Assembly: GCA_938075675.1 (NCBI GenBank) | Contig: CALJHE010000003.1 | Location: 51,738-115,737, forward strand | DNA: 64,000 bases | Source: Candidatus Poseidoniaceae archaeon | Lineage (GTDB): Archaea > Thermoplasmatota > Poseidoniia > Poseidoniales > Poseidoniaceae | Reading direction: 5' to 3' | In this document: positions 1 to 64,000 of the stretch, one piece after another | Numbering within the stretch: position 1 is the first letter of the stretch | Layout of the letters: each line of letters opens with the position of its first letter | Notes under the pieces: model-generated | The model's database searches: none | What the model saw: the letters and a program-made list of their open reading frames with translations, nothing else | What the model was told of the DNA's origin: nothing | Position numbers and translations under genes: made by a program

Positions 1-1561
1 TTAGTGAACCCGCAACAACTGCAGGGCCACGAAGAAACATCAGCGTTCCATGATACCATGTTCGTACAGGGTTCATATTCAGAAGTTGACATTGTTCGGT
101 ATATTTGGGGTCAAGAGTTCCATATGCAGGCAGCATGACTCGGACCACGAACGGCACTGTGAGGAGAACATGCGGGTAAACTGGAAGGAAGAACCAATTG
201 AACATTTGAGGGTACCATCGCAAGCCCCCAAGAAGAACACCTAAGCCGACCATCAATGCCGAAATGGCAAGAGGCAACATACAAAAAAGGTCCAGGCAGC
301 GTGAAGATTTCTTCCAACCTTGTGTGTCAAGTTTGTGAATGGTGGATGCCAATATCCAACCGAGTGGAAGCGCTATGAGGAGTGTAGCGAAGGCGTAGAT
401 GACAGAATTAAGCATAGCCTCGTTTACTCCCATGGTCGAGAGGTCTCCCGCCCACGCCTTCTTCCAACCTTGCAACGTCCATTCCGTTTGAACAGCCCCT
501 TCTGAGATTGTTCGGATTTGAAAAGATGATGTGAGCGTCGATAAAAATGGTAATGCTGTGAATACGATACTGAGCCCTAAAATGAACTTTGCTTTGTAAG
601 TAGGCGGCCCGTGATGTTCACGGACGCCTTGTTCACTAAGCAACGACAATCGGCGAGTGTAGCGCTTTTGTAACGAACCGGTGATCGCCAAAGTCAGCAA
701 CAGGATGAAAAATTGGATCAGTGCTACAGAGTATATCAGTTCACTTGAATCTACACGGTATCCTGCAATTCCTGCCGACGAACCTGCCTCTGCCATGAGT
801 GACTCGAGGGTATTGTTATTCGGTGTGAGCCATTTGACAAGTGCAAACGATGTGAAAGAAAAAAGAAAGCTTAACGCTCCAGCACACAAGACCGCTGGGC
901 CAAGAACCGGTACCCAAAGTGTTCGAAGACGCTTCATCTTGCTTTTCCCAGAAGGCAATACAGAGAGTTGTTCTTCCCATGCTGGGTCGAGAGTAGAGAG
1001 CGTTGGTTCGATAAAACGTATCATGAGTGACAGGTTAAACCATGCATGTGCGAGAATAAGGGCAAAAAAATGTCCCGGATGGTTCCATCCCGAGAGTTCA
1101 GCAAACGTCCCAACAATACCGGTTTCAAGTCGTAAATCTATTCCAATTTTTGAGAGCAAACCCCCGTCTCGGATGAGGCTTAAGAAGCCCATTGCGGCAA
1201 CAATTGCAGGTGTCACAAACGGAACGGCGAGAAAGGCGCGAACGATTCGAACTCTCCTCCATCGGTAACGGCTCAAACACCACGCAACCGGTAGTCCAAT
1301 GACGATTGTGAGCAAGGCAGATGCAAGCGCCTCAAAGAGAGTAAACTGGAGTGCTTCGGTAGCGCCATTGGCTGAATGAAATCGAAGTATGGCGTCTAAA
1401 GCGTCCCATTTCGTGACTTGATTCAGTCGGACAATGGCATAGATAAACGGAATTGTTGCTCCTAAAATGAAGAGGGTGACAACAACTGAACGCAGACCTC
1501 TCTCGCCGGGTACTACCATCGTCTTTGAAGACACATCGAAACCCCGATCACTGCGTGGCAT
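1..1561 (-). CDS. ABC transporter permease, two-domain (ThiP/FbpB-like), partial (C-terminus beyond window start)
   Basis: My own translation of the minus strand from ATG at 1561-1559 gives an uninterrupted reading frame to position 1 (about 520 codons). It has multiple TM helices and the two-lobed architecture typical of thiamine/Fe3+ ABC permeases. It sits 8 nt downstream of the substrate-binding protein gene. It is absent from the ORF track because no stop codon lies in the window. Confidence 0.6.
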   Translation of the reverse strand, partial: MPRSDRGFDVSSKTMVVPGERGLRSVVVTLFILGATIPFIYAIVRLNQVTKWDALDAILRFHSANGATEALQFTLFEALASALLTIVIGLPVAWCLSRYRWRRVRIVRAFLAVPFVTPAIVAAMGFLSLIRDGGLLSKIGIDLRLETGIVGTFAELSGWNHPGHFFALILAHAWFNLSLMIRFIEPTLSTLDPAWEEQLSVLPSGKSKMKRLRTLWVPVLGPAVLCAGALSFLFSFTSFALVKWLTPNNNTLESLMAEAGSSAGIAGYRVDSSELIYSVALIQFFILLLTLAITGSLQKRYTRRLSLLSEQGVREHHGPPTYKAKFILGLSIVFTALPFLSTLTSSFQIRTISEGAVQTEWTLQGWKKAWAGDLSTMGVNEAMLNSVIYAFATLLIALPLGWILASTIHKLDTQGWKKSSRCLDLFCMLPLAISALMVGLGVLLGGLRWYPQMFNWFFLPVYPHVLLTVPFVVRVMLPAYGTLDPKYTEQCQLLNMNPVRTWYHGTLMFLRGPAVVAGSL

Positions 1562-2681
1562 CTTGCCAATCAATCAACCATTGTTCCATGTTTTGCTCGA
1601 TGATTTCATCGGTAATTGAGGAGGCAGTATTTATTGTGTCTGAATGGTAACGGTAGCCGTTGGTTTCGGGCAGGTCACTACCCTCGATAACCGAGTACAT
1701 TGAATTGTATTCTGGCATGTTGACATTGACCTCTGGTGAAGTAAGGTATTCAATGAACTGTCTCGCAGCATCAATTTCAGCAGCGCCATGTATGACGCCA
1801 GTATATTCGACTTGATGGAACGACGACTTTGGTAGCGTGAGAGACGTCGAGTGTGTATAATTCTCGGCAAAATAGGCTTCAACACCAGGTGAATGGCAAT
1901 AGGACACCGTCATGTATGCTCCACCGATGTATCCTTCGGTGTATTCTCCGTAGCCACCCGTGTAGTAAGTTGTGTAAGATTCAGTCCATCCCGAAGTAAA
2001 GATTGCCCCATTGTCTGCGATGGCTTTCCACCATGTGGACATGTTGCCACGTTCTGAATTTGCTTCATCGGTGAAGTAATCGTATGTGGCCACTAAGAAC
2101 GCTCTACCTGGGGACGAAGTAATTGGCGATGGGAATGCTAACTTCCCGTTCCATTCTGGCTCTGTCAAATTCCAAAGGCTTGTAGGTACGCTCATGTTTG
2201 ATGTTTGCAATGCATCCTCGTCATAATTGAGGCATACATCTCCTTCATCGAACGGTAAAGCCAAGTCTCCGTCATAGAACTCTCGTGAAGATTGCGTCAG
2301 GTTTTCCGGTGTGATGTTATGCTCAATAAGTAAACAATTCTTGAGTGCCGTAGGGAGGTAGGTATTGTCTAAACCCAACATCAGGTCTGCCTGAGGTGCC
2401 ATTTGTGTCAGCATCATTTGGTCAAGGATTCCTCCGGCATCATCAGTTCGAATAATTTCGACTTGGATGCCAGTTTGATTGATGAACTGTTCAATGAGTT
2501 CATTCGAATATCCTTGGAATATATCGTAGGTTAGTATTTTCAATGTGCCATCTGAATCTCGTACTTGAACAGTTGATTCACACGCATTTTCATTTTCGAC
2601 ATTGGCAAGTTGTTCTGCCGTAAGGCAACCGCTGAGTGAAGCACACAGCAACATGCAGAGGACTGAGAGAATTGATTTCAT
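1548..2681 (-). CDS. ABC transporter substrate-binding lipoprotein (thiamine/Fe3+ binding family)
   Basis: ORF track 1548..2687 starts with GTG. An in-frame ATG at 2681 gives MKSILSVLCMLLCASLSGC, a signal peptide with a lipobox Cys. The periplasmic binding-protein fold is of the TbpA/FbpA type. It is adjacent to the permease and the ThiR-like regulator. Confidence 0.6.
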   Translation of the reverse strand: MKSILSVLCMLLCASLSGCLTAEQLANVENENACESTVQVRDSDGTLKILTYDIFQGYSNELIEQFINQTGIQVEIIRTDDAGGILDQMMLTQMAPQADLMLGLDNTYLPTALKNCLLIEHNITPENLTQSSREFYDGDLALPFDEGDVCLNYDEDALQTSNMSVPTSLWNLTEPEWNGKLAFPSPITSSPGRAFLVATYDYFTDEANSERGNMSTWWKAIADNGAIFTSGWTESYTTYYTGGYGEYTEGYIGGAYMTVSYCHSPGVEAYFAENYTHSTSLTLPKSSFHQVEYTGVIHGAAEIDAARQFIEYLTSPEVNVNMPEYNSMYSVIEGSDLPETNGYRYHSDTINTASSITDEIIEQNMEQWLIDWQDATQ

Positions 2682-2683
2682 GA

Positions 2684-3544
2684 TCACACAGCCTTGAGTA
2701 GTGCAGTAAGTTGGTGCGTTCTGTCAACCAATTCCAGAGGGTTGTGTGCCACGATGTAAAGCGTTGGCTCCCACCCAAAGTCACCCTCGTCGAGTAAAAC
2801 ATCAAACCGATTTGTTCCGCTTGTGATTTCGGCTTTTGGAGTCAGTGCGAATGCGTATCCTAGTTGTTCACATGCTTTGCGTACCTTATCCGTATCGACC
2901 GCTTGGTTTTTTATCGGTGGCCTAATATTCAATACCGAGGTTTTACTTTGTTCTCTTTGATGAATGTCAAGCAACAAGTTAGCGAGATGTTTCGATGCAC
3001 CAAAACTTGGGGTTTCATGATGGCGCAATACCCCGTCGACCATGGTGATGCGACCGGCGAAGGCAGCGACATCATTGGTTGAGGTCGCTCCAACGTTACA
3101 GGAAGCGATATTGAGCCCAACGGCAGGAATTGCTTGTTCAATACGACGTGCATCAAGTCTTCCAGCAGCCCACTCAAGCCGTCGAAGCAAAGCTCGTTGC
3201 TCCTGACCAGCATCCAAATCCAATCCTGTAAGCGTTTTGTCGTAGCGAAGTGTATTGTTTCCATTGAGTTGGAATTCAACAATGAGCCGTTGACGAAGCA
3301 CAGTACAACCCGGCCCTAAAGTGGATAATGCTTGCGATAACTCGTTCCCCCATCCATCGATGGTGGCTTCATCTGCACTTGCATTGAGTCGAATCGGAGG
3401 TTTCTGCATTTGACGTGATATCGTGCTCTGAGTCGAACCAAGAACTTCTGCGATTTCCGTCTGAGACCATCCCTTGGTCCGAAGATCTTTGGCCACATGT
3501 TGTTGCAATCTACCAATCCACTTGTCTCCCACTTGCCCGAGCAT
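2684..3544 (-). CDS. HTH + ThiN-domain transcriptional regulator (ThiR-like archaeal thiamine regulator)
   Basis: N-terminal HTH (GWSQTEIAEVLGSTQSTISRQ). ThiN-like motifs are present: IPAVGLNIAS, FGASKHLA, DFGWEPTLYIVAHNPLELVDR. The stop codon abuts the ABC substrate-binding protein gene (TGAtcATG). Confidence 0.55.
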   Translation of the reverse strand: MLGQVGDKWIGRLQQHVAKDLRTKGWSQTEIAEVLGSTQSTISRQMQKPPIRLNASADEATIDGWGNELSQALSTLGPGCTVLRQRLIVEFQLNGNNTLRYDKTLTGLDLDAGQEQRALLRRLEWAAGRLDARRIEQAIPAVGLNIASCNVGATSTNDVAAFAGRITMVDGVLRHHETPSFGASKHLANLLLDIHQREQSKTSVLNIRPPIKNQAVDTDKVRKACEQLGYAFALTPKAEITSGTNRFDVLLDEGDFGWEPTLYIVAHNPLELVDRTHQLTALLKAV

Positions 3545-3906
3545 GATGTCTGCTGTTCAAACATCTTATTCAATGTTGCTCAATAAATATGCGTTATGCA
3601 TGTATGATATTGGCATTTGTATGTACTTTCACGGCTGTTGAAACAAATCTTCGTCTTCTTTTCCTCTTCGAAGTTGTTTTTTTGGTATCTTTCCCGAGCC
3701 ATTGCTACTTCGTCGAGAATTTCTCTTCAAAATGAAAGATATATCCGTTTTATGACGCTCTATGGTCCGTTAAACATTTTGCATATATTTTCATTCATAT
3801 CCCATATTGGCTTTTATGACGAACTCGTACGTATGGTATTTTGCCCAATCCATATCTTTTGTTGAAGAACACTAAGAACCCCCCCCTGTTCGTAGTACTG
3901 ATACAG
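3545..3906. promoter_or_regulatory. AT-rich divergent promoter region (ThiR-like operon on minus strand / decarboxylase on plus strand) containing two direct CTGTTSAAACA copies
   Basis: About 360 bp, non-coding and AT-rich. CTGTTCAAACA at 3553-3563 and CTGTTGAAACA at 3635-3645. Confidence 0.35.
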
Positions 3907-5319
3907 ATGGAGTTGGAATCATTCATCGGGGCAATTGCCGACCGAATCATAGAATATCTCAATGCTTCTGATGAGCCAGGTAAGGTGTCAAATCCCGTTC
4001 CTCACACCTCTCTTGCAAAGACGAGTGACCTCAAATTGCCGCTCGAGGGTAACGGTACGGACGCAGTTTTGGACGATATTGATGCATACCTTTTGTCCTG
4101 TGTAAAGACCAACCGTCCGGAGTTTATGAATCCACTTTGGGGTGGAATTAACACCGCTGCACTCGCTGGCGAAATCATTTCTACACTTACGAACACCTCG
4201 ATGTACACCTACGAACTTGCACCACTTGCAACACTCATCGAGCAGACGCTTGTTCACCGCATGGGAGAACTGGTAGGATTCCTTGATGGCGCTGGTACGC
4301 TGACGACCGGTGGTTCAAACGGAAACATGCTTGGAATGCTTTGTGCCCGGCAAGTGATGGTGCCAACATCGACTCAAACCGGAATTGACGGCCGCTCACT
4401 TGTTGCATATGTTTCCAGTGAGGCTCATTATTCAGTTCTCATGGCCGCAAATGTGATTGGAATCGGACATCAAAACGTCATCAAAGTCGCCTGCGATTCC
4501 AACGGTTGTATGAAACCCGAAGCACTCCAAGACGAAATCAATCGGACCCGGCGTGAAGGACGGACACCTTTCTGCGTGATTTCAACTGCAGGAACAACCG
4601 TCCGCGGTGCTTTCGACCCGATTCGTCAAATTGGTGACGTTGCACATTCGGAGGGCATTTGGCACCACGTTGATGCAGCATGGGGCGGTTGCTCACAATT
4701 TTCAGCACAGCACAGTTCTCTCATGGATGGCGTTGAATTCGCTGACAGCGTATGTTGGGATGCTCACAAGATGATGGGGATTCCTCTCATCTGCAGTGCA
4801 TTTCTGGTCAAGGATTCTGAAGTGCTAGCCCGGGTATGCGCCCATGGTAATGTTGCCCATTACCTGTTTCACGAGGAGTCTCGAAACATTGACGCAGGAA
4901 GATATTCTCTGCAGTGCGGTCGACGCAACGATGCTCTCAAACTTTGGTTGGCATGGAGAGAGTGCGGTGATGCCGGTTGGGCTGCTCAAGTTGAACGATA
5001 CATGGAACTTGCATCTCACCTCGAGTCGCTGGTATTGGCCCACCCCCATCTTGAAATGATGTCAACACGGATGTGGACAAACGTGTGTTTCCGGCTCAAT
5101 CCAGATGGATTCGACGGTGATCTCAATGAACTTAATTCTGAGGTCCGTAAACGGGTAATGCATAACGGCAATTTCATGGTTAGCCGTTCGAACATCGGTG
5201 AAGATGTCATTTTCCGTGCCGTCATAGCAAACCCGAAGATTAGCAGTGAGTCTTTAGAACGTCTTGTGGAAGAAATCTCATTGTTGAATGAAGAAGTCGT
5301 ACGGGGCTTGCCGAGCTAA
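3907..5319 (+). CDS. PLP-dependent group II amino-acid decarboxylase (GAD/CSAD/DABA-decarboxylase-like)
   Basis: Motifs HVDAAWGG and SVCWDAHK (PLP lysine). ORF track start 3841 is TTG. The first in-frame ATG (MELESF...) is at 3907. Confidence 0.7.
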   Translation: MELESFIGAIADRIIEYLNASDEPGKVSNPVPHTSLAKTSDLKLPLEGNGTDAVLDDIDAYLLSCVKTNRPEFMNPLWGGINTAALAGEIISTLTNTSMYTYELAPLATLIEQTLVHRMGELVGFLDGAGTLTTGGSNGNMLGMLCARQVMVPTSTQTGIDGRSLVAYVSSEAHYSVLMAANVIGIGHQNVIKVACDSNGCMKPEALQDEINRTRREGRTPFCVISTAGTTVRGAFDPIRQIGDVAHSEGIWHHVDAAWGGCSQFSAQHSSLMDGVEFADSVCWDAHKMMGIPLICSAFLVKDSEVLARVCAHGNVAHYLFHEESRNIDAGRYSLQCGRRNDALKLWLAWRECGDAGWAAQVERYMELASHLESLVLAHPHLEMMSTRMWTNVCFRLNPDGFDGDLNELNSEVRKRVMHNGNFMVSRSNIGEDVIFRAVIANPKISSESLERLVEEISLLNEEVVRGLPS

Positions 5320-5367
5320 AGACTGCTTAACTGTAAACGACATTTTTTGAACCAAGTGCTGAGATGT

Positions 5368-7020
5368 ATGGCTATGGAGGAGATTCCGCAGGCCACATTG
5401 TGGCAACGCTTCTATGACAGCGTTGGTTTTTTCATTGTGGCTTTCTTTGGAGGGCTGTTTTTATCGGTCATAGAGCCAGTATTGCTGTCTCTCACTGGAT
5501 CGGATGTGAGCGATGCAATCTGGCCATATGCATATCGAACGCTCCAATGGACTATGTTTCTTCGGGGAAACCTCTTCCTCTTCACACTCGGTAGCAGTTT
5601 GCTCATGTTTGTCACATTTCTTGTTCTTCAACGGCATGTGAAGAGCCGTGAAAACCCCCGATGGGCAAACGGAATTGGTTTGTGCCTGCTCGGACTTCTC
5701 AGCGGCTTCATCGTTCTGTTTTTTGCCCTTGATGTGTTTTACCTGCGAGGAGCATTCCTTCTTTTGCCTACATCATATGGTTTCCTTTTGTTTGCATTGT
5801 TGCTTATGGTTGGCGGTATCCCGCATATTCCTCGCGATTCATCGAAGGCTCGATTGAGTAAACATGTCGTACACATAGCTGGTGTCTTCTTTGCTGCGTG
5901 GTTGGTCATGCCCGGTATACCTGCATTGATCGGCATGGCTCCTTCACCTCCAGCCGCTCCAACGCTTGGTTACGGTGCTGAACCAGGGCCGTTTGAAACT
6001 TCGATGTCCATTCACCCCTATACGATGCCAGATGCGGTCGCAGAAATTCAAGATTCAAGCGAGGCAGACATCGACTTCTCAATTTATTTGACCTTGCCTA
6101 CACTCCCCGACGATATCGTTCTGGATTCAGTGCCGCTCGCCATACTGACCCACGGTTGGGGTTACCCAACCTACGAAGAATACACAGATTGGATTGCTCA
6201 CCTCTCTGCCAAAGGTATGGCTGTTGCCTTCATACAATATCCATCTGACATCAGTCCTGTCATCCCCGACGGTTTCGAAGCAACGGACATCGAGGGTGCA
6301 TCGAACTGGCCACATCACGCTTATCGTGCGCTTGCATTCACTGCTGCTTTTGATGAAATTGAGCGGGTTGCGTTTGGAGCGAACCGCTCTGCAGTGGTCA
6401 ATCAAGTTCTTGGCAACCATTCCATTGACCCATCGCATCTATGGATCGGCGGGCACAGTCTCGGAGGGGCTTATGTGTTTTTGAGTTTGTATGAATCCCT
6501 CGAACGCAATTGGGGGAACGAGACGCTCTTCCTCGATTTTGAATCCGCATGGACGCGTCCAAGTCATCCCGAATTGCAACCCAACATGTCAAGATTACCG
6601 GACTCGACCATGATTCATTTTGCTCAGGGCATTGACGACATGTCTGTCGATTCATGCTACAGCGTCCATCATCAAGCCGTCTTCTCTATGCTTCCTCAAG
6701 AGCATGTATTGTTCATTGAACTACAGAGTGACTTGTACGGTTTCCCGCGTCTGGTTGGTACACACTACCTCCCAACCAATTCCGTTCACGACACGCTGGC
6801 CGATTGGGGTATCTATCGTCGCATCGATGCACAGGCAGATTGGGTTGTTGCTCGAAGCCGTGGTGATGTGTTCACTGAGTCATGGGCCTACGAGCATCTT
6901 TTGAATACTCCAGTTCTCACCGATATGGGTAAATGGTCTGATGGGCAGGATGTCTTGCCATTACTGATTCATCATGAAGCACTCACGATGAATGAAAAGT
7001 TTGCCCATTGTAGGACTTGA
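5368..7020 (+). CDS. membrane-anchored alpha/beta-fold hydrolase (putative esterase/lipase)
   Basis: About 190 aa of N-terminal TM helices, then a hydrolase domain with a GHSLGG nucleophile elbow. Track start 5347 is TTG. In-frame ATGs lie at 5368 and 5374. Confidence 0.5.
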   Translation: MAMEEIPQATLWQRFYDSVGFFIVAFFGGLFLSVIEPVLLSLTGSDVSDAIWPYAYRTLQWTMFLRGNLFLFTLGSSLLMFVTFLVLQRHVKSRENPRWANGIGLCLLGLLSGFIVLFFALDVFYLRGAFLLLPTSYGFLLFALLLMVGGIPHIPRDSSKARLSKHVVHIAGVFFAAWLVMPGIPALIGMAPSPPAAPTLGYGAEPGPFETSMSIHPYTMPDAVAEIQDSSEADIDFSIYLTLPTLPDDIVLDSVPLAILTHGWGYPTYEEYTDWIAHLSAKGMAVAFIQYPSDISPVIPDGFEATDIEGASNWPHHAYRALAFTAAFDEIERVAFGANRSAVVNQVLGNHSIDPSHLWIGGHSLGGAYVFLSLYESLERNWGNETLFLDFESAWTRPSHPELQPNMSRLPDSTMIHFAQGIDDMSVDSCYSVHHQAVFSMLPQEHVLFIELQSDLYGFPRLVGTHYLPTNSVHDTLADWGIYRRIDAQADWVVARSRGDVFTESWAYEHLLNTPVLTDMGKWSDGQDVLPLLIHHEALTMNEKFAHCRT

Positions 7021-7073
7021 ATTCCATGTTCCCCCTTGCTTGAGTTTAAGGAGCGGCTTTCATTGCGCAATTC

Positions 7074-8192
7074 ATGAGCGATACAGCACCGGTTCGAACC
7101 GCGCTTTTCGATGAACACGTTGCCCTTGACGCAAATCTAGTTGACTTTCATGGATTTGAATTACCAATTTGGTATACGAGTATCAAGGAAGAGCACATTG
7201 CAACTCGGGAAACTGCAGGTCTATTCGATGTATCTCACATGGGTTCGTTTCGATTCAGTGGCGAGAATGTCAAAGTGTGGATGGAATCATTGGCGACTCA
7301 ACGCGTGACGTCTATTCAAGCACCTCGTTGCGCATACACGCATTTCCTCGATGAAAACGGCCATCTCATCGATGACATGATCTTTGCAGTCGTCTCTGAA
7401 ACTGAACTCCTCGGTGTGCCGAACGCATCCATGATTGGTGTCATGTGGGATTGGTTCACCTCCCACTTGCCGAAAGATGGTTCGATTGTATTGGAAGACT
7501 TATCCGATGAAATGTCCATTATGGCTCTCCAGGGCCCAAGTGCCAAGGAGCAACTCTGCCAAGTGTTGGGTGATTCCAATCATGTTGGTCGATTCAAATG
7601 GCAACGTCTTGGAGAGAACCCGCTCGGCGTTGAAGGTTGGATTCAGGGGACTGGGTACACCGGTGAAGCAGGCTATGAAATATTTGTTCCGAACAACCAA
7701 GCTCCACTCCTTTGGCGACACCTCATTGCAGCAGGTTCGGTACCTGTTGGCTTAGGTGCTCGCGATACACTTCGGCTTGAGAAAGGATTCTTGCTTTCAG
7801 GTGTCGATTTCTGCTGGCCTCCACTGTCTGAGGTTGAAGATGCCTCTTTCCTCACTCGCGATTCATGGGAAACTCATGTGCCGTTTGGTTTAGATTTGGA
7901 GCATGAGTTCGTTGGAAAACATCGCGTCACTGGTCACGATGAAGGTGATGCACGGTGGTGGGGCATTCGATATCTCGAAAAGGGCCCGTTGCCTCGACCC
8001 GGTAAAGAAGTGACAACCCTCGATGGAGATTCACTTGGGACACTTTCATCCGGTGCTCCGGCTCCAAGTCTTGACAACGTCGGAATCGGAATCGGATACC
8101 TTCATTCTGTTCACGAAGGTGACGAGGTTTTGATAGTTGCCAGCCCAAGAAAATCAGTGAAGGCAGTCGTTGTTCGACCACCTTTCGTTTGA
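7074..8192 (+). CDS. gcvT: glycine cleavage system T protein (aminomethyltransferase)
   Basis: FDVSHMGSFRFSGEN signature, about 370 aa, directly followed by the gcvP subunits. Confidence 0.85.
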   Translation: MSDTAPVRTALFDEHVALDANLVDFHGFELPIWYTSIKEEHIATRETAGLFDVSHMGSFRFSGENVKVWMESLATQRVTSIQAPRCAYTHFLDENGHLIDDMIFAVVSETELLGVPNASMIGVMWDWFTSHLPKDGSIVLEDLSDEMSIMALQGPSAKEQLCQVLGDSNHVGRFKWQRLGENPLGVEGWIQGTGYTGEAGYEIFVPNNQAPLLWRHLIAAGSVPVGLGARDTLRLEKGFLLSGVDFCWPPLSEVEDASFLTRDSWETHVPFGLDLEHEFVGKHRVTGHDEGDARWWGIRYLEKGPLPRPGKEVTTLDGDSLGTLSSGAPAPSLDNVGIGIGYLHSVHEGDEVLIVASPRKSVKAVVVRPPFV

Positions 8193-8365
8193 ATTTCAAC
8201 ACAGCGAGCAAGCGTTGGTAACCACCATTGCTATGCTCGCCATGGTTGGACGAAGTAACGCCAGAACATGAGGTATTCGGCGAAGTAGAACCATCGTTCC
8301 GAAGAGCGATTATTAAGGGCGTCTCGCGCTTGGTTTAAGTTACACCCGAAGGAGAGAGTGATGAT

Positions 8366-9742
8366 ATGGTCGACCAATTACCGAACTTGGGGCGAGAAGC
8401 CGAAATGCTTGCAGCAATGGGCATGACTTCCATCGAGGAGTTGTTCGCAGATATTCCATCTGAAGTTCGTATGAAAGACGACCTTCCTCTACCGCCACCA
8501 CAATCCGAAGAAGAGATTCTCTCTGACGCACGCAGATTGCTGGGCTCAAATGTGGCACTCGGTGAACGGGTCTCGTTTTTGGGTGCTGGGTTGTACCGCA
8601 ATTATGTCCCAGCTTCCGTGTTTCAATTGGTGACACGTGGTGAGTTTCTCACTGCTTACACGCCTTACCAGCCTGAAGTCAGCCAGGGGATGCTACAGGC
8701 TATGTGGGAGTTTCAAACGCTCATCTCTGAATTGGTCGGTTTGCCTATTGCGAACCTTTCACTCTACGATGGTTCAACCGCTGCGGCTGAGGCATTGACC
8801 TGCAGTGTCCGAGTACATACTCGTAAAGCAACTCAAAAGGATACCGTCTATGTCTCAGAATTGACACCACCCGACCGACTCTCAGTGATGCAAAATTACT
8901 GCCAAGGGGCGGAGATAAAAATCAAATTACTCCGACACAATGACGACGGAACGCTGGACATGGACTCAGTATCCGATGCTGTCGGCTCATGCGGGGTCTA
9001 TGTTGAGCAACCAAACCCACTGGGTCTTCTCGACGGAGGAGTGACTCAACTCAAGGAAATCCTCGGTGAACATACCGCTCTTATCGTTGCAGTTCAGCCT
9101 GTTTCACTCGGTTTGGTGGAAGCCCCAGGACATTATGGCGCTGACATTGTCGTTGGTGAAGGGCAACCATTGGGCAGCCCAATCACTGGCGGCGGGCCAA
9201 TTTACGGAATATTCGCTTGCTCCAAGCCCTATCTGCGGTTAATGCCAGGGCGGATTGTCGGTCGAAGCATCGACGTTGATGGGAAAACTGCTTACTGCCT
9301 CACTCTTTCGACTCGCGAGCAACACATCCGACGTCACAGGGCAACTTCGAACATTTGTACCAACGAAACGCTGATTGCACTCATGGGTGCAATGCACATG
9401 GCGCTTCTCGGACCAGAAGGACTCCACGACCTTGCAGTACGAAACATGACTGCATGCATCATGGGTAAACAAAAACTGTCAACCATCGATGGCGTTCGCA
9501 TGCCTCACTCCAGTGGCGACCATTTCAATGAATTCGCAATTGAGTTGCCAGGTGATACAAAAGATTGCTTGGAGTATCTCGATTCAGTGGGCATCGTCGG
9601 CGGTTTCAATCTCTCATCATGGTATCCTGAACGGACAAATTGGATGCTCGTTACGTTCACAGACCAGACTCAGGCCAATCACATCGACCTCTTGGTTCGG
9701 CATCTTCGTGAATGGATTTCAACATTGGAGGTGGCTGCATGA
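8366..9742 (+). CDS. gcvPA: glycine dehydrogenase (decarboxylating) subunit 1
   Basis: About 458 aa, PLP-dependent P-protein N-terminal half. Its stop overlaps the start of the next gene (ATGA). Confidence 0.85.
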   Translation: MVDQLPNLGREAEMLAAMGMTSIEELFADIPSEVRMKDDLPLPPPQSEEEILSDARRLLGSNVALGERVSFLGAGLYRNYVPASVFQLVTRGEFLTAYTPYQPEVSQGMLQAMWEFQTLISELVGLPIANLSLYDGSTAAAEALTCSVRVHTRKATQKDTVYVSELTPPDRLSVMQNYCQGAEIKIKLLRHNDDGTLDMDSVSDAVGSCGVYVEQPNPLGLLDGGVTQLKEILGEHTALIVAVQPVSLGLVEAPGHYGADIVVGEGQPLGSPITGGGPIYGIFACSKPYLRLMPGRIVGRSIDVDGKTAYCLTLSTREQHIRRHRATSNICTNETLIALMGAMHMALLGPEGLHDLAVRNMTACIMGKQKLSTIDGVRMPHSSGDHFNEFAIELPGDTKDCLEYLDSVGIVGGFNLSSWYPERTNWMLVTFTDQTQANHIDLLVRHLREWISTLEVAA

Positions 9743-11238
9743 GTCATTTGTTTGAACACAACGGCGCCAAAGGACAAGGTTATTCACAGCCAGCACCAGT
9801 ATTACCCGCCTCTGAAATAACGCTCCCATCCGGATTGATTAGGAAAGCACTTCCTCGATGGCCTCGACTTTCGGAACCTGAAATGGTCCGGCATTACACT
9901 TGGCTCTCGAAGAGGAACTTCGGAATCGACACAGGATTCTATCCCCTCGGATCTTGTACCATGAAACACAATCCGCGTGTCAATGAAGTCATTGCCCAGA
10001 TTCCTGGAATCGCAGACATTCACCCTCATCAACCCGAGCATCATCTTCAGGGATTATTGTCGATCTTCCATGAGATGCAATACATGCTTGAGGTCTGTGC
10101 AGGAATGGATCAAGTGACACTTCAGCCTGTTGCTGGCGCACAAGGTGAATTTACCGCAGTTCGATGCATACAGGAATACTTCCGACTGCGTGGGGAAGTT
10201 CAGCGTACCAAAGTGATTGTACCAGACTCAGCCCACGGGACCAACCCTGCCAGTGCAGCAATGTGTGGATTTGAAATTGTCGAAATTCCAAGCCGTACTG
10301 ACGGAAGAATCGATTTGGACGCTCTTCGTGCAGTCGCAGACGATACAATCGCTGTCATGATGATTACCAACCCAAACACCCTTGGATTGTTTGAAGAAGA
10401 CATTTTGGAAGCCTCATCAATCGTTCACGGCGTAGGAGGTCAAATGTACTATGACGGCGCTAATTTCAATGCGATTCTTGGCATTACATCTCCTGGCTTA
10501 ATGGGCTTCGATGCTGTTCACTTCAATCTACACAAGACCTTCAGCCAACCTCACGGCGGTGGCGGGCCAGGTTCCGGTCCGATCGGAGTCAAGGAGCACC
10601 TTGCCCAGTTCCTTCCCGGTCCGTTGGTTGGAAAGCGCGCTGCAGCCGGTGATGAATTGGATGCGGCAGTTGATGAGAACTGGTACCATTGGTATCAACC
10701 AACGCACAGCATTGGGAAAGTGCAGCAATGGCATGGCAATGCGGGTGCAATCATCCGGTGCTGGGCGTACTACCGACGCTATGGCCGTGGACTTCGTACA
10801 ATGTCTGAACATGCTGTTCTCAACGCTAATTATCTGCGTCATGCGATTCACAAGGCAACCAAAGAAGCCGGTGTTGACTCACTTGTTGTTGACGGTGCAG
10901 AAGCAAAGGTCGCCAAACACGAGTTCACCCTTTCACTCGCACCTGCGAAGGAAGCACATGGCATCTCTGCTATGGATGTAGCAAAAGGACTTCTCGACAT
11001 GGGTTACATGGCACCTACTGTATACTTCCCGTTGGTCGTTCCAGAGTGTATGATGGTCGAACCTACCGAAACTGAAAGCAAAGATACACTCGACACTTTC
11101 GCAACCCACTTCGCAGAAGTTTTGCAAGTCGATGCTGAAACTCTTCATGCTGCACCGGTCACAACGCCTGTTCGCCGTGTCGACGAAGTGTATGCTGCTC
11201 GCAATCTCTGCTTACGACATCCATACGATGAAGAGTAA
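9739..11238 (+). CDS. gcvPB: glycine dehydrogenase (decarboxylating) subunit 2
   Basis: P-protein C-terminal half. ATG at 9739 (MSHLFEH...) overlaps the gcvPA stop in ATGA and is preferred over the track start at 9712. Confidence 0.85.
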   Translation: MSHLFEHNGAKGQGYSQPAPVLPASEITLPSGLIRKALPRWPRLSEPEMVRHYTWLSKRNFGIDTGFYPLGSCTMKHNPRVNEVIAQIPGIADIHPHQPEHHLQGLLSIFHEMQYMLEVCAGMDQVTLQPVAGAQGEFTAVRCIQEYFRLRGEVQRTKVIVPDSAHGTNPASAAMCGFEIVEIPSRTDGRIDLDALRAVADDTIAVMMITNPNTLGLFEEDILEASSIVHGVGGQMYYDGANFNAILGITSPGLMGFDAVHFNLHKTFSQPHGGGGPGSGPIGVKEHLAQFLPGPLVGKRAAAGDELDAAVDENWYHWYQPTHSIGKVQQWHGNAGAIIRCWAYYRRYGRGLRTMSEHAVLNANYLRHAIHKATKEAGVDSLVVDGAEAKVAKHEFTLSLAPAKEAHGISAMDVAKGLLDMGYMAPTVYFPLVVPECMMVEPTETESKDTLDTFATHFAEVLQVDAETLHAAPVTTPVRRVDEVYAARNLCLRHPYDEE

Positions 11239-11273
11239 GAAATGCGTATATAGCGAACCGGAGTAGCAGCGGC

Positions 11274-11942
11274 ATGGATGTCCGTAAAATGCGCACATTT
11301 GGTTGGACCCGAGTTGAGTTGACCCGTCGACCTTCTCGTGTTCTTTACCCGATGGCTTGGGGCATGCTACCTCTTGGGTTTGCCTTTATGATGTGGTTGT
11401 TTGGCTCTTCGCCGGAATACATCCCCTGGTTTGGGGCAGCAAGCATGCTACTGATGCTCGTTGGAGGATTAGCCGGTGTGTCAAGCCGGTTTGGTACACT
11501 CAATGCCTCCAAAGTTGGTGTAGGGCTGGTATCCATCTGTTTCGGTGTCATGGTATGGGCGTTGGTGGCACAAGAAACGGTCTCAGTAGTTTTTGGCCTC
11601 GGATATTCTGCCGCCTCAACCTATGTCTTGGTGAAGGCTCTCGACTTCATATTCAGGGATGCCGGGTATGTTTTCGAAAGAGAATGGGATGCGAAGCAGA
11701 ATATTCCTCGTGGCGCACTTCACGGCTGGGACATCAAGACGACTCGTTTTTCTCAAACATGCATGGCCTTGAAACGCTTCAACGGTAATTCATTTGTACA
11801 GATCTACGGTGTTGTACGTGACGGTACTTCTTACCTGCGATTTGACCTTCTCGGGTGTGAGTCGAAATTGGAGTTTAAAGCGATGAATTTCGGTGTTGAA
11901 TGGCCCGATTTTCAGGCGATTGGTCATTCCCAAGAGGAATGA
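11274..11942 (+). CDS. hypothetical polytopic membrane protein
   Basis: ATG start, 4-5 predicted TM helices. A T8 run follows the stop. Confidence 0.4.
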   Translation: MDVRKMRTFGWTRVELTRRPSRVLYPMAWGMLPLGFAFMMWLFGSSPEYIPWFGAASMLLMLVGGLAGVSSRFGTLNASKVGVGLVSICFGVMVWALVAQETVSVVFGLGYSAASTYVLVKALDFIFRDAGYVFEREWDAKQNIPRGALHGWDIKTTRFSQTCMALKRFNGNSFVQIYGVVRDGTSYLRFDLLGCESKLEFKAMNFGVEWPDFQAIGHSQEE

Positions 11943-11950
11943 TTTCCGAC

Positions 11951-11960
11951 TTTTTTTTCT
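11951..11960 (+). terminator. T8 tract after the membrane-protein gene (archaeal-type oligo-T terminator candidate)
   Basis: TTTTTTTTCT about 9 nt downstream of the stop at 11942. A similar T6 tract lies at 5343-5348 after the decarboxylase gene. Confidence 0.3.
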
Positions 11961-12008
11961 TCATTTTCAAGAGGCATCTTGATGAACCACCCGCGCAGGG
12001 ACAGACAC

Positions 12009-12488
12009 ATGGATGTAACAATTCTACTCGGGTCCTCATCGGACATGCCAGTTGCTGAAAAATGTACAAAAATTCTCGAACACTTCAACGTCAGTTATCA
12101 ATTGCGAGTTGCAAGCGCTCACCGCTCTCCACAATTCGTTGAACAAATTATCCATGATGCTGAGAATGACGGCTGCCAACTTTTCATTGCAATGGCAGGC
12201 CTTGCTGCTGCCCTCCCTGGGGCAGTGGCAGCACTGACTACAAAGCCAGTTATTGGGGTTCCATGCGGTGGGCGAGTTCCATTTGATTCGCTCCTCTCTA
12301 TTGTCCAATTGCCTCCTGGCGTCCCAGCAGCAACCGTTGGAGTTGACCGTGGTGACAACGCAGGCTACCTTGCCACACAAATTCTAGCACTTAAGAACCC
12401 AGAATATGCAGCAGCTCTCAAACAAAACAAGCTCGACCAAGTTGAGCGAGTAAAGGCCCAAGACCGTGAGGTCAATGGGGGAGTTTGA
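12009..12488 (+). CDS. purE: N5-carboxyaminoimidazole ribonucleotide mutase (AIR carboxylase catalytic subunit)
   Basis: VTILLGSSSD...ASAHR motifs. Track start 11979 is TTG. ATG at 12009 matches the usual PurE N-terminus. Confidence 0.8.
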   Translation: MDVTILLGSSSDMPVAEKCTKILEHFNVSYQLRVASAHRSPQFVEQIIHDAENDGCQLFIAMAGLAAALPGAVAALTTKPVIGVPCGGRVPFDSLLSIVQLPPGVPAATVGVDRGDNAGYLATQILALKNPEYAAALKQNKLDQVERVKAQDREVNGGV

Positions 12489-12489
12489 G

Positions 12490-13440
12490 ATGTTTGATTC
12501 CAATGAATTCATACAAGAATCCATTGAATCACTCAAATCCACAATCGATGATGTTGCTATTATTGCTTGTTCCGGCGGCGTTGATTCGACCGTAGCAGCA
12601 GTCATTGCCAATCAAGCAGTCGGCGATTTGTTGCACTGCGTTTATGTTGACACAGGTTTCATGCGCAAAGGTGAAACAGAAGAGATTGAAGAACTTCTCG
12701 CTGCTCAAGGGATTCAAAACCTCGTTACCGTCAAGGCAGCAGACCGTTATTTTGAGGCGCTCAAGGGCGTTACTGAACCGGAGCAAAAGCGAAAGGTCAT
12801 CGGCGAACTTTTCATTCGCATTTTTGAGGATGAACAGAAAAAGTGTGGGGCGAAGTACCTTGTTCAAGGAACAATTGCACCAGATTGGATTGAATCCGGC
12901 GGTGGTGTTCGTGACACCATCAAATCCCACCACAACGTCGGTGGGCTACCAAAGGACATGACACTCACAGTGGTCGAACCTCTACGCGATTTGTACAAGG
13001 ACGAAGTCCGTGAATTAGCACGAACTCTTGAGATCAATGTGGCTGAACGTCAGCCTTTCCCCGGCCCAGGACTAGCGGTACGAACGCTTGGTGATCTGAC
13101 TCCCGAGCGTGTTGCTGTTGTCCGTGAAGCGTGTGCTATTGTCGAAGAAGAGTTCGAACGAGCAGCAGAAGCTGGAGAGATGGAGATTCCATGGCAGTAC
13201 TTTGCCGCCCTTCTACCCGTCCGAAGTGTCGGTGTCCATGGTGATGTCCGTGCATACGGAGAAACGATTGTGGTTCGTGCAGTTCAATCAATGGACGGAA
13301 TGTCCGCTCGATACTCGGAAATACCACACCACATCTTGCAAAAAATCAGTACCCGTATTACCAATACGGTCAAGGGCGCTGTTAACCGAGTTGTCTATGA
13401 CATCACTCACAAGCCACCTGGCACCATTGAGTGGGAATGA
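12490..13440 (+). CDS. guaA: GMP synthase subunit B (ATP pyrophosphatase), archaeal two-subunit type
   Basis: PP-loop SGGVDSTV, C-terminal PPGTIEWE. ATG at 12490 immediately follows the purE stop (TGAgATG). Track start 12466 is GTG. Confidence 0.8.
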   Translation: MFDSNEFIQESIESLKSTIDDVAIIACSGGVDSTVAAVIANQAVGDLLHCVYVDTGFMRKGETEEIEELLAAQGIQNLVTVKAADRYFEALKGVTEPEQKRKVIGELFIRIFEDEQKKCGAKYLVQGTIAPDWIESGGGVRDTIKSHHNVGGLPKDMTLTVVEPLRDLYKDEVRELARTLEINVAERQPFPGPGLAVRTLGDLTPERVAVVREACAIVEEEFERAAEAGEMEIPWQYFAALLPVRSVGVHGDVRAYGETIVVRAVQSMDGMSARYSEIPHHILQKISTRITNTVKGAVNRVVYDITHKPPGTIEWE

Positions 13441-13461
13441 CATTCTAGATGTGTGAAATTA

Positions 13462-13534
13462 CGCCGATTGAGGGGTTCGAACCCTCGACCTTGGGATTAA
13501 CAGTCCCACGCTCCACCAGCTAAGCTAAATCGGC
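13462..13534 (-). tRNA. tRNA-Asn (anticodon GTT), CCA not encoded
   Basis: Cloverleaf folded by hand. Acceptor GCCGATT/AATCGGC, D-stem GCTT/GAGC, anticodon stem TGGGA/TCCCA with loop CTGTTAA, T-arm GAGGG-TTCGAAC-CCCTC, discriminator G. Confidence 0.85.
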
Positions 13535-13569
13535 ATCGTTGGCGAACCGCCTCCCCTTTATGACGGCTT

Positions 13570-14904
13570 CTATTGTTCAGACTCGACAACGGTCCTGATG
13601 AGCCGTGAGAACGGCTCTCCCCTTTGGTTGCTGATACGAAGTGCATTGGTCAGTTTACTGCGGTGCTCAGAGCTTAATGGCTCTTCATGGTGGACGACCA
13701 TCCATGTTTCTCCCGCAGAAATTTCCGTGTTCTTAACTGAATGAAGAACAAAGCCTACAGTGTGCATTATCTCGTCATCCATCGAAAATCTCCCCGCTCC
13801 GAGTTCACGAGCAACCTCTGCCAAGGCCATGGCATCAATTGAATCGACATATCCAGTATGAGTGGATGTTAACTCGGTTCGTAGACTCGATTGCGGTAAG
13901 ACGCTTTGCGGGTCAACTGCCAATTGTTGAGCGACGGAACTGCTCGTGCCTTGCTGGATGCACATAGCGACAAAGACCTCCAATGCCTGTCCTCCGTCGA
14001 GGACTTGACCGATCATTCGCATCCCGTCTTCGAGCGTTGCAGCTTTGCCAGTGAGATTCAGTAATTGGCCACCTTGGAGCATCACGAGTTCACGTGTATC
14101 CTTTGAGCCTTGACCTTGAAGTACGAGTATGCTACCTGTGACCTCGAGAGCGTTTCCAATGTGCGTTCCAATGGGTTCGTTCATGTCGGTGACTTGTGCA
14201 ATCGTTTTGATGCCAAGACCGTTTGCAGTGCGGACCATTGATTCTGCAAGTTGGACAGCATCGTGCTCCGTTTTCATGAAAGCTGCTCGACCGCATTTGA
14301 CATCAAGGACCAATGCATTCAGTCCTTCTGCTGCTTTCTTTGAAACGATTGAAGCAGTGATGAGTGGGATACTGTCAACGGTATCCGTCACATCTCGAAT
14401 GGCATAGAGCAGTCCATCTGCTGGAGCGATCGAGTCGTTCTGGGCGGCGATGCAGCATCCAATTTCCTTGACTGCGATAGACATGGCATCAGGTGAAAGG
14501 TTGCAGTTGAAACCGGGAATAGATTCGAGTTTATCGATTGTTCCTCCTGTATGCCCAAGCCCTCTTCCAGCAAGCATCGGGATGCGTACTCCACATGCCG
14601 CAAGAGCTGGAGCAAGAATGAGTGACATCTTGTCGCCAACTCCACCCGTACTGTGTTTGTCGCAAATATTTGCGTCGCCTTTCCAAGATAAAACAGCCCC
14701 TGAATTCATCATGCCGGCAGTGAGGGCAGTCGTTTCCTCTACTGAAATGCCATTGGAATGAACACACTTCAGCCACTCTTCGATGAGCGTGACAGAAATA
14801 GAGCGTTGAGCGACGCCTTCAATGAACTCACCCAAGTCCTCAAGTGACATTTTTTCCCCTTCACGGACAGCATCGCACATTCGGTGAACGAGAGTCTTGC
14901 TCAT
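13570..14904 (-). CDS. thymidine / pyrimidine-nucleoside phosphorylase (DeoA family)
   Basis: DKHSTGGVGDK and GRGLGHTGGTIDKLESIPG motifs. Track start 14913 is GTG. In-frame ATG (MSKTLVH) at 14904. Confidence 0.75.
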   Translation of the reverse strand: MSKTLVHRMCDAVREGEKMSLEDLGEFIEGVAQRSISVTLIEEWLKCVHSNGISVEETTALTAGMMNSGAVLSWKGDANICDKHSTGGVGDKMSLILAPALAACGVRIPMLAGRGLGHTGGTIDKLESIPGFNCNLSPDAMSIAVKEIGCCIAAQNDSIAPADGLLYAIRDVTDTVDSIPLITASIVSKKAAEGLNALVLDVKCGRAAFMKTEHDAVQLAESMVRTANGLGIKTIAQVTDMNEPIGTHIGNALEVTGSILVLQGQGSKDTRELVMLQGGQLLNLTGKAATLEDGMRMIGQVLDGGQALEVFVAMCIQQGTSSSVAQQLAVDPQSVLPQSSLRTELTSTHTGYVDSIDAMALAEVARELGAGRFSMDDEIMHTVGFVLHSVKNTEISAGETWMVVHHEEPLSSEHRSKLTNALRISNQRGEPFSRLIRTVVESEQ

Positions 14905-14909
14905 GGCGT

Positions 14910-15863
14910 TCACTTCTCTTTTGCTAGACCGATTTCTACGAGACGTTGGTGGAGATAATCACCAGCAGTAATGGATTGGTAGTTGACTTTTCCACCGGTC
15001 ATTTCAACGAATTCTTGGCGGGGAGTCAGGTCAATTTCATTCCGTGGATGAACAAACATTGGCATTGAGAAACGTCGCTCGTTTGAGTTTTCAGGATTTA
15101 CCACGCGATGGGTTGTTGACTTGAACAATCCATTGGTCAAGTTTTGAAGCATGTCTCCAGAGTCAACAATGATGTGACTCGCATCACCTTCAACTTGAAT
15201 CCAACTTCCATCATGGTCCATGACTTCAAGACCATCTGCGGTAGCAGTTACCAGCAATGTGATGAAATTGATGTCTTCATGGGCTGCAGAACGAACTGCG
15301 CCTTTGGGTACATCGTTGCCAAGTGGCGGATAGTGGATGATGCGCATGATTGTGTTGCCATCTTCTGCCATCGATCCCAGCCAGTCCATCGGTTTGTCAA
15401 GATAGAGGCTGCAGGATTGAAGTAAGTTTTGAGACAATTGTTCCATCTGTACGTACAGTCCGTCGATAACAGGTTTGAACCCAGATACATGTCGGTCTGG
15501 CCACACATTTGGAACATAGGTCGGAGTTTTGCCACTGGTAGGGTGGCTGCGACCGGTTTGCCAGAATTCTTTGAGGTCTGGTGCTGGATTGTTCTTTGCG
15601 TGTTCAACACCGAAAGCAGTGTAGCCTCTTTGATGAGCGATTTGAGGTTGCAGGTATGAGTGCTTCACTTCGTCACTAAGGGCGAAGAATTCGTCGCCTA
15701 GGCGATAGGACTCCTCAACGGCTTCCAAGGGGATGCCATGGTTCTTCAAGGCAAAGAATCCGATGTCTTTTAGAGAGTCTCCAACTGCTTGGATGAACTT
15801 GAGTTTACGGTTTTCATCTTGACTGAGGAAGTCTGCGTAGTCGACTACGGGGATACTACGCAT
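14910..15863 (-). CDS. 2-oxoglutarate/Fe(II)-dependent oxygenase (isopenicillin-N-synthase-like family)
   Basis: HxD...H facial triad (AHEDINFITLL ... TTHRVVNP), about 317 aa. Coordinates are from the ORF track. Confidence 0.65.
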   Translation of the reverse strand: MRSIPVVDYADFLSQDENRKLKFIQAVGDSLKDIGFFALKNHGIPLEAVEESYRLGDEFFALSDEVKHSYLQPQIAHQRGYTAFGVEHAKNNPAPDLKEFWQTGRSHPTSGKTPTYVPNVWPDRHVSGFKPVIDGLYVQMEQLSQNLLQSCSLYLDKPMDWLGSMAEDGNTIMRIIHYPPLGNDVPKGAVRSAAHEDINFITLLVTATADGLEVMDHDGSWIQVEGDASHIIVDSGDMLQNLTNGLFKSTTHRVVNPENSNERRFSMPMFVHPRNEIDLTPRQEFVEMTGGKVNYQSITAGDYLHQRLVEIGLAKEK

Positions 15864-15872
15864 CCATTCACC

Positions 15873-16658
15873 TCAGTTCATGTTGGAGCGAACCTTGCTA
15901 AGGAGGCGCAGCATTTCAACGTAAATCCAGATGACGGTGACCAGTAGTCCGAAGGCACCCCACCATTCACCAACTTTAGGCGTACGCTGTTTTATTCCAT
16001 TTTCAATGAAATTGAAATCCAACACGAGATTCAATGCCGCAACAACAAGTATGAACAACGTCAATCCGATTCCAATTGGCCCGGAAGTATGTAAGAACGG
16101 AACTTGGATGGAGCCTGGGATCAGGTACAGTATGATGGATATTGCATAAAGAATCATGATTCCGAGGGTGAGGCTGATCACAACACGCTGGAACATCGGT
16201 GTCGCTTTGATGATTCGACTTGCATACAATCCATACATCCCAGCAACGATGCTGAGTGTTCCGATTCCTGCTTGGAAAACGATACCTTCGTACATGCTTT
16301 CAAAAAAGAGCGAAATCCCTCCAATGAATGCGCCTTCGAAAACTGCGTAGGTCATCATGAGCGGAACGGGATTTTTAGGGCGTATCAGGAAAAGTGCAAG
16401 CATAATGGCAATACCTCCAAACATGCCGCCCATCATTGCAGTGAAAGCAATGCCGATATCGATTGTAAGAGCTGTGTAAAGGACCATTGCAGCAACGAAG
16501 AGTGTAGTTCCAAAAAGAATACCAATCTTCTGCATCACACCTTCGTAGGTCATTGATTGATGCCCTTCTATGCTGTTCCAAAAATTGTTTGACAGGACTG
16601 GATTACTTGATGTGTATGCCATAGTTATCGAGCATACCACGGAGTGGTCCTTTGTCAA
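15873..16658 (-). CDS. Bax-inhibitor-1/YccA family membrane protein
   Basis: About 230-260 aa with 7 predicted TM helices and a C-terminal IWIYVEMLRLL segment typical of the BI-1/YccA family. 11 nt downstream of the nuclease gene. Confidence 0.5.
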   Translation of the reverse strand: MTKDHSVVCSITMAYTSSNPVLSNNFWNSIEGHQSMTYEGVMQKIGILFGTTLFVAAMVLYTALTIDIGIAFTAMMGGMFGGIAIMLALFLIRPKNPVPLMMTYAVFEGAFIGGISLFFESMYEGIVFQAGIGTLSIVAGMYGLYASRIIKATPMFQRVVISLTLGIMILYAISIILYLIPGSIQVPFLHTSGPIGIGLTLFILVVAALNLVLDFNFIENGIKQRTPKVGEWWGAFGLLVTVIWIYVEMLRLLSKVRSNMN

Positions 16659-16669
16659 ACTTGCGTCAA

Positions 16670-19600
16670 TTATGAGTTCTCATCGACTTGTTGCTGATAA
16701 TATGCGGCAAGTTCGTCCATCGGCCATCCTTGGTCAAGATATGTTTGAATGGTTTCCTCGGACCAGCCGGGGCACCGTGCCAAATCGGCAGGTGAAATAC
16801 GTCCTGGTGAATCGGGTGTTCCACTGCCATCCAAGACTGGCATCTCCCAGTTATCAGAGTCCATTTCACCATTGGCCAATGCCTCAAGGTTTTGGCTTTC
16901 AATCGTAATGAGATCTTTTACCTCTTCTCCTTCGGATTCGATGTTACGTAGTATCAAGTAAGCGCCTGCAGCAAGTACGATGCCACCCAGCATGACCAAT
17001 GCCATGAGCGTGGCTCCAAAGTCAGTACCTGAATCAGCACTTGGTGTTGCTATCGAGTTGCGTTGTTCAGTGGAACATCCATCATCACTCACTGGGACAT
17101 TCGATGGAGTGTCAGGACACGTGTCATCTCGATTGATTACACCATCACCATCGTCATCAAGCAGGTCGTTGTCAATGACTGAGTCATTGTCATCTGGGAT
17201 GACGCCGGCTAGGTCGCAACCGAGTGCCTCTGATTCATTCACGCCGTCTCCATCAGCATCGGCAAGCAGCAGTGCATCTCTGGGTGAAATATCGTCGACT
17301 GATGGGTCCAAAGCAGTTGCTTGAGCCCAGGTGACTTCGATCAAATCTGGAATACAATCTCCGTCAGTGTCGGCATTGGTTGCATGGCTTCCATACACAT
17401 ACTCGACGTTGTTTGTTAGTCCGTCTCCATCAGCGTCATGTTCTCCTTCGAGGATGTTGAAATTTGGTAGGGTACGTATTGTACGGTTGAGACCATTGGC
17501 GACTTCCCAGTAGTCTGGGAGTCCATCGTTGTCTGTATCGGTAACGTTATCGGTTCGAATCCAATCACGATACCATCCTGCCATGAACGGGGCAGTTACT
17601 TCTGTACTGCTCAGAATGAGCCCCATCTCGCGATTGCGTGTTGGAGCAGAATCTCCCCAGTTGATGGAGGAAATAAGCACATGCTCTCCGTCCACGATCA
17701 TACCCTTGTTGTGAAGTTTGGAAACATCATCGTCTTCGCTCATGACAATAGCACTGACATCGTAACCGAGTGAAGAGTTCCATTCTTCGTTGAATGTGTC
17801 AACGACTTCTTGGATGTCTTTGTCGAGGTATGCTCCATTAAGGATGAGTCGAATACGGACATCCTGCTTTGCAGCATCTTCCAGAGCACTGACAATTGGG
17901 TTGTCACCCCATCCCCAGCTCCACTCAACATCGAGATATTGCAGAGAGAGAAGGATTTCTTCATCAGCTTGTTGAATCATCCATACGATGCCATCAACAC
18001 AAGTGTCTGGGCAAGTAATCAATCGGCCACTCACATCTGTTGTGATGGAGTCTGCGGCAGTTCCGTTCACGAGTGGCTTTAGAGCATCCAAAGACCATCC
18101 ATTTGGGGCAGAATTGGCGCTCACTTGCGTGATGTAGGTGCGGCTGAGTGATTCATCGTACGATATTTGTTCTAAAACTTGCAGAGCAAGGTCCGTGTTT
18201 TCAATAAGAACGCCCCACTCGGAGTTTCCTCTGTCATCAGGGGCCGGTTGGGACGAACTCTTCCAATTTCCAGAACTCATCCAAACGCTGGTGTTGTCTC
18301 GAACGGCCACCTTGCTGTGAATGTAGGTGTATGGCTCATCGCTTTGTCCTCCAAACCATAGGGTTGTGATTCCTGCTGTAGCCAAAAGTCCAGCAACGCC
18401 GAGTTGGTTGTTCTTGTCGTAGTTGTTCCACCAATACTCGGCAGTGTTGAGGACAACGGTGACATCAACACCGCGGTTGTGTGCTTCAATCAAAGCTTGC
18501 ACAAGGTTCGGTTGTTCAATTTGGTAAAGGTGGACATGGAGAGTTTCAGACGCACCATCAATCCAGTTCAACAAATCGATGAGTCCTTCTTGAGGTCCGA
18601 TCAGAGGTGTAACTGTGCTGATACCACTGAATTCTGTTGGGCCGCAGAACGTGCTCGCACCTAGCCGTCCCCATCGGTGTTGCCAATCCACGGCAAGGTC
18701 CGTGTCTGGTAGGTTGCCACATCCATCGCCGCGGTGGTAGACCAGAAGCGATATGCTGGAAACAGGTTCGACCAAACTAATGCCGCTCCATCCTGCGATG
18801 TCGACTGGGCCGTTTCCGTAAACGAACGTATCTGCTAGCATTCCCGAGGGGGTCAGAATGTTCACTGCAGCACCAGAATCTGGGAGTGTGAACCCACTCG
18901 GGCTGAGTGCTTCATCAAATTCAATTCCCATGCCATCTTCATAGACTGAGAGTCCACTCACGTCTGCTACGAGAAGAATTGAACTGGCTGCTGCAATACT
19001 CACATCACCGATTTGATAGTTTGTGGCTTCATTCGCAGAGTTCACCATGGTGAGCGTCCATCCATTCATGTATGCAAGACTGTCTCCAATATTGCTAATT
19101 TCAATAAATTCTGTGTTCGCTGAAATGTCGGTTGAACCTTCGGGCATGAAGCGGCTGAATACAATGTCGTCTGCTTCTGCAAAGAGGCTTGGGTCTGGTT
19201 CTGCAGCGCCGGGGGTAGGCCAAAGAAGGGTTTGCCAACCGGACATATCATCGCTCGGACCCACTGTTTGACAGTCACTAACAATACTCCATTGTGCCAT
19301 ATCGACAACAAGGCCATCAGGATTCGAGAGTGAGAATTGGTCGGACAGGCCTGAAAGAACATCGTCATCCATGAGAAGCACTGCACGTTCTTGTGGAGCG
19401 AGTACCATGCTGCTCTGATTCCACATGGAGGTGCTACGTAAGAACCGTCGGTCTTCGCTTGCGGTATCAATTCTCCAACGGCTAATGTTCAGGTCTTCTG
19501 TGCCGTTGTTCATCACTTCAATCCAATCTTCAACTGGAGTGATGGAATCATCGTTACAGTAAGCGAGTGCTTCAGTGAGCACCAAGTCATTTGAACCGGA

Positions 19601-21562
19601 GTATTCTGCCCACATTGGATTCACTTCGCCTGGAGTTGCCCATGCGGATTGTATCCAGTGGGAGTCAACAGCTGCCGCAGTACCTGATGGTCCAGCGCCA
19701 GCATGCGTACTGTTTGGAGCGATGAGTGATTCTCCTTCGACGGTTGATGTCCATGAGATTGAATCAACCATGGCGCCGTTCCCGTCAATCATAACGATCG
19801 AATCAGGTGTGGTATGCTTGAGGTAGAAACTGGTAGTTCCGTTGAGGGCGATAAGTGCAACTTCACCTGGTTGAATGATGGATGTCGATTGCAAGGGCAT
19901 GTTGAATTGATGCAATGTTAGAGAACGGCCAGCTGCTTGGAATTTCCATCCGCCAACATCAAGAGCAGAACTTCCGTTGTTGTAGATCTCAATCCATTCC
20001 CCAAGAGGCCATTGCTGTGAGTCACTTCCAACTGCGTCAGGGAACACTTCTGTGAATACAGCAGCACCTGTTGATGGTGTTTGACCTGGATCCGGATGGC
20101 CTGGAGTCATCCATGTCGAAGGGACCCAAGGGTCGGACTCGATATCGTCTTGTACAAGAGAAATGTTTTGGCCGTAGTTGGTTGCATACCACGCAGAATC
20201 GACCACAGTGCCAGAGGCGTCACGAAGCATGAGTTGGTTGTAATAATCCCAAAGTTCAGTGTCTCCAGAGAACTGGACAAGCCTTCGCTCATCTGCATCA
20301 ATGGACGTTGAGCCTTGGGTTTGGTTAAACACCAATGTTCCGGGGTCAAGAATGGTCACATTCCCCATTCCGTCGATAATGGACCACCCATTGAGATCAA
20401 TTGTAGTCGAACCTGTGTTCAACAGTTCAATCCATTCACCTTCAGGGAAAGCAGAACCATCGGAACTGCTGTTTGAAAGAATCTCTGCAAATTCGATTGG
20501 AGATGGTGTGTTCGCTATCACGTCGAAGTGGAGTGGATTAGCCGCATTTGGCGTTGGATATGCAGCATAAATCCAATGCTGTGAAGACGGTGAGTCGACC
20601 AGCGAGAAACCAGCTTCAGTGTCGGTCCAAGAAATATGCTGAGCTCGACTTCCGTTCGGCCAGAAGAGTGTTAGCGATTCAACACCGTTGTTGAGTACAC
20701 CAGAGTTGCCTGAACCGTTTACCGCAATCATTCGTGTTTCACCAGGGAGAATAACGTTCTCAGAAAGGGTCTCAGAGAATCCTACAAGGTGTACGGAATC
20801 GAAATCAAGTTTGTTACCCGCAGCATCTTCAATCGACCATCCGTTCAGGTCCATGGTGTTGATTCCTGTGTTGAGAATTTCGATCCATTCACCGCCAGGC
20901 CAGATGGCATTGTCTTCAGAAGGCCATGGGTTTGACATGACCTCGTTCATTACAAGGTCCGACGGAATAACTGTTGGACCAGGTGTTGTGCCGCCGCCGC
21001 TGTTGATTGCGCCGGGGCTCGGGCCACCGGTTGGAATCCAGTCTGCAGTAGGTGTGGCGTTATCTTCTTCGTAACTGACACCGGATGCTGCGCTGGTCCA
21101 TGTTGCTTGATCCAGTTGTACACCTCCGTCAGTGTAGAGGCTTACGATGTCATCGGAGTTAGCAAGATAGAAGTTCGTCAGTCCGTTTCGAGCGACAACC
21201 ATGTATTCATCAGGTTCAATCTCCCATGTTGATGAGTTTGCAGCATCGTAACCAACGATGCTTGCCGAATTGAAGTACAATGTTTTCGAAGCCTTGTTGC
21301 TGAGATACCAATCGAGGACATCAACCGTCGATGTTCCCGAATTGTGGATTTCCATCCATTCCCCACCTGGCCATGTGGCATCATCCGCACCGTTTGGGTT
21401 TGGAAGTGCTTCGTTGAGACAGATGTCGCCGCTGCAGGCCAGCGAACGAGCTGAGGTGAAGTCAATGGATTCGGTATCGTTTAGGGTTGATACACTCATC
21501 GAAAGTGTGGTCGAAAGTACCATCAATAGAGCGAGGCCGAAGGAGCGGAGTACAAGGTTCAT
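16670..21562 (-). CDS. secreted, tail-anchored multi-LTD phospholipase-D-superfamily (dual HKD) enzyme, putative extracellular nuclease
   Basis: Signal peptide. Six lamin-tail-domain repeats (GEWIEI.N.G...DL.GW pattern, about nt 19000-21400). Two HxKxxxxD(x6)SSxNW motifs: HSKVAVRD at about 18311-18319 and HNKGMIVD at about 17691-17714. Four or five DxDxDGxxD Ca-binding repeats. TM helix, then a roughly 108-aa cytoplasmic tail. Confidence 0.7.
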   Translation of the reverse strand: MNLVLRSFGLALLMVLSTTLSMSVSTLNDTESIDFTSARSLACSGDICLNEALPNPNGADDATWPGGEWMEIHNSGTSTVDVLDWYLSNKASKTLYFNSASIVGYDAANSSTWEIEPDEYMVVARNGLTNFYLANSDDIVSLYTDGGVQLDQATWTSAASGVSYEEDNATPTADWIPTGGPSPGAINSGGGTTPGPTVIPSDLVMNEVMSNPWPSEDNAIWPGGEWIEILNTGINTMDLNGWSIEDAAGNKLDFDSVHLVGFSETLSENVILPGETRMIAVNGSGNSGVLNNGVESLTLFWPNGSRAQHISWTDTEAGFSLVDSPSSQHWIYAAYPTPNAANPLHFDVIANTPSPIEFAEILSNSSSDGSAFPEGEWIELLNTGSTTIDLNGWSIIDGMGNVTILDPGTLVFNQTQGSTSIDADERRLVQFSGDTELWDYYNQLMLRDASGTVVDSAWYATNYGQNISLVQDDIESDPWVPSTWMTPGHPDPGQTPSTGAAVFTEVFPDAVGSDSQQWPLGEWIEIYNNGSSALDVGGWKFQAAGRSLTLHQFNMPLQSTSIIQPGEVALIALNGTTSFYLKHTTPDSIVMIDGNGAMVDSISWTSTVEGESLIAPNSTHAGAGPSGTAAAVDSHWIQSAWATPGEVNPMWAEYSGSNDLVLTEALAYCNDDSITPVEDWIEVMNNGTEDLNISRWRIDTASEDRRFLRSTSMWNQSSMVLAPQERAVLLMDDDVLSGLSDQFSLSNPDGLVVDMAQWSIVSDCQTVGPSDDMSGWQTLLWPTPGAAEPDPSLFAEADDIVFSRFMPEGSTDISANTEFIEISNIGDSLAYMNGWTLTMVNSANEATNYQIGDVSIAAASSILLVADVSGLSVYEDGMGIEFDEALSPSGFTLPDSGAAVNILTPSGMLADTFVYGNGPVDIAGWSGISLVEPVSSISLLVYHRGDGCGNLPDTDLAVDWQHRWGRLGASTFCGPTEFSGISTVTPLIGPQEGLIDLLNWIDGASETLHVHLYQIEQPNLVQALIEAHNRGVDVTVVLNTAEYWWNNYDKNNQLGVAGLLATAGITTLWFGGQSDEPYTYIHSKVAVRDNTSVWMSSGNWKSSSQPAPDDRGNSEWGVLIENTDLALQVLEQISYDESLSRTYITQVSANSAPNGWSLDALKPLVNGTAADSITTDVSGRLITCPDTCVDGIVWMIQQADEEILLSLQYLDVEWSWGWGDNPIVSALEDAAKQDVRIRLILNGAYLDKDIQEVVDTFNEEWNSSLGYDVSAIVMSEDDDVSKLHNKGMIVDGEHVLISSINWGDSAPTRNREMGLILSSTEVTAPFMAGWYRDWIRTDNVTDTDNDGLPDYWEVANGLNRTIRTLPNFNILEGEHDADGDGLTNNVEYVYGSHATNADTDGDCIPDLIEVTWAQATALDPSVDDISPRDALLLADADGDGVNESEALGCDLAGVIPDDNDSVIDNDLLDDDGDGVINRDDTCPDTPSNVPVSDDGCSTEQRNSIATPSADSGTDFGATLMALVMLGGIVLAAGAYLILRNIESEGEEVKDLITIESQNLEALANGEMDSDNWEMPVLDGSGTPDSPGRISPADLARCPGWSEETIQTYLDQGWPMDELAAYYQQQVDENS

Positions 21563-21642
21563 GGTGCCACCAACAAACTGTGGGCTGAGTCTAAGGGCAT
21601 ATCACTTTCCCCTAAACAGTCACGAGGTGGGGATTGCAAGGC

Positions 21643-23154
21643 TCAAAGGAAACCGGCGTTATCCACTAGATTCTCGAACAGTAGATAGGTGATTGGAACA
21701 AGAATGACGCCCATTGCGTGGCTGCGGCGAATGCCAAGCCGTGGTGGGAGAAGCCCCAGCATTGTTCCGACGATTAGTACGGCTAGACCAATAAATCCTG
21801 TGCTCACAAACACCAAGGCGGCAACAAATATGATGACGCTCATGATCATCTGCTGCAGAGGGATGGCTGCGTGAAGTCGGAGCATACCTTTGCCGACGTA
21901 TCGCATGATTGGCATTGCCATGAGTCCAGCAGCTAATGTAATTGCAAGCAATCGAATGAAATCCGCTGTTGGTTCAAGGTTGCTCCAAGTATCGACAGGA
22001 TACATGGCCTTGAGTGCTAAAGTTGCCCCTGAGCGTGAACGGCCTATGATGTAGAGGAAACCGAGAACACACACGGTGACAGCAGTGTTTACCGCAGATA
22101 AAATGGCGATGATTTCCAAGTCTTGTTTGGTTTGCGGCCCTTCCACTCCTTCATCGGACTCCGCCTTGGCGATTTCCAGGAGTTCGTCATCTGAGAGTTC
22201 AGTCAATCGGCGAGTTTCCCAATCCATTCCAAATCCTTGCTTACCTTGGAGTTTGGCAGCCACATTCCGCCCACCCATGACCAGAACGGTTGCCTGAGAT
22301 GCCGTCATTCCAGGCAAAACGCCCATGGATGCACCGGCAACTCCAGACCAGAAGCACGGAACTAAAAGAGGCTTAGCGGGAGGTAAATCCCAGTTCTCCT
22401 TTTGAGGTGGCAAGTGCGATGTAGTCGCATAGATGTCAAGCAGGTTAGCAATTCCAAACAATCCTGCGAGGCTCGGTAGTAGAAGACTTGCACCTGGCAT
22501 ATCGATTGGAGAGCGTCCAGGCAGTGCATGCGGGCCAATGATGGTCCAGCCAAACAGTCCAGTCAACAAGAAAAATGCTGTTGCTGAGAAGAATCCTGCC
22601 AGTCTTGAATCATCGCCAAATCGCTTTCCAGTTGCGGTTTGAAGCCATTTTGGCCAGTCGAGACGAGTCGTTTCAGTCATCAAAAGTAGTGTTGAAATAA
22701 TGAGGAGGATGAAAGGCAGGAAGGTTCGGAGTTGGGAATACCACCCGAGTTCAGGACCAAATGCAATTCGAGCAAGAACAATCAATGGTAGGGAGAGGAA
22801 CAGGCCAAGTTGAGAACCGCGAGCAGACCAAGCGACTCCACGTGCTGCATTACCCGAAAGAAGCATACGGTGGCCCGGAAGTAAGGATAAAGCTTGATCG
22901 GCATCGGGCGCTCCCATAAGCGCTGAAGGAATATAATTCAAGAATGTGTGAACCGTACCTGTCGATACAATGATTCCAGCAACTGCTGAAAGCGGGATTC
23001 CAAGGCTCAGCAGCCCCGGTGCCAAGGCAAGTAGGATGAGTGCGACATTGTTGACGTGGAAACCGGGGATGATTCCGGTAAGTGTCCCCATTGCCACGCC
23101 CCCAAACAGAGCAGCGAGCATCCAACTCAGTTCGTAGATGTAGGCGTCAAGCAT
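21643..23154 (-). CDS. TctA/DUF112-like polytopic membrane permease
   Basis: About 500 aa, 10 or more TM helices. The N-terminal region (IPGFHVNNVALILLALAPG ... LMGAPDADQALSLLPGHRMLLSGNAARG) loosely matches the TctA family. Assignment is tentative. Confidence 0.4.
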   Translation of the reverse strand: MLDAYIYELSWMLAALFGGVAMGTLTGIIPGFHVNNVALILLALAPGLLSLGIPLSAVAGIIVSTGTVHTFLNYIPSALMGAPDADQALSLLPGHRMLLSGNAARGVAWSARGSQLGLFLSLPLIVLARIAFGPELGWYSQLRTFLPFILLIISTLLLMTETTRLDWPKWLQTATGKRFGDDSRLAGFFSATAFFLLTGLFGWTIIGPHALPGRSPIDMPGASLLLPSLAGLFGIANLLDIYATTSHLPPQKENWDLPPAKPLLVPCFWSGVAGASMGVLPGMTASQATVLVMGGRNVAAKLQGKQGFGMDWETRRLTELSDDELLEIAKAESDEGVEGPQTKQDLEIIAILSAVNTAVTVCVLGFLYIIGRSRSGATLALKAMYPVDTWSNLEPTADFIRLLAITLAAGLMAMPIMRYVGKGMLRLHAAIPLQQMIMSVIIFVAALVFVSTGFIGLAVLIVGTMLGLLPPRLGIRRSHAMGVILVPITYLLFENLVDNAGFL

Positions 23155-23166
23155 GAACCGTCCTCC

Positions 23167-24966
23167 TTAGTTACCGCTGTTTGGACCCGTGCCGTTTTCC
23201 ACTTCCTCGCGGTCAGTGATTCCGTCACCGTCCGTATCTTCGGTGTTGGAATTGAAGCCTGCCGCCTCTTCGTAACTGTCAGCAAGGCGGTCGCCATCGT
23301 CGTCTTGCGCATCCGCTTCATCGAGGGAATAAACGATGGATAACTGTGATGGGTGTTCAATTTGGCGCAGTCGACCCTTCCATGTGAGAGATTGGTTTTC
23401 ATGTATCGAGTCGGTTCCTATAGCATTGAGTTGAACATTGAGTTTGATCGATTGGTCAGACCCCGGGCGTTCGAGATACCATCCGTCGTCTTTGAGAGCG
23501 GCTTTGCCATCAATCAGTACAAACTGGTTTTTGGAATAGCCCCATTGTGTTGCACCATCGTCCCAAAGGAGCGTCGATGGTGGTGGTGGAGTACCTGTCA
23601 AATTGTACGAATTGACCATCAATCGAATTCGCATGTCCTCGTCGTCCCAAGCTACTGTGACATCGGCAATGACGCCTTGACCGGATTCGATCCAATCCGT
23701 ACGTGGTCCTGGGAAGGTCATAGCAATCGTTGTTTGGCCAAAGGTGTAGGTTTGACTGTCAACGAAGTAACCCTCGGTATCCAGAGGTTCGAATGCGTAT
23801 TTCATGTAGGTGTTGATGGTATAGTGCATGTATGGGTTTTCAAGCATTGAGGCAGGGTCAGCAGACAGCATTGCCTGCATTGACATTGCAGACATTGGAT
23901 TGACGAGGTTTTGGCCCATGCCTTGGTTTGCATCGATGCACCATGTGCTTCTGTCATCGCTCCACATGAGTCGACCTTCCGCATCAAAGACTGAGTTGTT
24001 GTAACCTCCATCAGCAGCGTTCTCCATGTCTTCTGGTGTTGGGATGACGCAGATGGTGTTGCCACTCGGTCCTACAAGGTCCCATACTCCATTCTCGATG
24101 TGCAAAGTTCCTGCGAGGATGACTTTGCTACCAGACTGGTAACTCCAAGTGGCTTCAGTTGCCCAGTCGAGACGATTGACTGGCGGAACATGACTGCCGT
24201 CGATGAGAATATCTGGTCCTTGGGTGTGAAGAGCCCAACGAAGGCTGGTTTCTTGGTAGGATAGGATTCCACTGACCTCAATCTTGGAATCGGATTCAAT
24301 CCACTTTCCTGTTGCGGATTGGATAAGCAGTTGCAATTGATGAGCAGCATTCCCTGGATGGTCTGTAATGTATGCCGATGTGTAGACTGCGTCAGGACTT
24401 ACAGATTCACTAATAAACCCGTTCACAGTAACAATCTTACCGACATAGTCGGATGGAGATACAGCGATATCGGAAAGGGAAACTCGCTCAAGGGTTGGCA
24501 AATCTTGCGGCTCCCAATACAGAGCCCCAGACCCTGTAGCCTGCATGTAAAACCGGCCATTATAGTCGACCACATCACCCATCGCGGTGACATTCGTGCC
24601 TATGGGGGGAATTGTACCGGTTGAATACCAGCGAACTTGAATGACTCCAGTCTCATCCTCAATGACCAAATCCACACGGTCTTCACCGCTGCCGTATCGG
24701 TCTTCAATCCATGAAATAACTTTACCTTCAACCAAAACCACTTCGTTCGTGTATTGCACGAGGTCTTCAATTTCGACGACCTGTGGTTCCCGAACCATCG
24801 CATACCAATTGAGGGTGGCAACCAAAAACAGCGACAGCGCAAACATGACCCATAATTTCTGACCCCGGGTAGCCGGGTTGTCATCGGTAATCTTGAGCAT
24901 AATGTCCTTGAGAGCATCCGCCATATTTGCCCACACTAGCGCTCCGTGCTTAGGCATTGTCATCAC
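23167..24966 (-). CDS. membrane-anchored extracellular protein with OB-fold-like domains and C-terminal Ca-binding repeats
   Basis: Single N-terminal TM helix. Two segments with an OB-fold-like strand pattern (VVLVEGKVISWIEDR...; VGKIVTVNGFISESV...). C-terminus DDDGDRLADSYE...DTDGDGITDREE. 12 nt upstream of the permease gene. Confidence 0.4.
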   Translation of the reverse strand: MMTMPKHGALVWANMADALKDIMLKITDDNPATRGQKLWVMFALSLFLVATLNWYAMVREPQVVEIEDLVQYTNEVVLVEGKVISWIEDRYGSGEDRVDLVIEDETGVIQVRWYSTGTIPPIGTNVTAMGDVVDYNGRFYMQATGSGALYWEPQDLPTLERVSLSDIAVSPSDYVGKIVTVNGFISESVSPDAVYTSAYITDHPGNAAHQLQLLIQSATGKWIESDSKIEVSGILSYQETSLRWALHTQGPDILIDGSHVPPVNRLDWATEATWSYQSGSKVILAGTLHIENGVWDLVGPSGNTICVIPTPEDMENAADGGYNNSVFDAEGRLMWSDDRSTWCIDANQGMGQNLVNPMSAMSMQAMLSADPASMLENPYMHYTINTYMKYAFEPLDTEGYFVDSQTYTFGQTTIAMTFPGPRTDWIESGQGVIADVTVAWDDEDMRIRLMVNSYNLTGTPPPPSTLLWDDGATQWGYSKNQFVLIDGKAALKDDGWYLERPGSDQSIKLNVQLNAIGTDSIHENQSLTWKGRLRQIEHPSQLSIVYSLDEADAQDDDGDRLADSYEEAAGFNSNTEDTDGDGITDREEVENGTGPNSGN

Positions 24967-25022
24967 TCATTCTTAACAAAAAACCTCCAATATGGAGTTC
25001 TGAAGCATGCGGGCTCTTTTTA

Positions 25023-26351
25023 ATGGAAAAGCAGACCGGTCTTATGGGGATGGCCATGCGTGACCGGGTGATTCGAGATGAAATCCACAAGGATATTTTC
25101 GTCCCAGCAGCCCATGCAAAAATTATCGACACACGTGAATTCCAACGATTGCGTTCCATCCAACAACTTTCGACCTGCGAATATGTTTTTCCTGCAGCGA
25201 ACCACAATCGGTTTTCCCACTCTTTAGGCGCATACCATCTTGCTCGGGCACTTGTGGATTCTCTCAATGACGTTCAACCCGGTCTCGTATCGACTGATGA
25301 TGCTGAATTGATTCAACTTGCTGCTTTACTTCACGACATTGGCCATCCGCCCTTTTCTCATCTCCTTGAATCACCAGAAGTTTTTGCGACCTACCATTCT
25401 CATGAGCATTGGGGGCGTGTTTTACTTGAATCGACAGACACAGAAGTTGGTATGGCTTTGCTCGAAGCGCTTGGCCGGACTCGGCGTGACCGCCTCTTCG
25501 CTCTACTTGACGGTGCAAGTGAACATGAAGGCATTCCGATCCCGCCTTTCATGAAAGAAATCGTTTCGAGCCAACTTGATGTCGACCGTATGGATTACAT
25601 GGTTCGTGACCAAGCAAATACGGGTGCCCAAATCGGAGGTTTTGATATTGCGCGGGTCATACGTGCTTTGCGAGTGAGTGATGACGGTCATTTCTATGTC
25701 AAATCGTGGGGTCTTCCGGCGATAGAGGCTTATCTGGTTACGAGATACCACATGTACCATCAGGTGTATTTCCACAAGGTCAACATGCTGACACAAAATT
25801 ATCTTGTGCGAATGTTGTCGCGTGCTCGAGCACTTGCACACGATGGCGTGTTATCACTTTCACCTTCTCTTGAGAATATGCTCCTCAATTCAAACTTGGA
25901 CGCGAAGGGTTATGCTGCTCTCAACGACGCACATGTCCGGGTCGCTTTGCCAGACTGGGCTGAACACGATGATTCCATTTTGTCCCATTATGCGATGCGC
26001 CTGCTCTCTCGTCGAGATTTCCACAAGTCTCTACGAATAGAAGGCCTGAGTACTGAAATGGTCTCCGTCGTTTTGCCACGATTGGAGGCACTTGTTGCGG
26101 AAGCGGGATACGATCCAAATATTGATGTCATAACAGCTCGCATCTCCAAGCGTGGTTACATGCCGTATGAACAAGGAATTCTTCTTGAAGACGGAAGAGA
26201 TGCTGCAGACCATTCCCCCCTCGTTCGTTCACTCACCCAACCCAATGAGCGAGCGCTGATTTTCGTCCCCGATGCGATTCGTGATGAACTTGAATTGAGT
26301 GTCCGTGAGTGGGTCAAACCTTCACAATCCTCGCTCGCCCAGTTTGAATGA
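25023..26351 (+). CDS. HD-domain phosphohydrolase, dGTPase/dNTP-triphosphohydrolase-like
   Basis: HNRFSHSLGAYHLARAL ... LLHDIGHPPFSH metal-binding motifs. ATG at 25023 avoids overlap with the divergent minus-strand gene. Confidence 0.7.
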   Translation: MEKQTGLMGMAMRDRVIRDEIHKDIFVPAAHAKIIDTREFQRLRSIQQLSTCEYVFPAANHNRFSHSLGAYHLARALVDSLNDVQPGLVSTDDAELIQLAALLHDIGHPPFSHLLESPEVFATYHSHEHWGRVLLESTDTEVGMALLEALGRTRRDRLFALLDGASEHEGIPIPPFMKEIVSSQLDVDRMDYMVRDQANTGAQIGGFDIARVIRALRVSDDGHFYVKSWGLPAIEAYLVTRYHMYHQVYFHKVNMLTQNYLVRMLSRARALAHDGVLSLSPSLENMLLNSNLDAKGYAALNDAHVRVALPDWAEHDDSILSHYAMRLLSRRDFHKSLRIEGLSTEMVSVVLPRLEALVAEAGYDPNIDVITARISKRGYMPYEQGILLEDGRDAADHSPLVRSLTQPNERALIFVPDAIRDELELSVREWVKPSQSSLAQFE

Positions 26352-26393
26352 TGTAGGGTTAAGTTCATGTCTTGTGCTCTTTCCCTCGACGCA

Positions 26394-26467
26394 GGGGCCC
26401 GTAGCTTAGTTGGTTGGAGCACCCGGCTCATAACCGGGGGGTCAGGGGTTCAAGTCCCTTCGGGCCC
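26394..26467 (+). tRNA. tRNA-Met/Ile2 (anticodon CAT), elongator-type (G1:C72), CCA not encoded
   Basis: Hand-folded. Acceptor GGGCCCG/CGGGCCC, D-arm GCTT...GAGC, anticodon stem CCCGG/CCGGG with loop CTCATAA, T-arm AGGGG-TTCAAGT-CCCTT, discriminator A. Confidence 0.85.
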
Positions 26468-26553
26468 ACTTTTTAATCCCCGTCCGTTGGCTATTTTCTG
26501 AGCCATCACGGCGCAACGGTTATGAGGGTCTCATTACTGGGGTTGTTTGACAG

Positions 26554-27495
26554 GTGGTCTATATGTTGAAGCGTGCTCTGTTCCTTCTCGCCCTTTACCT
26601 ATGCTCGGTTATGATTGTTGCAGTTCCTGCTTCAGCTCAAGCACCGACCGCTGCAATTTCTCTTTCCTGCGCTCCAATTTCAATTAACATCGAAGTTAAG
26701 CCTGGTTCGACGTACAACGGTTTCACCACCTGTACCGCTAGCAATCCTACAACTTGGCAAGAGAAAATCAGCATTCTTGTAACCAGTGACGGATTAGCGA
26801 CTGCCGCTCCTGGTGACATGTACATCGGCGCAGGTGCAGAAGTCGATTTCCAGATTTCAGTTCGTGCTACACCTTACATGGTTATGCAAAGCCGAACACT
26901 CTCAGTCTCTGCTACGGTGCAAGAAATTAACAGTCTACCACCGCCAAACGTTGCATCGTCACAGAACAACATGATTGTCAACATCATGCAGTATTCTTTG
27001 GTTCAGGTTGAAGCAGTCGAACCTTTCGTACAGTTGATGCCGAAGAAAGACAAGAACTTCGAATTCAAAGTTTACAATCTCGGTAATCAAATAGATTTCA
27101 TGAAGGTAGGAATTACAGAATCAAGCCGTGAGAACCTCGAAGAAGCAGGGTTCACGATCAACTTGCCAGCAGTGAAGGTTCAGATTGACGCAATCCCAAC
27201 AGCAACGAAGGTTCGAGTTATGGCCCGTACCCCTAAGACGCAAGGTTGGAGTGACGCATACCACGTTCTCGACTTTTACGCTGAATCTGAATTCGCTTGT
27301 AACAACGGTGGATGTATCCGAGAATCTCAAATGATTACTGTGTATGTCCGTGGTGTCTATCTCCCCGGTTTCGAAATCGTTCCGGCAATCTCGATGATTG
27401 CACTGGCAGCAGCAGTTGCTGGCCGGCGTTTCGTTGAAGAGCGTGAAGAAGACGAAGAAAACGTCGTCTGGTACGAGTCAGCCCCCGGCCTGTGA
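26554..27495 (+). CDS. hypothetical secreted protein, C-terminal TM anchor with short acidic tail
   Basis: Signal peptide (…VAVPASAQA). C-terminus AISMIALAAAVAGRRFVEEREEDEE. GTG start in track, with an in-frame ATG at 26563. Confidence 0.45.
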   Translation: MVYMLKRALFLLALYLCSVMIVAVPASAQAPTAAISLSCAPISINIEVKPGSTYNGFTTCTASNPTTWQEKISILVTSDGLATAAPGDMYIGAGAEVDFQISVRATPYMVMQSRTLSVSATVQEINSLPPPNVASSQNNMIVNIMQYSLVQVEAVEPFVQLMPKKDKNFEFKVYNLGNQIDFMKVGITESSRENLEEAGFTINLPAVKVQIDAIPTATKVRVMARTPKTQGWSDAYHVLDFYAESEFACNNGGCIRESQMITVYVRGVYLPGFEIVPAISMIALAAAVAGRRFVEEREEDEENVVWYESAPGL

Positions 27496-27511
27496 CGGCT
27501 CGTGAACAAAC

Positions 27512-27531
27512 CTTCGACAATCCTGTCGAAG
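27512..27531 (+). terminator. hairpin CTTCGACA-ATCC-TGTCGAAG immediately after the stop of the 26554..27495 gene
   Basis: Perfect 8-bp inverted repeat with a 4-nt loop, 17 nt after the stop codon. Confidence 0.3.
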
Positions 27532-27595
27532 CATGAACTTGTAGGGGTCGCTTTGATAATCCCCACCGTTTAACGACCTCATAACAGGGATTGCT

Positions 27596-28858
27596 ATGAG
27601 TGGATTACTTGACAAAGCCAACGCATCGAAAACCGAATCGGAACCAACCCAAGTGACTGTTGTTGCTGAAAAGGTGACTATCGTTTCTCAGCAACCTGCT
27701 GCACAAATTTCATCCTCAGTAAGTTCCCAAGGTCCAGACACTCCACTTCGACTTACCATTGCAGGTTGGATCACGATTTTTATTGGAGGCATTTTTGCTT
27801 TACAAGGCGGCGGAATGGGCATTCTTGTCGTACTTGCTGTTTTGGTTGTAGGGACTGGACTTCTTGTTCAGTCTGAACGAATGGCCGACCGTGAAATGAA
27901 TACCATCAAACTCGGAATCTCGATTTTCATCGCAGTCCTCGTTGCTGCAGGCCCGTATGCTGCTTTTTACCTCGTGCCTGCCGATACATCGCTGGCACTG
28001 ACCGAAATCAATGTGAGTGAAGAATCGGATGAACTTACATTTTACGTCCGTGGTTCTTTTGACTCAGCATCAGCAACCATTACGCTTGATGGAGAATCGT
28101 TGTGGTCGGACACTTTGCAGTTGAACAATGACCGAGCCAAATTCAAAGCGCCCCTCGCAGCATTCTTTTCCGGCAATGCTCAAGATTATCGCCTTGCATC
28201 AATGAATGAATACATCATCGAAGTCTCTTCGAACGACGGTCAATCGAAAACAGCTGAAATCACACCAGCACTTCTCAACCGTGAGGTTCTAAATTCAGGC
28301 GCTCGTATTTCAGAAGTTCTTCGTACTCAAACCTCTGGCAGTGGAAGTCAAGCAACGACCACTACCACGGTTGAGGGTGTCATTGTGGAATCCATTATGG
28401 GTCTCTTTGCACCGGGTGAAAGCCCCCAAGACAATGGAGAACATTCGATGACCAATCTTGCACTGACGCCGGTTGCGTCTGATTACACCGTTCAACTTCG
28501 AGTCAAGAAAGGCAGCACGACAGAATACAGTTCTCCGATGATTGAAGTGAACGGTTTTGATGCAACGTGGACCAGTTCAGTGGATGGCGCCAAAAGCGGT
28601 AAAACAAACGGCTGGCTTGGCCTTCCTGGGACTGCAATGGACAACTGGGCAGGCGGTAGCGGTGCTACAGAATTCCTCGACAAGGACTCATTTTACGATG
28701 AGGCAGGTTGCTATACTTTTGAAATCGTCATCACCAACGAATTCTACGCAGGCATGACTGATGTCGACTCAGATGCAACTGGAATTACTGTCAGCAGTAA
28801 CTCCTGGCAACTCAACTTTGACGGCGAAAATGAGCAACGAACGATGGAAGTTTGCTGA
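27596..28858 (+). CDS. hypothetical membrane protein with extracellular C-terminal domain
   Basis: About 60 aa cytoplasmic N-terminus, 3 TM helices, then a Ser/Thr-rich extracellular domain. Confidence 0.45.
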   Translation: MSGLLDKANASKTESEPTQVTVVAEKVTIVSQQPAAQISSSVSSQGPDTPLRLTIAGWITIFIGGIFALQGGGMGILVVLAVLVVGTGLLVQSERMADREMNTIKLGISIFIAVLVAAGPYAAFYLVPADTSLALTEINVSEESDELTFYVRGSFDSASATITLDGESLWSDTLQLNNDRAKFKAPLAAFFSGNAQDYRLASMNEYIIEVSSNDGQSKTAEITPALLNREVLNSGARISEVLRTQTSGSGSQATTTTTVEGVIVESIMGLFAPGESPQDNGEHSMTNLALTPVASDYTVQLRVKKGSTTEYSSPMIEVNGFDATWTSSVDGAKSGKTNGWLGLPGTAMDNWAGGSGATEFLDKDSFYDEAGCYTFEIVITNEFYAGMTDVDSDATGITVSSNSWQLNFDGENEQRTMEVC

Positions 28859-28934
28859 ACAACTCGACTCTTAAGCGAACGGTTACTTACATCCAAAGGA
28901 AGTTTGCTGAAGTCGTAATGGACGAACGGCAGGC

Positions 28935-30653
28935 CTAGTCCTCTTGCTTTGCAGAATCATCTTCCTCAGTTTCAGTGTCTTTCGCTTCTTCCGCCTCTTC
29001 AGTACCGGTTTCCTCAGGTATTGGCTCTGCTACATCACCGTAGTTCGAGTCTTTGGATGTCGCACGCAGTGATAGCATTGCACTGGCTCCGATGATAATC
29101 AACGCTAGTATGCCATAGACAACGAGTGGTTGGTCTTCAGTCTCGTCGCCAATGTACCATCCGACTTCTTGTGAATTGGCGCCTTGAGTGTTCGTGATGT
29201 CCTCGGAAATCGATCTGAGTATATTCGGAATTAATGTTCTGCAATTCAGAACTTGCGGTCCATCTGTATTTGTCCTCCAAGATACTGCAAGGTTCTTTTC
29301 TTCACCAGGTGCAAGTGAAGTGGTCAGCGTTGTCGTATCGGCTAAGTCATCCCCCACGTAGCACCATATGTTCACGGTCGCTGCGGAGTCGCCAGTATTT
29401 CGAACAACTACCTTGGCTCCAATCCATTTGTTCGTATCAGCGGTAGTATCTTCTGTATCGATTGAAACAACTTCGATGTATGGGAGTGGTATGTTGACGA
29501 CTGCATAAGGGGATTTGGGAGCGGATGTGATAATCGAAAAATCGCCCCACCCGGAAGAAAGTGTCAATGTGATTTCCGCATCTTCGGAGTGGTATTCTCC
29601 GTTTTGGTCTACCCATTCGACAATTCTTCTCCATTCACTACCACCAATGTCAATTTGGCCGTTCGCATCGGTAACATCATCTCGGATTGATGCACCGTAA
29701 CCAATACCCGTTTGGTGAACGGTGGCGTTTGGAGAATTTGTTTGAATGATCCGTTGCGAGAGCAGACGAATCCACGCATCTGTGGTGCCTCCTGTCCCTT
29801 GCGAGTTGGTGTAGGAGATTTCCGCATGGTCATGAACGATGATGTCTTCATCGGTACGGCTGCCTTGAATGAAACTGGAATTTACAGAAAGGCTTGAACC
29901 GTTTTCAACATGAATCGGGGCGCTTCCAATCAAATCACTCGATTCGATTTCACATACACCGGCACACAAGATATCAGCGCCAAATATGGCACTGTTCTCC
30001 ATATGCATGGTTCCAAATACCGTCATTGAAAACGAAGCCTCGCTCCAAGTTAGGCTTCCATTGGTTTGATTGATTTCATGAGCGGCGAGTATTGGCATTT
30101 CACCGCTGCCAGTATGAAGTGCTTGAAGAGATGTAATCTGAATCGGGAATACATGATAGATGTAAAAATCAACAACAATGTCTGTGCCATCGAGGGGCAC
30201 TTCAATGGATACAGTGTCTTGGCCTGCGGCATCCACTGTTTGGTCTCCAACGGTGATGTTCATCATTGCGGAAGTCGAGACGGTTTCTTCGAAGTTGAAT
30301 TGAATCGTCCCAGTCTCAGCAAGATCGCCAAAGTTTAGATGAAACTGACTGTTGTTGGTGAGTGATAATGCCGAATTGATATCTTCTCCAGTTAGTGAAC
30401 CGTTTAGAATGAGTTGTCCACCATCTTCGACCGTTATTGCATTGTTGGGACCAACAGTCATGTCGGCGTCGATGGTTAATGTTGCGCCATTTTTCACCAG
30501 AACATTTCCGATCATCGCTTGTGATTCCGACCAAGTTTCGTCAGCGTCAATGATTACATCATTACCGTCACTGGGCGGAGCTGCATTTACATTCACCATG
30601 CCAGCGAAGGAAGTGAAAATCAAGAGTATCATCAGTGTCAAAGCAGTTCGCAT
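28935..30653 (-). CDS. hypothetical secreted surface protein, C-terminal TM anchor with acidic tail
   Basis: Signal peptide from the in-frame ATG at 30653 (MRTALTLMILLIF...). The track start 30722 would overlap carS. C-terminal TM helix plus a Glu/Asp-rich tail. Confidence 0.45.
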   Translation of the reverse strand: MRTALTLMILLIFTSFAGMVNVNAAPPSDGNDVIIDADETWSESQAMIGNVLVKNGATLTIDADMTVGPNNAITVEDGGQLILNGSLTGEDINSALSLTNNSQFHLNFGDLAETGTIQFNFEETVSTSAMMNITVGDQTVDAAGQDTVSIEVPLDGTDIVVDFYIYHVFPIQITSLQALHTGSGEMPILAAHEINQTNGSLTWSEASFSMTVFGTMHMENSAIFGADILCAGVCEIESSDLIGSAPIHVENGSSLSVNSSFIQGSRTDEDIIVHDHAEISYTNSQGTGGTTDAWIRLLSQRIIQTNSPNATVHQTGIGYGASIRDDVTDANGQIDIGGSEWRRIVEWVDQNGEYHSEDAEITLTLSSGWGDFSIITSAPKSPYAVVNIPLPYIEVVSIDTEDTTADTNKWIGAKVVVRNTGDSAATVNIWCYVGDDLADTTTLTTSLAPGEEKNLAVSWRTNTDGPQVLNCRTLIPNILRSISEDITNTQGANSQEVGWYIGDETEDQPLVVYGILALIIIGASAMLSLRATSKDSNYGDVAEPIPEETGTEEAEEAKDTETEEDDSAKQED

Positions 30654-30696
30654 GATAACACTCACACTGTGGTGTTTTATAGGCTTCTCTCCGGAA

Positions 30697-31362
30697 TCAA
30701 TAGGGCACATCTTTCCATCCAATTTTGTAACCTAGAAGGTTGAATGAACGATGAAGTATAGGTGTAATGGCGACCAAGGCCACCATTGGGAGTAAGAGTT
30801 CTGAGTCGGCAAGTATGGACGTGCCGAGGAATAATTGGCCCGCTAAGAACACCATTATCGCAAAAGGAAGAGTGTCCAAAAGAGGTGCCTTCGAAGAGAT
30901 GTCACCTTCTCGCTTAAGTCCGCGACGGCGTTTGACAAATGAACCGCTGCTGTCTCCGACTAGGCAGAAGAATCCGAGGAACGTCCCGAGAATGAACGCA
31001 GTCATATGGTCGCCTCCGAGACTGAACCATGTTCCTTCAGCACCTTGCAATGGGTGGGTGAAAATACCATTTTCTCCGATAGCGGCTCCTGAGGCGGGAA
31101 TGTCACCCATAAGCGAGACAATGAGGACGCTGAGCAGGCCGGAAGTGAGCGAGCCTCCAATCAATCCATTCCATGTTTTTCCATCGCCAAGAATACGGTT
31201 TCCGTCGCTAAGTGTGCGGCCACCATCGATAGGCCAAGGCCCATATCCCGTTTTTGGCAACCACTTGCCCCACAGCATGGCAAAGGTGTTAGCGAGGAAT
31301 CCTGGCATATACAACCAGAGCGTTAGGATACAGAGTTCTAAAAATTGCATGAAGCTCACCAA
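30697..31362 (-). CDS. carS: CDP-archaeol synthase
   Basis: Strong family motifs: PIDGGRTLSDGNRILGDGKTWNG, GDSSGSFVKRRRG, PLLDTLPF, C-terminal YKIGWKDVPY. Confidence 0.8.
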   Translation of the reverse strand: MVSFMQFLELCILTLWLYMPGFLANTFAMLWGKWLPKTGYGPWPIDGGRTLSDGNRILGDGKTWNGLIGGSLTSGLLSVLIVSLMGDIPASGAAIGENGIFTHPLQGAEGTWFSLGGDHMTAFILGTFLGFFCLVGDSSGSFVKRRRGLKREGDISSKAPLLDTLPFAIMVFLAGQLFLGTSILADSELLLPMVALVAITPILHRSFNLLGYKIGWKDVPY

Positions 31363-31492
31363 GGCTTGGACCTTTACATGTCACGCTTGGTGGGCGGTCT
31401 TTGAAGCATCCCCTTTGTTCGAGTGATTTTGCGTCAAATGTCCAAACCTCTCTCACGATGAGATTATGTGATGGCAAGGGTGGAGTACAAAC

Positions 31493-32767
31493 ATGGCTGG
31501 GAAGGTTGTACTTGTTGTCGGCGGTGGTGGGAGAGAACACGCACTTTGCATGGGTCTTTCACAATCTCGCCATGTGTCGCAGTTGCATTGTACACCCGGC
31601 AATGCAGGGACTGCATCTCTCGGAACAAACCATTCGGTTTCTGCATCCGACATCACAGGTTTACTTCGTCTCGCTCAAGAGTTATCTGCGGACCTTGTCG
31701 TTGCAGGACCGGAAGCACCGTTGTGCGCAGGACTGGCTGACGAACTTTCAGTACATGGAATTCCTTGTTTTGGACCTGTTAAGGCTCTTGCCCATCTTGA
31801 GGGTTCGAAACTTCACGCGAAAGAGGTCATGCGTGCAGCAAATGTTCCGACTGCGGCCTTTCACGTACTGGAGCACGGAAGTGATATCGACGCTGCTTTG
31901 AGTGATTTTTCTGGACAACCATGGGTCGTTAAGCGAGATGTGTTGGCTGGCGGCAAAGGAGTTGTTGTTACCGAAGACCGTGCTGAGGCATTGTCCTTCA
32001 TCCAATCTTCAATTGAAACCGATGGAAGGGTTTTGCTGGAAGAATTCCTTCCGGGTGAGGAGGCGAGTATGTTGGTCGTCATGGATGGATCTGGTTTCGT
32101 CTGTCTCCCTGCCAGTCAAGACCACAAAAGAGCATACGATGGGGACAAAGGGCCAAATACGGGTGGAATGGGTGCGTACTGTCCCGCACCAGTTGTCACA
32201 AATGAGATACGTGATTTGACCGTTCAAACCATCATTGAACCGATGCATGCTTACCTGTGTGCTGCGGAGCAACCCTATCGTGGTGTGCTTTACGTTGGCC
32301 TCATGATTCCAGAATCCGGACGTCCAAATGTGGTCGAATTCAATGTCCGATTTGGTGACCCCGAATGCCAAATCACACTGCCCCTCATCGAGTCTGACTT
32401 GTTCGAATTGCTGAATGCAGCAGCCACAGACGACCTCTCGAAACTTGAGGTTAAGTTTAGTACTCTTCATGCTGCAACGGTGGTATTGGCTGCTGAAGGG
32501 TATCCAAGTTCTCCAGTCAAGGGTCGCACTGTTCGAGGTGCTGAATCCGGGCCAATTTCATCTCCAAACGGCAAGGCATGGGTCAGTCATGCAGGAACTG
32601 CTCGAGGCTTGAACGGTGAATTAATTTCAACCGGTGGGCGAGTACTTGCATGCAGTGCCACCGGTCCGACGCTCAAAGTTGCAGTGGAGATGGCATATTC
32701 TCTTCTTGATACTATTGAACTTGAAGGGTCTCACTACAGAACAGACATCGGTTTCCGTGCTTTGTGA
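31493..32767 (+). CDS. purD: phosphoribosylamine--glycine ligase
   Basis: N-terminus KVVLVVGGGGREHAL, ATP-grasp core, about 424 aa. Confidence 0.85.
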   Translation: MAGKVVLVVGGGGREHALCMGLSQSRHVSQLHCTPGNAGTASLGTNHSVSASDITGLLRLAQELSADLVVAGPEAPLCAGLADELSVHGIPCFGPVKALAHLEGSKLHAKEVMRAANVPTAAFHVLEHGSDIDAALSDFSGQPWVVKRDVLAGGKGVVVTEDRAEALSFIQSSIETDGRVLLEEFLPGEEASMLVVMDGSGFVCLPASQDHKRAYDGDKGPNTGGMGAYCPAPVVTNEIRDLTVQTIIEPMHAYLCAAEQPYRGVLYVGLMIPESGRPNVVEFNVRFGDPECQITLPLIESDLFELLNAAATDDLSKLEVKFSTLHAATVVLAAEGYPSSPVKGRTVRGAESGPISSPNGKAWVSHAGTARGLNGELISTGGRVLACSATGPTLKVAVEMAYSLLDTIELEGSHYRTDIGFRAL

Positions 32768-32941
32768 GTCGTTTTGGCACTTACTTTTTACCGTTTAAAT
32801 CGACATCCGAAACAGCGCTCAATGTGATGCAGCAAGGCATTCATCTGTTGTCCTTTCAGCGGAGTCATTAAAAGAGGCTCTAAAGTGGCGAAGACGCTTC
32901 AGCCTTGCTGCTGTCGCGCAAACACCTTTGAGGGAAAAAAT

Positions 32942-35900
32942 ATGGAACAAATAACTGGCACAAAAAGCACTGCGCCAGCGGCACCGTTGGGATGGCTTAT
33001 CGCCCCCCTAGCAGTTCTGCTCGCACTCGCAGCTATCAAGCTCGTCGGCATTGACTTCGAGCTTACCGCAGATAACTTGGCACCGATGTTGATCGTCGGC
33101 GCCGCAGGCATCCTGGGTCTGGTCCCGTCGATGCTTGACCAATCCAAATCCGCATCAGTTTCCAAGGCCACTCTTTCCCTCTCCACTTTGGCCGTGGCGC
33201 TTATCGGTGCTCAGGCAATTTACATGCTTGACCATGGAGCATTCTCTGGTCTCCTGTTTGCTTTCGTTACGTTTGGCGTTCATTTCATGAGCAGCCGTGG
33301 CCGACACGAACTTGCGACCATCATCGTATTCATCGCTATGGGTGTAAACGTTGGAATGTTCATCGCATCTGATGCACTCACCACGCTACCTGAGATTTAC
33401 AATCTGGCAGCAGAGGGTGAACAACAAAGTTTGGTTTCAACATTCAACTTGAAAAACCAGGCTGTAGGCTACCTCTTCTTCTCACACCTTACAGTTTTTA
33501 CTCTCGTCGGTGTGTTGGTTGCAACCCTCGCCCGGGGTGTAATTACTCCTGTTGGTGAAGCCGGTTGGTTCAGTTTCTTGAACAACGATACGAGTTCAAA
33601 GTTCAACAAGAACAACCTTCCTCTACAAATTGCATTGACCGTTTGGGCTTTGGCTCACATCGGCAGTCTTTGGCACTTTGAGACTGTTAGCATTGCTGAC
33701 AAACTCGGAATTACTTCAGCAGCAGATTACCACGGCATCGTTGGCTATTGGCAAGCGTTCTTCACTGGAATTGTGGCAATTGTTGTTGCAGGTATGTACT
33801 CAGAACGATGGCACACTCGTGCCATGACCCTCGGTTCTCTATGGGTGCTCTACGTTGTTTCGTCTTGGTACGATGCAGGAATGTTTTCGATGGATCTCCT
33901 CGAAGGCAACTGGGGCAGTTTGATTTGGCTCGGACTTACCTTCTTCATCGGCGTCGGTATTTACTCAATTTCAACCCACGAAAAGTGGGGTGGCTGGGTT
34001 AACCGTGACGATCACGAATACTCCGGCGCTCGTAAGTTCTGGAATCAACACTGGTCCAGTGTACTGATTGGTCTCGCATTCTTCTTTGGTTTAGTCATCC
34101 GAACACAATGGTATGTTGTACCATCAATGAACGCTTTCGGAACCGGAAACTGGGACATGACCGGGGGTTCTGACCCTTGGTACATGAAGCGTGTCGTCGA
34201 TTACATTCTAGCAAACAACGCACACCTTATTTTCGATGCAGACCGCTCCTATCCAATAGGTGGGATCAACCCTCGACCTCCGATTTTCACTTGGTCTGTT
34301 GCAGTTGTTGCAACGCTTCTTGAACCGTTCTTTAGCAACGGTGATGCAGTTTGGTGGGCTATACTCTCCCTTCCTGCAATTTACGGTGCTCTCACCATTC
34401 TACCGGTGGCTTACATCGCACGTGAACACATCAACGAAAAGGCTGCAGTTGTCGCTGCTTGGCTGATTGCTTTCATGCCGGCTCACGTGAGTCACACGAC
34501 ATGGGCACTTGCTGACCACGACGCTTTCATCATGCTCTTCATCACACTCGGATTCATGTTCTGGCTTCGAGCGGTGAAGTATGCAGGTAGCGAGCGATTG
34601 TTGCGCTCCTCATCCCCATCGGCTTTGTCATTCATAAACGCATTTACCGCCGTCACGCAAGAACGCCGTGCCGCACTATCAGCCGCAGTTCTTGCCGGTG
34701 TGAGTTTCGGTATCGTTTCGCTTGGGTGGAAAGGTTTCGTCGTCGGTCCGTCAATTATCTTCCTGGCATACGCTGCTCAGGTCGCACTCAACATGTTCCG
34801 CCGCCGAGATTCAACGACACTCAACGTCTTGTTCCTCACCATGCTTGCTGTGAACTTCTTGATGGCCCTTCCTTTCTATGGTCACCCTCAAATCGACCTC
34901 ATGCTTGATGGAACTGGCCTTCAACCGTTCTTGTTTATCGTGATCTTTACGCTAGCAATCAGTTTCGTTACCACTGGATTCCGTGACAAGCCATGGTTGC
35001 TTGTCCTCGGTGTTCTTGCTGGAACTGGAACAATTTTCTTCATTGTATTGTGGCTCCTCAAAGAAGCGAACCTCTCCAATGCTTGGGATGTCCTTTTCAC
35101 CGGCAGTGGCTATTTCACGAAGACCAAGATTTTCGGAACTGTTGCTGAAGCAAATGCCCCAAACCGTGGACAGTTGTTTGCACAATTCGGACCGATTACC
35201 TTTGTCCTTTCACTTGTTATGGGTATTCTCTGCATTTGGTCGGCTCTACGTGATCGAAAGCAAACAAAGCTCGTATTTGGCGTCTGGATTCTCGCTGCCT
35301 CGTTCATGGCTTGGACTGCAGCACGTTTCATGTTCAATGCAACACCTGCAATTGCAGTTCTCGGCGCTTGGGGAATTGTTTCCCTTTGGAAGTGGGCAAA
35401 CTGGGAAGGCATGGTTAAAACATGGAAGAAGATGGGAATTCGTTCTCCAGAAGACCGTATCCGTGGTGCACGCAAGGCCCTTTGGCGCACTCCTTCCTTC
35501 TCTGCAATCATGCTCGTCATGATTATGTTGTTTGGACAACAGTTCACCTATGGTCTTGATGCTGCTATCCCTTCCAGCAACAATGCAGAAGACGATATTG
35601 ATGAAACAATTTACAACCTCATCCCTGATGTATTCCGCTGGGAAATCGGCGGTTTTTCGTTACTTGACGACAGTACTTACGACGGAAACTGGTATCTCGG
35701 TTCTTTCGGTTCTGGATTTAATGACAACGGCTGGAACTCGGCATATGAGTGGCTTGCTGAACAGGATCAAGACATGAAATATTCTGAGCGCCCTGCCTTC
35801 GTCTCTTGGTGGGACTATGGTTTCCAAGCCCTCGATACTGGTGAGCATCCGTCTGTATCCGATAACTTCCAAACAGGAATTCCTGCTACCGGTAACATGT

Positions 35901-38900
35901 TACTTGCTCGAAGCCAAGAAGACCTCGTATCGATGTTTATTTGGCAACTCGGTCAAGGCGACTTGACTTACAATGTGGCGAACACAGGGAACTCAGAGTT
36001 TACAAACGGTTACCAGAGCATCGTCGGGTCATACCTCACCGCCGAGCAAATGAAAATCTTCAACGAAATTTCGACCAGTGTCGATACCGATGAAAGAGTT
36101 TCATTTGCAAAGTTAAACAGCTACGAAGTCTATCGCACGAACGACGATACAGTCTTGGCGAGAGGATACCATCATACCGACGGAGTGTTTGATGACTCTA
36201 CACAGTACTGGAGAGTTTACGATGAAGGGGAACGCCTCCTTTGTACCGATTCGCTTTCCACTACATGTGTTGATGGTGACTGGTCTTCAGAAGCAGAAGC
36301 GGAAAACACCTTCTCGAACAATATTCGTACTGGAAATGACAACATCAATCGGGTCACTCACTACATTATCGGAGACTATTGGTACACCGCTGACCTCATC
36401 GAGGAATATGGATCTGTATCCACAAACCTCCACCGGTCAAACACAAGATTGGCACTCACCGTTCAACTCCTCTCCAACAGCCTCGACTCAGGAGATATCA
36501 TTGACATGTATGACGATCTCATCAACATGGAAGGCTATTACACCGTACAAGATTACGACGGTGCACCAGGCGAAACAGTTGACCGTGACCACGAAATCCG
36601 CTACTATGCTATCGATAACCGGTTGTACCCTCGTGCGGGACGTTACACTGCCGACATGAACTACAACCAAGGTCAACCCATGGGAATCTTTGGCGCACCG
36701 ACGATTCTTAGCGGCCAAGATGTTTCCACTTACATGGATGAAGTCTACGAAACCATCCGTGGCGAATTCCCAGACGAAATGACCCGTGCTGAAGTTGACG
36801 AAGCGATTACCCAAGATTTCCTTAACCAACAATCTGGTGCAGATATCGATCCGCTGCAAGTCCAAGACGTCCGTGTCGACCACAATTCTGCGTTCTTCGA
36901 CACCATGCTCGCACGAGCATATGTTGGATACGGTGCATCAACGCTAGGCGTAGATGCTGGCTCATCCAACCCTCAACCTGCTCAGCATTTCGGTCAATCC
37001 GGTAGCCCCGGAAGCATTTTGAGTCAAGGACTGCCTTTGCCAGGTGCAATGACCAACCACTTCGTTATCTCGAACTGGTACTCACCTGAAGCAAACTCTT
37101 CGGTTACCGCAGAAGAGCAAACAGTAGGTATCTCCTCAACCAACACATTGGTTAAGATTCTCAAGTACTACTCCGGTGCAGAAATATCCGGTCAAGTCAC
37201 CATGTCTGATAATGGACAGCCATTGCCTGGTGTTCGCTTGCTTATTGAGCGAGACGCATTCTCCGGTGAAGGTGCAGAAGATTTGGACCCAGATACATAC
37301 TGGGTCCCAATTGGCTTTACAGATGCTGATGAAAACGGCCAATGGTCGTTCGATGCACCTGCTGGTCGAATCCGTGTCAGCGTATACGCTGGCGACTTCG
37401 ACCCAACTGTTGCGCAAGACAACATCCGCTCTGGTGCATTCTCGCAAGGTCTTGGGGACATCCTAACAGAAACCAACGACGATCGAACCATCAACGACAT
37501 TACGGCCATCCTCGGCGAAGTTGCGAACATGAGTTGGCTCGGTGAAAACCAACACAACATCACTGCTGAGCAAGCAGACAGCAACGCTCCAGTCGGTGCC
37601 GATTTCGACATCGCAGTTGAAAGCAGCGGTATCTCTGGAGAAGTGACATGGAGTGGCCATGAATCATTCGACGGCGATGCACTGGTGAGTACAGAGTTCA
37701 TTCTGCGCAACATTTGGTCATTGACCGACAATTACACACTGACGACCACCAACGGCTCTTTCACTTCATCCGACAGCAGAATCCTGCAGGGCTCTGGAGA
37801 AGCAACCTTTGTCGAAAACGGTACATTTGAAAGCGATGGTGTCGCCTTTGCAGACGACTTTACTGGAACCTTTACCCGTTCCATCGGCGATAAGCGAGTT
37901 TACACCAGTAACGGTACATGGGACGGTAAAGGAACACTTCTTGCTTCATGGATCGCTGAAGAGAATGTCTTGGATTGCTTGGATAACGAAACAGCACCTA
38001 TGCCTGAAAATTCCACAGTATGTATTCAGGACAGCACAACTTCACCGGTCACATACTTGTTGGATGGCGCTGTTGAAGCAAACGGTCGTTTGACTTCCGA
38101 TGGCATCTCGACTCTGGTTACAGAACACGTTGGTGATTCGTTTGAAGCAACAGGTTCTTTCGAAGGCACTGGTACTCTCAACGGCACAGGCTTATTCATT
38201 GGTGTTGGATCTTTCAGCGGTGAAATGGTTCAGCCTGGTTCATTCTACCTCACCGGTCTTTTACCTGGTGTTTACAACATGATTGCTCAACTTGACAACG
38301 GCAAAGAAGTTCTCCTTCCAGACCCAGTCAATGTTGGCATTTCTCCATCGTATGACCTTGCCATGACAATGCCTGGCTCCATCTTTGAAGATACACTGCA
38401 AGATTTCTATGAAGAAAAGCTTGTCAATGAAGTCATTGAATGGGTTGATACAGACCTCGGAATGGATTCATTGGTCGAAATACACACCGATGAGGATGGA
38501 AACTTCTCGTATGGTCCTATCGCATCTGGAGAATACTTCTACCGCGTTGACATCGACAACGATGGCTGGTATGAACTAAACGAAACGATTTATGCACGTG
38601 GTGAATCTGAAAACTTCACACTCGCTATGGATGTACCTGAGATGTACGACATCTCTCTACAGTTGACATCACCAGTTGACCCACAAACGCAAACTCCGTA
38701 TGCGGATGTGGCTCAAAGAGTCGTCACATTTACCAATTCAGACCCACTGTTCGGTCCCCTCAATGCAACTTCTGATGAAACCGGGATGGTTTACATCGAA
38801 CTGCCAATGGGTGCGTACACAATATCTGACGAATCTGGCGATGACTACATTCTGTTCGATTATGTTGAACTCAACAATGAAGACGTCACCATGAGCAGTG

Positions 38901-41900
38901 CCTATGCAATTGCAACCTACGTCAATGGTAGTATTCGTGCTCCTGACGGCGGTTTGTTCTCCGCTGAATACACCTATGCTGACTGGGCTGCTCAAGAGGC
39001 AGTTTACAAGTTTGAACAAAGCCAACCAGCATCAGGTCTTGAAGTCAATTTCGTTGCCAACGACCTCGCCTTTTCAACAACCGTTGAAACGGATGGAAAT
39101 TTCAGCATGCGCCTGCCAAGTGGAAACACCTTCCACATGACAACACTTAGCCTTGTTTCCCAGATGTCTTCTGGTCAACTTGTGGTTTTGAGCGGAGATG
39201 CAGAGATGGATATCGGACTCATGTACCTCGAGCCGACCGTCGCAACGATGGGTCTTGTCTACCTCTACGACAACACTTCGCTCTGGGATGGACTCGCACC
39301 AGGATATGCTGCACAAGAAGTCGTGGCAACTGATTCAACCGGACTTGAGTGGAGAACAACCATTGACGACCAAGGTGGCTTTGCATTCGACCTCCAACCA
39401 GGCGACTGGGATTTCACAGTTGATGAAGAACTGCTCAATTCGACGACTGTAACGGACTACGCAATCCTCGATAACGAAGGAATTGCTCCGAACTCTGTTG
39501 AATTGTTTGTCAGTCCGGAACCGTTGACTATTGAACTCAATATCTTCATGGACTCTGGAGGAGATGGTATCTTCGCAAACGGAACTGCTGTGACTCCAGC
39601 GTTCTCGTTGATTCCACTCAATAACCACGGACAACAGTACAACTTTACTTCGAATGACTACACTGCAGCTGGGAACATTTCCGTTGTCTTAGAGCCGGGA
39701 CTGTACAGTATCGATTTCAACGAAACCGCAGCCGACGATGAGAACGCAACGGATTACAACCTACTCGGCGATTCAACCTTTGAGACAATGATTGTTGGAA
39801 TTGAAGCATATGAAGACGCTGTTTCGTTTGCTCTACGCAATGAATACCTTGTAACCGGACAACTTTCAAACTCGTCCGGTGACGGTGTCGAAAAGCAATT
39901 CTTGCTCCGAAACGATGCTGACGACTTGTGGCACAACATCGCATCTGACGTGAATGGAAGTTTTGCCTCCTACGTCCCTGCGGGCGATTGGGTGGCTATT
40001 GTCGCACCGTTCTCTGCGTCCAATGAATCCATGGAAACCTACCGTGAGGCGTTCACAGTCAGCGAAGACTCTTCTTTGCGTACTGGATTGAACTTTACTT
40101 CCATCGAAGTGGTCACATTGAACTTCCAAGTACAGGAATTGAACACCGACTCGAACATGAGCGATGTCCGTATCACGCTTGTGAGTCATGACGGATTTGG
40201 AAACATTACGCTTTCGAAGTCGGACCAATTTGGTAATGTTAGCGAAACCATCATGCCCGGTACTTGGAGCATGTTCCTGAATCAAACAGAACCTCAGCGC
40301 CAATGGAGTCTCGACACATTCGATGCTCCTTTCTCCACTGACAACGCTGTTGATGGTGTTCTCGAACTTGGCATTGTTTCACCTGAACTCATGGTTGAAA
40401 TCGGCGGTAAAGTCTTCTGGGACCTTAACGACGACGATCTTCCTGGTGGTACAGAGGGTATTGCCAACACCACGGTAAGTATTACTGGCTTGAACAACAC
40501 TGAGATTGATACCAATGTCACAACCGATGAATTCGGTGTTTGGTCATTGCTTGTACCGATTCAAGACGAGTACCAAGTTTCAGTTTCGAAGGAAGGATTC
40601 AGTACTGAAGTCTACAATGTGTCGAATACCAGTGCTTACCCCGTCTATGCAGTCCCTGAATCATATGATATCGAGATGACAGCAGGAAACGTTACTGTTT
40701 CTGGGAACGTCACTGACATCAATGACGCTGAGCGACTGAATGGCTCGATCGTTACATTGTACCCGAGTACTGGTATGGTCGGAGAGACAATTGTTGTTGA
40801 ATCTCAATTTAATAACGATGAACTCACTTGGTCTGCAGTCATTTCACCTGGTGAATGGATTGTTGTTGTTACCGAAGCAAACCCTGGCGAAAACGGCGGT
40901 GGAGTTGCAATTGGTCTTCTTGACGCTAGCATCTCCGAAGGCGCAACTCTTGACCTCGAAATGTCACTTGGTGGTTGGCTCGACCTTTCCACCTCTTGGA
41001 CCGACATCAAACTCGATGAATATCACGCTGGTTCATCCAGTAATGGCTCGATTTACATGAACGAGACTGCAGTTGTGACCATGACCATCGGTGACGACTT
41101 GGAATGGGACTTGCCGGTTGGAGAGGATGGGACAATCAGCGTCCTCATGCCAGCATCTGAGATTGAGATGGACTCTTCTTTCACCACGATTCAGCATGAC
41201 TTGCAACTTGAGATGGAATACATCGGCGGTGCAGTAACACTCGTCGCTGAAGGTCGCTCACCAGTTTCTTTGTCGTACACACGAAGCATCAACTCTGATA
41301 CCTCGATTAGTATGGTTGAAGGAAGTGTAACTGGTGCAACCGTTGATTCTGAGCTGGCATTTACTGCGATTGAAGAAGGAGAGGGATACCAGCAGATTGA
41401 ATTCGAACTTCAGTTGAATTACGAAGGAACGGAAACTGTTCAAGTCTTCGATGTCCTTGGACAAATTCTTGTTGCTCCTGATGAAGCTGACTGGACGATT
41501 GAGTTCAAGAACGGTTCGAGCTATGAGGATTCATACGAAGTCTCCCTTGGAATCGGAAACAGTACCGACGATACAACTGTTCAGTCCTCGGCAACAGTTG
41601 GTGTCCGAATCACTGTAGCCAATCAATCATCGGCTTGGCATCTTGAAGACCCTCACACACTGAAGGTTCGTATGCTAACTGATAGCACTCCATCAAGTGA
41701 AATCTCAGTTACCGTTCAAGTGCCTCAAATCTACGGATTGGAAACTTCTGAAGAAGACGAATCCGTCGGTATTGGTGCAGGCGGAAGCAGTATGTTTGGG
41801 TTTGTACTTGAGAACACTGGCAACGGTGACGACTCTTACACCATTGAACTCTCAGATAATATCCCGGAAGGCTGGGAAGTAACTCCGATGAGTTCGGTGA

Positions 41901-42508
41901 TCACCATCGCTAAGGGCGACACACGCTCGCAGATGTTCACTGCATTCGCTCCAGATGATTTTGATTCTGGTTCAAAGGTTGTAACTGTCACCGTAACGAG
42001 TGAAAACGGCATCAATACCACTTCATTCGATGTGGAAATTGTCAAGGCCAGTATTGTACTCAAGGATGTCGACCAAGGAACAATCCAAGAAATGTCAAAC
42101 ATATACGCGAATCGAGCTGGTAAACTGATTATTCCAATCGAGAACATTGGCAAATTGGGCAGTGACGATATTGTAGTTTCTGCTAGCATACAAGGCGGTC
42201 GAACCCTAGGTGCTCAAACCGTTTCGATCGCTCCAGAGGGAATGACAAACGTCACATTCGACATGGAGGCTTCCGATGCATCTGGCCTAGTACGATTCGA
42301 TGTACGTGTTGAAATCGTTGGCGAAGACAGTGAATTTACCGACAGTGCTGTTCAAGAGTTTGATTTCAGTATCGAGTATGCGATTGATGAGTCGAATGAA
42401 GATTCCAATTCCGACTGGTTTACCTTTGTCATCGTACTTCTCGGTGCCTTGGTGCTCTACGGAGGTGTTCGCATCTCCCGACGCAGTAACAAGGGCTCAC
42501 GGTTCTGA
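32942..42508 (+). CDS. aglB: giant oligosaccharyltransferase fusion: N-terminal polytopic domain + AglB/STT3 catalytic core + ~2200-aa extracellular beta-rich extension + C-terminal TM anchor
   Basis: WWDYG motif at nt 35807-35821 (aa about 975). STT3 first-loop motif FDADRSYPIGG at about 34232. Many TM helices between aa 20-880. Long Thr/Ser/Asn-rich extracellular region follows. The final 30 aa are a TM helix plus RISRRSNKGSRF. ATG at 32942 is preferred over the non-ATG track start at 32885. Confidence 0.75.
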   Translation: MEQITGTKSTAPAAPLGWLIAPLAVLLALAAIKLVGIDFELTADNLAPMLIVGAAGILGLVPSMLDQSKSASVSKATLSLSTLAVALIGAQAIYMLDHGAFSGLLFAFVTFGVHFMSSRGRHELATIIVFIAMGVNVGMFIASDALTTLPEIYNLAAEGEQQSLVSTFNLKNQAVGYLFFSHLTVFTLVGVLVATLARGVITPVGEAGWFSFLNNDTSSKFNKNNLPLQIALTVWALAHIGSLWHFETVSIADKLGITSAADYHGIVGYWQAFFTGIVAIVVAGMYSERWHTRAMTLGSLWVLYVVSSWYDAGMFSMDLLEGNWGSLIWLGLTFFIGVGIYSISTHEKWGGWVNRDDHEYSGARKFWNQHWSSVLIGLAFFFGLVIRTQWYVVPSMNAFGTGNWDMTGGSDPWYMKRVVDYILANNAHLIFDADRSYPIGGINPRPPIFTWSVAVVATLLEPFFSNGDAVWWAILSLPAIYGALTILPVAYIAREHINEKAAVVAAWLIAFMPAHVSHTTWALADHDAFIMLFITLGFMFWLRAVKYAGSERLLRSSSPSALSFINAFTAVTQERRAALSAAVLAGVSFGIVSLGWKGFVVGPSIIFLAYAAQVALNMFRRRDSTTLNVLFLTMLAVNFLMALPFYGHPQIDLMLDGTGLQPFLFIVIFTLAISFVTTGFRDKPWLLVLGVLAGTGTIFFIVLWLLKEANLSNAWDVLFTGSGYFTKTKIFGTVAEANAPNRGQLFAQFGPITFVLSLVMGILCIWSALRDRKQTKLVFGVWILAASFMAWTAARFMFNATPAIAVLGAWGIVSLWKWANWEGMVKTWKKMGIRSPEDRIRGARKALWRTPSFSAIMLVMIMLFGQQFTYGLDAAIPSSNNAEDDIDETIYNLIPDVFRWEIGGFSLLDDSTYDGNWYLGSFGSGFNDNGWNSAYEWLAEQDQDMKYSERPAFVSWWDYGFQALDTGEHPSVSDNFQTGIPATGNMLLARSQEDLVSMFIWQLGQGDLTYNVANTGNSEFTNGYQSIVGSYLTAEQMKIFNEISTSVDTDERVSFAKLNSYEVYRTNDDTVLARGYHHTDGVFDDSTQYWRVYDEGERLLCTDSLSTTCVDGDWSSEAEAENTFSNNIRTGNDNINRVTHYIIGDYWYTADLIEEYGSVSTNLHRSNTRLALTVQLLSNSLDSGDIIDMYDDLINMEGYYTVQDYDGAPGETVDRDHEIRYYAIDNRLYPRAGRYTADMNYNQGQPMGIFGAPTILSGQDVSTYMDEVYETIRGEFPDEMTRAEVDEAITQDFLNQQSGADIDPLQVQDVRVDHNSAFFDTMLARAYVGYGASTLGVDAGSSNPQPAQHFGQSGSPGSILSQGLPLPGAMTNHFVISNWYSPEANSSVTAEEQTVGISSTNTLVKILKYYSGAEISGQVTMSDNGQPLPGVRLLIERDAFSGEGAEDLDPDTYWVPIGFTDADENGQWSFDAPAGRIRVSVYAGDFDPTVAQDNIRSGAFSQGLGDILTETNDDRTINDITAILGEVANMSWLGENQHNITAEQADSNAPVGADFDIAVESSGISGEVTWSGHESFDGDALVSTEFILRNIWSLTDNYTLTTTNGSFTSSDSRILQGSGEATFVENGTFESDGVAFADDFTGTFTRSIGDKRVYTSNGTWDGKGTLLASWIAEENVLDCLDNETAPMPENSTVCIQDSTTSPVTYLLDGAVEANGRLTSDGISTLVTEHVGDSFEATGSFEGTGTLNGTGLFIGVGSFSGEMVQPGSFYLTGLLPGVYNMIAQLDNGKEVLLPDPVNVGISPSYDLAMTMPGSIFEDTLQDFYEEKLVNEVIEWVDTDLGMDSLVEIHTDEDGNFSYGPIASGEYFYRVDIDNDGWYELNETIYARGESENFTLAMDVPEMYDISLQLTSPVDPQTQTPYADVAQRVVTFTNSDPLFGPLNATSDETGMVYIELPMGAYTISDESGDDYILFDYVELNNEDVTMSSAYAIATYVNGSIRAPDGGLFSAEYTYADWAAQEAVYKFEQSQPASGLEVNFVANDLAFSTTVETDGNFSMRLPSGNTFHMTTLSLVSQMSSGQLVVLSGDAEMDIGLMYLEPTVATMGLVYLYDNTSLWDGLAPGYAAQEVVATDSTGLEWRTTIDDQGGFAFDLQPGDWDFTVDEELLNSTTVTDYAILDNEGIAPNSVELFVSPEPLTIELNIFMDSGGDGIFANGTAVTPAFSLIPLNNHGQQYNFTSNDYTAAGNISVVLEPGLYSIDFNETAADDENATDYNLLGDSTFETMIVGIEAYEDAVSFALRNEYLVTGQLSNSSGDGVEKQFLLRNDADDLWHNIASDVNGSFASYVPAGDWVAIVAPFSASNESMETYREAFTVSEDSSLRTGLNFTSIEVVTLNFQVQELNTDSNMSDVRITLVSHDGFGNITLSKSDQFGNVSETIMPGTWSMFLNQTEPQRQWSLDTFDAPFSTDNAVDGVLELGIVSPELMVEIGGKVFWDLNDDDLPGGTEGIANTTVSITGLNNTEIDTNVTTDEFGVWSLLVPIQDEYQVSVSKEGFSTEVYNVSNTSAYPVYAVPESYDIEMTAGNVTVSGNVTDINDAERLNGSIVTLYPSTGMVGETIVVESQFNNDELTWSAVISPGEWIVVVTEANPGENGGGVAIGLLDASISEGATLDLEMSLGGWLDLSTSWTDIKLDEYHAGSSSNGSIYMNETAVVTMTIGDDLEWDLPVGEDGTISVLMPASEIEMDSSFTTIQHDLQLEMEYIGGAVTLVAEGRSPVSLSYTRSINSDTSISMVEGSVTGATVDSELAFTAIEEGEGYQQIEFELQLNYEGTETVQVFDVLGQILVAPDEADWTIEFKNGSSYEDSYEVSLGIGNSTDDTTVQSSATVGVRITVANQSSAWHLEDPHTLKVRMLTDSTPSSEISVTVQVPQIYGLETSEEDESVGIGAGGSSMFGFVLENTGNGDDSYTIELSDNIPEGWEVTPMSSVITIAKGDTRSQMFTAFAPDDFDSGSKVVTVTVTSENGINTTSFDVEIVKASIVLKDVDQGTIQEMSNIYANRAGKLIIPIENIGKLGSDDIVVSASIQGGRTLGAQTVSIAPEGMTNVTFDMEASDASGLVRFDVRVEIVGEDSEFTDSAVQEFDFSIEYAIDESNEDSNSDWFTFVIVLLGALVLYGGVRISRRSNKGSRF

Positions 42509-42565
42509 TTTCAGACAACCCATTATATCCAGAGTTCCGAGTGAACCTGCATAGGGGGGGTAGCA

Positions 42566-43798
42566 ATGGAAGGGCTTGACAATGTGGAACTGCTTCCTGA
42601 GCCTGAGGATTCACGTATACTTTCTGTTGTAGATCCCGCTGTTGTAGGATTCCAAGACCAGTGGCGGTCAGAAGTTACTGGCTGGGCTCCAATGCAGGCT
42701 GTGCCAGTACCCCGCATACGCCGGCGTAAGATGCTCGTAACCAACGGCGTCGCCTTCTCTGTTCTTGTCATTCTGCTGCTGTATGTTTGGAATTCTGGAC
42801 TGCTCTTCCTTGAGATTCCTCCTCCAAAATCGGAATGGGCTGTCGAACAGTCTCAATTTTCGGATTTATCTGATATTGGCTTGTCCGGTGAAGGCGTTCG
42901 AGTCTGTATGGTTGACACTGGAATAGATCTCAGTAATCCGGCATTTTCGAATCTGCAGGTTACATTCAAGGACATGATCGGTACTTCTACCTCACCGGTA
43001 GACTACGGGTATGTTGCCCACGGGACGTTGATGGCAGGGATTCTTGTTTCGAATGATCATCAGCTCGGTGTAGCGCCGAACGTTGACCTTGCGATGGTAG
43101 CGGCTCTTGGCTCTGATGAGGATGACATGAACAGCGGTTCTGAAGACACAGTTGCCCGCTCAATTCGCTGGTGTCAAGATGAATATCAAGCACACATCAT
43201 ATCACTCTCCTTAGGTGGGGAGCAGAATGTTGAGATGCATACCGAGGGAAGCAGTGTCTCTGCTGTCCGAAGAGCAGTTGACTCGGGAATTTTCGTCGTT
43301 GCCGCTGCAGGTAACGATGGCGGTGGAAGCGATGACGGTTTGGTATCTGTTCCCGGTAATGTCCCTCGAGTCATTACCGTAGGCGCCTCTACCGAGTCTC
43401 AGAGTGTTTGGGCAAACTCTTCATCTGGGTCACAATCCTTGGTGAACGGTGAACAGCGGCAACACCCTCACATGAAACCAGAAGTAATTGCTCCTGGCGA
43501 GAATATAATCAGCACTGGTATCGGCGACACTTGGTTTTCCAGCAGTGGGACATCAGATTCAACGGTGTTTGTCACTGGTGCGCTGTCGCTTCTACTCGAG
43601 GCGTTCCCCGAATACAAGGCGACATCAGAATCAGACGGATCATGTATAGATGCAGTGAAGAACGCACTCATGGAATCAGCTTTGAAATACGACAATACTA
43701 CAACACACGATGACCGATGGGGATACGGTCAATTACAGGCTTTGGACTGGTATTCTTACCTTGATAATCAATCACCTGTGTGTTCGTTTTCCGATTAA
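42566..43798 (+). CDS. membrane-anchored subtilisin-like serine peptidase (S8)
   Basis: Catalytic triad motifs VCMVDTGID (Asp), HGTLMAG (His), GTSDSTVFVTGALSLL (Ser). N-terminal TM helix. 57 nt downstream of the AglB fusion stop. Confidence 0.75.
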   Translation: MEGLDNVELLPEPEDSRILSVVDPAVVGFQDQWRSEVTGWAPMQAVPVPRIRRRKMLVTNGVAFSVLVILLLYVWNSGLLFLEIPPPKSEWAVEQSQFSDLSDIGLSGEGVRVCMVDTGIDLSNPAFSNLQVTFKDMIGTSTSPVDYGYVAHGTLMAGILVSNDHQLGVAPNVDLAMVAALGSDEDDMNSGSEDTVARSIRWCQDEYQAHIISLSLGGEQNVEMHTEGSSVSAVRRAVDSGIFVVAAAGNDGGGSDDGLVSVPGNVPRVITVGASTESQSVWANSSSGSQSLVNGEQRQHPHMKPEVIAPGENIISTGIGDTWFSSSGTSDSTVFVTGALSLLLEAFPEYKATSESDGSCIDAVKNALMESALKYDNTTTHDDRWGYGQLQALDWYSYLDNQSPVCSFSD

Positions 43799-43971
43799 AG
43801 GCTGTGCTAAGTTGAATTTTCTGCACACTATCTCTCGGATATTTTGATACTTTAAATCATATATGATATTTATGAACTTAAAAGTTTGATATTCTTTATC
43901 AATATTGATACTCTTAAACTGACGATTGAGGCGCAGTATTATATTCTTGGTGGCTATGGAGAGTAGCAGAG
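43799..43971. promoter_or_regulatory. AT-rich upstream region of the beta-helix surface-protein gene with three TTGATAYTYTT direct repeats
   Basis: Repeats at about 43843-43853, 43885-43897 and 43904-43915. Confidence 0.4.
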
Positions 43972-46900
43972 GTGTCTATTTTGAAGAACACAACATCACA
44001 CAAGAGCATATCGCTGGTCGCACTCCTTTTGCTTTCAACGCTAACAGGGCTTATTGCTATACCAACTGCATCTGCAGTGAATGAAACCAAGTCTGGAATC
44101 ATTACCGGAACTGAAACTTGGACAGGGACCATGAACCTTAACGGCGACGTTGTTGTTGCTGAAGGCGCTAAGCTTGTTGTCAACGCCGGGACAGTGATCA
44201 ATATCCCATACGGTTACTACATCGACGTCGAAGGTGCAATCTGTATCGGTGACAGTGCTTGTGGTGCGAGTTCTGGCTCATCAGGCAATCAAGCTCGGTT
44301 CATATGGTCGACTCCTACCGATTATACCATCCAAGGCCGATGCTACTCCAACAGCACAAGCAATCCAAACTACAACAGCGATACTGCTTGCGGATCAGGC
44401 ATGATTATTCGCTCAACGATTGACCAGGCGATTACTTCGCTGAAGTATGCACATTTTGAAAACGCATACGGTCATCCTTTCGAAACCAACCAAGTGAGTG
44501 GTATGCAATACGGTGCCTTGGTTTTCGATGGTTCTACAACCTCTGCACAGGGTCTGTCGTTTGACAACATCAATACTTCGAACGTTATGGCTATCGACCT
44601 TGCTGCGCCGAGTATCTCTGATTCCACCTTCACTCTAGGTGTCGATGGAAACGGATACGATGCAGCAGCAGTTCGTGCTTACGGTGCTGGTGCAGGTATT
44701 TTGGCTACAATGGAAGTCTCGAACTCTGTTTTTACAGGAGATACTGCTGCAGAATGTGGCAACGATGGTCGTAGCCTAATTTACGTCGAAAGTTCGTACG
44801 TAGATTTCTCTAATCTTGAAATCAAGGATAACTCCTATGGATTCTTCATGAAAGAAAGTTCGGGCTCGATTACTGACTCGGATGTTAACGTGAAGTGCAG
44901 TGGAATTGACACGAACTCTCACAAAGTCACGGGCACAATCAACCACACCCTTGTCATCAACGATAACACCATTACAACCGCAGATGGTTCTGGAATTACT
45001 GCCTATGACGGTGCGATTGTCGTTGCAGAGCGCAACATTATCTCCGGTGCAGCGTCTGGATCAGGCTTTGGTATCCGCTCCTCAACAGTTACCGCAAACA
45101 ACAACGTCATCGGCCCAATTGGTGGCTGGAACGGATTGTGGATTTACGGAACATCCGATGTTGTTGCGGAGAACAATACCATTCAGGACACAGCCAAAGA
45201 AGCTGTTCTCATTGGTGAATACCACTATCTCGACCAAGGATGGAATGTCCCAACACCAACAGCAGCCCGTCTTTACCTCGCCAACAACCAAATTTCAAAC
45301 AACACGGGTATCTGTAACTCTCAAATGTACGGTGGAGACTTCCAATGCCCTGCAATACACATGTTCATGTCTTCTGCAACCCTGTACGATAACACAGTCA
45401 CGAACAACGGTGGCGACGGAATGAGAATCAAAGCGAGCATCGTCAATGCTCAACGAAACACCATTGAAGTCTCTGGGTTTGCAGCCAACATTTCACTGTT
45501 CGATGATAACTACGGTAACAAGTACGGCTCAATTGCTTACTTCTCTGAGAACACATACACGAATGCGACACAGGTCTACAACATTACCGAATCCCGTGTT
45601 ACTGTACAGTCTGAATTCATCCCAGATGCGGGCGGTAACGAAATATATCCTGTGCAAATGAGTTGGCTTGGCCCTGAATGTCCATATGTTCTCGATGAGT
45701 GTTTGCAAGTTCCTCCAACTTCAATCATGCCTCCAGCCTTCATGCCTTTGGCTCTGGAAGTTGTCGAAAACTCCACAGTGTTCTCGTACGCAAACCTTCA
45801 GAACTTCGATTCCTCCAAGATTCACGTTCAGAACCAAAACTCCGCCTGGGGTAGCCAAGTTCGTGAAGGGGAACTTGTTCGATACCAAGTCAAGGCACAA
45901 AACAGCAACGTCGTTGACGCAACTGTAATCATCCGAGATGCTTCTGGATTGCCGCTTTACACACTCACCACAGATGCGTTTGGTTTCACGCCAGAAGTTT
46001 CACTCCCATCCGACTTCCTCCTCGACCGTAACTGGAATCACAATGTTGGAGAAACAAATGTCCAGATTCCCGGAGTCCTCGATTCCGAAGGCAATCCAGT
46101 CTTCATTGACGAAAATTCCTGCGCCGATGGATACGATAATGACGGAGATACCAAGGTCGACTCCGAGGATGGAGATTGTACAGGTGGCCGAGAGTTACCT
46201 TTCTACACCGTAGAAGCGTACAAATTTGGAAAGGGTCAGAAGGATTTCAATTTCGTTCTGAGTGGAGCCATCGACGATGTCATTAACCTCGTGAACTTGA
46301 AACCAAGCGTCACTGTGACTCAAAACGATGGATATTCATTCGCTACGACTGCCACTCTAACTGGAGGCGCATGGGATGGAATTTCGGGACCATATGCGCT
46401 CGACCAAATCGCATATGACAGCCAATTCGGTGTCGTTAAGCGTGTGGAGATTCAACCCCCTGGCTCTACCGATTGGTACAACGCCGTGGACACCTCGGGT
46501 GCGAACGGAATGGTTACGAAGTCGACGCATCCGTTCAAAACATGGTCGTTTGAATGGGATTTGTCAGCACATCCAGAGGGTGAGGGAGACGTCACCTTCC
46601 GCGTCCGTTCATATGACGGGTTGGACTACTCGCCTGTAGAAGTACGAAAGTACAAACTGAATCTCGTGGCTCCGACAACTCTTGTGAATTCGCCGGCTGA
46701 TGGTTCATCGCATACCAACGGCAAAGTGACATTCACCGGTACTTCCAGTGATCCGTATTCGGGTACATGGGGCAGCGATATCAAATCCATTTGGTTCGAC
46801 ATCAATGGTCCAAACGGTTACACTGCAAACTTCGATGTATCGGGTTCGACTGCATGGGCATACGACTGGATTTTCCAAGAATTGCAAACAGGGCAGTATG

Positions 46901-48369
46901 ATTTCCGCATCTGGGCATCTGACAGTGATTTCTGCAACACGAAATCCAGCTGGGCTGATTGTGAACACGAAACTCGAACCATCAACATCAATACCGATAA
47001 CGCAATTCCTTTCGTTCAACTTAGTGAACCACTGAACTCTGACATTCTTCGAGCCAGTGACACTCAACTTATCCAGGGTGTCGCATTGGATAACGATGGG
47101 CTGGTGACTCGTGTCGAGATTTCAATCTTTGACCTAGCAAGCGGTACCACTGTAAACAACGGTCCGAATCCTGTGACAAACTTTGCTCCGAACGGTGCAT
47201 GGTACACAACTTGGGACACATCCGACCTTATCCATGACCAACAATATGAACTGGTCATCAAAGCATGGGACGGAAAGGACTTTTCGAATGAGGAGCGAAT
47301 CCGTATCACAATCGACAATCCAAGTGACGCAAACAATCTCGTTCCTGAATTCAACTCAACGGGTTGGTCGAGTACCATCACTCTGTTCTGTGACTCAAAC
47401 CCGACCAAACTCGACCGTTGCAACGGTGGAATCAGCGTCGACTTGATGGATTACTTTTCGGATCCTGATGGTGTCGAAGATGGTAAAACCGATGGGTTGA
47501 ACTTCGACATCTTTGACGATCCGACCAACTTGGATGATGATTTCTACGGTGATTACCTTACACTTTCCGATAAGGGAGTTGTCAGTTATAACCCCGCATT
47601 CGTCACTGGTCTCTCCAACGATGTTTCCGAATGGTCTCTCGTAGGGCTTATGTTTGTTGCTCGTGACGCATACGATTCAGTTGCCTACTCCTACAAGGTC
47701 AACGTCGTAGTCGTCGAAGTCTCATTCAGTGTCGTTCGTGACAACTCTGGACCTCTTGGGCCTGACTCTCCTGCATATTTCAGCGGCCAAGGTTTGCCGA
47801 ACAGTCTGGTTGAGGCTCGTTTCGACAGTCTCAAGGGCGTTCGTATTAACCAAACCCGCGTCAATGCAGATGCAACATGGACAATGGAAATTTCAAGCAG
47901 TCAACTTTCGGGCATGGAAGGGACAAGCAACATTATCTTCGAGATGGATGACCAAGTCTATTCAGTCCCTGGCGAGAACACAAACGCTCTCTTCCAACTC
48001 AGTGTTGGTGATGGTTCGGAATCCAATTCGAACGTTTGGATGATTGTCGGTGCTGTATTCGGAATCATTGTACTGTTAGGTGCTGGTATGTTCTTCTTCC
48101 AAGTCGAGTATGATGACATGGATGAACTTACTGAAATGGCACAAGCTGAACAAGAGGCTGCAACAGCAGACCCTTACGCATGGGCTAAGGCTCGACAAGA
48201 GCCAGTGGGCATTCCTGCTGCCGCCGTTGCAACGACTCCGGTCGCTGCTCAAACTGTGGCTGCTGCTGTTCAACCTGCAGCCCCACAGGCATCTCAACAT
48301 CCAGGATGGATTTGGGACTCGGAGTCCAACAACTGGGTTCCTGATCCAAACTACACTCCCGACCAGTGA
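43972..48369 (+). CDS. secreted right-handed beta-helix (PbH1-repeat) surface protein, tail-anchored
   Basis: Signal peptide. Parallel beta-helix repeats (NNTIQDTAKEAVLIGE, NNQISNNTGIC, DNTVTNNGGDGMRI; about 44700-45450). Downstream Ig-like regions. TM helix VWMIVGAVFGIIVLLGAGMFFF. About 100-aa Ala/Pro-rich cytoplasmic tail. Confidence 0.6.
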   Translation: MSILKNTTSHKSISLVALLLLSTLTGLIAIPTASAVNETKSGIITGTETWTGTMNLNGDVVVAEGAKLVVNAGTVINIPYGYYIDVEGAICIGDSACGASSGSSGNQARFIWSTPTDYTIQGRCYSNSTSNPNYNSDTACGSGMIIRSTIDQAITSLKYAHFENAYGHPFETNQVSGMQYGALVFDGSTTSAQGLSFDNINTSNVMAIDLAAPSISDSTFTLGVDGNGYDAAAVRAYGAGAGILATMEVSNSVFTGDTAAECGNDGRSLIYVESSYVDFSNLEIKDNSYGFFMKESSGSITDSDVNVKCSGIDTNSHKVTGTINHTLVINDNTITTADGSGITAYDGAIVVAERNIISGAASGSGFGIRSSTVTANNNVIGPIGGWNGLWIYGTSDVVAENNTIQDTAKEAVLIGEYHYLDQGWNVPTPTAARLYLANNQISNNTGICNSQMYGGDFQCPAIHMFMSSATLYDNTVTNNGGDGMRIKASIVNAQRNTIEVSGFAANISLFDDNYGNKYGSIAYFSENTYTNATQVYNITESRVTVQSEFIPDAGGNEIYPVQMSWLGPECPYVLDECLQVPPTSIMPPAFMPLALEVVENSTVFSYANLQNFDSSKIHVQNQNSAWGSQVREGELVRYQVKAQNSNVVDATVIIRDASGLPLYTLTTDAFGFTPEVSLPSDFLLDRNWNHNVGETNVQIPGVLDSEGNPVFIDENSCADGYDNDGDTKVDSEDGDCTGGRELPFYTVEAYKFGKGQKDFNFVLSGAIDDVINLVNLKPSVTVTQNDGYSFATTATLTGGAWDGISGPYALDQIAYDSQFGVVKRVEIQPPGSTDWYNAVDTSGANGMVTKSTHPFKTWSFEWDLSAHPEGEGDVTFRVRSYDGLDYSPVEVRKYKLNLVAPTTLVNSPADGSSHTNGKVTFTGTSSDPYSGTWGSDIKSIWFDINGPNGYTANFDVSGSTAWAYDWIFQELQTGQYDFRIWASDSDFCNTKSSWADCEHETRTININTDNAIPFVQLSEPLNSDILRASDTQLIQGVALDNDGLVTRVEISIFDLASGTTVNNGPNPVTNFAPNGAWYTTWDTSDLIHDQQYELVIKAWDGKDFSNEERIRITIDNPSDANNLVPEFNSTGWSSTITLFCDSNPTKLDRCNGGISVDLMDYFSDPDGVEDGKTDGLNFDIFDDPTNLDDDFYGDYLTLSDKGVVSYNPAFVTGLSNDVSEWSLVGLMFVARDAYDSVAYSYKVNVVVVEVSFSVVRDNSGPLGPDSPAYFSGQGLPNSLVEARFDSLKGVRINQTRVNADATWTMEISSSQLSGMEGTSNIIFEMDDQVYSVPGENTNALFQLSVGDGSESNSNVWMIVGAVFGIIVLLGAGMFFFQVEYDDMDELTEMAQAEQEAATADPYAWAKARQEPVGIPAAAVATTPVAAQTVAAAVQPAAPQASQHPGWIWDSESNNWVPDPNYTPDQ

Positions 48370-48428
48370 AGCATCTTCTGCTCACAGGAGCGGAAGTGTT
48401 GAAGAGTAGAAAAACGCGAGGTGAGAAT

Positions 48429-50954
48429 ATGTCTGTTCAACCAAAGCCAGGTGTGCAAGAAAGAATACTTCTGCACCTTCTTGATTATTCAGATTTTAAG
48501 AACAGTGTCGAAGTTCCTTTTGCTCTCTCCCAAATGGGGATTGCTAACGCAGTAGCGATTGCTCGATCGAACGTGCCTCGGGCAATTGCTGGACTCAAAG
48601 ACCAAGGTTTGCTTATCGAACGCCAAGCACACGTCACCGGCGTTTCTCGTAAGCGTAAAGCGTACTTTCTCACAGACCCAGGCATGAATGTCTCAGAAGA
48701 CACCTGGGAAAGGCTTCGTCATTTCCAACTTCGCAGTATAATGGACGATGGAGCGATTATCAATTCCACTCTTGGGGAAATCAACGACCATCTGGAATTT
48801 TCTATGCGGCCGGTGGACATTATTCGTTACATGGATGACAACTGCGTTTTGGATACTCGGATTCTCTCAGCAGACTTGGTGGAGCGTGACTTATCCAAAC
48901 ATGTGGAAAAGCAGTTGGTGACCGCGCTTGGAGATTTACCTCGATTACGGCACTTTTACGGTAGGGAAAAAGAACTCGACAATATGGCGAATTTGATTGA
49001 CGCCCGAGCTACAACACTGCTTATCCCGGGTATTGCAGGTATTGGAAAAACGACAATCGCTTCCAAGTTGATTGAGCGGTTTATGCATCGCCGGAATCTG
49101 TTGTATCACAGATGCCAGGATTGGGAAGGTTCTCGCTCGTTCTTCGAGTCGATTGCGGATTGGTTGGCTAACATAGGTGACTCAACCTTTGCAGATTACC
49201 TTGCTGCCACACCGGTACCACAACCTGCTGACGCTGCACGTCTCTTGGTTGACTCACTCGAGGGGACTCCAAGCTTGATTGTCATCGATGATTTCCACAA
49301 AGTTGCAGACACAACCCTCCACCAGACTTTCCAAGCCATGTCATTGGCTCTGCTTGGTAGTGAAGAGGAAATTGGTCTCGTGATATTCTCCCGTTCGTTC
49401 AAGCCCGTTGTCCCAACGAAGGATGCTGAAGGGCGTATTGCGAGTTTGGTTTTACCTCTCGATGGTCTTGATTCAGATGCTGGCCGTCAATTACTCACGA
49501 GTTTTGATAACCTGGGTGATGAGCAATGGCTTCACATTCACGGCTTATCGCGTGGCCATCCACTCGTTCTTGAGTTGATTAATCGGGGCGCTTCTGCAGG
49601 CGCTTTCCACGAAACCTTGGAAAATTACGTCACCGTGGAAATCTTCTCAAAGTTGAGCGCAGAGCAGAAACGAGTTTTGTCTGCTCTGGCAATTTATCGA
49701 GAACCAGTGATTCTGTCTGCACTTGCAGAACAAGGACTTGACACCGACGAACTTGATTCTCTTGTTGAACAAGGATTAGCCCGTCAGGGTGATGTTGATT
49801 TTTACGATGTTCACGATTTAATACGAGAGTTCTTGGTTCGTAGTCTCGATGAAAGTACTAAACAAGAATTCCATGCGAAGTGCTGCAACTGGTATGAAAA
49901 GCAGACTTCTGCACCTGCAATTTTGATTGAGCACATTTACCACCTCATCCGTTCCGGAAAGGGAGAAGAGGCGGCGGTTCTCATTGCAGAGCAAGGCCGT
50001 AATTTGATTGCGCAAGGTCACATGGAACTTCTTGGTTTGATGGAAGGCTTGACTATGGAAGACCTTGATAATCCTATACGCATGCGTGTACGTCAATTAC
50101 ACGGTGAATTGTTGGTTCTTCTTGGGCGGTTTTCAGAAGCAGAGACCGTTTTTGTATCCATCTCTCAACTGGACCCTCAATCGAAAGCGGTTCGGTTGAA
50201 TGCTGAAGTTCACTCCGCTCTCGCTGATCTTGCGCTCAAGCAGGGTGATGCAGACAAAGCACTTGCCATGCACCGGGAAGCATTGGAGAAGTTCATTGAA
50301 TGTGGAGATGCAAAAGGAGCAGCCCGATCATACAGCAACATGGGATACCTACTGCGCCGTAAAAATGATGTCTCGAAGGCTCTTGAAGCGTATGGGGAAG
50401 TTGAGAAAATCCTCAGTGAATCAGATGGAGTCGAACTGATCGGAACCCAACTGACCCTTGCTCGTGCTTTCCTTGAATTGAATGAGATTGACCGAGCACG
50501 AGACCATGCGCTCCAAGCCTTTGAAGTTTCAGACGATGGAAGTGATGTACTGCTTCATGCACGTGCACAAGCCGTACTTGGTCGATACTACGCAAAGGTT
50601 GGTGATGCAGATGTTGCTTCACACCACTACACTACGGCCCTGGAGACGATGAGCGTTGCAGGAGATTTGCTTTCACTGGTGGAAATTACTATTCTTCTTG
50701 GAGAAGTCCTACAAGATGCAGGGCGAGCAGAAGATGCGATGGAGCACTATCGTGAGGCCCTTGTTATTGCCGAGGCTAACGATCTGCGTATGCAAATTGG
50801 AGAACTACTTTCCCGTCTTGGTGGTGTTGCCCCTGATAAGCGTCGAAGAATGGAATATTTGCAAAGAGCCCTTGCGGTATTCCGCGAACTTGGTGCAAAG
50901 TCAAGGATGCGTGATGTCCAAGCCCAAGTCCATGCAGCAGTCATGGGTCGCTGA
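48429..50954 (+). CDS. STAND NTPase regulator: N-terminal winged HTH + NB-ARC-type ATPase + C-terminal TPR repeats
   Basis: wHTH (ERILLHLLDY...VPRAIAGLKDQGLL). Walker A GIAGIGKTT at about 49027-49055. Walker B LIVIDDFH. GHPLVLEL (GxP) motif. At least 8 TPR-like repeats. ATG at 48429 avoids overlap with the upstream gene. Confidence 0.6.
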   Translation: MSVQPKPGVQERILLHLLDYSDFKNSVEVPFALSQMGIANAVAIARSNVPRAIAGLKDQGLLIERQAHVTGVSRKRKAYFLTDPGMNVSEDTWERLRHFQLRSIMDDGAIINSTLGEINDHLEFSMRPVDIIRYMDDNCVLDTRILSADLVERDLSKHVEKQLVTALGDLPRLRHFYGREKELDNMANLIDARATTLLIPGIAGIGKTTIASKLIERFMHRRNLLYHRCQDWEGSRSFFESIADWLANIGDSTFADYLAATPVPQPADAARLLVDSLEGTPSLIVIDDFHKVADTTLHQTFQAMSLALLGSEEEIGLVIFSRSFKPVVPTKDAEGRIASLVLPLDGLDSDAGRQLLTSFDNLGDEQWLHIHGLSRGHPLVLELINRGASAGAFHETLENYVTVEIFSKLSAEQKRVLSALAIYREPVILSALAEQGLDTDELDSLVEQGLARQGDVDFYDVHDLIREFLVRSLDESTKQEFHAKCCNWYEKQTSAPAILIEHIYHLIRSGKGEEAAVLIAEQGRNLIAQGHMELLGLMEGLTMEDLDNPIRMRVRQLHGELLVLLGRFSEAETVFVSISQLDPQSKAVRLNAEVHSALADLALKQGDADKALAMHREALEKFIECGDAKGAARSYSNMGYLLRRKNDVSKALEAYGEVEKILSESDGVELIGTQLTLARAFLELNEIDRARDHALQAFEVSDDGSDVLLHARAQAVLGRYYAKVGDADVASHHYTTALETMSVAGDLLSLVEITILLGEVLQDAGRAEDAMEHYREALVIAEANDLRMQIGELLSRLGGVAPDKRRRMEYLQRALAVFRELGAKSRMRDVQAQVHAAVMGR

Positions 50955-50955
50955 A

Positions 50956-51432
50956 TTATTCGTACGATTGCGGTCGGTCGTACTGCAATGATGTGACGCC
51001 GTCTGAGTGAACAACCCAAACCGAAGTTACTCCCGCCAATACGATGGTTCCTTCGTGGGATCCCGCACCTGTTCCTGATAGGGACACACTGGTGTCAAGT
51101 GTCCCTCCGTCGTGAATCAGTTCAATCGAGGTGTCGGTGAGTTGCAAAGTAATTCTTGCTTCATCCGCCTCGGTTAATCTCCATGTTACCTTTTCGGCGT
51201 ACTCGACTGCACCCATGCGGCTTGCTTCGTCAGCCCGTTCGACTGCCGCTGCCAAATCATCAAGATTTGATTGAATTGCATTTTCGTTCCACCGTTCTCG
51301 GGTTGCAGTTTCTATTTGGTATGCCCAAATACTGAATGTTGTAAGCAACAGCACTCCGAGTAGGAACGTGAATATGTAGCCAAGTTCAGTTGCTGCAGCA
51401 TGCTCATCTCTGCGAAGTTGATTTCTGTTCAT
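50956..51432 (-). CDS. small protein with archaeal class-III (pilin-like) N-terminus
   Basis: ATG at 51432 overlaps the stop of the upstream gene (ATGA). N-terminus MNRNQLRRDEHAAATELGYIFTFLLGVLLL. Confidence 0.45.
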   Translation of the reverse strand: MNRNQLRRDEHAAATELGYIFTFLLGVLLLTTFSIWAYQIETATRERWNENAIQSNLDDLAAAVERADEASRMGAVEYAEKVTWRLTEADEARITLQLTDTSIELIHDGGTLDTSVSLSGTGAGSHEGTIVLAGVTSVWVVHSDGVTSLQYDRPQSYE

Positions 51433-53639
51433 GAGACCGCCTCCGTCATATGAGCATTGAGTGCCGCCATTTGAAGCGTAAATTGTATTGGTTCTCCATT
51501 GGTGTGCCAAACGGCTTCTGATGTGCCATACGAGGGGTCGGGAACCCATCCGACATAATCGGTGAGTAAGTCGATACGTCCTGGATAAATGGTCCAGTCT
51601 TCACTTGCTTCAAGACCGTCTGCAGATGATTCTGCAATGGCTACTCCGTACGGTTTCGACCAACCCCTTCTGACCTCGTAGGCTGTGGCTGAGGCCAAAG
51701 ATGAACGGTCAACAAGTTCAATGTCGAGATTCATTTTTCCTGCACCACTTACGCTGTCTGCAGTCGGGTGAAGCGATGGAATCGTAGCGGCAAATCGTGG
51801 CCCAGGTCCTCCACGGTCCGACGGTGAAACGACAATGTAGGGTTCAAATTCCGGATGGTTCGTGACTACAGCACCACCTGCATAGGCCACTTCCATCCCA
51901 ACGATTGAGGATTGGAACTCATAACTTAGTCTGGAAAGGTGGAAACCCCATACTGTCCCGAGTGTGGCATGACTTGATGCTCCGTTTTCGCCAATCAGAC
52001 TAATCTGCATACTTGCAGGGTGTGTTCCAGCCCTCCATGCATTCTGAAGGTCAACTTGGCTTCTTCCGCTCATTGATTGCCAAGGGAGTGCAGAACTGAT
52101 CCATCCACTTGCTTGAACATTAATCGGTAAGCAACGTTGGGCACCATCATGCATAGCTTGGAGTAAACCTTCTTGGCCTCGAATAGAATATACGCGCAAT
52201 GAATCCCCGTCGCTCACATTGATTTGGGTTATGCCTTGTTCGAGTTCAACCGTTTTGTGATTCACATTCTCGAGGAATGTGCCGTTTGCAACGGTGCTAC
52301 CGGTCATGTTCCATTCTGTGTAGTATCCAGCATGGGTCATGTGGAGTCTATGAACTCCTGATTGACTGTTGTGGAATGTGTGTAATTGTCCAGAAAGTGC
52401 TCCGGTATCATCTGCTGGTTCGACTTGCAGTCCTGAGCCGCTTGAATTCTTTCTCCATGTGACGAAGATGTCGCCGTTTGCATCTAGCATTGGCGCTCCA
52501 TCGATATCGGCAGGAGGCCATGGGAAGGATGTACTTTGGTTTGCTGCAACTGAGAGCCCACCGCCTCTCCACGTGACTGTCACGCTGTCAGTGCTGGGGT
52601 TGGAGAACACGAGTTCTCCCTCGAGTGAAGGGCTGATGAAGGAGTGGCCGAGATATTGACCATCGGTACTGGGTAACGCCATCTGGCCAGTCGTCGAGTT
52701 CGTGTTGGTTTGCAGAATCAGTCTTGATGGTGAACTGGTCGAGATGTGGACCACTTCTGGCGAGGATGTGCTCAATTGGTGATTGAAGTCAACTCCTACT
52801 CGGTTTTGGTTGGATGGTAAGGCATAGAATGTGTTCGTAGTATCGTTTTGAATCGTAATTTGGTTTGCTGTTTCACTGAGAATCTGGATTTGATTCTCAC
52901 CGGCAGGTAGAGGAATCGACCATGAGCTTCCTGTCGAATCGACAGGGTTTGGGTCGTTGGATTGCATCACTGTCGTCCCTCCACTGCCGACCGAGAGAAG
53001 TAGGTGCAATTGGTGAGAGGAGTGAATGGTTGTTTCACCAAGTTCACTCATGTCCAGAACACGCATGCCATCGACCATCAATTTCAGTTCCGACAATGTT
53101 TCGCTGCCATCCATGACTTCCACATCGATCGGTCCGAGCGGAAGGGCAAGCCCTGGAGATGCTGTAAGAAGGACCTCATCGACCCACTCGGGGATTGTGA
53201 ACATGTACGGGTTCGCAGGACCGAGTCTCAAGTCATCGATACAAACTGCTGTATTCATCGATTCAGGGTGACGTATTCGTAGTTCATCGTCGTAGTCAAG
53301 TGCGCCTTGGACACGGAACGAGGTGTCGTCGGCCCAAGTCGCCGAATACCACATACTGCTCTGCATCATGTTCCAGTTGAGCGTTCCGTCAACCGGTATC
53401 AGGCTAATCTCTGTAGAGTCGCCAGGCATTCCTGTTTCACTCAATGCAGCAGTTTGGTGTGCCAGCAGAGTCATTTGAGCCGACATGTCGTGACGTTCTA
53501 TCGAGCCTTCGAGCTCTTCGATAACAGGTATCATGGATACCATCATCATGGCGATAATCGACAGTACGCCACCGAACAGGAGTACCGTTGCGACGGCTGC
53601 TGACACCGCACTTTCATCTCGCTGGAGCATGGATTTCAT
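51429..53639 (-). CDS. large (736 aa) protein with archaeal class-III (pilin-like) N-terminus
   Basis: N-terminus MKSMLQRDESAVSAAVATVLLFGGVLSII. Start overlaps the upstream stop in ATGA. Remainder is an extracellular beta-rich domain. Confidence 0.5.
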   Translation of the reverse strand: MKSMLQRDESAVSAAVATVLLFGGVLSIIAMMMVSMIPVIEELEGSIERHDMSAQMTLLAHQTAALSETGMPGDSTEISLIPVDGTLNWNMMQSSMWYSATWADDTSFRVQGALDYDDELRIRHPESMNTAVCIDDLRLGPANPYMFTIPEWVDEVLLTASPGLALPLGPIDVEVMDGSETLSELKLMVDGMRVLDMSELGETTIHSSHQLHLLLSVGSGGTTVMQSNDPNPVDSTGSSWSIPLPAGENQIQILSETANQITIQNDTTNTFYALPSNQNRVGVDFNHQLSTSSPEVVHISTSSPSRLILQTNTNSTTGQMALPSTDGQYLGHSFISPSLEGELVFSNPSTDSVTVTWRGGGLSVAANQSTSFPWPPADIDGAPMLDANGDIFVTWRKNSSGSGLQVEPADDTGALSGQLHTFHNSQSGVHRLHMTHAGYYTEWNMTGSTVANGTFLENVNHKTVELEQGITQINVSDGDSLRVYSIRGQEGLLQAMHDGAQRCLPINVQASGWISSALPWQSMSGRSQVDLQNAWRAGTHPASMQISLIGENGASSHATLGTVWGFHLSRLSYEFQSSIVGMEVAYAGGAVVTNHPEFEPYIVVSPSDRGGPGPRFAATIPSLHPTADSVSGAGKMNLDIELVDRSSLASATAYEVRRGWSKPYGVAIAESSADGLEASEDWTIYPGRIDLLTDYVGWVPDPSYGTSEAVWHTNGEPIQFTLQMAALNAHMTEAVS

Positions 53640-54721
53640 CGTGAAACCTCCACACGCTTAACATCGACTTCGAGAATAAGTTGATTTTCTTGCGATTCGA
53701 CAGTGAATCCATCGGCACCACTTGCTCGAAGATACGGTGCGTATCCAGTAAATGTGTCCAGTGTTCCGGACGCCCTGTTCAGCGTATGTTCTTCCAGCAT
53801 CTTGTCGTGGTATTGCGGTGTGATGACATCATTAAGCGCATTTTCAACAGTGAATTGGAGGTGGTATGCATTGCCAGTAAACAGCGTCATAGGACCAAGC
53901 GAAACCATGTTCATGCCGATTTTTTCCCCTGAGCCTATTGAGCCGTTAATGATGACATCTGTGAGAACAATCGACAAACGCAACTCACCAGTAACCAGCG
54001 TGTCGAGTTCGATGTTGGGGAATTGGGATACCTTCCAAGGTTCATTCGGGAATCTTTCAGCTCGAGCGTCATTCACCAAAGCAATTTCATGTTCCCCTAG
54101 TCCGAGTGAGGTTGAAATTTGAATGCCGGATACGATGTACGAAACGCTCGTGTGCAGAGCACGTTCGTCAGCGTCGAACACAGTGACAGTCATCCAGTGG
54201 TCTTGAGAGGACTGATGTTCGATCACAACTTCATTGAATGAACCACTGAATGCATGGGATTCGATACCCAGTGGGCTTTCGATTGATACGCTTCGAGCAG
54301 TTTCATTGATGGCTGTAATGCCAATTGCTGAGTTGTTGATGTTACGAACAGTAATTCGCTCATCTGGAGTTAAATCTGCAGCAATCGTCCAAGTTTCAAC
54401 TTTGATGACCGGTTGAACCATTGTCGACTTGAGTGCCAATGTATGTCGGATGCCTGTGCCTTCTGGTGCGCTTCCAGCCACATCGATTCTGTCTTCAAAA
54501 CGGTCAGCAATTCCGTTCGCACTGTTCCAGTTTGTGTTGTCTTCGAAATCAGAAATGTAGGGGCTGAGGAAAATCCACACCCCTCCCATGATTGTGACGA
54601 CCATAGCCAGCATCATCACGACCCCGAGAACCTCGCTGACAGCCCTTTGGTCTCGGCGAAGAGACGGGCGAAGTACAGAGGGGTGGTGTGCGTTCACAGA
54701 CAGCACAACCTTTGGTATCAT
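53636..54721 (-). CDS. protein with archaeal type IV pilin-like N-terminal domain (DUF1628-like)
   Basis: N-terminus ...LRRDQRAVSEVLGVVMMLAMVVTIMGGVW closely matches the archaeal pilin consensus (RAVSEVIGVILMVAITVIL). 361 aa. Confidence 0.55.
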   Translation of the reverse strand: MIPKVVLSVNAHHPSVLRPSLRRDQRAVSEVLGVVMMLAMVVTIMGGVWIFLSPYISDFEDNTNWNSANGIADRFEDRIDVAGSAPEGTGIRHTLALKSTMVQPVIKVETWTIAADLTPDERITVRNINNSAIGITAINETARSVSIESPLGIESHAFSGSFNEVVIEHQSSQDHWMTVTVFDADERALHTSVSYIVSGIQISTSLGLGEHEIALVNDARAERFPNEPWKVSQFPNIELDTLVTGELRLSIVLTDVIINGSIGSGEKIGMNMVSLGPMTLFTGNAYHLQFTVENALNDVITPQYHDKMLEEHTLNRASGTLDTFTGYAPYLRASGADGFTVESQENQLILEVDVKRVEVSR

Positions 54722-54738
54722 TTAGCCATTGACCTTGA

Positions 54739-54758
54739 CACCCCCCCGTAGGGGGGTG
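54739..54758. promoter_or_regulatory. G/C-rich hairpin CACCCCCC-CGTA-GGGGGGTG between the MBL hydrolase gene and the pilin-like operon
   Basis: Perfect 8-bp inverted repeat with a 4-nt loop, read directly from the sequence. Confidence 0.4.
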
Positions 54759-54768
54759 ATTTGGATGA

Positions 54769-55680
54769 TTAGTGCTTCTTCGGCTGGATGTCCGATGCGT
54801 TGGGTTGTTCCTCCGTTCGGCCGATATAGTGGGAGTTTTCGGGGCCATCTTGGAGTGATATTGTGATGTCCCCACTAAACACTTCGTCGATGTGATACAA
54901 AACTGTGGATTCAGCTAAGTGTGGTTGATTGTTCTTTTCTGAAAGGTGAGTCAAGGAAATACTGCGTGTGGCCGGTGTACAAACTTGTGCCAAGAATTGG
55001 CCGGTTTGGTCGTTGGATAAGTGACCTCCTCGTCCACTGATGCGGTCTTTCAGCGAGAACGGATACGGTCCGTTCATCAAACGGTTGTGGTCGTAGTTTG
55101 CTTCAATTGCTATGTGCTCACATCCTCGAACATGAGTGATTAATTCATCCGTCCAAGAACCCAAATCTGTGATGACTGCTGCCCTTTGTCCGTTGTGGCT
55201 GGCAACAAAGGCGACATTATCTGCTCCCGAATGAGGTACTGGCACAGGTAGGATCGAAAGGTCGTCACTGACTTGAATCAAATCCAGCGAGTCAAAATAA
55301 TGTGTTAATTCTGTTTGTAGGCCCAACTCTTCTGCGGTTCGATGGTTTGCTTGAACTTTCATCTTCCAACGTTTTTGGGCGACCAGTGCGCCACCACCAT
55401 GGTCTCCGTGATGGTGACTAACGAAGATGTAATCAATTTCAGTTGGATGGATGTTGAGTCGAGCAAGTCGTTTCTCTAATTGTGCTCCACTGAATCCTTG
55501 ATCGATGAGAACTTTCGCCTGTTCGGTCTCAAGCAAAGTAGCGTTTCCGCGACTGCCTGTTCCGAGGTGGGTCAGTACCATTGTCATCTCAATCGTGTCT
55601 ACTGGTCGCGAGAGGCCTTTGAAGACACCGCCTTTTCCGTTTGAATTGTCGCCCTTTCCGGTGTATCTCACTTCTTCCAT
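54769..55680 (-). CDS. MBL-fold metallo-hydrolase
   Basis: HHHGDH metal-binding motif. A likely true start is the internal ATG at about 55587 (MTMVLTHLGTGS). A G/C-rich hairpin separates it from the downstream pilin-like gene. Confidence 0.6.
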   Translation of the reverse strand: MEEVRYTGKGDNSNGKGGVFKGLSRPVDTIEMTMVLTHLGTGSRGNATLLETEQAKVLIDQGFSGAQLEKRLARLNIHPTEIDYIFVSHHHGDHGGGALVAQKRWKMKVQANHRTAEELGLQTELTHYFDSLDLIQVSDDLSILPVPVPHSGADNVAFVASHNGQRAAVITDLGSWTDELITHVRGCEHIAIEANYDHNRLMNGPYPFSLKDRISGRGGHLSNDQTGQFLAQVCTPATRSISLTHLSEKNNQPHLAESTVLYHIDEVFSGDITISLQDGPENSHYIGRTEEQPNASDIQPKKH

Positions 55681-55820
55681 GGGGCGGATTAGGGTGTTTA
55701 TTCGAGTTCATTTCAGGGTCGATTATTTCGGCTCTGTCCGAACATCGCTCCATCATCCTCATAAGTGTCTTGAGAAGCATGTTAACTTGCGAAGCGTATG
55801 CTTTGTAGGCTGGTCTCCAA

Positions 55821-58800
55821 ATGCGACGAAGTATAACCACTCTTCTAACAACCCTTGCTGTTGTGGCAAGTTTGCTTTTCATGTCCCAATTTCCGGCTGT
55901 TTCATCGGTGTCGAATCTTCACCCAGATACGACGGATGGTTCTAAACCGCCGACGACGGACACCGATGGGGATAAAATTCCAGATGTTCACGAAAACCTA
56001 TTCTCAGAATGGATGAATTGGACCGCAGTGGACGGACGTGCGGTCGTTATAGAAGGCATGGACAGCAATGACGCATCGGACGCTTTGATTGATTCGGATA
56101 TGGATGGGTTGAATGCGACAGAGGAATATTGCTGGCCATATCCTGCCAACTGTACAGCCCCAGGTTTCCCACGTGGATTAACAGGTACAGTGGACGATGA
56201 AGGTGAACGTTCGTATCTTGACCCCCGTATTGCAGACACCGATGGTGATGGGATGCCAGATGGTTATGAAGCCTACATGTGTGAACGTGTTGGCGGATAC
56301 AATGTCTTCTCGTTCAAGTACGAATGCAATACATTTGATCCACTCAATGCTTCTGATTTGTATGATGATCCGGACGAGGACGGTTTTGATGTTAATCGGG
56401 ACGGAGTTTTATCCACGACGGAACGATTTTCCTCACCGGAAGAATACATTTACGGTGCTCCAGATAACCATACGAATGAGCTCGACGGCCTTTGGTGCTC
56501 TGCAACATTACCCGAAGGTTCTGTGTTTGAAAATTGGCCGTTCATCCCGACTGGTGCAAACGCTACATTCCAAAACATTCTCTCAGCATGCACCGAGAAT
56601 GCTACTATGGTTATCGACGAAGATATCTGGCTTGGGACCGACCCACTACTTGCTGACTCTGACCGCTATCATTGGGATGGATATTCCATTCGCCGTTTAT
56701 TCCCGTCATTTGGTGACGGTATTCCCGACGGCTGGGAAGTCCACTTTGGCCTCGAGCCATTGAACAGAACCAACGCTTTACTTGACCCAGACAACGATGG
56801 ATGGGATGCAAACCGTGACGGTGGCGTATCTCCGGATGTTAGCCGCACCCTCACTGCCCTTGCTCTCGGTGAATCACTTTCGACACTTGAGGAGTATTAT
56901 GTCCATGATGACAATGGCAATTCAGTTCTTCCAGGCATGAAAACAGCCCTTCTCGGGACTCAAGATGACAGCGTTGAATATGTGCCGCTGAGTTTTAATT
57001 CGCCATCAGATGAGATGAGTCTCATCCATTATGATTTACGCGACATGGATGCAGACAGTACAACGGTCTATGCAACAACGCGCTACGGTTTGACCGTCTT
57101 TGATTACGACGAGATGTTAAGCTCTGACCATTGGATGCCAGAAGGCATTGAATTGCATTCGTCCTTGCTACTTGCTCAAGATGGCCAAAACTTCGCTTTA
57201 GCCATCGCCTCCAGTGCTGGCCTTGCTGTGGCGCCTCTACAAGCAGACGGAGACTTGGGCCCATTGAATACGTGGTCTTGGTCTCTTTCCGAGGAACTTT
57301 TTGCGCTCACAGTACTCGCCATTGACGGTCAAAACACTCACGTTCTTGGTTTGGGTGATGCCGGTGAAGGTTCGGTATTCGAGATTTCATCTTCTGCTGA
57401 AATTGCAGACCAATTTGCGATTTCTCCCGATTTAGAAACTGCGCTGCGACAATCAAACGCTTCAGTTACGCATTTAGCTCACGGCCCTGCAGGTGGAGGT
57501 GCAAACATGCTCTTTGTCGGTACTGACCGTGGATTACTGTCCGGTGAGACAACCACTGCCCGTGATGAGTTCGAAGCCAACTGGAGGTTTTTCTATACCC
57601 CGGAAACGACACCATTCCCTACTGCAATCGATGAGCTGCGTTCGCTTTCGCTTGGCATGGTTGCGAACCCTGCTGAAGTTCGAACCATGATTCTCGATGG
57701 TCCGAATGCTGCAAATGCACAGGTCCTATGGTTCGGGACACCATCAGGTGTTCACATGCTGAACTTGGTGGATAACTCAATCTCCCATAGTGGTCTATTG
57801 GAACACCCTGGTGTTGAAGGACGATATGTTCGCGAGTACAACAACATCCACTCACTGCACACAACCGGTGACGAAGTGTTGGTTGGCTCAGTCAAAGGAA
57901 TGTGGGCAATCTCCGGTGATTATTCTGCAGTCTATGGATTCCAAGAGCAAGAAACCATCTACGGTGAAATAGTGACCATTCAATCGTTGCTCATCGACGG
58001 GAACACCACCGTATTGACCGGTTCATCCCCTGGGCAATATGCTAATCTTGAACTCATCAACCCGGGTGCAAATGACTCCGATAACGATGGAATGCCTGAC
58101 GGCTGGGAAGTCGCAAACGGTTTAGATCCAACCGATCCTTGGGATTCACTGTTCGATGCGGACAGCGACGGCCTCGACCTCGATCAAGCAGACGATGGAT
58201 TCCTTGAGAGACTGTGGACGAACCTTGACGAATACAGATTTGTATCTAACTCCCTGAACGGGTATAATTCAACAAATCCGAAGGTCGGCGACACCGATGG
58301 TGATGGCTTAGGTGATGGAAGCGAATATTTCGGTTTCTTCTATGAGACCTCTAACCTGTGGTGTCACTATACTGTCCAAATGGAATACGTCTGTGGTGAT
58401 GCGGCGGGATTGGCAGCAAACGATACCTATCTTGCCTTGTCAAGCAGCGATCGAGGTACCGACCCGACAAACTTCGATAGTGATGGCGACGGAATGCCTG
58501 ATGGATGGGAAATTGAACATCGCAGGTGGATTGGTTCTTCGTTCAACGGAGGCAACAATTGGACACTTGACCCGAACCGTGCAGATGATGCAAATTGGGA
58601 TGCTGATCGAGATGGACTCGCAAACTTGTGTGAGTACCAATGGTCTGTAGTCCGCAATGCTGCAGTTGATGGACTGTTGTTCGAATCACATGGCGAGTCT
58701 GTCAATTCAAGCATGGAATGGTTTGATGCAGATCCAAACAACATCGATTCTGACGGAGATTCATTGCCAGATGGTTGGGAATCAGGGGGCTCGTGCACAT

Positions 58801-61574
58801 GGGATCCTTCTCGGCAAGGTGTCAATCCACTCAATGCATCGGACATCTTTGAAAACCCTGATGGCGATGGATACGATATCAATCACAACGGTATTCTTGA
58901 GGAGAATGAGGCATTTGTCAACTACCTCGAATTCCATGTTCGTTCGGACTTGTTCAATGCAAATCAAACCCTTGCTGGAGTCCCTCTTCCTGATGGATTC
59001 AGCACGGACTTGTTTACCAATATCAGCCTTAACGGCGCTCCAGAGGCAACGTTCGGCGAGCGTGCTTCTGGTTCGGTCACGGCTCTTCAATCAAGAACAA
59101 GTGTAGGTTCATCAGACCCATTGAATGCGGATTCTGATGCCGACGGAATGCCGGATGGGTGGGAAATCTGGTTTGCACGATGGAACATTTTGGACGATGC
59201 CTGGACATTGAATCCGCTTGATTCTTCTGACCGCTGGCAAGATGCCGATGACGACGGGATGGCAAATTGGGAAGAATACAATGCGATTGCCCCTGAGTAT
59301 TCTGAGACTGATCCGGATCGCTCTGCACCTCAATGGTTCGTTACGACCGTTGGTTCGGCATTTGCACTACAGCAGTGGCCTGGAAACAGCGTTGAATACT
59401 CTTTTGGCTCGTTCATTGAATCGGACCAAATCAATATCTCTGGTTGGACATCCGATCCAAATAATGTTGATACAGACGGGGACGGTATGATCGATGGAAT
59501 TGAACAATTGTTCACTTCGTGGAATCTGTCTGCAGGGCGCTGGACTCTGAATCCGTTGGTTGCTGGTGATGGCTTGTTCGACGGTGATGGTGACGGACTT
59601 ACCGACAGCCAAGAATTTGCTGTTGCGACAGAAAACCCCGAGAATGGGGTGGAACATCCATCTGACGCTCCACTGCTCCACTTAGACGGTGATGTACAAC
59701 AGCCTACCGAGAAAGCCCAGCGTGTATTCAATATTCTGATTACCAAAGAAACTCGTGGCAAGAGATTGCTGGCAGATTTTAATGACTGGCAAGCCGGAGT
59801 GCCTCCGAACGCAATTTTATCGACGCTCTTAGGCATGTCAGATCCGACAAATCCGGATACTGATGATGATGGCATGTATGATGGCTTCGAATACTGGTTC
59901 ACTGAATGGGATTTAGAGGAGAATCGTTGGAGCATGAATCCACTCATTGACAGCGACGTTAATCTCGATTCTGATGGCGATAGTTTCGACTGCGATGGTG
60001 ACGGTAACATCTCAATGGACGAGCGATTCTCGAATTTACGTGAATGGGAATCAAGAACCTATGGCAAGTATAGCGAGCGCTTCTCAGTACCACCTGCTGC
60101 AGGTCTCATCGACTTTGGCGAAGATGCGATTCAAGCTTATATGGAGGAACTTGGTTTTACTTCAGCACAGGCACAACAAGCGTTGTATGTTGACTTTGCA
60201 TCGAAGAGTCAAGAAAGTTCAGACAGAATGCTTATGATTAACGAATTCAATGAAGAGAACTTCAACCGAACTTTACTCGGAGTTGCTGACCCGACCGATA
60301 CTGATTCTGACTCTGATGGTATCGATGACGGTTGGGAATATTGCTATGCACTGTATGGAATGGATGACCCGACCACAATCAACCACTGGGCTTCCAATCC
60401 ACTCAATCCTTGGGATGTAAACTACGATGGTGACCATGATGGATGGTACGACCGCTCAGCGTTTGATCAACCTGCTGAACAGGGAACGTGGCTTGAACGT
60501 ACTTTTACACCAAGTACGTCCATCGTACAGTCGGGTGTCGGCGACTTGCCGTTCACCAATTGGATGGAATGGGATAACCAAACACGCCCCGACTTGAACG
60601 ATTCTGATGGTGATAGTGTCTCGTATACAACAGTGGTTTCAAACGGACAAGTTGTTTCACACGAGCAAGATTTCAATCTTTCAGATGGTCGTGAAGTATT
60701 CAAGTATGGAATAAATCCAAGCGATAACGATTCCGATGGTGACATGATTCCAGACTGGTATGAATATGCGAAGGCTTGGAATGAAGATAATGATAACTAC
60801 AGTACATTCATGCAAATTCGAGTGGTATGGATTGATGCTGCTACTGGCGGAGCATGTACAACAGATACGAATTCATGTCTTCCACTCTCACAACAGGGAG
60901 CAGAGGGTGTCTTATCTCGTCCAGAGTTGTCGTTTACATGGTTTACCATGAATCCTGCAGACCCGCTTGATGCAAACTTTGATCCTGACCAAGACGGTAA
61001 TTGGGACTGTTCTGGTGCAGGTTGTGTTTACGAACCTTACACCAACTTCCAGGAATTTTTTGCAATCACGACACCTGACCTTTCTTCACCGAATGCAGTG
61101 CGCCTTAGTGGCCTTATCTACGACGGGGAAATTGTTCTGGAATGGTGGCAACTACGGGCTGCTTTGCTGAAATTGGATGAGACCGGTTCAAGCGCAGAAA
61201 ATTACCTTAAGATGGACAAATCGTTCGGAAATGATATTCGGTTTGCATATGTGGTCGATGACAAGGATACGAACTTCCTTCTTTTGGATTCGAGTAATGA
61301 TGAAGTATTGCTTGCAGGAAATCTTACTGATGCTTGGGAAATTTACTATGTTGGCTCTCCAAATACCGCCCCAGTGCGTTCCGTTGGCGAGCATGAATTC
61401 GGATGGTATCTCTTGGATTATGATAACGACCACATTGCTGAAGGAACGGATCCAACCAATTGGGATTCGGATGGCGATTGGATGGTTGACTGGTTTGAAG
61501 TTCATGATGACGAAGAAGACGGCATCCGTGGAGACTCATCTCCGATTCGTTATGATTCACGCCAAACCGGATGA
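55821..61574 (+). CDS. giant secreted Ca-binding repeat protein (thrombospondin-type-3-like DxDxDGxxDxxE repeats, >20 copies) with central beta-propeller-like region
   Basis: Signal peptide. Repeats include DTDGDGMPDGYE, DSDGDGMPDGWE, DSDADGMPDGWE, DTDGDGMIDGIE, DTDDDGMYDGFE and DSDSDGIDDGWE. No C-terminal TM helix. Confidence 0.6.
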   Translation: MRRSITTLLTTLAVVASLLFMSQFPAVSSVSNLHPDTTDGSKPPTTDTDGDKIPDVHENLFSEWMNWTAVDGRAVVIEGMDSNDASDALIDSDMDGLNATEEYCWPYPANCTAPGFPRGLTGTVDDEGERSYLDPRIADTDGDGMPDGYEAYMCERVGGYNVFSFKYECNTFDPLNASDLYDDPDEDGFDVNRDGVLSTTERFSSPEEYIYGAPDNHTNELDGLWCSATLPEGSVFENWPFIPTGANATFQNILSACTENATMVIDEDIWLGTDPLLADSDRYHWDGYSIRRLFPSFGDGIPDGWEVHFGLEPLNRTNALLDPDNDGWDANRDGGVSPDVSRTLTALALGESLSTLEEYYVHDDNGNSVLPGMKTALLGTQDDSVEYVPLSFNSPSDEMSLIHYDLRDMDADSTTVYATTRYGLTVFDYDEMLSSDHWMPEGIELHSSLLLAQDGQNFALAIASSAGLAVAPLQADGDLGPLNTWSWSLSEELFALTVLAIDGQNTHVLGLGDAGEGSVFEISSSAEIADQFAISPDLETALRQSNASVTHLAHGPAGGGANMLFVGTDRGLLSGETTTARDEFEANWRFFYTPETTPFPTAIDELRSLSLGMVANPAEVRTMILDGPNAANAQVLWFGTPSGVHMLNLVDNSISHSGLLEHPGVEGRYVREYNNIHSLHTTGDEVLVGSVKGMWAISGDYSAVYGFQEQETIYGEIVTIQSLLIDGNTTVLTGSSPGQYANLELINPGANDSDNDGMPDGWEVANGLDPTDPWDSLFDADSDGLDLDQADDGFLERLWTNLDEYRFVSNSLNGYNSTNPKVGDTDGDGLGDGSEYFGFFYETSNLWCHYTVQMEYVCGDAAGLAANDTYLALSSSDRGTDPTNFDSDGDGMPDGWEIEHRRWIGSSFNGGNNWTLDPNRADDANWDADRDGLANLCEYQWSVVRNAAVDGLLFESHGESVNSSMEWFDADPNNIDSDGDSLPDGWESGGSCTWDPSRQGVNPLNASDIFENPDGDGYDINHNGILEENEAFVNYLEFHVRSDLFNANQTLAGVPLPDGFSTDLFTNISLNGAPEATFGERASGSVTALQSRTSVGSSDPLNADSDADGMPDGWEIWFARWNILDDAWTLNPLDSSDRWQDADDDGMANWEEYNAIAPEYSETDPDRSAPQWFVTTVGSAFALQQWPGNSVEYSFGSFIESDQINISGWTSDPNNVDTDGDGMIDGIEQLFTSWNLSAGRWTLNPLVAGDGLFDGDGDGLTDSQEFAVATENPENGVEHPSDAPLLHLDGDVQQPTEKAQRVFNILITKETRGKRLLADFNDWQAGVPPNAILSTLLGMSDPTNPDTDDDGMYDGFEYWFTEWDLEENRWSMNPLIDSDVNLDSDGDSFDCDGDGNISMDERFSNLREWESRTYGKYSERFSVPPAAGLIDFGEDAIQAYMEELGFTSAQAQQALYVDFASKSQESSDRMLMINEFNEENFNRTLLGVADPTDTDSDSDGIDDGWEYCYALYGMDDPTTINHWASNPLNPWDVNYDGDHDGWYDRSAFDQPAEQGTWLERTFTPSTSIVQSGVGDLPFTNWMEWDNQTRPDLNDSDGDSVSYTTVVSNGQVVSHEQDFNLSDGREVFKYGINPSDNDSDGDMIPDWYEYAKAWNEDNDNYSTFMQIRVVWIDAATGGACTTDTNSCLPLSQQGAEGVLSRPELSFTWFTMNPADPLDANFDPDQDGNWDCSGAGCVYEPYTNFQEFFAITTPDLSSPNAVRLSGLIYDGEIVLEWWQLRAALLKLDETGSSAENYLKMDKSFGNDIRFAYVVDDKDTNFLLLDSSNDEVLLAGNLTDAWEIYYVGSPNTAPVRSVGEHEFGWYLLDYDNDHIAEGTDPTNWDSDGDWMVDWFEVHDDEEDGIRGDSSPIRYDSRQTG

Positions 61575-61640
61575 ACGAAGTCTCACCCGTAGGGGTATAA
61601 TTCAAAGGCCATAGCGCCTGTGGTTGCACGGGGAGCAGAT

Positions 61641-64000
61641 ATGCAAAACGAAATTTCCAGTGGGCGCGGCATTATGTTCGTACTTTTTTTCATCATGGTC
61701 CTGTCTCCAATGGGCCCTTTGGCGGAAGTTTTCGTTGGTTCAGCAGATGCTGCAGGTGTATCTCGCCACGTCTATGAGTTCAGTGACGGTTCGACAGAAC
61801 ACGTTGCATTGTATCAAGGTGCGAATCCTGATATTGGGGCTGAAATCTCTTTGCCCAAAGGGGCACTCGTCACTGAAGTTTCAATGACACTTTCTGGAGC
61901 GTCTGCGACAGGATGGAGCCAATCAGTTACCGATGACCGTGATGAATGGTTTGCTGGTAGCGCCTCTTCAACCGACTCGCGAAGCGGCGATTTGAGCCTT
62001 GAGTTGGCAAACAGTTCTTCGAACTTCTTCGCACACGGATACGATGAAACTACAAATCCAACTTCTGATGCATGGCTGGACAACGGCTCATATGCTGTTC
62101 GGCAACCTCACACCTCCAACTCGACAGAAAGCAGATTTTCTCAGCAAGTCCTCAAGTCCTCGAATGCAATGATGAAACAAAGTCAGGGTGCAGTACTCAA
62201 GCATCACGACTGGTTGTTCATGTCAACTTGGAGTTCCTCAACGTTCCAAAACATTGTTCACAGACTCTATCCTAACAATGCTACGAAAGAATCGGTCATT
62301 ACATTGGACCAAGCCCAATGCACTCTTCCAAATCTACACTCATCCTCATACTATGCAAACTATGGATTCCGAGATTGGACGATTACCGATGATGAGCGTA
62401 TGTTTGCCATATTGTCAGGATACAAATACCACTATTCATCTTCAGCACCGACGCAGTACCATCGCGTTTTAGAAATGGATATCTCAAGGGATGATGTTTG
62501 GACCTGTATAGACTCTTATGATGTGTCTCCGCAGTATTCTGACTATACTGCAATTGCATACGATCGCACGACGGAAGATGTTTGGATTGTACACAACGCA
62601 CAGCGAAGGATTGTTCCTTACACATTCGGTGAAACTCCTGATGGGACATACACTCGTGGAGATGACATGTATTCGTATTCATCCACATCTGGTAGCTCTT
62701 GGGAGTGTGGCAAGACTGGACAACAAGTTCGCGGGTTGGAAGTGAACGAAACGACGTTCTTCATGCGTTGTCAAAAAGGCTCAACGAGCCAAGACAAGGA
62801 CCAACTGGAAGCATGGACCATCTCTGGATCCTCAACTTCTCTGGTTCCTCAGTCCGGAACACGCCTCCTTTCAGCACTCGGTTATGGATTGCAATTTGAT
62901 GGTTCACGGTTTGTCACAATTGATTGTGGCTACTCGACCTGGTCGTCCTCGACGCTTTACTATCGTGAATATGGCACTGGATGGCAATTCAAGACCACGC
63001 CTGCGCCTGGCACTACCACTTGGCTTGGTCCGATGATGAAATCCAGTGAACCAGTACTTGCTGCAAACATGCAGACCTACTGGTCGGCAGCATCGATTGG
63101 TGACCGTGTTGATTACTGGATTTCTGCCGATAACGGCACGCATTGGGAACCAGTAACATCCAATTCGACGATTCACTTTGATTATCCCGGTACGGAATTG
63201 ATTTGGAAAGCACAACTCATTGGTTCAACAGCAGTTTCATGGTGGGTTGATGTCGAATCTGCCACAGAATATGCCACCTCTGGCAGTTGGACTTCACCGC
63301 CACAGGTCACGGGTACCAAGGTCGGTAAGGTTCGCCCCAACTGGCAAGCAGATGTTCCAGCAGGGACTTCTGTTCTTGTACAAGTTTCAAACGATAACGG
63401 TTCATCTTGGTTGCCTGCCCTTAACAATCAAGAAGTCAGTTTCCCATCTACCGAAGCAGGCGATACCATTCGCTACGCAATCAGTATGACCTCATCCGAC
63501 GCTTCCCTGACTCCGCTCATTGATTCAGTAACGATGGAGTACGAAGAGGGCTATCCCGATCGACCCAAGATTGATATCGGCAACGACCTTATTTGGGATT
63601 GGGAATCGGTTCTCTTCCTCAACGAATCATCCGTTATTGCCAGTGATATGTCCATCGTTAATGCTGAAGTCAAGTCGCAACCTACACTTGTTCAGGCGTT
63701 TAATTCATTTATTCCTCAGAACGGTGACGGTGATGTCACCATTCCGATAGCCATTAAGGCAGCAACACCAGGACGTGTGAAAATCTCCAATATTGATGTT
63801 ACATACAAGTTACAGACGAGGGCGGTAGATGCCTCACTCGAAGGTGGAATGATTTCCCCAGATGGAGTTTTCAGAAATTTGCATGTTCGGGTTGCGCCCG
63901 GGGATGATGTCGACCGTGTGACAAGTGCACTTGTGGCACTTGACAATTCATACGGTGAAAACCCTGAATTTGAATGGGAACGTGGTGACACATGTTCAGT
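61641..64000 (+). CDS. secreted hypothetical surface protein, partial (continues beyond window end)
   Basis: I translated this frame myself from ATG 61641 (MQNEISSGRGIMFVLFFIMVLSPMG...). There is no stop codon through position 64000. It is not in the ORF track because it is unterminated. A TATA-like GTATAATT lies about 35 nt upstream. Confidence 0.5.
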   Translation, partial: MQNEISSGRGIMFVLFFIMVLSPMGPLAEVFVGSADAAGVSRHVYEFSDGSTEHVALYQGANPDIGAEISLPKGALVTEVSMTLSGASATGWSQSVTDDRDEWFAGSASSTDSRSGDLSLELANSSSNFFAHGYDETTNPTSDAWLDNGSYAVRQPHTSNSTESRFSQQVLKSSNAMMKQSQGAVLKHHDWLFMSTWSSSTFQNIVHRLYPNNATKESVITLDQAQCTLPNLHSSSYYANYGFRDWTITDDERMFAILSGYKYHYSSSAPTQYHRVLEMDISRDDVWTCIDSYDVSPQYSDYTAIAYDRTTEDVWIVHNAQRRIVPYTFGETPDGTYTRGDDMYSYSSTSGSSWECGKTGQQVRGLEVNETTFFMRCQKGSTSQDKDQLEAWTISGSSTSLVPQSGTRLLSALGYGLQFDGSRFVTIDCGYSTWSSSTLYYREYGTGWQFKTTPAPGTTTWLGPMMKSSEPVLAANMQTYWSAASIGDRVDYWISADNGTHWEPVTSNSTIHFDYPGTELIWKAQLIGSTAVSWWVDVESATEYATSGSWTSPPQVTGTKVGKVRPNWQADVPAGTSVLVQVSNDNGSSWLPALNNQEVSFPSTEAGDTIRYAISMTSSDASLTPLIDSVTMEYEEGYPDRPKIDIGNDLIWDWESVLFLNESSVIASDMSIVNAEVKSQPTLVQAFNSFIPQNGDGDVTIPIAIKAATPGRVKISNIDVTYKLQTRAVDASLEGGMISPDGVFRNLHVRVAPGDDVDRVTSALVALDNSYGENPEFEWERGDTCS

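Follow-up and report, generated by a model that had tools for sequence, protein, structure and literature searches.

Judged from its genes and their relatives, a gene cluster of a Poseidoniaceae (Marine Group II) archaeon is, with a probability of roughly 0.4, an order-wide Poseidoniales cell-surface phosphodiester-scavenging module, the likeliest substrate of which would be extracellular nucleic acid. Its putative function would make this surface LTD-PLD cluster a new variation on the theme of surface nucleases carrying lamin-tail domains (LTDs). An earlier note on the same DNA had proposed that extracellular DNA is degraded here and its products imported and catabolized. The nuclease-like clade of the PLD domain and the conserved gene order favor that reading; it was too generous elsewhere, where the BI-1 and 2OG oxygenase genes appear to be accessory and most of the substrate residues expected of a thymine hydroxylase are missing.

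Gene content and layout of the cluster

The cluster occupies positions 13570-26351 of the window, which is the whole 64,000-nt stretch of DNA that was analyzed, and consists of a minus-strand run and a divergent plus-strand gene (Table 1). The genes were found in the order given for the run in the earlier note, and Pfam and NCBIfam profile searches supported its assignments of the TP, 2OG oxygenase, BI-1-like, giant LTD-PLD, permease, and HD genes. Its spacing was reproduced exactly when recomputed from the maximal ORFs, with gaps of 12, 80, 11, and 9 nt and then a 4-nt overlap. The real start of the surface protein p599 is probably M15 (window position 24924), based on an alignment of orthologues, and public gene calls place later starts in the HD, BI-1, and thymidine phosphorylase (TP) genes. 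With these starts, the divergent pair does not overlap, the gap between the LTD-PLD and BI-1 genes becomes ∼47 nt, and the 2OG and TP genes are separated by 5 nt. Two tRNA genes bracket the block, one on each side. Spacing alone is not beyond chance, because genes in this genome generally lie close together: the unrelated neighbors GcvP2, hyp222, PurE, and GuaA are spaced by 35 nt, 36 nt, and a 23-nt overlap. Several more giant surface proteins are encoded in the window, with lengths of 3207, 1465, 1917, and 595 aa.

Table 1. Features of the cluster, by window position; gene coordinates are those of maximal ORFs unless noted
Feature	Position	Strand	Remarks
tRNA-Asn (GTT)	13461-13535	minus	directly downstream of TP, at the end of the run
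Thymidine/pyrimidine-nucleoside phosphorylase (TP)	13570-14913	minus	cytoplasmic; NF004490, TIGR02644
2OG-Fe(II) oxygenase, IPNS-like	14910-15863	minus	Pfam DIOX_N + 2OG-FeII_Oxy
BI-1/YccA-like membrane protein (BaxI_1)	15873-16658	minus	PF12811, 208 bits
Giant surface enzyme (LTD-PLD)	16670-21562	minus	1630 aa; Pfam LTD x6, PLDc_2 x2, PLDc, TSP3
C-terminal part of giant enzyme	16673-17551	minus	TSP3 repeats, TM anchor, cytoplasmic tail
Cytoplasmic tail	16673-16951	minus	aa 1538-1630
TM anchor of giant enzyme	16952-17020	minus	aa 1515-1537
Dual-HKD PLD-fold catalytic domain	17552-18640	minus	aa ∼975-1337
HKD motif 2	17660-17713	minus	H1284-N1301
HKD motif 1	18266-18319	minus	H1082-N1099
Six lamin-tail (Ig-like) domains	18749-21430	minus	aa ∼45-938, approximate boundaries; PF00932, six stretches, 224 bits
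TctA-family (DUF112) permease	21643-23154	minus	503 aa; PF01970, 148 bits
Surface protein p599	23167-24924 (maximal ORF to 24966)	minus	585 aa from M15; 599 aa maximal
TSP3 repeats of p599	23170-23319	minus	C-terminal, Ca-binding
OB-type beta units of p599	23920-24783	minus	aa ∼48-335, predicted
TM anchor of p599	24793-24855	minus	aa 24-44
HD-domain dNTP triphosphohydrolase type (SAMHD1/EF1143)	25023-26351 (maximal ORF from 24957)	plus	HD + HD_assoc_2
tRNA-Met (CAT)	26395-26469	plus	downstream of the HD gene, at the other block boundary

The TP assignment held up against curated equivalog models, with 433 bits for NF004490 (cut-off 269) and 422 for TIGR02644 (cut-off 409), and Pfam finds the three-domain architecture of the family (Glycos_trans_3N, Glycos_transf_3, and PYNP_C). 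The model for archaeal AMP phosphorylase scored well short of its cut-off (182 against 535). The divergent gene, earlier described as HD dNTP-triphosphohydrolase-like, fits that description in its two Pfam domains and its matches to 2o6i (4.8e-46) and SAMHD1 (about 1e-28); membership is at the family level only, because the NCBIfam dGTPase models stay below threshold. It lies upstream of the cluster in most lineages, sometimes with an S8 peptidase in between. The cluster contains no gene for a nucleotidase, a nucleoside transporter, deoB, or deoC.

The 2OG oxygenase had been put forward as a possible salvage enzyme of the thymine hydroxylase type. Fungal thymine-7-hydroxylase, an enzyme of thymidine salvage (5c3p; PMC4787775), is indeed its closest functionally characterized structure (113 bits); far nearer to it are two uncharacterized bacterial proteins, 3oox (185 bits) and 3on7 (140 bits). 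Its ligands for the metal and for 2OG are kept, as is Arg190, which is family-wide. In the fungal enzyme, the substrate-sandwich and base-contact residues are Phe292, Tyr217, Asn87, Glu122, and Asn294 (PMC4787775); Phe292 alone is retained, the others being replaced (Tyr217 by Ile198, Asn87 and Glu122 by Gln, and Asn294 by His), which speaks against a thymine-7-hydroxylase identity. The gene adjoins TP on its upstream side in the four of seven arrangement types that have it, yet it is missing from the other three. BI-1 is present in two of the seven types and absent from L087, L089, L096, L097, L098, and L100. We infer that both genes are accessory later insertions and not part of the core of the module.

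The surface proteins and the permease

The giant enzyme begins with a signal peptide (aa 1-25) and six LTDs, which share a repeated NE..PNP..GEW.E..N motif in the orthologue alignment. After the catalytic domain come acidic TSP3-type Ca-binding repeats (aa 1338-1505), a membrane anchor, and a conserved cytoplasmic tail of 93 aa. Two HxK(x)4D(x)6(G/S)SxN motifs place the protein in the PLD (HKD) superfamily, with its two HKD halves fused in a single polypeptide, the layout of PLD3/4 and lipid PLDs, rather than in a single-HKD homodimer. Full-length orthologues reach down to 31% identity. The two HxK pairs (H1082/K1084 and H1284/K1286) do not vary among 13 orthologues, the two HKD motifs and 12 cysteines show no change down to 48% identity, and the catalytic His and Lys are also retained in deep orthologues; this conservation suggests that the protein is an enzyme and not a scaffold alone.

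In sequence, both PLD halves fall with Nuc, NucT, and Zucchini, which are nucleases, and apart from cardiolipin synthases and lipid PLDs. A family profile run against PDB sequences matched Nuc (1.3e-13), Zucchini (4.8e-9), NucT (6.1e-9), and Serratia PLD (0.003) and returned no cardiolipin synthase, PSS, PLD1/2, PLD3/4, or Streptomyces PLD at E<0.1. In a single-sequence search, the matches were Zucchini (2.8e-7), Nuc (1.2e-6), and NucT (1e-4). Among NCBIfam models, only DrmC and NucT matched the domain; no Cls or PSS model did so at E<0.01. Taken together, the profile and NCBIfam searches speak against a cardiolipin synthase or lipid PLD family identity at the level of sequence. The earlier note had raised clustering with cardiolipin synthases or phospholipases as a result that would speak against it; the nearest relatives by sequence are nucleases instead. 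At ∼360 aa, the catalytic domain is compact, and it aligns with the Nuc halves at 25% identity and 1.5 Å. Its half-domains superpose on Nuc, NucT, and Zucchini at 1.5-2.0 Å, a fold similarity that is generic to the superfamily and cannot separate nuclease from lipase.

These relatives (Nuc, NucT, and Zucchini/MitoPLD; 1byr, 6ehi, and 4ggj) share the motif signature with each half, and they are homodimers of ∼150-200-aa single-HKD chains with a basic groove, whereas here the halves are fused within an anchored, acidic chain. NucT is a membrane-associated nuclease of the PLD family implicated in purine (nucleobase) salvage (PMC5714352). The lysosomal 5′ exonucleases PLD3 and PLD4 (8v08, 8q1x, and 9vbg) are 15-18% identical to the PLD domain, give no sequence match at E<0.1, and differ in being eukaryotic type II proteins that act at acid pH and are without LTDs. 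In overall design, the closer parallels are Xds of Vibrio cholerae and ExeM of Shewanella oneidensis, surface-bound extracellular nucleases with an LTD and nucleic-acid-binding OB units, of which ExeM has a C-terminal membrane anchor and needs Ca2+ (PMC6746945, PMC6085458). The archaeal design would share with them a signal peptide, lamin-tail domains, predicted OB-type units, a phosphodiesterase catalytic domain, and retention at the cell surface. The archaeal version has a two-HKD PLD fold instead of EEP and six LTDs instead of one, and its OB-like units sit on a separate, N-terminally anchored neighbor, so that LTDs and a C-terminal anchor are present in the enzyme and the one-chain LTD, OB, and EEP combination is not. 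Its host is an archaeon, and the gene of the candidate enzyme has genes for a permease and a nucleoside phosphorylase linked to it.

That neighbor, p599, has a short cytoplasmic N terminus and a single membrane anchor, followed by three consecutive five-strand beta units predicted to be of the OB type, a beta-rich region, and the TSP3 repeats. Its structural model, of low confidence (pLDDT 52), matches OB folds of the nucleic-acid type and would place tandem OB-type barrels in this N-terminally anchored, Ca-binding surface protein. Among 18 orthologues, we found weak matches to CBM_5_12 in 10 and to DUF4131 (the ComEC N-terminal TM+OB region) in 6, the latter far below threshold (best E 0.003).

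No protein of the run is better conserved than the permease (73-100% identity within Poseidoniaceae and 51-59% in distant lineages). It belongs to the 12-TM class, and hydropathy gives it roughly 10-12 hydrophobic segments, with a central loop that is hydrophilic. A search of the PDB found no sequence relative of it. Compared with TctABC systems, it corresponds to TctA, and no TctB or TctC domain was found among its neighbors in the window or in related loci; the full tripartite tricarboxylate transporter (TTT) is thus absent there, and the anchored OB protein might replace a TctC-type binding protein. TctA relatives are known as carriers of carboxylates and other organic anions. To our knowledge, no carrier of the TctA family is known to transport nucleosides or nucleotides.

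The charge of the surface proteins weakens the nucleic acid reading. All external domains of the cluster are extremely acidic (pI about 4; 4.0-4.5 for the OB-like units of p599). The catalytic domain holds 59 D+E against 22 K+R, similarly in ten deep orthologues, and only five noncatalytic positions are invariantly basic: K1101, R1309, and R1311 beside the HKD motifs, R944, and R1238. PLD nucleases, in contrast, are described with an elongated, positively charged groove leading to the active site (PMC5714352). Strongly negative catalytic and binding domains would be better suited to head groups that are zwitterionic or cationic than to DNA, and the module may instead act on a nonnucleic phosphodiester, such as phospholipid head groups of algal or bacterial membranes or vesicles, glycerophosphodiesters, or phosphodiester-linked glycopolymers. 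The OB- or CBM-like units would then bind glycan or lipid-associated material, TctA would import an anionic product, in keeping with the organic anions of TTT carriers, and TP would be unrelated. The CBM_5_12 matches fit this alternative, as does the family name “cardiolipin synthase-like” in public annotations. The profile searches, which found nucleases, the alignment with the Nuc halves, and the place of TP beside the enzyme in all seven arrangement types, rearranged flanks included, argue against it, and we regard it as unlikely.

Conservation of the cluster across Poseidoniales

All 80 species-level loci long enough to judge share the gene order, as do distant lineages, so the synteny that the earlier note looked for does exist. 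We compared seven arrangement types across both Poseidoniales families (the Thalassarchaeaceae label comes from a protein-cluster member). The row of surface protein, TctA, and PLD genes is uninterrupted in six of them, and TP follows the PLD gene with zero to two genes between in all seven. Even in distant lineages, where the giant protein is down to 31-35% identity, TP always follows, whether immediately, behind 2OG, or behind BI-1 and 2OG. In lineages L087 and L096 both flanks have changed, with GlnA and AsnC on the upstream side and an ABC system on the downstream side, and L089 has an acyltransferase downstream. Beside LTD-PLD paralogues outside the orthologue group, the neighbor genes of the cluster were not found.

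Part of this synteny is inherited collinearity: across the 80 loci, the flanking PurD, CarS, GuaA, PurE, and GcvP genes keep their order almost as well as the cluster does, and GuaA and PurE are still near it in the distant L098 (probably Thalassarchaeaceae), L099, and L100. The case from synteny is weaker for this collinearity throughout the order and for the close gene spacing in general, both of which would be expected if the genes formed no functional unit. The LTD-PLD and OB-like proteins would then be just two of the numerous large, acidic surface proteins that these archaea have, serving in adhesion or in the envelope, and the permease, BI-1, 2OG, TP, and HD genes would be housekeeping neighbors kept in ancestral order in a compact genome. 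The unrelated BI-1 and 2OG genes inserted between enzyme and TP, the short gaps between unrelated genes, and the several more giant surface proteins in the window agree with such an arrangement. Against it stand the invariance of the HKD motifs and cysteines and the pattern of breakage, with indels or rearrangements at every other junction while the surface protein-TctA-PLD row stays intact in most types, and PLD and TP together even in L087 and L096, where everything else differs. We consider the absence of a functional unit improbable, though to be taken seriously.

Proposed function

Under the scavenging reading, p599 and the LTD array would keep DNA or RNA polymers bound at the cell surface, probably via Ca2+ or Mg2+ bridges, which we propose in view of the strong acidity of all external domains. 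The HKD pair would cleave phosphodiester bonds through a phospho-histidine intermediate, and a product would then enter the cell, perhaps through the TctA permease, for which the OB protein would be the binding partner. In the cytoplasm, TP would split (deoxy)pyrimidine nucleosides into base and (deoxy)ribose-1-phosphate for salvage or carbon.

A competence-like DNA-uptake device, in which the OB protein receives DNA, the PLD nuclease degrades one strand or trims, and a TctA-like channel passes single-stranded DNA or oligonucleotides in parallel with ComEA/ComEC, is very improbable: the DUF4131 matches, the three envelope genes as the tightest unit, and the link of NucT to transformation (PMC5714352) would fit it, but those matches fall far short of threshold, the cluster lacks a competence-channel domain, any link to pili, and genes for handling ssDNA in the cytoplasm, TctA has the fold of a secondary carrier, and a catabolic TP neighbor suits feeding more than transformation.

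Within the scavenging reading, a more specific version is doubtful: an archaeal uptake system in which the anchored tandem-OB protein would serve as the capture subunit of a solitary TctA carrier, fed oligonucleotides or nucleotides by the tethered PLD nuclease. If true, it would be a previously unrecognized system with a new transporter architecture, in its extreme form a DNA-import machine. Poseidoniales are abundant, uncultured marine archaea, and the cluster may let their cells feed on dissolved DNA or RNA, which would give a group that ranks among the most abundant planktonic archaea a route for consuming them.

Gene content and partner proteins

All seven ORFs, six on the minus strand and one divergent on the plus strand, lie where the earlier note placed them, in a block flanked by tRNA-Asn and tRNA-Met, and its spacing (gaps of 12, 80, 11, and 9 nt and a 4-nt overlap) is exact when maximal ORFs are used. 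Orthologue alignment places the probable start of the surface protein at M15 (585 aa), and the HD, BI-1, and thymidine phosphorylase (TP) genes are slightly shorter in public gene calls. Pfam and NCBIfam upheld the labels of TP (NF004490, 433 bits; cut-off, 269), the 2OG-Fe(II) oxygenase (2OG; DIOX_N/2OG-FeII), the BI-1-like protein (BaxI_1), the TctA-family permease, the 1630-aa enzyme (six LTD and two PLDc_2 stretches), and the divergent gene (HD plus HD_assoc_2). We rejected the spacing as evidence for an operon, since unrelated neighbor genes are just as tight; median intergenic gaps are short across loci but uninformative. GcvP is split in the window, and the C-terminal subunit of GuaA is encoded separately.

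The partner proteins fared unevenly. In the 599-aa surface protein, described earlier as an OB-fold protein, Pfam found TSP3 and otherwise weak hits and did not confirm the OB fold; the predicted structure, built from a shallow alignment, is a poor model. The HD protein is clearly related to EF1143 (4.8e-46) and SAMHD1. The structures nearest to the 2OG oxygenase are the uncharacterized bacterial proteins 3oox and 3on7, with thymine-7-hydroxylase third (113 bits). It keeps only Phe292 and the family-wide Arg190 of the latter's substrate residues, which do not support the thymine hydroxylase role once suggested for it. Near the permease we found no TctB or TctC, and the permease has no solved structural relative; in one distant lineage (L089–L091) it carries ∼180–220 additional residues in the central hydrophilic loop between its halves.

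Several other genes of the region stand out. The 313-aa protein beside the HD gene matches no Pfam family and is among the region's best-conserved genes (65–99% identity, Poseidoniaceae); a 41%-identical copy still adjoins the HD gene in L088, a distant locus. The STT3-domain protein is unusually large for its kind, and an AAA_16 protein lies upstream of two pilin-like genes.

Positions of the features discussed, in the window and in compared loci
Feature	Locus	Position	Strand
tRNA-Asn	window	13461–13535	
LTD-PLD enzyme, 1630 aa	window	16670–21562	−
Its cytoplasmic tail, aa 1538–1630	window	16673–16951	−
Surface protein	window	23167–24924	−
Span of the two surface proteins	window	16670–24924	−
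313-aa protein, signal peptide, C-terminal TM anchor	window	26554–27495	+
3207-aa protein, STT3 (oligosaccharyl-transferase) domain near N terminus, then ∼2500 residues with CarboxypepD_reg-like beta-sandwich domains	window	32885–42508	
862-aa STAND-type AAA_16 + TPR protein	window	48366–50954	
Two DUF7289/archaeal type IV pilin-like genes (736, 361 aa) beside metallo-beta-lactamase-fold gene	window	51429–55680	−
277-aa ORF and S8-like peptidase in variable slot	L036	17923–20540	
TctA permease with loop insert, 699–722 aa	L089	7763–9931	
Same	L090, L091		
2OG gene, publicly called as 137-aa minus-strand ORF and 170-aa 2OG fragment	L097	10612–11546	
Rhomboid protease gene beside LTD-PLD paralogue	L092	16488–17456	
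Same	L093	3670–4674	

The giant LTD-PLD enzyme

In the giant protein, a signal peptide is followed by six LTDs (∼aa 45–938); after the two-HKD domain (∼aa 975–1337) come acidic TSP3 repeats, then the C-terminal TM helix, and finally a cytoplasmic tail that is 93 aa long and conserved. Down to 48% identity, the orthologue alignment shows no change in either HKD motif or in any of twelve cysteines. Because of this layout and these invariant residues, we read the protein as a conserved, membrane-tethered, predicted outward-facing enzyme. Its tail matches no Pfam family, yet W1572, PVLDG, PGW, YLDQGW, and YYQ.Q are nearly invariant to 48% identity, and tblastn aligned it in L088 and L089 and not in L087 or L096, loci of other lineages. 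Such conservation points to a possible partner or signal inside the cell.

The two catalytic halves are similar in sequence to PLD nucleases. Single-sequence searches gave Zucchini (2.8e-7), Nuc (1.2e-6), and NucT (1e-4), and a family profile gave Nuc (1.3e-13), NucT (6.1e-9), and Zucchini (4.8e-9), with Serratia phospholipase D at 0.003 and no match to PLD1/2, PLD3/4, PSS, or Streptomyces PLD at E<0.1. The NCBIfam matches were to NucT and, below cut-off at 79.6 bits, to DrmC, with no cardiolipin synthase model among them. The clade check proposed in the earlier note came out on the nuclease side. Fold ranking did not discriminate between nuclease and lipase and was dropped.

This resemblance weighs against a nonnucleic phosphodiester as the substrate, an alternative that we consider unlikely but that draws on the charge of the catalytic domain. 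The domain is very acidic (22 K+R versus 59 D+E, with similar counts in ten deep orthologues), and R944, K1101, R1238, R1309, and R1311 are its only invariantly basic noncatalytic positions, whereas a basic groove has been described for PLD nucleases (PMC5714352). Barring a bridging of the substrate by divalent cations, this acidity is what speaks most strongly against a nuclease. For each extracellular domain of both surface proteins, the computed pI is ∼4.05–4.5 and the net charge −7 to −37; their cytoplasmic neighbors are far less acidic (pI 4.9–6.6).

Gene order across Poseidoniales

Scanning species-representative genomes with the giant protein yielded 393 relatives. The best 80 loci were all from Poseidoniales, and the gene order was the same in every sufficiently long locus among them; homologues carry the names Candidatus Poseidoniaceae or Poseidoniales, and the host of the window belongs to Marine Group II. 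Flanking PurD, CarS, GuaA, PurE, and GcvP were equally collinear, so the order within the family reflects whole-region collinearity, and we rejected it as specific evidence. Three homologous-protein searches yielded nothing beyond close relatives (identities of 48%, 75%, and 77% or more). Other lineages were reached when the catalytic region was searched against 1.84 billion cluster representatives and the contexts of the encoding contigs were collected. The search gave ∼1500–1670-aa orthologues down to 38% identity, along with numerous LTD-PLD or PKD-PLD proteins of smaller size from other archaea. One full-length orthologue (P0579, in the cluster of P0364) is deposited as "Deltaproteobacteria bacterium" (MDC0056395.1), probably a binning error because the other named cluster members are all Poseidoniales or Euryarchaeota.

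Gene arrangements in other lineages
Locus	Arrangement	Slot past TP and tRNA-Asn	Remark
L088, L098	HD, inserted S8 peptidase, surface protein–TctA–PLD–TP, SHMT, 1610-aa gene, GuaA, PurE	SHMT and 1610-aa protein (L098)	LTD-PLD protein cluster has member labeled Thalassarchaeaceae
L089–L091	surface protein–TctA (large loop insert)–PLD–TP–acyltransferase		
L097	surface protein–TctA–PLD–2OG–TP–NYN RNase		2OG frameshifted in assembly
L100	surface protein–TctA–PLD–2OG–TP–S8	842-aa S8 peptidase	
L099	as in window, with insertion after TP	1417-aa TSP3 protein	
L087, L096	GlnA, AsnC regulator, PLD, TP, then unrelated genes		lacks both surface protein and TctA

With the window included, the arrangements fall into seven types. 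In all of them TP comes after the enzyme, with zero to two genes between; the surface protein–TctA–enzyme row is uninterrupted in six, the 2OG gene occurs in four, and BI-1 in two. The gene order thus recurs in related genomes, and by these counts, the run previously taken as one unit reduces to a core of surface protein, permease, enzyme, and TP. We rejected BI-1 as a part of the system. In L097, tblastn showed that a frameshift divides what is a single 2OG gene of intact length; the 137-aa minus-strand ORF is therefore an artefact. The slot before GuaA varies in content and is empty in the window.

GuaA and PurE are still nearby in several distant lineages, so part of the conservation is inherited order. 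To that extent the genes may form no functional unit at all, which we doubt in view of the loci where the flanks have changed and enzyme and TP are still adjacent (L087/L096 and L089), the strongest evidence for an enzyme–TP link. Distant LTD-PLD paralogues with four PLDc_2 units (∼2000 aa) have different neighbors (rhomboid, PorA) and were set aside; the adjoining rhomboid gene calls to mind the anchored nuclease ExeM, for which rhombosortase/GlyGly-CTERM processing has been proposed.

Proposed function and known relatives

A surface module for scavenging nucleic acids is the best-supported reading, at a probability of roughly 0.4. What the data show is confined to domain content, topology, and gene linkage; for substrate, import, and metabolic flow, we infer the following. 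The OB protein, together with the LTD array, would capture a polymer, the HKD pair would cut it, and a product would be imported, possibly via the TctA carrier. TP would break down pyrimidine (deoxy)nucleosides, and the dNTPase would be a second source of deoxynucleosides. That the genes instead encode a competence-like DNA importer is very improbable.

The design is like that of Xds and ExeM, bacterial surface nucleases that combine LTD, OB, and nuclease domains and remain cell-bound (PMC6746945, PMC6085458), although the catalytic fold differs. It is also like the PLD nuclease NucT, implicated in purine salvage (PMC5714352), except that two HKDs are fused in one chain. Unlike all of these, the archaeal cluster has six LTDs, places its OB units on a protein of their own, and includes a linked permease and phosphorylase. 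The sole mention of LTD/PLD in Marine Group II that we found is a Poseidoniales genome merely listed in a PLD survey (PMC12242099). Full-text searches of a library of papers returned no description of the family or cluster in this group.

Few archaea of the surface ocean are as abundant as those of Marine Group II, which are still uncultured. Inferences about what they eat have centered on proteins, lipids, and polysaccharides. Much phosphorus and nitrogen in the sea is present as dissolved DNA. If the scavenging reading is true, this conserved, order-wide module of surface nuclease, permease, and nucleoside phosphorylase would be a concrete, testable gene set for archaeal DNA/RNA foraging. 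The LTD-plus-OB surface-nuclease design would then reach from bacteria into archaea, its catalytic engine being of another kind (PLD), and solitary archaeal TctA carriers would gain a first suggested class of substrate.

What the first reader, a model, noticed from the sequence alone, without database searches (positions are those of the whole stretch)
32942..42508. 3207-aa oligosaccharyltransferase: AglB/STT3 core embedded in a giant multidomain surface protein
Seen in sequence: the canonical STT3 features are present (first-loop D-rich motif FDADRSYPIGG, 13-TM-like core, WWDYG at aa about 975). They are preceded by an extra roughly 400-aa polytopic domain and followed by roughly 2200 aa of extracellular beta-rich sequence, ending in a TM helix plus a basic tail. 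Established knowledge: characterised archaeal AglBs are about 600-1050 aa, so a form three times longer with a second membrane anchor is architecturally unusual. Inference: the extension could tether the enzyme to the cell wall or bind glycoprotein substrates, or this is a fused S-layer-like protein.
Basis: partly seen in the sequence, partly recalled or inferred. Interest (0 to 1): 0.85.

Follow-up and report, generated by a model that had tools for sequence, protein, structure and literature searches.

The report
Giant oligosaccharyltransferase of marine archaea
This gene encodes the enzyme that attaches sugars to surface proteins (AglB/STT3) in a Marine Group II archaeon. It is built at more than three times the usual size, with an extra membrane domain of unknown fold and a long, sugar-decorated, doubly anchored outer chain. 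The same design is conserved across this whole abundant ocean lineage, and I found no paper describing it.

Summary
The finding is real. One uninterrupted ORF (ATG 32942 to stop 42508, 3188 aa; 3207 aa only from an upstream GTG) encodes an AglB/STT3 oligosaccharyltransferase with every catalytic motif invariant.

- **Not an artefact.** The identical protein occurs on 5 independently assembled contigs. More than 120 homologue clusters keep a median length of 3185 aa down to 50% identity. dN/dS is 0.03-0.12 in every region.
- **Host.** The window comes from a Poseidoniales (Marine Group II) archaeon. The 80 best of 462 relatives found among species genomes come from 80 different assemblies, nearly all titled as Poseidoniales or left unclassified, inside a conserved gene block.
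- **Anatomy.** It has a confidently modelled 10-helix N-terminal membrane domain with no sequence or structural relative. Next come the STT3 core and an expanded canonical periplasmic domain (to about aa 1490). After that lie about 1670 aa of beta-sandwich domains, then one C-terminal membrane helix with a basic tail.
- **Relatives.** Other marine Thermoplasmata carry 2.1-2.8 kaa versions that lack the N-domain.
- **Sequons.** The outer chain has twice the expected number of N-glycosylation sequons, at conserved positions.

The best reading is an active transferase whose extension is a glycosylated, doubly anchored envelope scaffold. That function is inferred, not shown. I rate it a new variant of a known kind, of moderate to high interest.

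The parts
32942..42508 (+). Complete giant aglB gene: 3188 codons plus stop, predicted 347 kDa, pI 4.07.
   Evidence: ORF list and translation. The ATG start is the one used by gene callers, and the identical protein occurs on 5 independent contigs. Full-length homologues. Mass and pI.
32942..34021 (+). N-terminal add-on (aa 1-360): 10 membrane helices, no Cys. The invariant RGRHE (119-123) and ERWHTR (288-293) motifs lie on the predicted cytoplasmic face. It has no detectable relative.
34022..35557 (+). STT3/AglB membrane core (aa 361-872), consistent with 13 membrane helices.
   Evidence: Pfam PF02516 at 55 bits against cut-off 24.5. TIGR04154 aligned over aa 375-993. phmmer to 3WAJ over residues 9-436. 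Helix pattern in the model. Structural matches are only OST catalytic subunits.
34172..34174 (+). D411, the first catalytic Asp of external loop 1, in GGSDPWY (aa 408-414).
   Evidence: Aligns to GGNDPWY of A. fulgidus AglB-L. Invariant in 62 family members and across the wider alignment.
34232..34264 (+). It is a conserved loop-1 element, not the catalytic Asp.
   Evidence: Position. Aligns to 'FDPFTYYPYG' of A. fulgidus AglB-L. D432, D434, R435, Y437, P438, G440 and G441 are invariant.
34514..34522 (+). D525-H526-D527, the second acidic (DXD-type) motif.
   Evidence: Aligns to 'NDHH' of A. fulgidus AglB-L. Invariant and nearly invariant across the wider alignment.
35138..35149 (+). T733-V-A-E736, the TIXE/SVSE-type motif of external loop 5.
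   Evidence: T and E are invariant in the 23-sequence alignment that spans the 3.2 kaa forms, the 2.1-2.8 kaa forms and fragments, and in the 62-sequence family alignment. Naming it the TIXE/SVSE motif rests on established knowledge.
35807..35821 (+). WWDYG motif (aa 956-960), followed by the invariant DNFQ (974-977).
   Evidence: Aligns to WWDYG of A. fulgidus AglB-L and to the AglB-S1/S2 domains 3VU0 and 3VGP. Invariant.
35558..37411 (+). Canonical AglB periplasmic domain, enlarged (aa 873-1490). It ends in a first prealbumin-like beta-sandwich at aa 1400-1490. It contains no sequon before aa 1385.
   Evidence: The family profile aligns A. fulgidus AglB-L residues 548-594 and 686-828 to this region, e.g. 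'VKIFERVKGAVVTGKVS' with 'VKILKYYSGAEISGQVT'. Weak Pfam AglB_core-like hit. Per-100-aa identity 0.44-0.82. Sequon map.
36101..36580 (+). Insertion (aa about 1054-1213) specific to the 3.2 kaa form, inside the periplasmic catalytic domain. It is modelled partly as a beta-sheet with helices and holds the conserved pair C1101/C1109.
   Evidence: Gap in the collinear HMM matches to the shorter relatives. Model secondary structure. Invariant Cys residues.
37412..38221 (+). Highly conserved Gly/Thr-rich module (aa 1491-1760), specific to the 3.2 kaa form. Fold unknown. It holds the conserved pair C1679/C1694 and several invariant sequons.
   Evidence: Identity 0.62-0.70 with almost no gaps. Not matched in the shorter relatives. 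No Pfam or PDB hit. Sequons at 1529, 1539, 1657, 1690 and 1747 are conserved in all 30 homologues.
38222..40891 (+). Array of about ten divergent units of about 95 aa (aa 1761-2650), of the prealbumin/transthyretin type (CarboxypepD_reg, NOMO-like). This is the main sequon-rich zone.
   Evidence: Pfam CarboxypepD_reg at 58.8 bits against cut-off 32.3, in 3 stretches, plus weak NOMO-like hits. The motif 'D..G.F....PG.Y/W' recurs at roughly 95-aa spacing. Weak internal-repeat matches. Collinear with the shorter relatives, whose mixed profile hits human NOMO2 at E 1e-25. The unit count is an estimate.
40892..41686 (+). Region with no assigned domain family (aa 2651-2915), specific to the 3.2 kaa form.
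   Evidence: No family hit. Not matched in the shorter relatives. Identity 0.43-0.55 with no gaps.
41687..42331 (+). Two Ig-like domains of CARDB / NPCBM_assoc type next to the membrane (aa 2916-3130).
   Evidence: NCBIfam choice_anch_T partial match over aa 2916-3039, E 7.8e-8, below cut-off. Weak Pfam NPCBM_assoc, CARDB and FixG_C hits. Collinear with the C-terminal ends of the shorter relatives.
42410..42505 (+). C-terminal membrane helix (aa 3157-3178) and short basic cytoplasmic tail (aa 3179-3188), with the conserved pattern YGG[VIL][KR]..R...[RK]F.
   Evidence: Hydropathy. All 36 family C-termini inspected, of both the 3.2 kaa and the 2.1-2.8 kaa forms, end in a hydrophobic stretch followed by basic residues. 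Near-invariant I, L, L, Y, G, G, R and terminal F.
42566..43798 (+). Subtilase (peptidase S8, 410 aa, one N-terminal hydrophobic helix) directly downstream on the same strand. This neighbour is conserved.
   Evidence: Pfam Peptidase_S8, E 5e-36. Mycosin-like in NCBIfam but below cut-off. Found directly after aglB in 60 related loci.
43972..48369 (+). 1465-aa surface protein with a signal peptide, beta-helix and Big_7 domains and a membrane helix near aa 1358. It is the next gene on the same strand and is conserved.
   Evidence: Pfam hits. Sequence features. Found downstream in 55 related loci.

Best explanation
This is the AglB oligosaccharyltransferase of a Marine Group II archaeon (order Poseidoniales; the closest matches are titled Poseidoniales or Poseidoniaceae), in the giant form that is standard for that order.

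Shown:
- The STT3 core (aa 361-872) and the periplasmic catalytic domain (aa 873-1490) carry every catalytic motif unchanged. The protein should therefore transfer a lipid-linked glycan to Asn of N-X-S/T sequons on the outer face of the membrane, as A. fulgidus AglB does.
- Three additions are fixed parts of the protein and are under strong purifying selection. The first is a 10-helix N-terminal membrane domain with no known relative. The second is about 1670 aa of beta-sandwich domains: a conserved Gly/Thr-rich module, then about ten prealbumin-like units, then two Ig-like domains. The third is a final membrane helix with a short basic tail.

Inferred:
- Both ends of the outer chain are held in the membrane, so the extension forms a loop or arch of fixed size over the cell surface.
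- That arch is probably N-glycosylated itself at conserved sites, possibly by its own or a neighbouring catalytic domain.
- It most likely acts as a structural scaffold that fixes the enzyme within the cell envelope, next to the many acidic, sequon-rich, membrane-anchored surface proteins this organism exports.
- The conserved residues of the N-domain face the cytoplasm, which suggests contact with a cytoplasmic or lipid partner. What that partner is remains unknown.
For: Identity and catalytic competence:
- Pfam STT3 scores above its cut-off.
- The family profile matches A. fulgidus AglB-L at E 1e-32, with four matched stretches spread from its N-terminus to residue 828 of 875.
- The structural matches of the model are only OST catalytic subunits.
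- D411, D525/H526/D527, E736 and WWDYG are invariant.

Genuine gene:
- The identical protein is found on 5 independent contigs.
- 120 homologue clusters have a median length of 3185 aa, with a 5-95% range of 3155-3201.
- dN/dS is 0.03-0.12 in each of six regions, and 0.04-0.07 for the extension in the two unsaturated comparisons.

Lineage-wide:
- The 80 best of 462 relatives found among species genomes lie in 80 different assemblies; those with an informative title are Poseidoniales, of both families.
- The gene block CarS-purD-aglB-S8-beta-helix is conserved.
- Collinear 2.1-2.8 kaa relatives occur in Thermoplasmata and Marine Group III.

Scaffold rather than adhesin:
- There are almost no indels. 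Each domain is conserved individually, and the domains are not recent repeats of one another.
- All 36 family C-termini inspected end in a membrane helix plus basic tail.

Glycosylated extension:
- 46 sequons are observed against 23.5 expected from composition.
- Positional conservation is 0.57 against 0.35 for control tripeptides, and 31 of 46 sequons are kept in at least half of the homologues.

Transcription: a gene annotated aglB in a Marine Group II MAG is transcribed in coastal metatranscriptomes.

N-domain: the model is confident, and its helix pattern read with the positive-inside rule puts the conserved motifs on the cytoplasmic face.
Against: - No experiment or structure bears on the extension. 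I could not model aa 1201-3188, so the domain count and the 'arch' geometry are inferred from motifs and weak family hits.
- The DK/MI motif of the Ser/Thr pocket could not be located.
- Sequon enrichment shows potential for glycosylation, not that it occurs.
- A scaffold role is hard to tell apart from a substrate-handling role, or from a surface protein that is later cleaved off.
- A conserved protease gene lies directly downstream.
- I did not establish that this is the only aglB in the genome.
- The fold search of the N-domain covered solved structures only, because the AlphaFold database library was unavailable.
Confidence: 0.55

Rival explanations
1. Fusion precursor. The gene makes one polypeptide that is then cut, perhaps by the subtilase encoded directly downstream. 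The products would be an ordinary-sized AglB and a separate, C-terminally anchored surface glycoprotein that may be the S-layer-like coat of these cells.
For: A peptidase S8 gene with one N-terminal hydrophobic helix follows aglB on the same strand in 60 related loci. The extension resembles the other surface proteins of the window: acidic, sequon-rich and anchored by a C-terminal helix. The canonical AglB part ends at a domain boundary near aa 1490. Some shorter relatives end in a PGF-CTERM-like signal typical of processed surface proteins.
Against: No cleavage motif was identified. The region just after aa 1490 is among the most conserved parts of the protein (identity 0.62-0.76), which fits a folded module rather than a linker. 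The fusion is kept in every relative across two deeply diverged forms, and no split versions were found other than apparent fragments. Gene adjacency alone does not show that the protease acts on this protein.
Confidence: 0.2
2. Single-chain holoenzyme. The extra membrane domain, the outer beta-sandwich domains and the final membrane helix would do in one polypeptide what the accessory subunits do in the eukaryotic OST complex. That means holding or presenting substrate proteins and lipid-linked glycan. The C-terminal helix would pack back against the catalytic membrane core.
For: The total of about 24 membrane helices plus outer beta-sandwich domains and a single-helix C-terminal anchor resembles in outline the yeast and human complexes, a comparison that rests on established knowledge of structures such as 6C26 and 6S7O. 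The conserved residues of the C-terminal helix are spaced about 3 apart, on one face, suggesting specific helix packing. The module at aa 1491-1760 next to the catalytic domain is as conserved as the core.
Confidence: 0.15
3. Adhesin. The extension would bind particles, polymers or other cells, with the transferase core simply serving as its membrane anchor.
For: The domain types (CarboxypepD_reg, CARDB, SpaA-like and SdrD_B-like in some homologues) are common in adhesins. The window encodes several other giant surface proteins.
Against: Adhesins usually vary in repeat number and evolve quickly. Here the length is fixed within about 1.5%, indels are almost absent, and dN/dS is 0.04-0.07. Both ends are membrane-anchored, which limits reach. 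The catalytic motifs are invariant, so the core is not a mere anchor.
Confidence: 0.07
4. Artefact. The long ORF would be an assembly chimera, or a read-through caused by a sequencing error joining aglB to a neighbouring surface-protein gene.
For: None was found. The only related observation is that some shorter relatives appear split into pieces on one contig.
Against: The identical 3188-aa product occurs on 5 contigs from different runs. More than 120 full-length homologue clusters reach down to 50% identity. Purifying selection acts across all regions. Composition is uniform across the gene.
Confidence: 0.01

Closest known systems
Archaeoglobus fulgidus AglB-L (PDB 3WAJ/3WAK/5GMY/7E9S), the structurally characterised archaeal oligosaccharyltransferase
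   Same: The STT3-type membrane core is the same, with the catalytic Asp in loop 1, the second acidic motif, the TIXE-type loop-5 motif and WWDYG. The periplasmic domain ends in a beta-sandwich ('VKIF..G..V.GKV' type). The match is collinear from residue 5 to 828 of the 875-residue crystallised chain (native protein 868 aa).
   Different: The native A. fulgidus enzyme is 868 aa. The equivalent part here is about 1130 aa because of insertions. It is preceded by a 360-aa 10-helix domain and followed by about 1670 aa plus a second membrane anchor. The lysine-type DK motif seen in A. fulgidus (E613...K618) could not be identified here.
2.1-2.8 kaa AglB proteins of uncultivated Thermoplasmata, Marine Group III and related MAGs (for example MFA5772382.1, annotated as 'carboxypeptidase regulatory-like domain-containing protein')
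   Same: They are homologous and collinear in the core, the periplasmic domain, the prealbumin-like array, the terminal Ig-like pair and the C-terminal helix with basic tail.
   Different: They lack the N-terminal 10-helix domain and three insertions (about aa 1054-1213, 1475-1750 and 2570-2870). Some end in a PGF-CTERM-like 'PGFE' signal, which the window protein does not have. The gene neighbourhood differs.
NOMO (nodal modulator, BOS complex subunit; PDB 9C7V chain B)
   Same: It is a long chain of prealbumin/transthyretin-like beta-sandwich domains on the non-cytoplasmic side of a membrane. It ends in a single membrane helix and a short tail; that description of NOMO is established knowledge. 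The mixed family profile matches NOMO2 at E 1e-25 over several domains through the shared 'TD..G.F.F..L.PG.Y' motif.
   Different: NOMO is not fused to an enzyme and has a signal peptide instead of an N-terminal membrane anchor. The window protein reaches the NOMO Pfam models only below cut-off (23.7 bits against 27). Neither it, nor the profile of its own 3.2 kaa family, nor a single shorter relative hits NOMO in the PDB. The resemblance is a shared domain type, not orthology.
Eukaryotic multi-subunit oligosaccharyltransferase (yeast OST, human OST-A and OST-B)
   Same: The catalytic subunit is homologous. In outline both have extra membrane helices and extra beta-rich domains on the glycosylating side, with single-helix anchors.
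   Different: In eukaryotes the extras are separate subunits. No homology to them was detected here. The comparison is an analogy only.

Membership tests
STT3/AglB/PglB oligosaccharyltransferases (GT-C fold, CAZy GT66) | STT3-type polytopic membrane core recognised by the family model | tested here: met
   Pfam PF02516 scores 55.0 bits against a cut-off of 24.5 over aa 399-669. phmmer to 3WAJ gives E 1.7e-8 and the family profile gives E 1e-32. All 16 Foldseek hits with E < 1e-3 are OST catalytic subunits.
STT3/AglB/PglB oligosaccharyltransferases (GT-C fold, CAZy GT66) | Catalytic acidic residue in the first external loop (D47 of A. fulgidus AglB-L) | tested here: met
   D411 in GGSDPWY aligns to GGNDPWY. 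It is invariant in 62 and in 23 sequences.
STT3/AglB/PglB oligosaccharyltransferases (GT-C fold, CAZy GT66) | Second diacidic DXD-type motif | tested here: met
   D525-H526-D527 aligns to 'DHH' of A. fulgidus AglB-L. It is invariant in the family.
STT3/AglB/PglB oligosaccharyltransferases (GT-C fold, CAZy GT66) | TIXE/SVSE motif in external loop 5 | tested here: met
   In T733-V-A-E736, T and E are invariant across the 23-sequence alignment that spans the 3.2 kaa forms, the 2.1-2.8 kaa forms and fragments. The pairwise alignment to A. fulgidus in this loop is of low confidence.
STT3/AglB/PglB oligosaccharyltransferases (GT-C fold, CAZy GT66) | WWDYG motif in the periplasmic domain | tested here: met
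   aa 956-960 are invariant and align to WWDYG of 3WAJ, 3VU0 and 3VGP.
STT3/AglB/PglB oligosaccharyltransferases (GT-C fold, CAZy GT66) | DK or MI motif on the kinked helix forming the Ser/Thr pocket | tested here: inconclusive
   No DXXKXXX(M/I) or MXXIXXX(I/V/W) pattern (definitions from PMC3703281) could be placed with confidence. The model is below pLDDT 50 around aa 865-988. The paper itself says that these motifs often cannot be found without a structure.
STT3/AglB/PglB oligosaccharyltransferases (GT-C fold, CAZy GT66) | Transfer of lipid-linked glycan to Asn of N-X-S/T | not testable with these tools
   This needs an enzyme assay or genetics. Only the conservation of the motifs is shown.
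TIGR04154 archaeo_STT3 (archaeosortase A system-associated subfamily) | Score at or above the curated cut-off of the subfamily model | tested here: not met
   The score is 177 bits against a cut-off of 450. It is the best NCBIfam match but not a member by NCBI's rule.
PGF-CTERM / archaeosortase A substrates | Pro-Gly-Phe motif immediately before a C-terminal membrane helix and basic tail | tested here: not met
   The window protein has '...NSDWFTFVIVLL...RISRRSNKGSRF' with no PGF. Four shorter relatives (P0148, P0150, P0155, P0170) have PGFE or PSFE at that place.
NOMO / BOS complex subunit | Matches to the NOMO domain models above cut-off; orthology to NOMO | tested here: not met
   PF22902 scores 23.7 bits against 27 and PF23193 scores 17.9 against 27. 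There is no PDB hit for the window sequence or for its own family profile. Only the mixed profile with the shorter relatives hits NOMO2. The domain type is shared; membership is not claimed.
Eukaryotic OST accessory subunits (ribophorin I/II, OST48, DAD1, OST3/6) | Detectable homology to any accessory subunit | tested here: not met
Archaeal S-layer proteins | Forms the outermost paracrystalline lattice; very high abundance | not testable with these tools
   There is no sequence criterion. It needs imaging or proteomics of Marine Group II cells.

The most novel reading that the evidence does not exclude
In Marine Group II archaea, and in shorter form in other marine Thermoplasmata, the oligosaccharyltransferase would not be a free-standing enzyme. 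It would be a built-in part of the cell envelope. Its 250-kDa glycosylated ectodomain, most of it the doubly anchored extension, would itself form a major element of the surface coat or set the width of the space beneath it. Glycosylation and envelope construction would then be physically coupled in one polypeptide. The orphan 10-helix N-domain would add a further, so far unknown, lipid- or partner-handling step.
Probability: 0.15. Interest if true: 0.85.

Novelty: new variant of a known kind. Interest (0 to 1): 0.62.

Why it matters
Marine Group II archaea are among the most abundant archaea in the surface ocean. To my knowledge they have not been obtained in pure culture, and the few papers that mention both the group and an S-layer did not describe their envelope.

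Every characterised AglB, PglB or STT3 catalytic subunit is a protein of roughly 600-1050 aa (established knowledge; A. fulgidus AglB-L is 868 aa). Here a whole order uses a 3.2 kaa form, and related lineages use 2.1-2.8 kaa forms. These contain a confidently folded membrane domain with no relative among solved structures, and a conserved, sequon-rich outer chain held in the membrane at both ends.

If the extension is structural, it offers a first molecular handle on the envelope of these organisms. It would also be an example of an enzyme of protein glycosylation fused to what it may help to build.

Such proteins may have been overlooked for a practical reason. At least one comparative study removed sequences that were 'too long' (PMC4973528), and automatic names range from 'glycosyltransferase family 39 protein' to 'peptide transporter'.

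Tried and rejected
- **Assembly chimera or frameshift.** Rejected on independent contigs, full-length homologues and dN/dS.
- **Extension as recent tandem repeats.** Rejected. HMMs of single domains find only themselves, plus matches at E of 0.003 or weaker. hhalign gives only weak alternative alignments.
- **NOMO homology of the window protein itself.** Not supported by the single sequence or by its own family profile. It appears only through the mixed profile.
- **Kinship between the terminal Ig-like pair and the nearby choice-of-anchor T protein (26554-27495).** There is no pairwise similarity.
- **Short AglB-like representatives as possible second paralogues.** Six of the ten clusters looked up hold 'partial' records or a 2150-2200 aa member, so those short entries are probably fragments of giant proteins; the other four could not be judged.
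- **DK/MI motif.** It could not be placed.
- **Literature.** Searches for AglB or oligosaccharyltransferase together with Poseidoniales, Marine Group II or Thermoplasmatota found no description of this architecture.


Full report
**1. The observation**

The window holds one long ORF on the + strand. Read mechanically it runs from a GTG at 32885 to the stop at 42508, giving 3207 aa. Gene callers on other assemblies chose this ATG, and it fits the lengths of the homologues.

- FDADRSYPIGG at aa 431-441.
- WWDYG at aa 956-960.
- A hydrophobic N-terminal stretch of about 360 aa.
- A long acidic stretch with no hydrophobic segment above the cut-off (D+E about 16-17%, K+R 2-6%).
- A single C-terminal hydrophobic helix at aa 3157-3178, followed by RISRRSNKGSRF.

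**2. It is a real, intact gene**

- The identical 3188-aa protein is encoded on five contigs assembled from different sequencing runs. The four contigs shown share the same neighbours as far as each extends.
- A search of 5.8 billion proteins returned 386 relatives. The best 120 clusters have a median length of 3185 aa, with a 5-95% range of 3155-3201, and reach down to 50% identity.
- In a 31-sequence alignment the fraction of gaps is close to zero along the whole length.
- Nei-Gojobori dN/dS against the two closest genomes is 0.03-0.12 in each of six regions. That includes the N-terminal domain (0.05-0.12) and the three parts of the extension (0.04-0.07).
- Base composition is even across the gene.

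**3. Host and distribution**

A scan of one genome per species (GTDB) found 462 relatives. The 80 best come from 80 different assemblies. Those with an informative title are Poseidoniales (Marine Group II), of both Poseidoniaceae and Thalassarchaeaceae; many others are labelled only as unclassified archaea. The closest, at 98% identity in the core, is titled a Candidatus Poseidoniales MAG, and the next closest titled matches are Poseidoniaceae.

The gene sits in a block that is conserved across both families:

HD-domain gene - choice-of-anchor T protein - orf420 - CARDB protein (opposite strand) - CDP-archaeol synthase - purD - aglB - subtilase S8 - 1465-aa beta-helix surface protein

The subtilase follows aglB on the same strand in 60 loci, and the beta-helix protein follows in 55.

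An exhaustive profile-free search of 1.84 billion cluster representatives with aa 1-1100 gave 789 hits, falling into two groups.
- **The 3.2 kaa form.** These proteins of about 3150-3230 aa mostly align from about residue 5 onward and reach down to 38% identity.
- **The shorter form.** Many proteins of 2050-2780 aa align only from about residue 360, so they lack the N-terminal domain.

Source names for the shorter form and for its fragments include Thermoplasmata archaeon, Marine Group III euryarchaeote, Candidatus Poseidoniia and Methanomethylophilaceae. Six of the ten 'short' clusters I looked up hold 'partial' records or a 2150-2200 aa member, so those short entries are probably fragments.

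**4. Anatomy**

- **(b) aa 361-872.** This is the STT3 membrane core.
- **(c) aa 873-1490.** This is the canonical AglB periplasmic domain, enlarged. The family profile aligns A. fulgidus AglB-L through WWDYG and on to its last beta-sandwich (residues 686-828), which corresponds to about aa 1370-1460 here. An insertion at about aa 1054-1213 is specific to the 3.2 kaa form.
- **(d) aa 1491-1760.** This Gly/Thr-rich module is as conserved as the core, is specific to the 3.2 kaa form, and has an unknown fold.
- **(e) aa 1761-2650.** This is an array of about ten divergent units of about 95 aa, of the prealbumin/transthyretin (CarboxypepD_reg) type. Pfam scores it above cut-off (58.8 bits against 32.3), and the motif 'D..G.F....PG.Y/W' recurs. 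The count is an estimate.
- **(f) aa 2651-2915.** No domain family could be assigned.
- **(g) aa 2916-3130.** Two Ig-like domains of CARDB/NPCBM_assoc type.
- **(h) aa 3157-3188.** A membrane helix and a basic tail.

The shorter form is collinear with (b), (c), (e), (g) and (h). All 36 family C-termini I inspected, of both forms, end in a hydrophobic stretch followed by basic residues. The long outer chain and the second anchor are therefore older than Marine Group II. The N-domain and three insertions were added in the Marine Group II line.

**5. Catalytic competence**

- D411 (GGSDPWY) aligns with the catalytic Asp region GGNDPWY of A. fulgidus AglB-L.
- D525-H526-D527 aligns with its DHH.
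- WWDYG aligns with WWDYG.
- These residues, together with T733/E736 of the TIXE-type motif, are invariant in the family. They are invariant or nearly so in a wider alignment that includes the shorter form.
- All 16 significant Foldseek matches of the aa 1-1200 model are OST catalytic subunits (A. fulgidus AglB, human STT3A/B, yeast Stt3).
- The DK/MI motif could not be located. The model is poor around aa 865-988, and the literature warns that this motif is often invisible without a structure (PMC3703281).
It is a conserved loop element, not the catalytic Asp.

**6. What the extension is likely to do**

The facts that constrain its role are these.
- Its length is fixed and its sequence is under strong purifying selection.
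- Its domains are individually conserved and are not recent copies of one another.
- It is tied to the membrane at both ends.
- The ectodomain (aa 873-3155) holds 46 N-X-S/T sequons where composition predicts 23.5. None lies before aa 1385, so all 46 fall in or just before the extension. They keep their positions in homologues far better than control tripeptides do: mean 0.57 against 0.35, and 31 of 46 are kept in at least half of 30 homologues, against 10 of 28 and 11 of 37 for the controls.
- The other large surface proteins of the window are likewise acidic and sequon-rich, and several have a hydrophobic helix near the C-terminus.

I infer a glycosylated arch of fixed size that places the enzyme in the envelope. 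I give this about even odds as the main role. The rivals are listed in section 8.

Transcription in the sea is indicated by a published metatranscriptome in which a gene annotated aglB of a Marine Group II MAG is enriched when that genus is active (PMC9723583). I could not confirm that it is this giant gene.

**7. Comparison with known systems**

- **Closest characterised relative: A. fulgidus AglB-L.** The core, the motifs and the last beta-sandwich are the same. The size and the three additions differ.
- **Best NCBIfam model: TIGR04154.** It scores 177 bits against a cut-off of 450, so the protein is not a member of the archaeosortase-A-associated subfamily. It also lacks a PGF motif, although four shorter relatives have one.
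- **NOMO.** A mixed family profile hits human NOMO2 at E 1e-25 through the shared prealbumin-like repeat. The window sequence, its own family profile and a single shorter relative do not, and the NOMO Pfam models stay below cut-off. This is a shared domain type with a similar overall layout (a chain of such domains, then one membrane helix), not membership.
- **Eukaryotic OST accessory subunits.** No homology was found.

**8. Novelty, rivals and limits**

The proteins are in public databases under automatic names such as 'glycosyltransferase family 39 protein', 'STT3 domain-containing protein', 'hypothetical protein' and even 'peptide transporter'. Eight full-text searches found no paper describing a giant AglB in Marine Group II or in Thermoplasmatota. 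One phylogenetic study states that over-long sequences were removed (PMC4973528). The library lacks most subscription journals, so a description elsewhere cannot be excluded. I rate the finding a new variant of a known kind.

Rival readings and my estimate for each:
- Later cleavage into an ordinary enzyme and a separate surface protein, suggested by the conserved downstream subtilase: 0.2.
- A substrate-handling platform analogous to the eukaryotic accessory subunits: 0.15.
- An adhesin: 0.07.

Open points:
- The fold and geometry of aa 1491-3188.
- The function of the N-domain.
- Whether the chain stays intact.
- Whether it is the only aglB in the genome.

Noticed in passing
window 24957-48369; loci L005-L084: An 11-gene block is conserved across both families of Marine Group II, Poseidoniaceae and Thalassarchaeaceae. 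Its order is HD-domain protein, choice-of-anchor T protein, orf420, CARDB protein, CDP-archaeol synthase, purD, aglB, subtilase S8 and a 1465-aa beta-helix protein. The last three are co-directional with short gaps, which suggests an operon for surface-protein maturation.
   Followed up: partly
window 26554-27495 (+): This 313-aa protein is a full-length choice-of-anchor T family member (NCBIfam, 291.6 bits against cut-off 70). It has a C-terminal helix and a weak Heimdall-CTERM-like match. It shows no pairwise similarity to the end of AglB.
   Followed up: yes
P0148, P0150, P0155, P0170 (shorter AglB relatives), C-termini: Some of the 2.2-2.5 kaa AglB relatives end in 'PGFE' or 'PSFE' followed by a membrane helix and a basic tail. 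That is a PGF-CTERM-like archaeosortase signal, here on an oligosaccharyltransferase.
   Followed up: no
window 35336-35344 (aa 799-801, NAT): The sequon N799-A-T lies inside the STT3 membrane core ('FMFNATPAIAV'). It is conserved in all 30 homologues, and N799, A800 and P802 are invariant. It may be a structural motif rather than a glycosylation site.
   Followed up: no
window 16670-21562 (-): This 1630-aa secreted protein has six lamin-tail domains (Pfam LTD, E 4e-67), two phospholipase-D-like domains and a TSP3 repeat. It carries 22 sequons.
   Followed up: no
window 55821-61574 (+): This 1917-aa, very acidic (D+E 18.5%) secreted protein carries 28 sequons. Its only family hit is one weak TSP3 repeat.
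   Followed up: no
window 51429-54721 (-): Two adjacent genes have archaeal type IV pilin-like N-termini (DUF7289, Pilin_N). One of them is 736 aa long.
   Followed up: no
window 48366-50954 (+): This 862-aa STAND-type NTPase (AAA_16, nSTAND6) has TPR repeats and a weak N-terminal HTH match. It lies next to the conserved block but was not found in any related locus; most loci end before or just past where it would lie, so that says little.
   Followed up: partly
L068 (JAOMAZ010000025.1): A single-cell assembly titled 'Deltaproteobacteria bacterium AH-558-G13' carries the complete Marine Group II gene block, including aglB. The contig is probably archaeal contamination or the record is mislabelled.
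   Followed up: partly
P0255, P0307, P0308 (cluster 8): Three pieces of 954, 663 and 597 aa from one 1.48-Mb contig fall into the same cluster as a 2201-aa AglB. The giant gene seems to be split there, by frameshifts or sequencing errors.
   Followed up: no
window 7074-11238 (+); 13461-13535 (-); 26395-26469 (+): These are ordinary housekeeping content: the glycine cleavage genes gcvT and the two P-protein subunits, plus tRNA-Asn and tRNA-Met.
   Followed up: no

Follow-up and report, generated by a model that had tools for sequence, protein, structure and literature searches.

Gene content and conservation of the locus

The window, meaning the whole 64-kb stretch of DNA that was analyzed, carries four consecutive genes on its + strand: a giant AglB/STT3 oligosaccharyltransferase fusion (32942..42508), an S8 subtilisin-family serine protease (S8; 42566-43798), a beta-helix protein (BH; 43972-48369) and a STAND transcription-factor-like protein of 841 aa (STAND; 48429..50954), which begins 59 nt past the BH stop. 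Across Poseidoniales the order purD–AglB fusion–S8–BH–STAND regulator is conserved, and in 92 loci from two families it is unbroken wherever locus length suffices. The AglB-S8-BH order is kept in all Poseidoniaceae loci of adequate length (L001-L088) and in the four loci with more distant S8 clusters (L089-L092). At least one of these four is from Thalassarchaeaceae, as the source names the S8 of L089; the family of L092 is not named by its source. The identity of S8 across the conserved loci falls to about 41%, and STAND is the best-conserved gene in the block, at 68-98%. In L090 and L091, a rearrangement breakpoint lies directly after STAND, and none lies within the block. The AglB-S8-beta-helix synteny that the preliminary description proposed to check in related MAGs is therefore not refuted, being kept order-wide and in both families.

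The same-strand adjacency of four surface-related genes, unbroken down to about 37-45% protein identity, hints at functional coupling. However, purD, a gene of purine biosynthesis, is linked to the block as stably as the other genes, and because this functionally unrelated gene is equally conserved, adjacency alone is weak evidence of function. No AglB, BH or STAND homologue was seen within 10 kb of the nearest S8 relatives outside Poseidoniales, and the S8 subclade that carries the N-terminal segment described below occurs solely beside AglB and BH. The block is a real, conserved surface-gene neighborhood, probably comprising at least two transcription units.

Architecture of the encoded surface proteins

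The AglB fusion most likely starts at ATG 32942, and its stop ends at 42508. It is 3,188 aa long (3146-3212 aa in orthologues), with a Pfam STT3 match of 55 bits (cut-off 24.5). A multi-TM STT3 core carrying WWDYG is followed by roughly 2,000 aa of ectodomain with beta-sandwich repeats and Pfam CarboxypepD_reg matches, and the protein ends in a C-terminal TM anchor. The ectodomain contains 46 of the 49 sequons of the fusion; over 64 orthologues it has 48 sequons versus 22 expected (z 4.4-8.9). BH, which had been described as having many sequons, is in fact depleted of them: 14 N-x-S/T sites are present in the window protein versus 19 expected from composition, and its orthologues have 11.6 versus 16.4, with z negative in 71/71. 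From these counts, the candidate for a sequon-rich glycoprotein is the ectodomain of the fusion itself. In the reading favored here, AglB would serve N-glycosylation generally. In characterized archaea AglB is likewise a general enzyme and, to our knowledge, is not paired with a protease. The fusion resembles archaeal AglB, such as that of Haloferax volcanii with its S-layer substrates, in its STT3 family membership, WWDYG motif and extracellular N-x-S/T sites. It differs in carrying a sequon-rich ectodomain within the same polypeptide as the transferase and in having a sequon-poor neighbor, BH.

S8 is a predicted type II membrane protein of 410 aa, with a Pfam Peptidase_S8 match of 124.9 bits (cut-off 21.8; E 5e-36). 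Its sequence matches Tk-SP and subtilisin BPN' in the PDB at about 1e-21, and its AF2 model (pLDDT 80.5) matches BPN' in Foldseek with a TM score of 0.89 at 30% identity. The subtilisin catalytic domain (aa 92-400; 42839..43765, +) contains the catalytic residues D117 (codon 42914-42916), H152 (43019-43021) and S330 (43553-43555), together with the oxyanion residue N250 (43313-43315). All four are invariant in 76 orthologues, in accordance with the intact D/H/S triad noted earlier. A signal-anchor TM helix (aa 56-83; 42731..42814, +; hydropathy 2.33; AF2 helix aa 57-76) is flanked by an R/K cluster, RIRRRK, on its N-side and by an acidic stretch on its C-side. This distribution of charge predicts an N-in, protease-out topology, which agrees with the single N-terminal anchor and external protease domain previously proposed. 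The segment ahead of the helix (aa 1-55; 42566..42730, +) is predicted to be cytoplasmic and, in orthologue alignments, carries the conserved motif LPEPxDxRIL..D..G..W. D23 alone is strictly invariant in both families, P11, E12, P13 and G28 are conserved in at least 90% of sequences, and aa 1-20 match the catalytic domain in their degree of conservation. AF2 models aa 8-22 as a beta-hairpin with low to moderate confidence, and aa 27-54 are disordered. The segment is missing from the next-closest S8 relatives.

Compared with the true subtilisins (MEROPS S8A; BPN', Tk-SP), S8 shares the fold, the D-H-S triad and the Asn oxyanion residue. In contrast, no I9 propeptide was found: aa 92 aligns with mature BPN' residue 7, and the mature domain begins about 8 residues past the TM helix. 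S8 also has an N-terminal signal anchor rather than a cleaved signal peptide, and it adds the conserved 55-aa cytoplasmic segment. The top NCBIfam match is to the type VII secretion-associated mycosins (MycP, TIGR03921; E 2.9e-34), although its 118.7 bits are far under the family cut-off of 278.75. Like S8, mycosins are S8-family proteases that are tethered to the membrane, lack a classical removable propeptide and are encoded within a conserved envelope gene cluster. The mycosin anchor is a C-terminal helix, whereas that of S8 is N-terminal; moreover, the S8 locus lacks ESX genes and its host is archaeal. Intracellular subtilisin proteases (ISPs) resemble S8 in lacking an I9 prodomain and in bearing a short N-terminal extension that is conserved, and the ISP 7xr8 matches S8 at 9e-21 in the PDB sequence search, comparable to the other PDB matches. 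The ISP extension, with its LIPY motif, folds across the active site, whereas in S8 the TM helix lies between the segment and the catalytic domain, and the segment is predicted to lie on the opposite side of the membrane. S8 enzymes of MGII have been regarded as extracellular peptide-degrading enzymes (PMC6864105), and highly transcribed genes include subtilase and OST (PMC9723583). Most likely, S8 is a propeptide-less, true-subtilisin-like ectoprotease, whose predicted job is cutting cell-surface proteins.

BH comprises a signal peptide, a pectin-lyase-fold beta-helix, an acidic Cys-rich Ca-binding-like repeat, Ig-like domains, a TM helix and a tail. The description of a 1465-aa beta-helix protein with a signal peptide holds (the signal sequence ends ASA|V), but the proposed tail anchor does not hold in the strict sense: an 88-aa predicted cytoplasmic tail (48103..48366, +) follows the C-terminal TM helix (about aa 1355-1377; 48034..48102, +; hydropathy 2.57, supported by alignment), which makes BH a type I membrane protein. 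The Pfam Beta_helix match scores 52 bits (cut-off 25.9), and the right-handed parallel beta-helix domain (about aa 36-546; 44077..45609, +) is modeled confidently by AlphaFold2 over about aa 36-535. Its structural neighbors are mostly glycan-active enzymes and adhesins, with 10-16% identity to all. The acidic double-disulfide, Ca-binding-like motif DENSCADGYDNDGDTxxDxxDxDC (aa 710-738; 46099..46185, +) is invariant order-wide; it matches NCBIfam acid_disulf_rpt at E 1.7e-5, under its cut-off, and the teneurin Ca-binding region at E 0.004. A Big_7 bacterial Ig-like domain (aa 901-978; 46672..46905, +; Pfam 26.9 bits, cut-off 24.1) is present in 16/16 orthologues scanned.

Two linear motifs are conserved in the tail, joined by a variable A/Q/P-rich linker: DPYAW(A/G)K, from 48169, and, at the extreme C-terminus, HPGW(L/I)WDxxxNxWVPDPNY, from about 48298. 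Residues P1444, G1445, W1446, W1448, D1449 and W1455 are invariant in 16/16 aligned orthologues, including those of L089-L092. Both motifs are unique within the window and gave no match to known families in Pfam or NCBIfam. A word-indexed search with BH recovered 242 clusters, all of about 1,410-1,520 aa, and every source-named match was from marine Euryarchaeota or Poseidoniales. When compared with other pectin-lyase-fold proteins (GH87, PL6, AlgE/AlgG epimerases, NosD and autotransporter passenger domains), BH is set apart by its C-terminal TM anchor and conserved cytoplasmic tail, besides the low identity. The beta-helix fold points to a putative role in glycan binding or cleavage, or in adhesion.

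Intergenic regions and the STAND regulator

S8 starts exactly 57 nt past the AglB-fusion stop, as previously stated. The spacer (42509..42565, +) has a median length of 56 nt across loci (range 18-130) and contains a conserved box, GACAAnnnATTAWAW, with ATTATAT at 42522-42528, as well as a short variable hairpin and a G-rich Shine-Dalgarno-like run. ATTAWA is found in 42/72 of these spacers, mostly 39-58 nt ahead of the ATG, and the TATA-like box is missing from about 40% of lineages. A T5 run occurs in merely 3/72. Because the spacer is short and oligo-T runs are nearly absent, read-through from AglB into S8 is plausible, and the earlier proposal of AglB-S8 co-transcription stands to that extent. 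The TATA-like box suggests that S8 could also be expressed independently of AglB.

The 173-nt spacer between S8 and BH (43799..43971, +; 68% AT; median 188 nt across loci, range 91-222) is a putative BH regulatory region. T5 runs are present in 55/85 of these spacers, and no Rfam match was found in the spacer. Four direct TGATAY repeats (43845..43911, +) start at 43845, 43864, 43887 and 43906, spaced 19, 23 and 19 nt apart. Each S8-BH spacer holds 2-5 phased copies (mean 3.1 versus 0.11 expected); they are set 19 nt apart in 110 cases and 23 nt apart in 43. This is the sole such cluster in the window, and across 1.66 Mb of loci, counting both strands, 157 phased pairs lie in S8-BH spacers versus 1 genuine pair elsewhere. 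Variants of the repeat are found in L089 and L092, and the array is degenerate in L090 and L091. The last repeat lies 28-29 nt ahead of a core promoter-like element, and the repeats are candidate activator-binding sites.

This core is BRE/TATA-like, GAGGCGCAGTATTATATTC (43928..43946, +), identified by alignment and as an exact match in the window; it lies 34 nt before the BH start, with its ATTATAT at 43938-43944. The consensus CAGTRTTATA is present in 83/85 loci, 37-47 nt ahead of the start codon, and elsewhere on the + strand of the 1.66 Mb it matches just 3 times. The inclusion of BH in the AglB-S8 transcript, as the preliminary description implied, is not supported, given this core and the T5 runs. 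Given these T5 runs, its own core with the TGATAY array, and a closely following STAND gene without a TATA-like box, BH looks like a separately regulated unit with its own conserved BRE/TATA-like promoter.

The open reading frame after BH has a formal start at GTG 48366, which overlaps the BH stop; orthologues favor ATG 48429. Between BH and STAND the median distance is 22 nt and a TATA-like box is found in 0/69 loci; the two genes are probably co-transcribed. STAND consists of an N-terminal wHTH, a NOD ATPase and a TPR sensor, with Pfam matches to AAA_16, TPR_12, TPR_MalT and, weakly, HTH_Crp_2, and a partial NCBIfam match to MalT. The promoters controlled by MalT have short asymmetric direct repeats upstream, to which it binds; the TGATAY array resembles such repeats, and STAND is a candidate to bind it. 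In the PDB, STAND matches 6mfv (PH0952; E 1.3e-25), a predicted transcription factor with an N-terminal DNA-binding domain, NOD and TPR (PMC6468293). STAND thus shares the wHTH-NOD-TPR architecture of PH0952/MalT-type proteins, but, like PH0952, it has the HTH at the N-terminus, whereas the HTH of MalT is C-terminal and of the LuxR type. It is the probable partner and regulator of BH.

Proposed transcription units and alternative readings

We propose that the locus comprises at least two transcription units rather than one glycoprotein-maturation operon, a reading drawn from sequence conservation to which we assign a probability of about one half. The first unit would express the oligosaccharyltransferase, with S8 probably read through and, in many lineages, also served by its own promoter-like box. 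The signal-anchor helix would hold S8 at the outer membrane face, with the short conserved peptide toward the cytoplasm. There, S8 may cleave exogenous protein, for peptide scavenging of the kind presumed for S8 enzymes of MGII, or surface-coat proteins. The second unit would express BH and STAND from the BRE/TATA-like promoter of BH. Direct repeats upstream of the core are the layout expected of an archaeal activator site, and STAND, the obvious candidate to bind them, could make BH display inducible and autoregulated.

The dedicated surface-glycoprotein maturation module of the preliminary description, in which AglB N-glycosylates BH and S8 processes it on the outer face, is only partly supported and appears unlikely. 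The conserved neighborhood it assumed stands, in every locus examined and in both families. The active or ecto parts of all three products are predicted to be extracellular, S8 is tethered in the membrane beside its putative substrates, and its N-segment subclade is confined to the AglB/BH context. A precedent exists in Clostridioides difficile, where the surface-layer maturation protease Cwp84 is encoded near its substrate SlpA. Nevertheless, the regulated promoter of BH, the T-runs preceding it and the sequon depletion in all orthologues oppose the module; the equal conservation of purD makes synteny non-discriminating, and S8 folds like the true subtilisins, which are broad in specificity. 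We consider it similarly improbable that S8 cuts the AglB fusion, a polyprotein anchored at both ends, to free a C-terminally anchored surface-coat glycoprotein. Such cleavage would fit the order-wide AglB-S8 adjacency with its short spacer free of terminator-like runs, the shared compartment of S8 and the ectodomain, and the ectodomain's own TM anchor and more than 2-fold sequon enrichment in 64/64 orthologues. This support is wholly inferential, however. A conserved cleavage motif was not found, the long-read assemblies of L007 and L008 have split AglB ORFs that look like frameshifts, and the TATA-like box suggests independent S8 expression.

Less likely still is an S8-BH-STAND signaling circuit, likened to MalT sequestration by MalK. 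BH would act as a surface sensor whose tail peptide holds the STAND TPR at the membrane, and S8 would serve as a site-1-type protease or join the complex through its N-segment; ligand binding or cleavage would then release STAND to activate the TGATAY promoter. TPR domains often bind C-terminal peptides, and of the two conserved BH tail motifs the C-terminal one is invariant order-wide. The circuit is also consistent with the high conservation of STAND, always next to BH, and with the restriction of the conserved S8 cytoplasmic segment to the AglB/BH context. MalT-type STANDs are kept inactive by partners such as MalK and MalY (PMC6468293; PMC10427625). Against this, the tail motifs match no known family, and the promoter and gene order can be accounted for by simpler models. 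It is about as doubtful that the genes are adjacent merely because this segment is seldom rearranged in Poseidoniales, with no functional link save BH-STAND. The stable linkage of purD and the flanks, all collinear within the family, would accord with such historical contiguity, but the L090 and L091 breakpoints spare the block, and the genes share a strand, short spacers and envelope-protein products.

Against the favored reading, a purely nutritional role of S8 leaves two features unexplained: the conserved cytoplasmic N-segment and the AglB/BH-restricted occurrence of its subclade.

Gene order and its conservation

Five genes follow one another on the forward strand: purD (31,493–32,767), the giant fusion of an STT3/AglB oligosaccharyltransferase to a beta-sandwich-repeat ectodomain (AglB fusion, ending at 42,508), the 410-residue subtilase S8 (42,566–43,798), the 1465-residue beta-helix surface protein BH (43,972–48,369) and an 841-residue HTH–AAA_16–TPR protein, referred to here as STAND (ending at 50,954). 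The ORF of the AglB fusion opens with a GTG at 32,885, and its true start is most likely the ATG at 32,942. The longest ORF of STAND begins with a GTG at 48,366, which gives it a 4-nt overlap with the BH stop; the alignment and the lengths of the orthologues (838–850 residues) point to the ATG at 48,429 as the probable start. S8 starts 57 nt after the AglB fusion stop (spacer 42,509–42,565), as had been described, and an AT-rich spacer of 173 nt, between 43,798 and 43,972, separates it from BH. The genomic setting is archaeal: the minus strand carries DUF7289 genes for archaeal pilin-like proteins. The nearest genomes all belong to Marine Group IIa (Candidatus Poseidoniaceae or Poseidonia).

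We compared this region with eight metagenome loci reached via S8 homologues, eighty species-representative Poseidoniaceae genomes, and four loci reached via more distant S8 clusters (L089–L092), where the S8 of L089 is source-named as Thalassarchaeaceae (MGIIb). The order purD–AglB fusion–S8–BH–STAND is unbroken in every locus of sufficient length, which bears out the expectation that AglB, S8 and BH would stay together in relatives. In the four distant-cluster loci, S8 is 42–47% identical to the protein in the window, BH 35–40% and the AglB core 37–43%. A small ORF and two pilin-like DUF7289 genes (50,956–54,721, minus strand) follow STAND and are kept in Poseidoniaceae, L089 and L092. L090 and L091 lack these pilin-like genes but keep the five-gene block whole, which places a rearrangement breakpoint at the block edge; an MBL-fold gene and a gene for a protein of about 1,910 residues lie directly after STAND in both loci. 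The gene neighborhood is real and ancient. The inference from synteny is weakened because purD, a gene with no relation to the envelope, is linked as stably as the other block genes and because the whole ±10 kb is collinear within Poseidoniaceae. Our literature search found no published account of the cluster, of the promoter array described below or of the N-terminal segment of S8.

Predicted transcription signals and the candidate STAND regulator

The spacer between S8 and BH is always long (median 188 nt, range 91–222) and contains a BRE/TATA-like core promoter-like element, GAGGCGCAGTATTATATTC in the window (43,928–43,946), with CAGTRTTATA as its core. This core is present in 83 of 85 loci, 37–47 nt upstream of the BH start codon, and the 1.66 Mb of locus sequence has only three other matches on the plus strand. 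Upstream of the core lies an array of two to five direct TGATAY repeats, spaced 19 or 23 nt apart, the last of which lies 28–29 nt ahead of the core; the window copies start at 43,845, 43,864, 43,887 and 43,906. The spacers hold on average 3.1 copies of TGATAY against 0.11 expected, and phased pairs number 157 in S8–BH spacers versus 1 elsewhere in the loci on both strands. Among the distant-cluster loci, L089 has three copies of TGATAT, the GC-rich L092 has CGATAC(T), and L090 and L091 have a degenerate array. Since the core and array are essentially absent before other genes, both in the window and within 10 kb on either side in the 88 Poseidoniaceae loci, no regulon is visible.

Runs of five thymines are the usual archaeal termination signal, and they occur in 55 of 85 S8–BH spacers versus 3 of 72 AglB–S8 spacers. 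Together with the BH core element, these runs argue against co-transcription of AglB, S8 and BH as one unit at the S8–BH junction, and transcription probably stops after S8. In 42 of 72 loci the AglB–S8 spacer, whose median length is 56 nt, contains a GACAAnnnATTAWAW box, mostly 39–58 nt before the ATG, in a geometry that resembles the BH promoter; a heptamer of that kind within 50 nt of the start is found only for S8 and BH among 32 window genes. Read-through from AglB into S8 is plausible, with a putative additional S8 promoter in many lineages. The spacer between BH and STAND has a median of 22 nt and a TATA-like box in none of 69 loci. From these signals we infer that BH and STAND are transcribed as a separate, activator-dependent unit.

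Two smaller features of the AglB–S8 spacer were also seen. The S8 upstream box of one Poseidoniaceae clade (L066–L068, L083–L087) reads GACAAG..TTGATAC and so includes a single copy of TGATAC, the word of the BH array. Most lineages have a hairpin of 5–9 bp downstream of the TATA-like box and ahead of the S8 start (42,530–42,550 in the window, with equivalents in L009–L088); its sequence varies by genus while the stem persists, as AGAGTTC/GAACTCT in L013, AAAGTTAC/GTAACTTT in L015 and ACCCC/GGGGT in L032. A conserved structured RNA was considered and not adopted: the hairpins recur, but their fold-energy z-scores are weak (mean −1.1), and we keep them as an observation. Neither this spacer nor that between S8 and BH has an Rfam match at E ≤ 1.

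STAND combines a NOD ATPase, a TPR sensor and a DNA-binding effector domain, and is therefore a STAND transcription factor of the PH0952/MalT type. It matches AAA_16 (39.8 against 32.6) and TPR_12 (75.4 against 30.1), with a borderline match to TPR_MalT (44.9 against 45) and one below threshold to HTH_Crp_2 (21.2 against 27). Its NOD matches that of Pyrococcus horikoshii PH0952 (PDB: 6mfv) at E 1.3e-25, and the two proteins share the same architecture; the match to MalT is partial. STAND is also the best-conserved gene of the block, with 68–98% identity within the family. Because of this conservation and its adjacency, it is the evident candidate for a factor that would bind the TGATAY array and activate the BH promoter.

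The tethered protease and the surface proteins

S8 belongs to the Peptidase S8 family (PF00082, residues 108–388, 124.9 bits against a cut-off of 21.8). The Asp–His–Ser triad (D117, H152, S330) and the oxyanion N250 align with the catalytic residues of BPN' and are unchanged in 76 orthologues. The catalytic domain has a true-subtilisin fold, with a TM score of 0.89 and 30% identity to BPN' in Foldseek, and its best sequence matches are Tk-SP and the ISPs (about 1e-21). RIRRRK stands before the sole hydrophobic helix (residues 56–83) and an acidic stretch after it, and these flanking charges predict that the N-terminus lies inside and the protease outside the cell. Both the intact triad and the N-terminal anchor had been recognized in the preliminary description. 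Residue 92 pairs with residue 7 of mature BPN', about 8 residues past the helix, so the domain begins right after the helix and without an I9 propeptide, for which Pfam gave no match in S8. Classical secreted subtilisins, in contrast, carry this propeptide at their N-terminus as an intramolecular chaperone.

The 55-residue cytoplasmic N-segment of S8 contains the motif LPEPxDxRIL..D..G..W..VTGWxP. Its first 20 residues are conserved to the same degree as the catalytic core, which indicates that the segment is under constraint; AF2 modeled it as a beta-hairpin, at low confidence only. In a library-wide HMMER search the segment was limited to a small S8 clade (P0121–P0129, 41–54% identity), and the next tier of S8 proteins (33–39% identity, about 350 residues) has a lipobox-type signal and no such segment.

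Three other assignments for S8 were considered and rejected. The best NCBIfam model is the mycosin model TIGR03921, at 118.7 bits against an equivalog cut-off of 278.75; mycosins are anchored by a C-terminal TM helix and encoded among ESX/type VII genes, whereas the only TM helix of S8 is N-terminal and its neighbors are AglB, BH and STAND. A Tat signal was dismissed, as only R52 is invariant and the twin arginine is not conserved. An ISP-like N-terminal inhibitor peptide (LLPEP in S8 versus LIPY) is ruled out by topology, since a helix of hydropathy 2.33 intervenes before the catalytic domain.

BH has the N-terminal signal sequence and the beta-helix that had been described; the signal sequence ends between ASA and V, and the helix is confident over about residues 36–535 (Pfam match and AF2 model). 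Profile and fold both identify this domain as a right-handed parallel beta-helix of the PbH1/pectin-lyase type. Ig-like domains and an acidic, Cys-rich, Ca-binding-like motif are also present. A C-terminal TM helix is there as well, but the "tail anchor" reported for it does not hold, as BH is a type I membrane protein with an 88-residue cytoplasmic tail. This tail carries two linear motifs, DPYAW(A/G)K and the C-terminal HPGW(L/I)WDxxxNxWVPDPNY, joined by a variable linker, and the latter does not vary among the 16 orthologues aligned, which include those of the four distant-cluster loci. These motifs imply a cytoplasmic partner. Neither they nor the S8 N-motif were found elsewhere in the window, where they were sought as a possible shared sorting signal.

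A single-sequence search of the PDB with BH returned no homologues, and a profile search returned only a teneurin-like Ca-binding motif. The likeness to carbohydrate-active beta-helix enzymes (GH87, GH28, PL6, alginate epimerase) is at the level of fold, with 10–16% identity, and the DPH(D/E) epimerase motif and the GH28 motif order were not found in the BH sequence read by eye. BH may be an enzyme or an adhesin. In a word-indexed search the BH family formed 242 clusters, containing only proteins of about 1,410–1,520 residues, and every source-named match came from marine Euryarchaeota or Poseidoniales. The BH ORF is short (230–788 residues) in L002, L008, L044 and L070, through either frameshifts in the assemblies or genuine variation; the S8 of L002 is the identical protein (P0008) to that of L003, where BH is intact.

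The AglB fusion matches PF02516 (55 bits against 24.5), contains FVSWWDYG and is anchored at both ends, by the STT3 core at its N-terminus and by a TM helix at its C-terminus. BH had been expected to hold many N-x-S/T sequons as a dedicated substrate of this transferase. It has 14 in the window, two of which lie in the signal peptide or cytoplasmic tail, versus 19 expected from composition, and across 71 orthologues its ectodomain averages 11.6 versus 16.4 expected, with a negative z in every one. The S8 ectodomain is neutral (2.0 versus 2.1 in 72 orthologues, z about 0). The C-terminal ectodomain of the AglB fusion holds 48 sequons versus 22 expected and is more than two-fold enriched in all 64 orthologues (z 4.4–8.9); in the window, 46 of the 49 sequons lie at residues 1404–3122. 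This enrichment suggests that the transferase has a surface domain of its own that is heavily glycosylated, and the preferred N-glycoprotein here, if any, would be this extension and not BH.

Interpretation and wider setting

We favor, with a probability of about 0.5, a reading in which a general transferase and a tethered ectoprotease, whose substrate is unproven, accompany an inducible BH with its own STAND regulator. The preliminary description had proposed a maturation module, in which AglB glycosylates a dedicated BH and S8 trims it. The conserved synteny and a possible AglB–S8 transcript argue for some link among these genes and sustain that part of the proposal, but the probable independent regulation of a BH–STAND unit, the low sequon content of BH and the equally stable linkage of purD, which is uninformative, speak against the module as proposed; we rank it below the favored reading. 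Processing of the AglB polyprotein by S8, a circuit of sensor, protease and regulator, and mere contiguity of the genes are likewise placed below that reading.

S8, BH and STAND could constitute a previously undescribed archaeal surface-to-gene signaling device, which we consider improbable. BH would sense a glycan or particle surface, and its invariant C-terminal cytoplasmic peptide (HPGWxWD...WVPDPNY-COOH) would dock the TPR sensor of STAND or the cytoplasmic N-segment of S8; ligand binding or cleavage by S8 would then free STAND to switch on the TGATAY-repeat promoter. If true, such a device would be an archaeal analogue of MalK–MalT sequestration or of regulated proteolysis by a site-1 subtilase. 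In earlier work on MGII, S8 enzymes are treated as extracellular peptide-degrading proteases present in one to four copies per MAG (PMC6864105), and a subtilase and the oligosaccharyltransferase are reported among the highly transcribed genes (PMC9723583). Few carbohydrate-active enzymes have been recognized in the Poseidoniales group (PMC6864105).

The block is found in both families and unites an oligosaccharyltransferase, a tethered protease, BH and a candidate dedicated regulator, and therefore provides a defined entry point to the Poseidoniales envelope. Among the planktonic archaea of the surface ocean, Poseidoniales are the most abundant group; to our knowledge, none has been cultured and their cell envelope is uncharacterized. 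Three of its features stand out: a tightly conserved putative promoter whose repeat array resembles an operator and for which STAND is the evident candidate regulator; a subtilisin variant that lacks a propeptide, is anchored at its N-terminus and has a conserved peptide on the cytoplasmic side; and a universal BH that shares its fold with glycan-cleaving enzymes. Our analysis also corrects the expectation on glycosylation: the sequon-rich candidate glycoprotein is the transferase ectodomain and not BH.

No homologues of AglB, BH or STAND were detected within 10 kb of the seven closest metagenomic S8 relatives outside the order. The nearest such relatives are lipobox-anchored, about 350 residues long and 35–42% identical; a Pfam scan of one of these loci showed unrelated neighbors, and neighbors across them include DUF7151, Pro_dh and D-aminoacyl-tRNA deacylase. 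In L093–L098, L104 and L166, the S8 relative has a lipobox-like L[ST]GC signal, its gene overlaps or abuts an upstream gene of about 390 codons without a family match, and other giant surface proteins lie nearby (DUF7151, 2,386–2,417 residues; CARDB/FG-GAP). Large secreted or anchored proteins are unusually frequent in the window too (16,670–21,562, minus strand; 55,821–61,574, plus strand; 28,935–30,722 and 23,167–24,966, minus strand), and include a 1630-residue protein that combines six lamin-tail domains with one of PLD type, a 1917-residue TSP3-repeat protein, a CARDB protein and a TSP3/CBM5-like protein.
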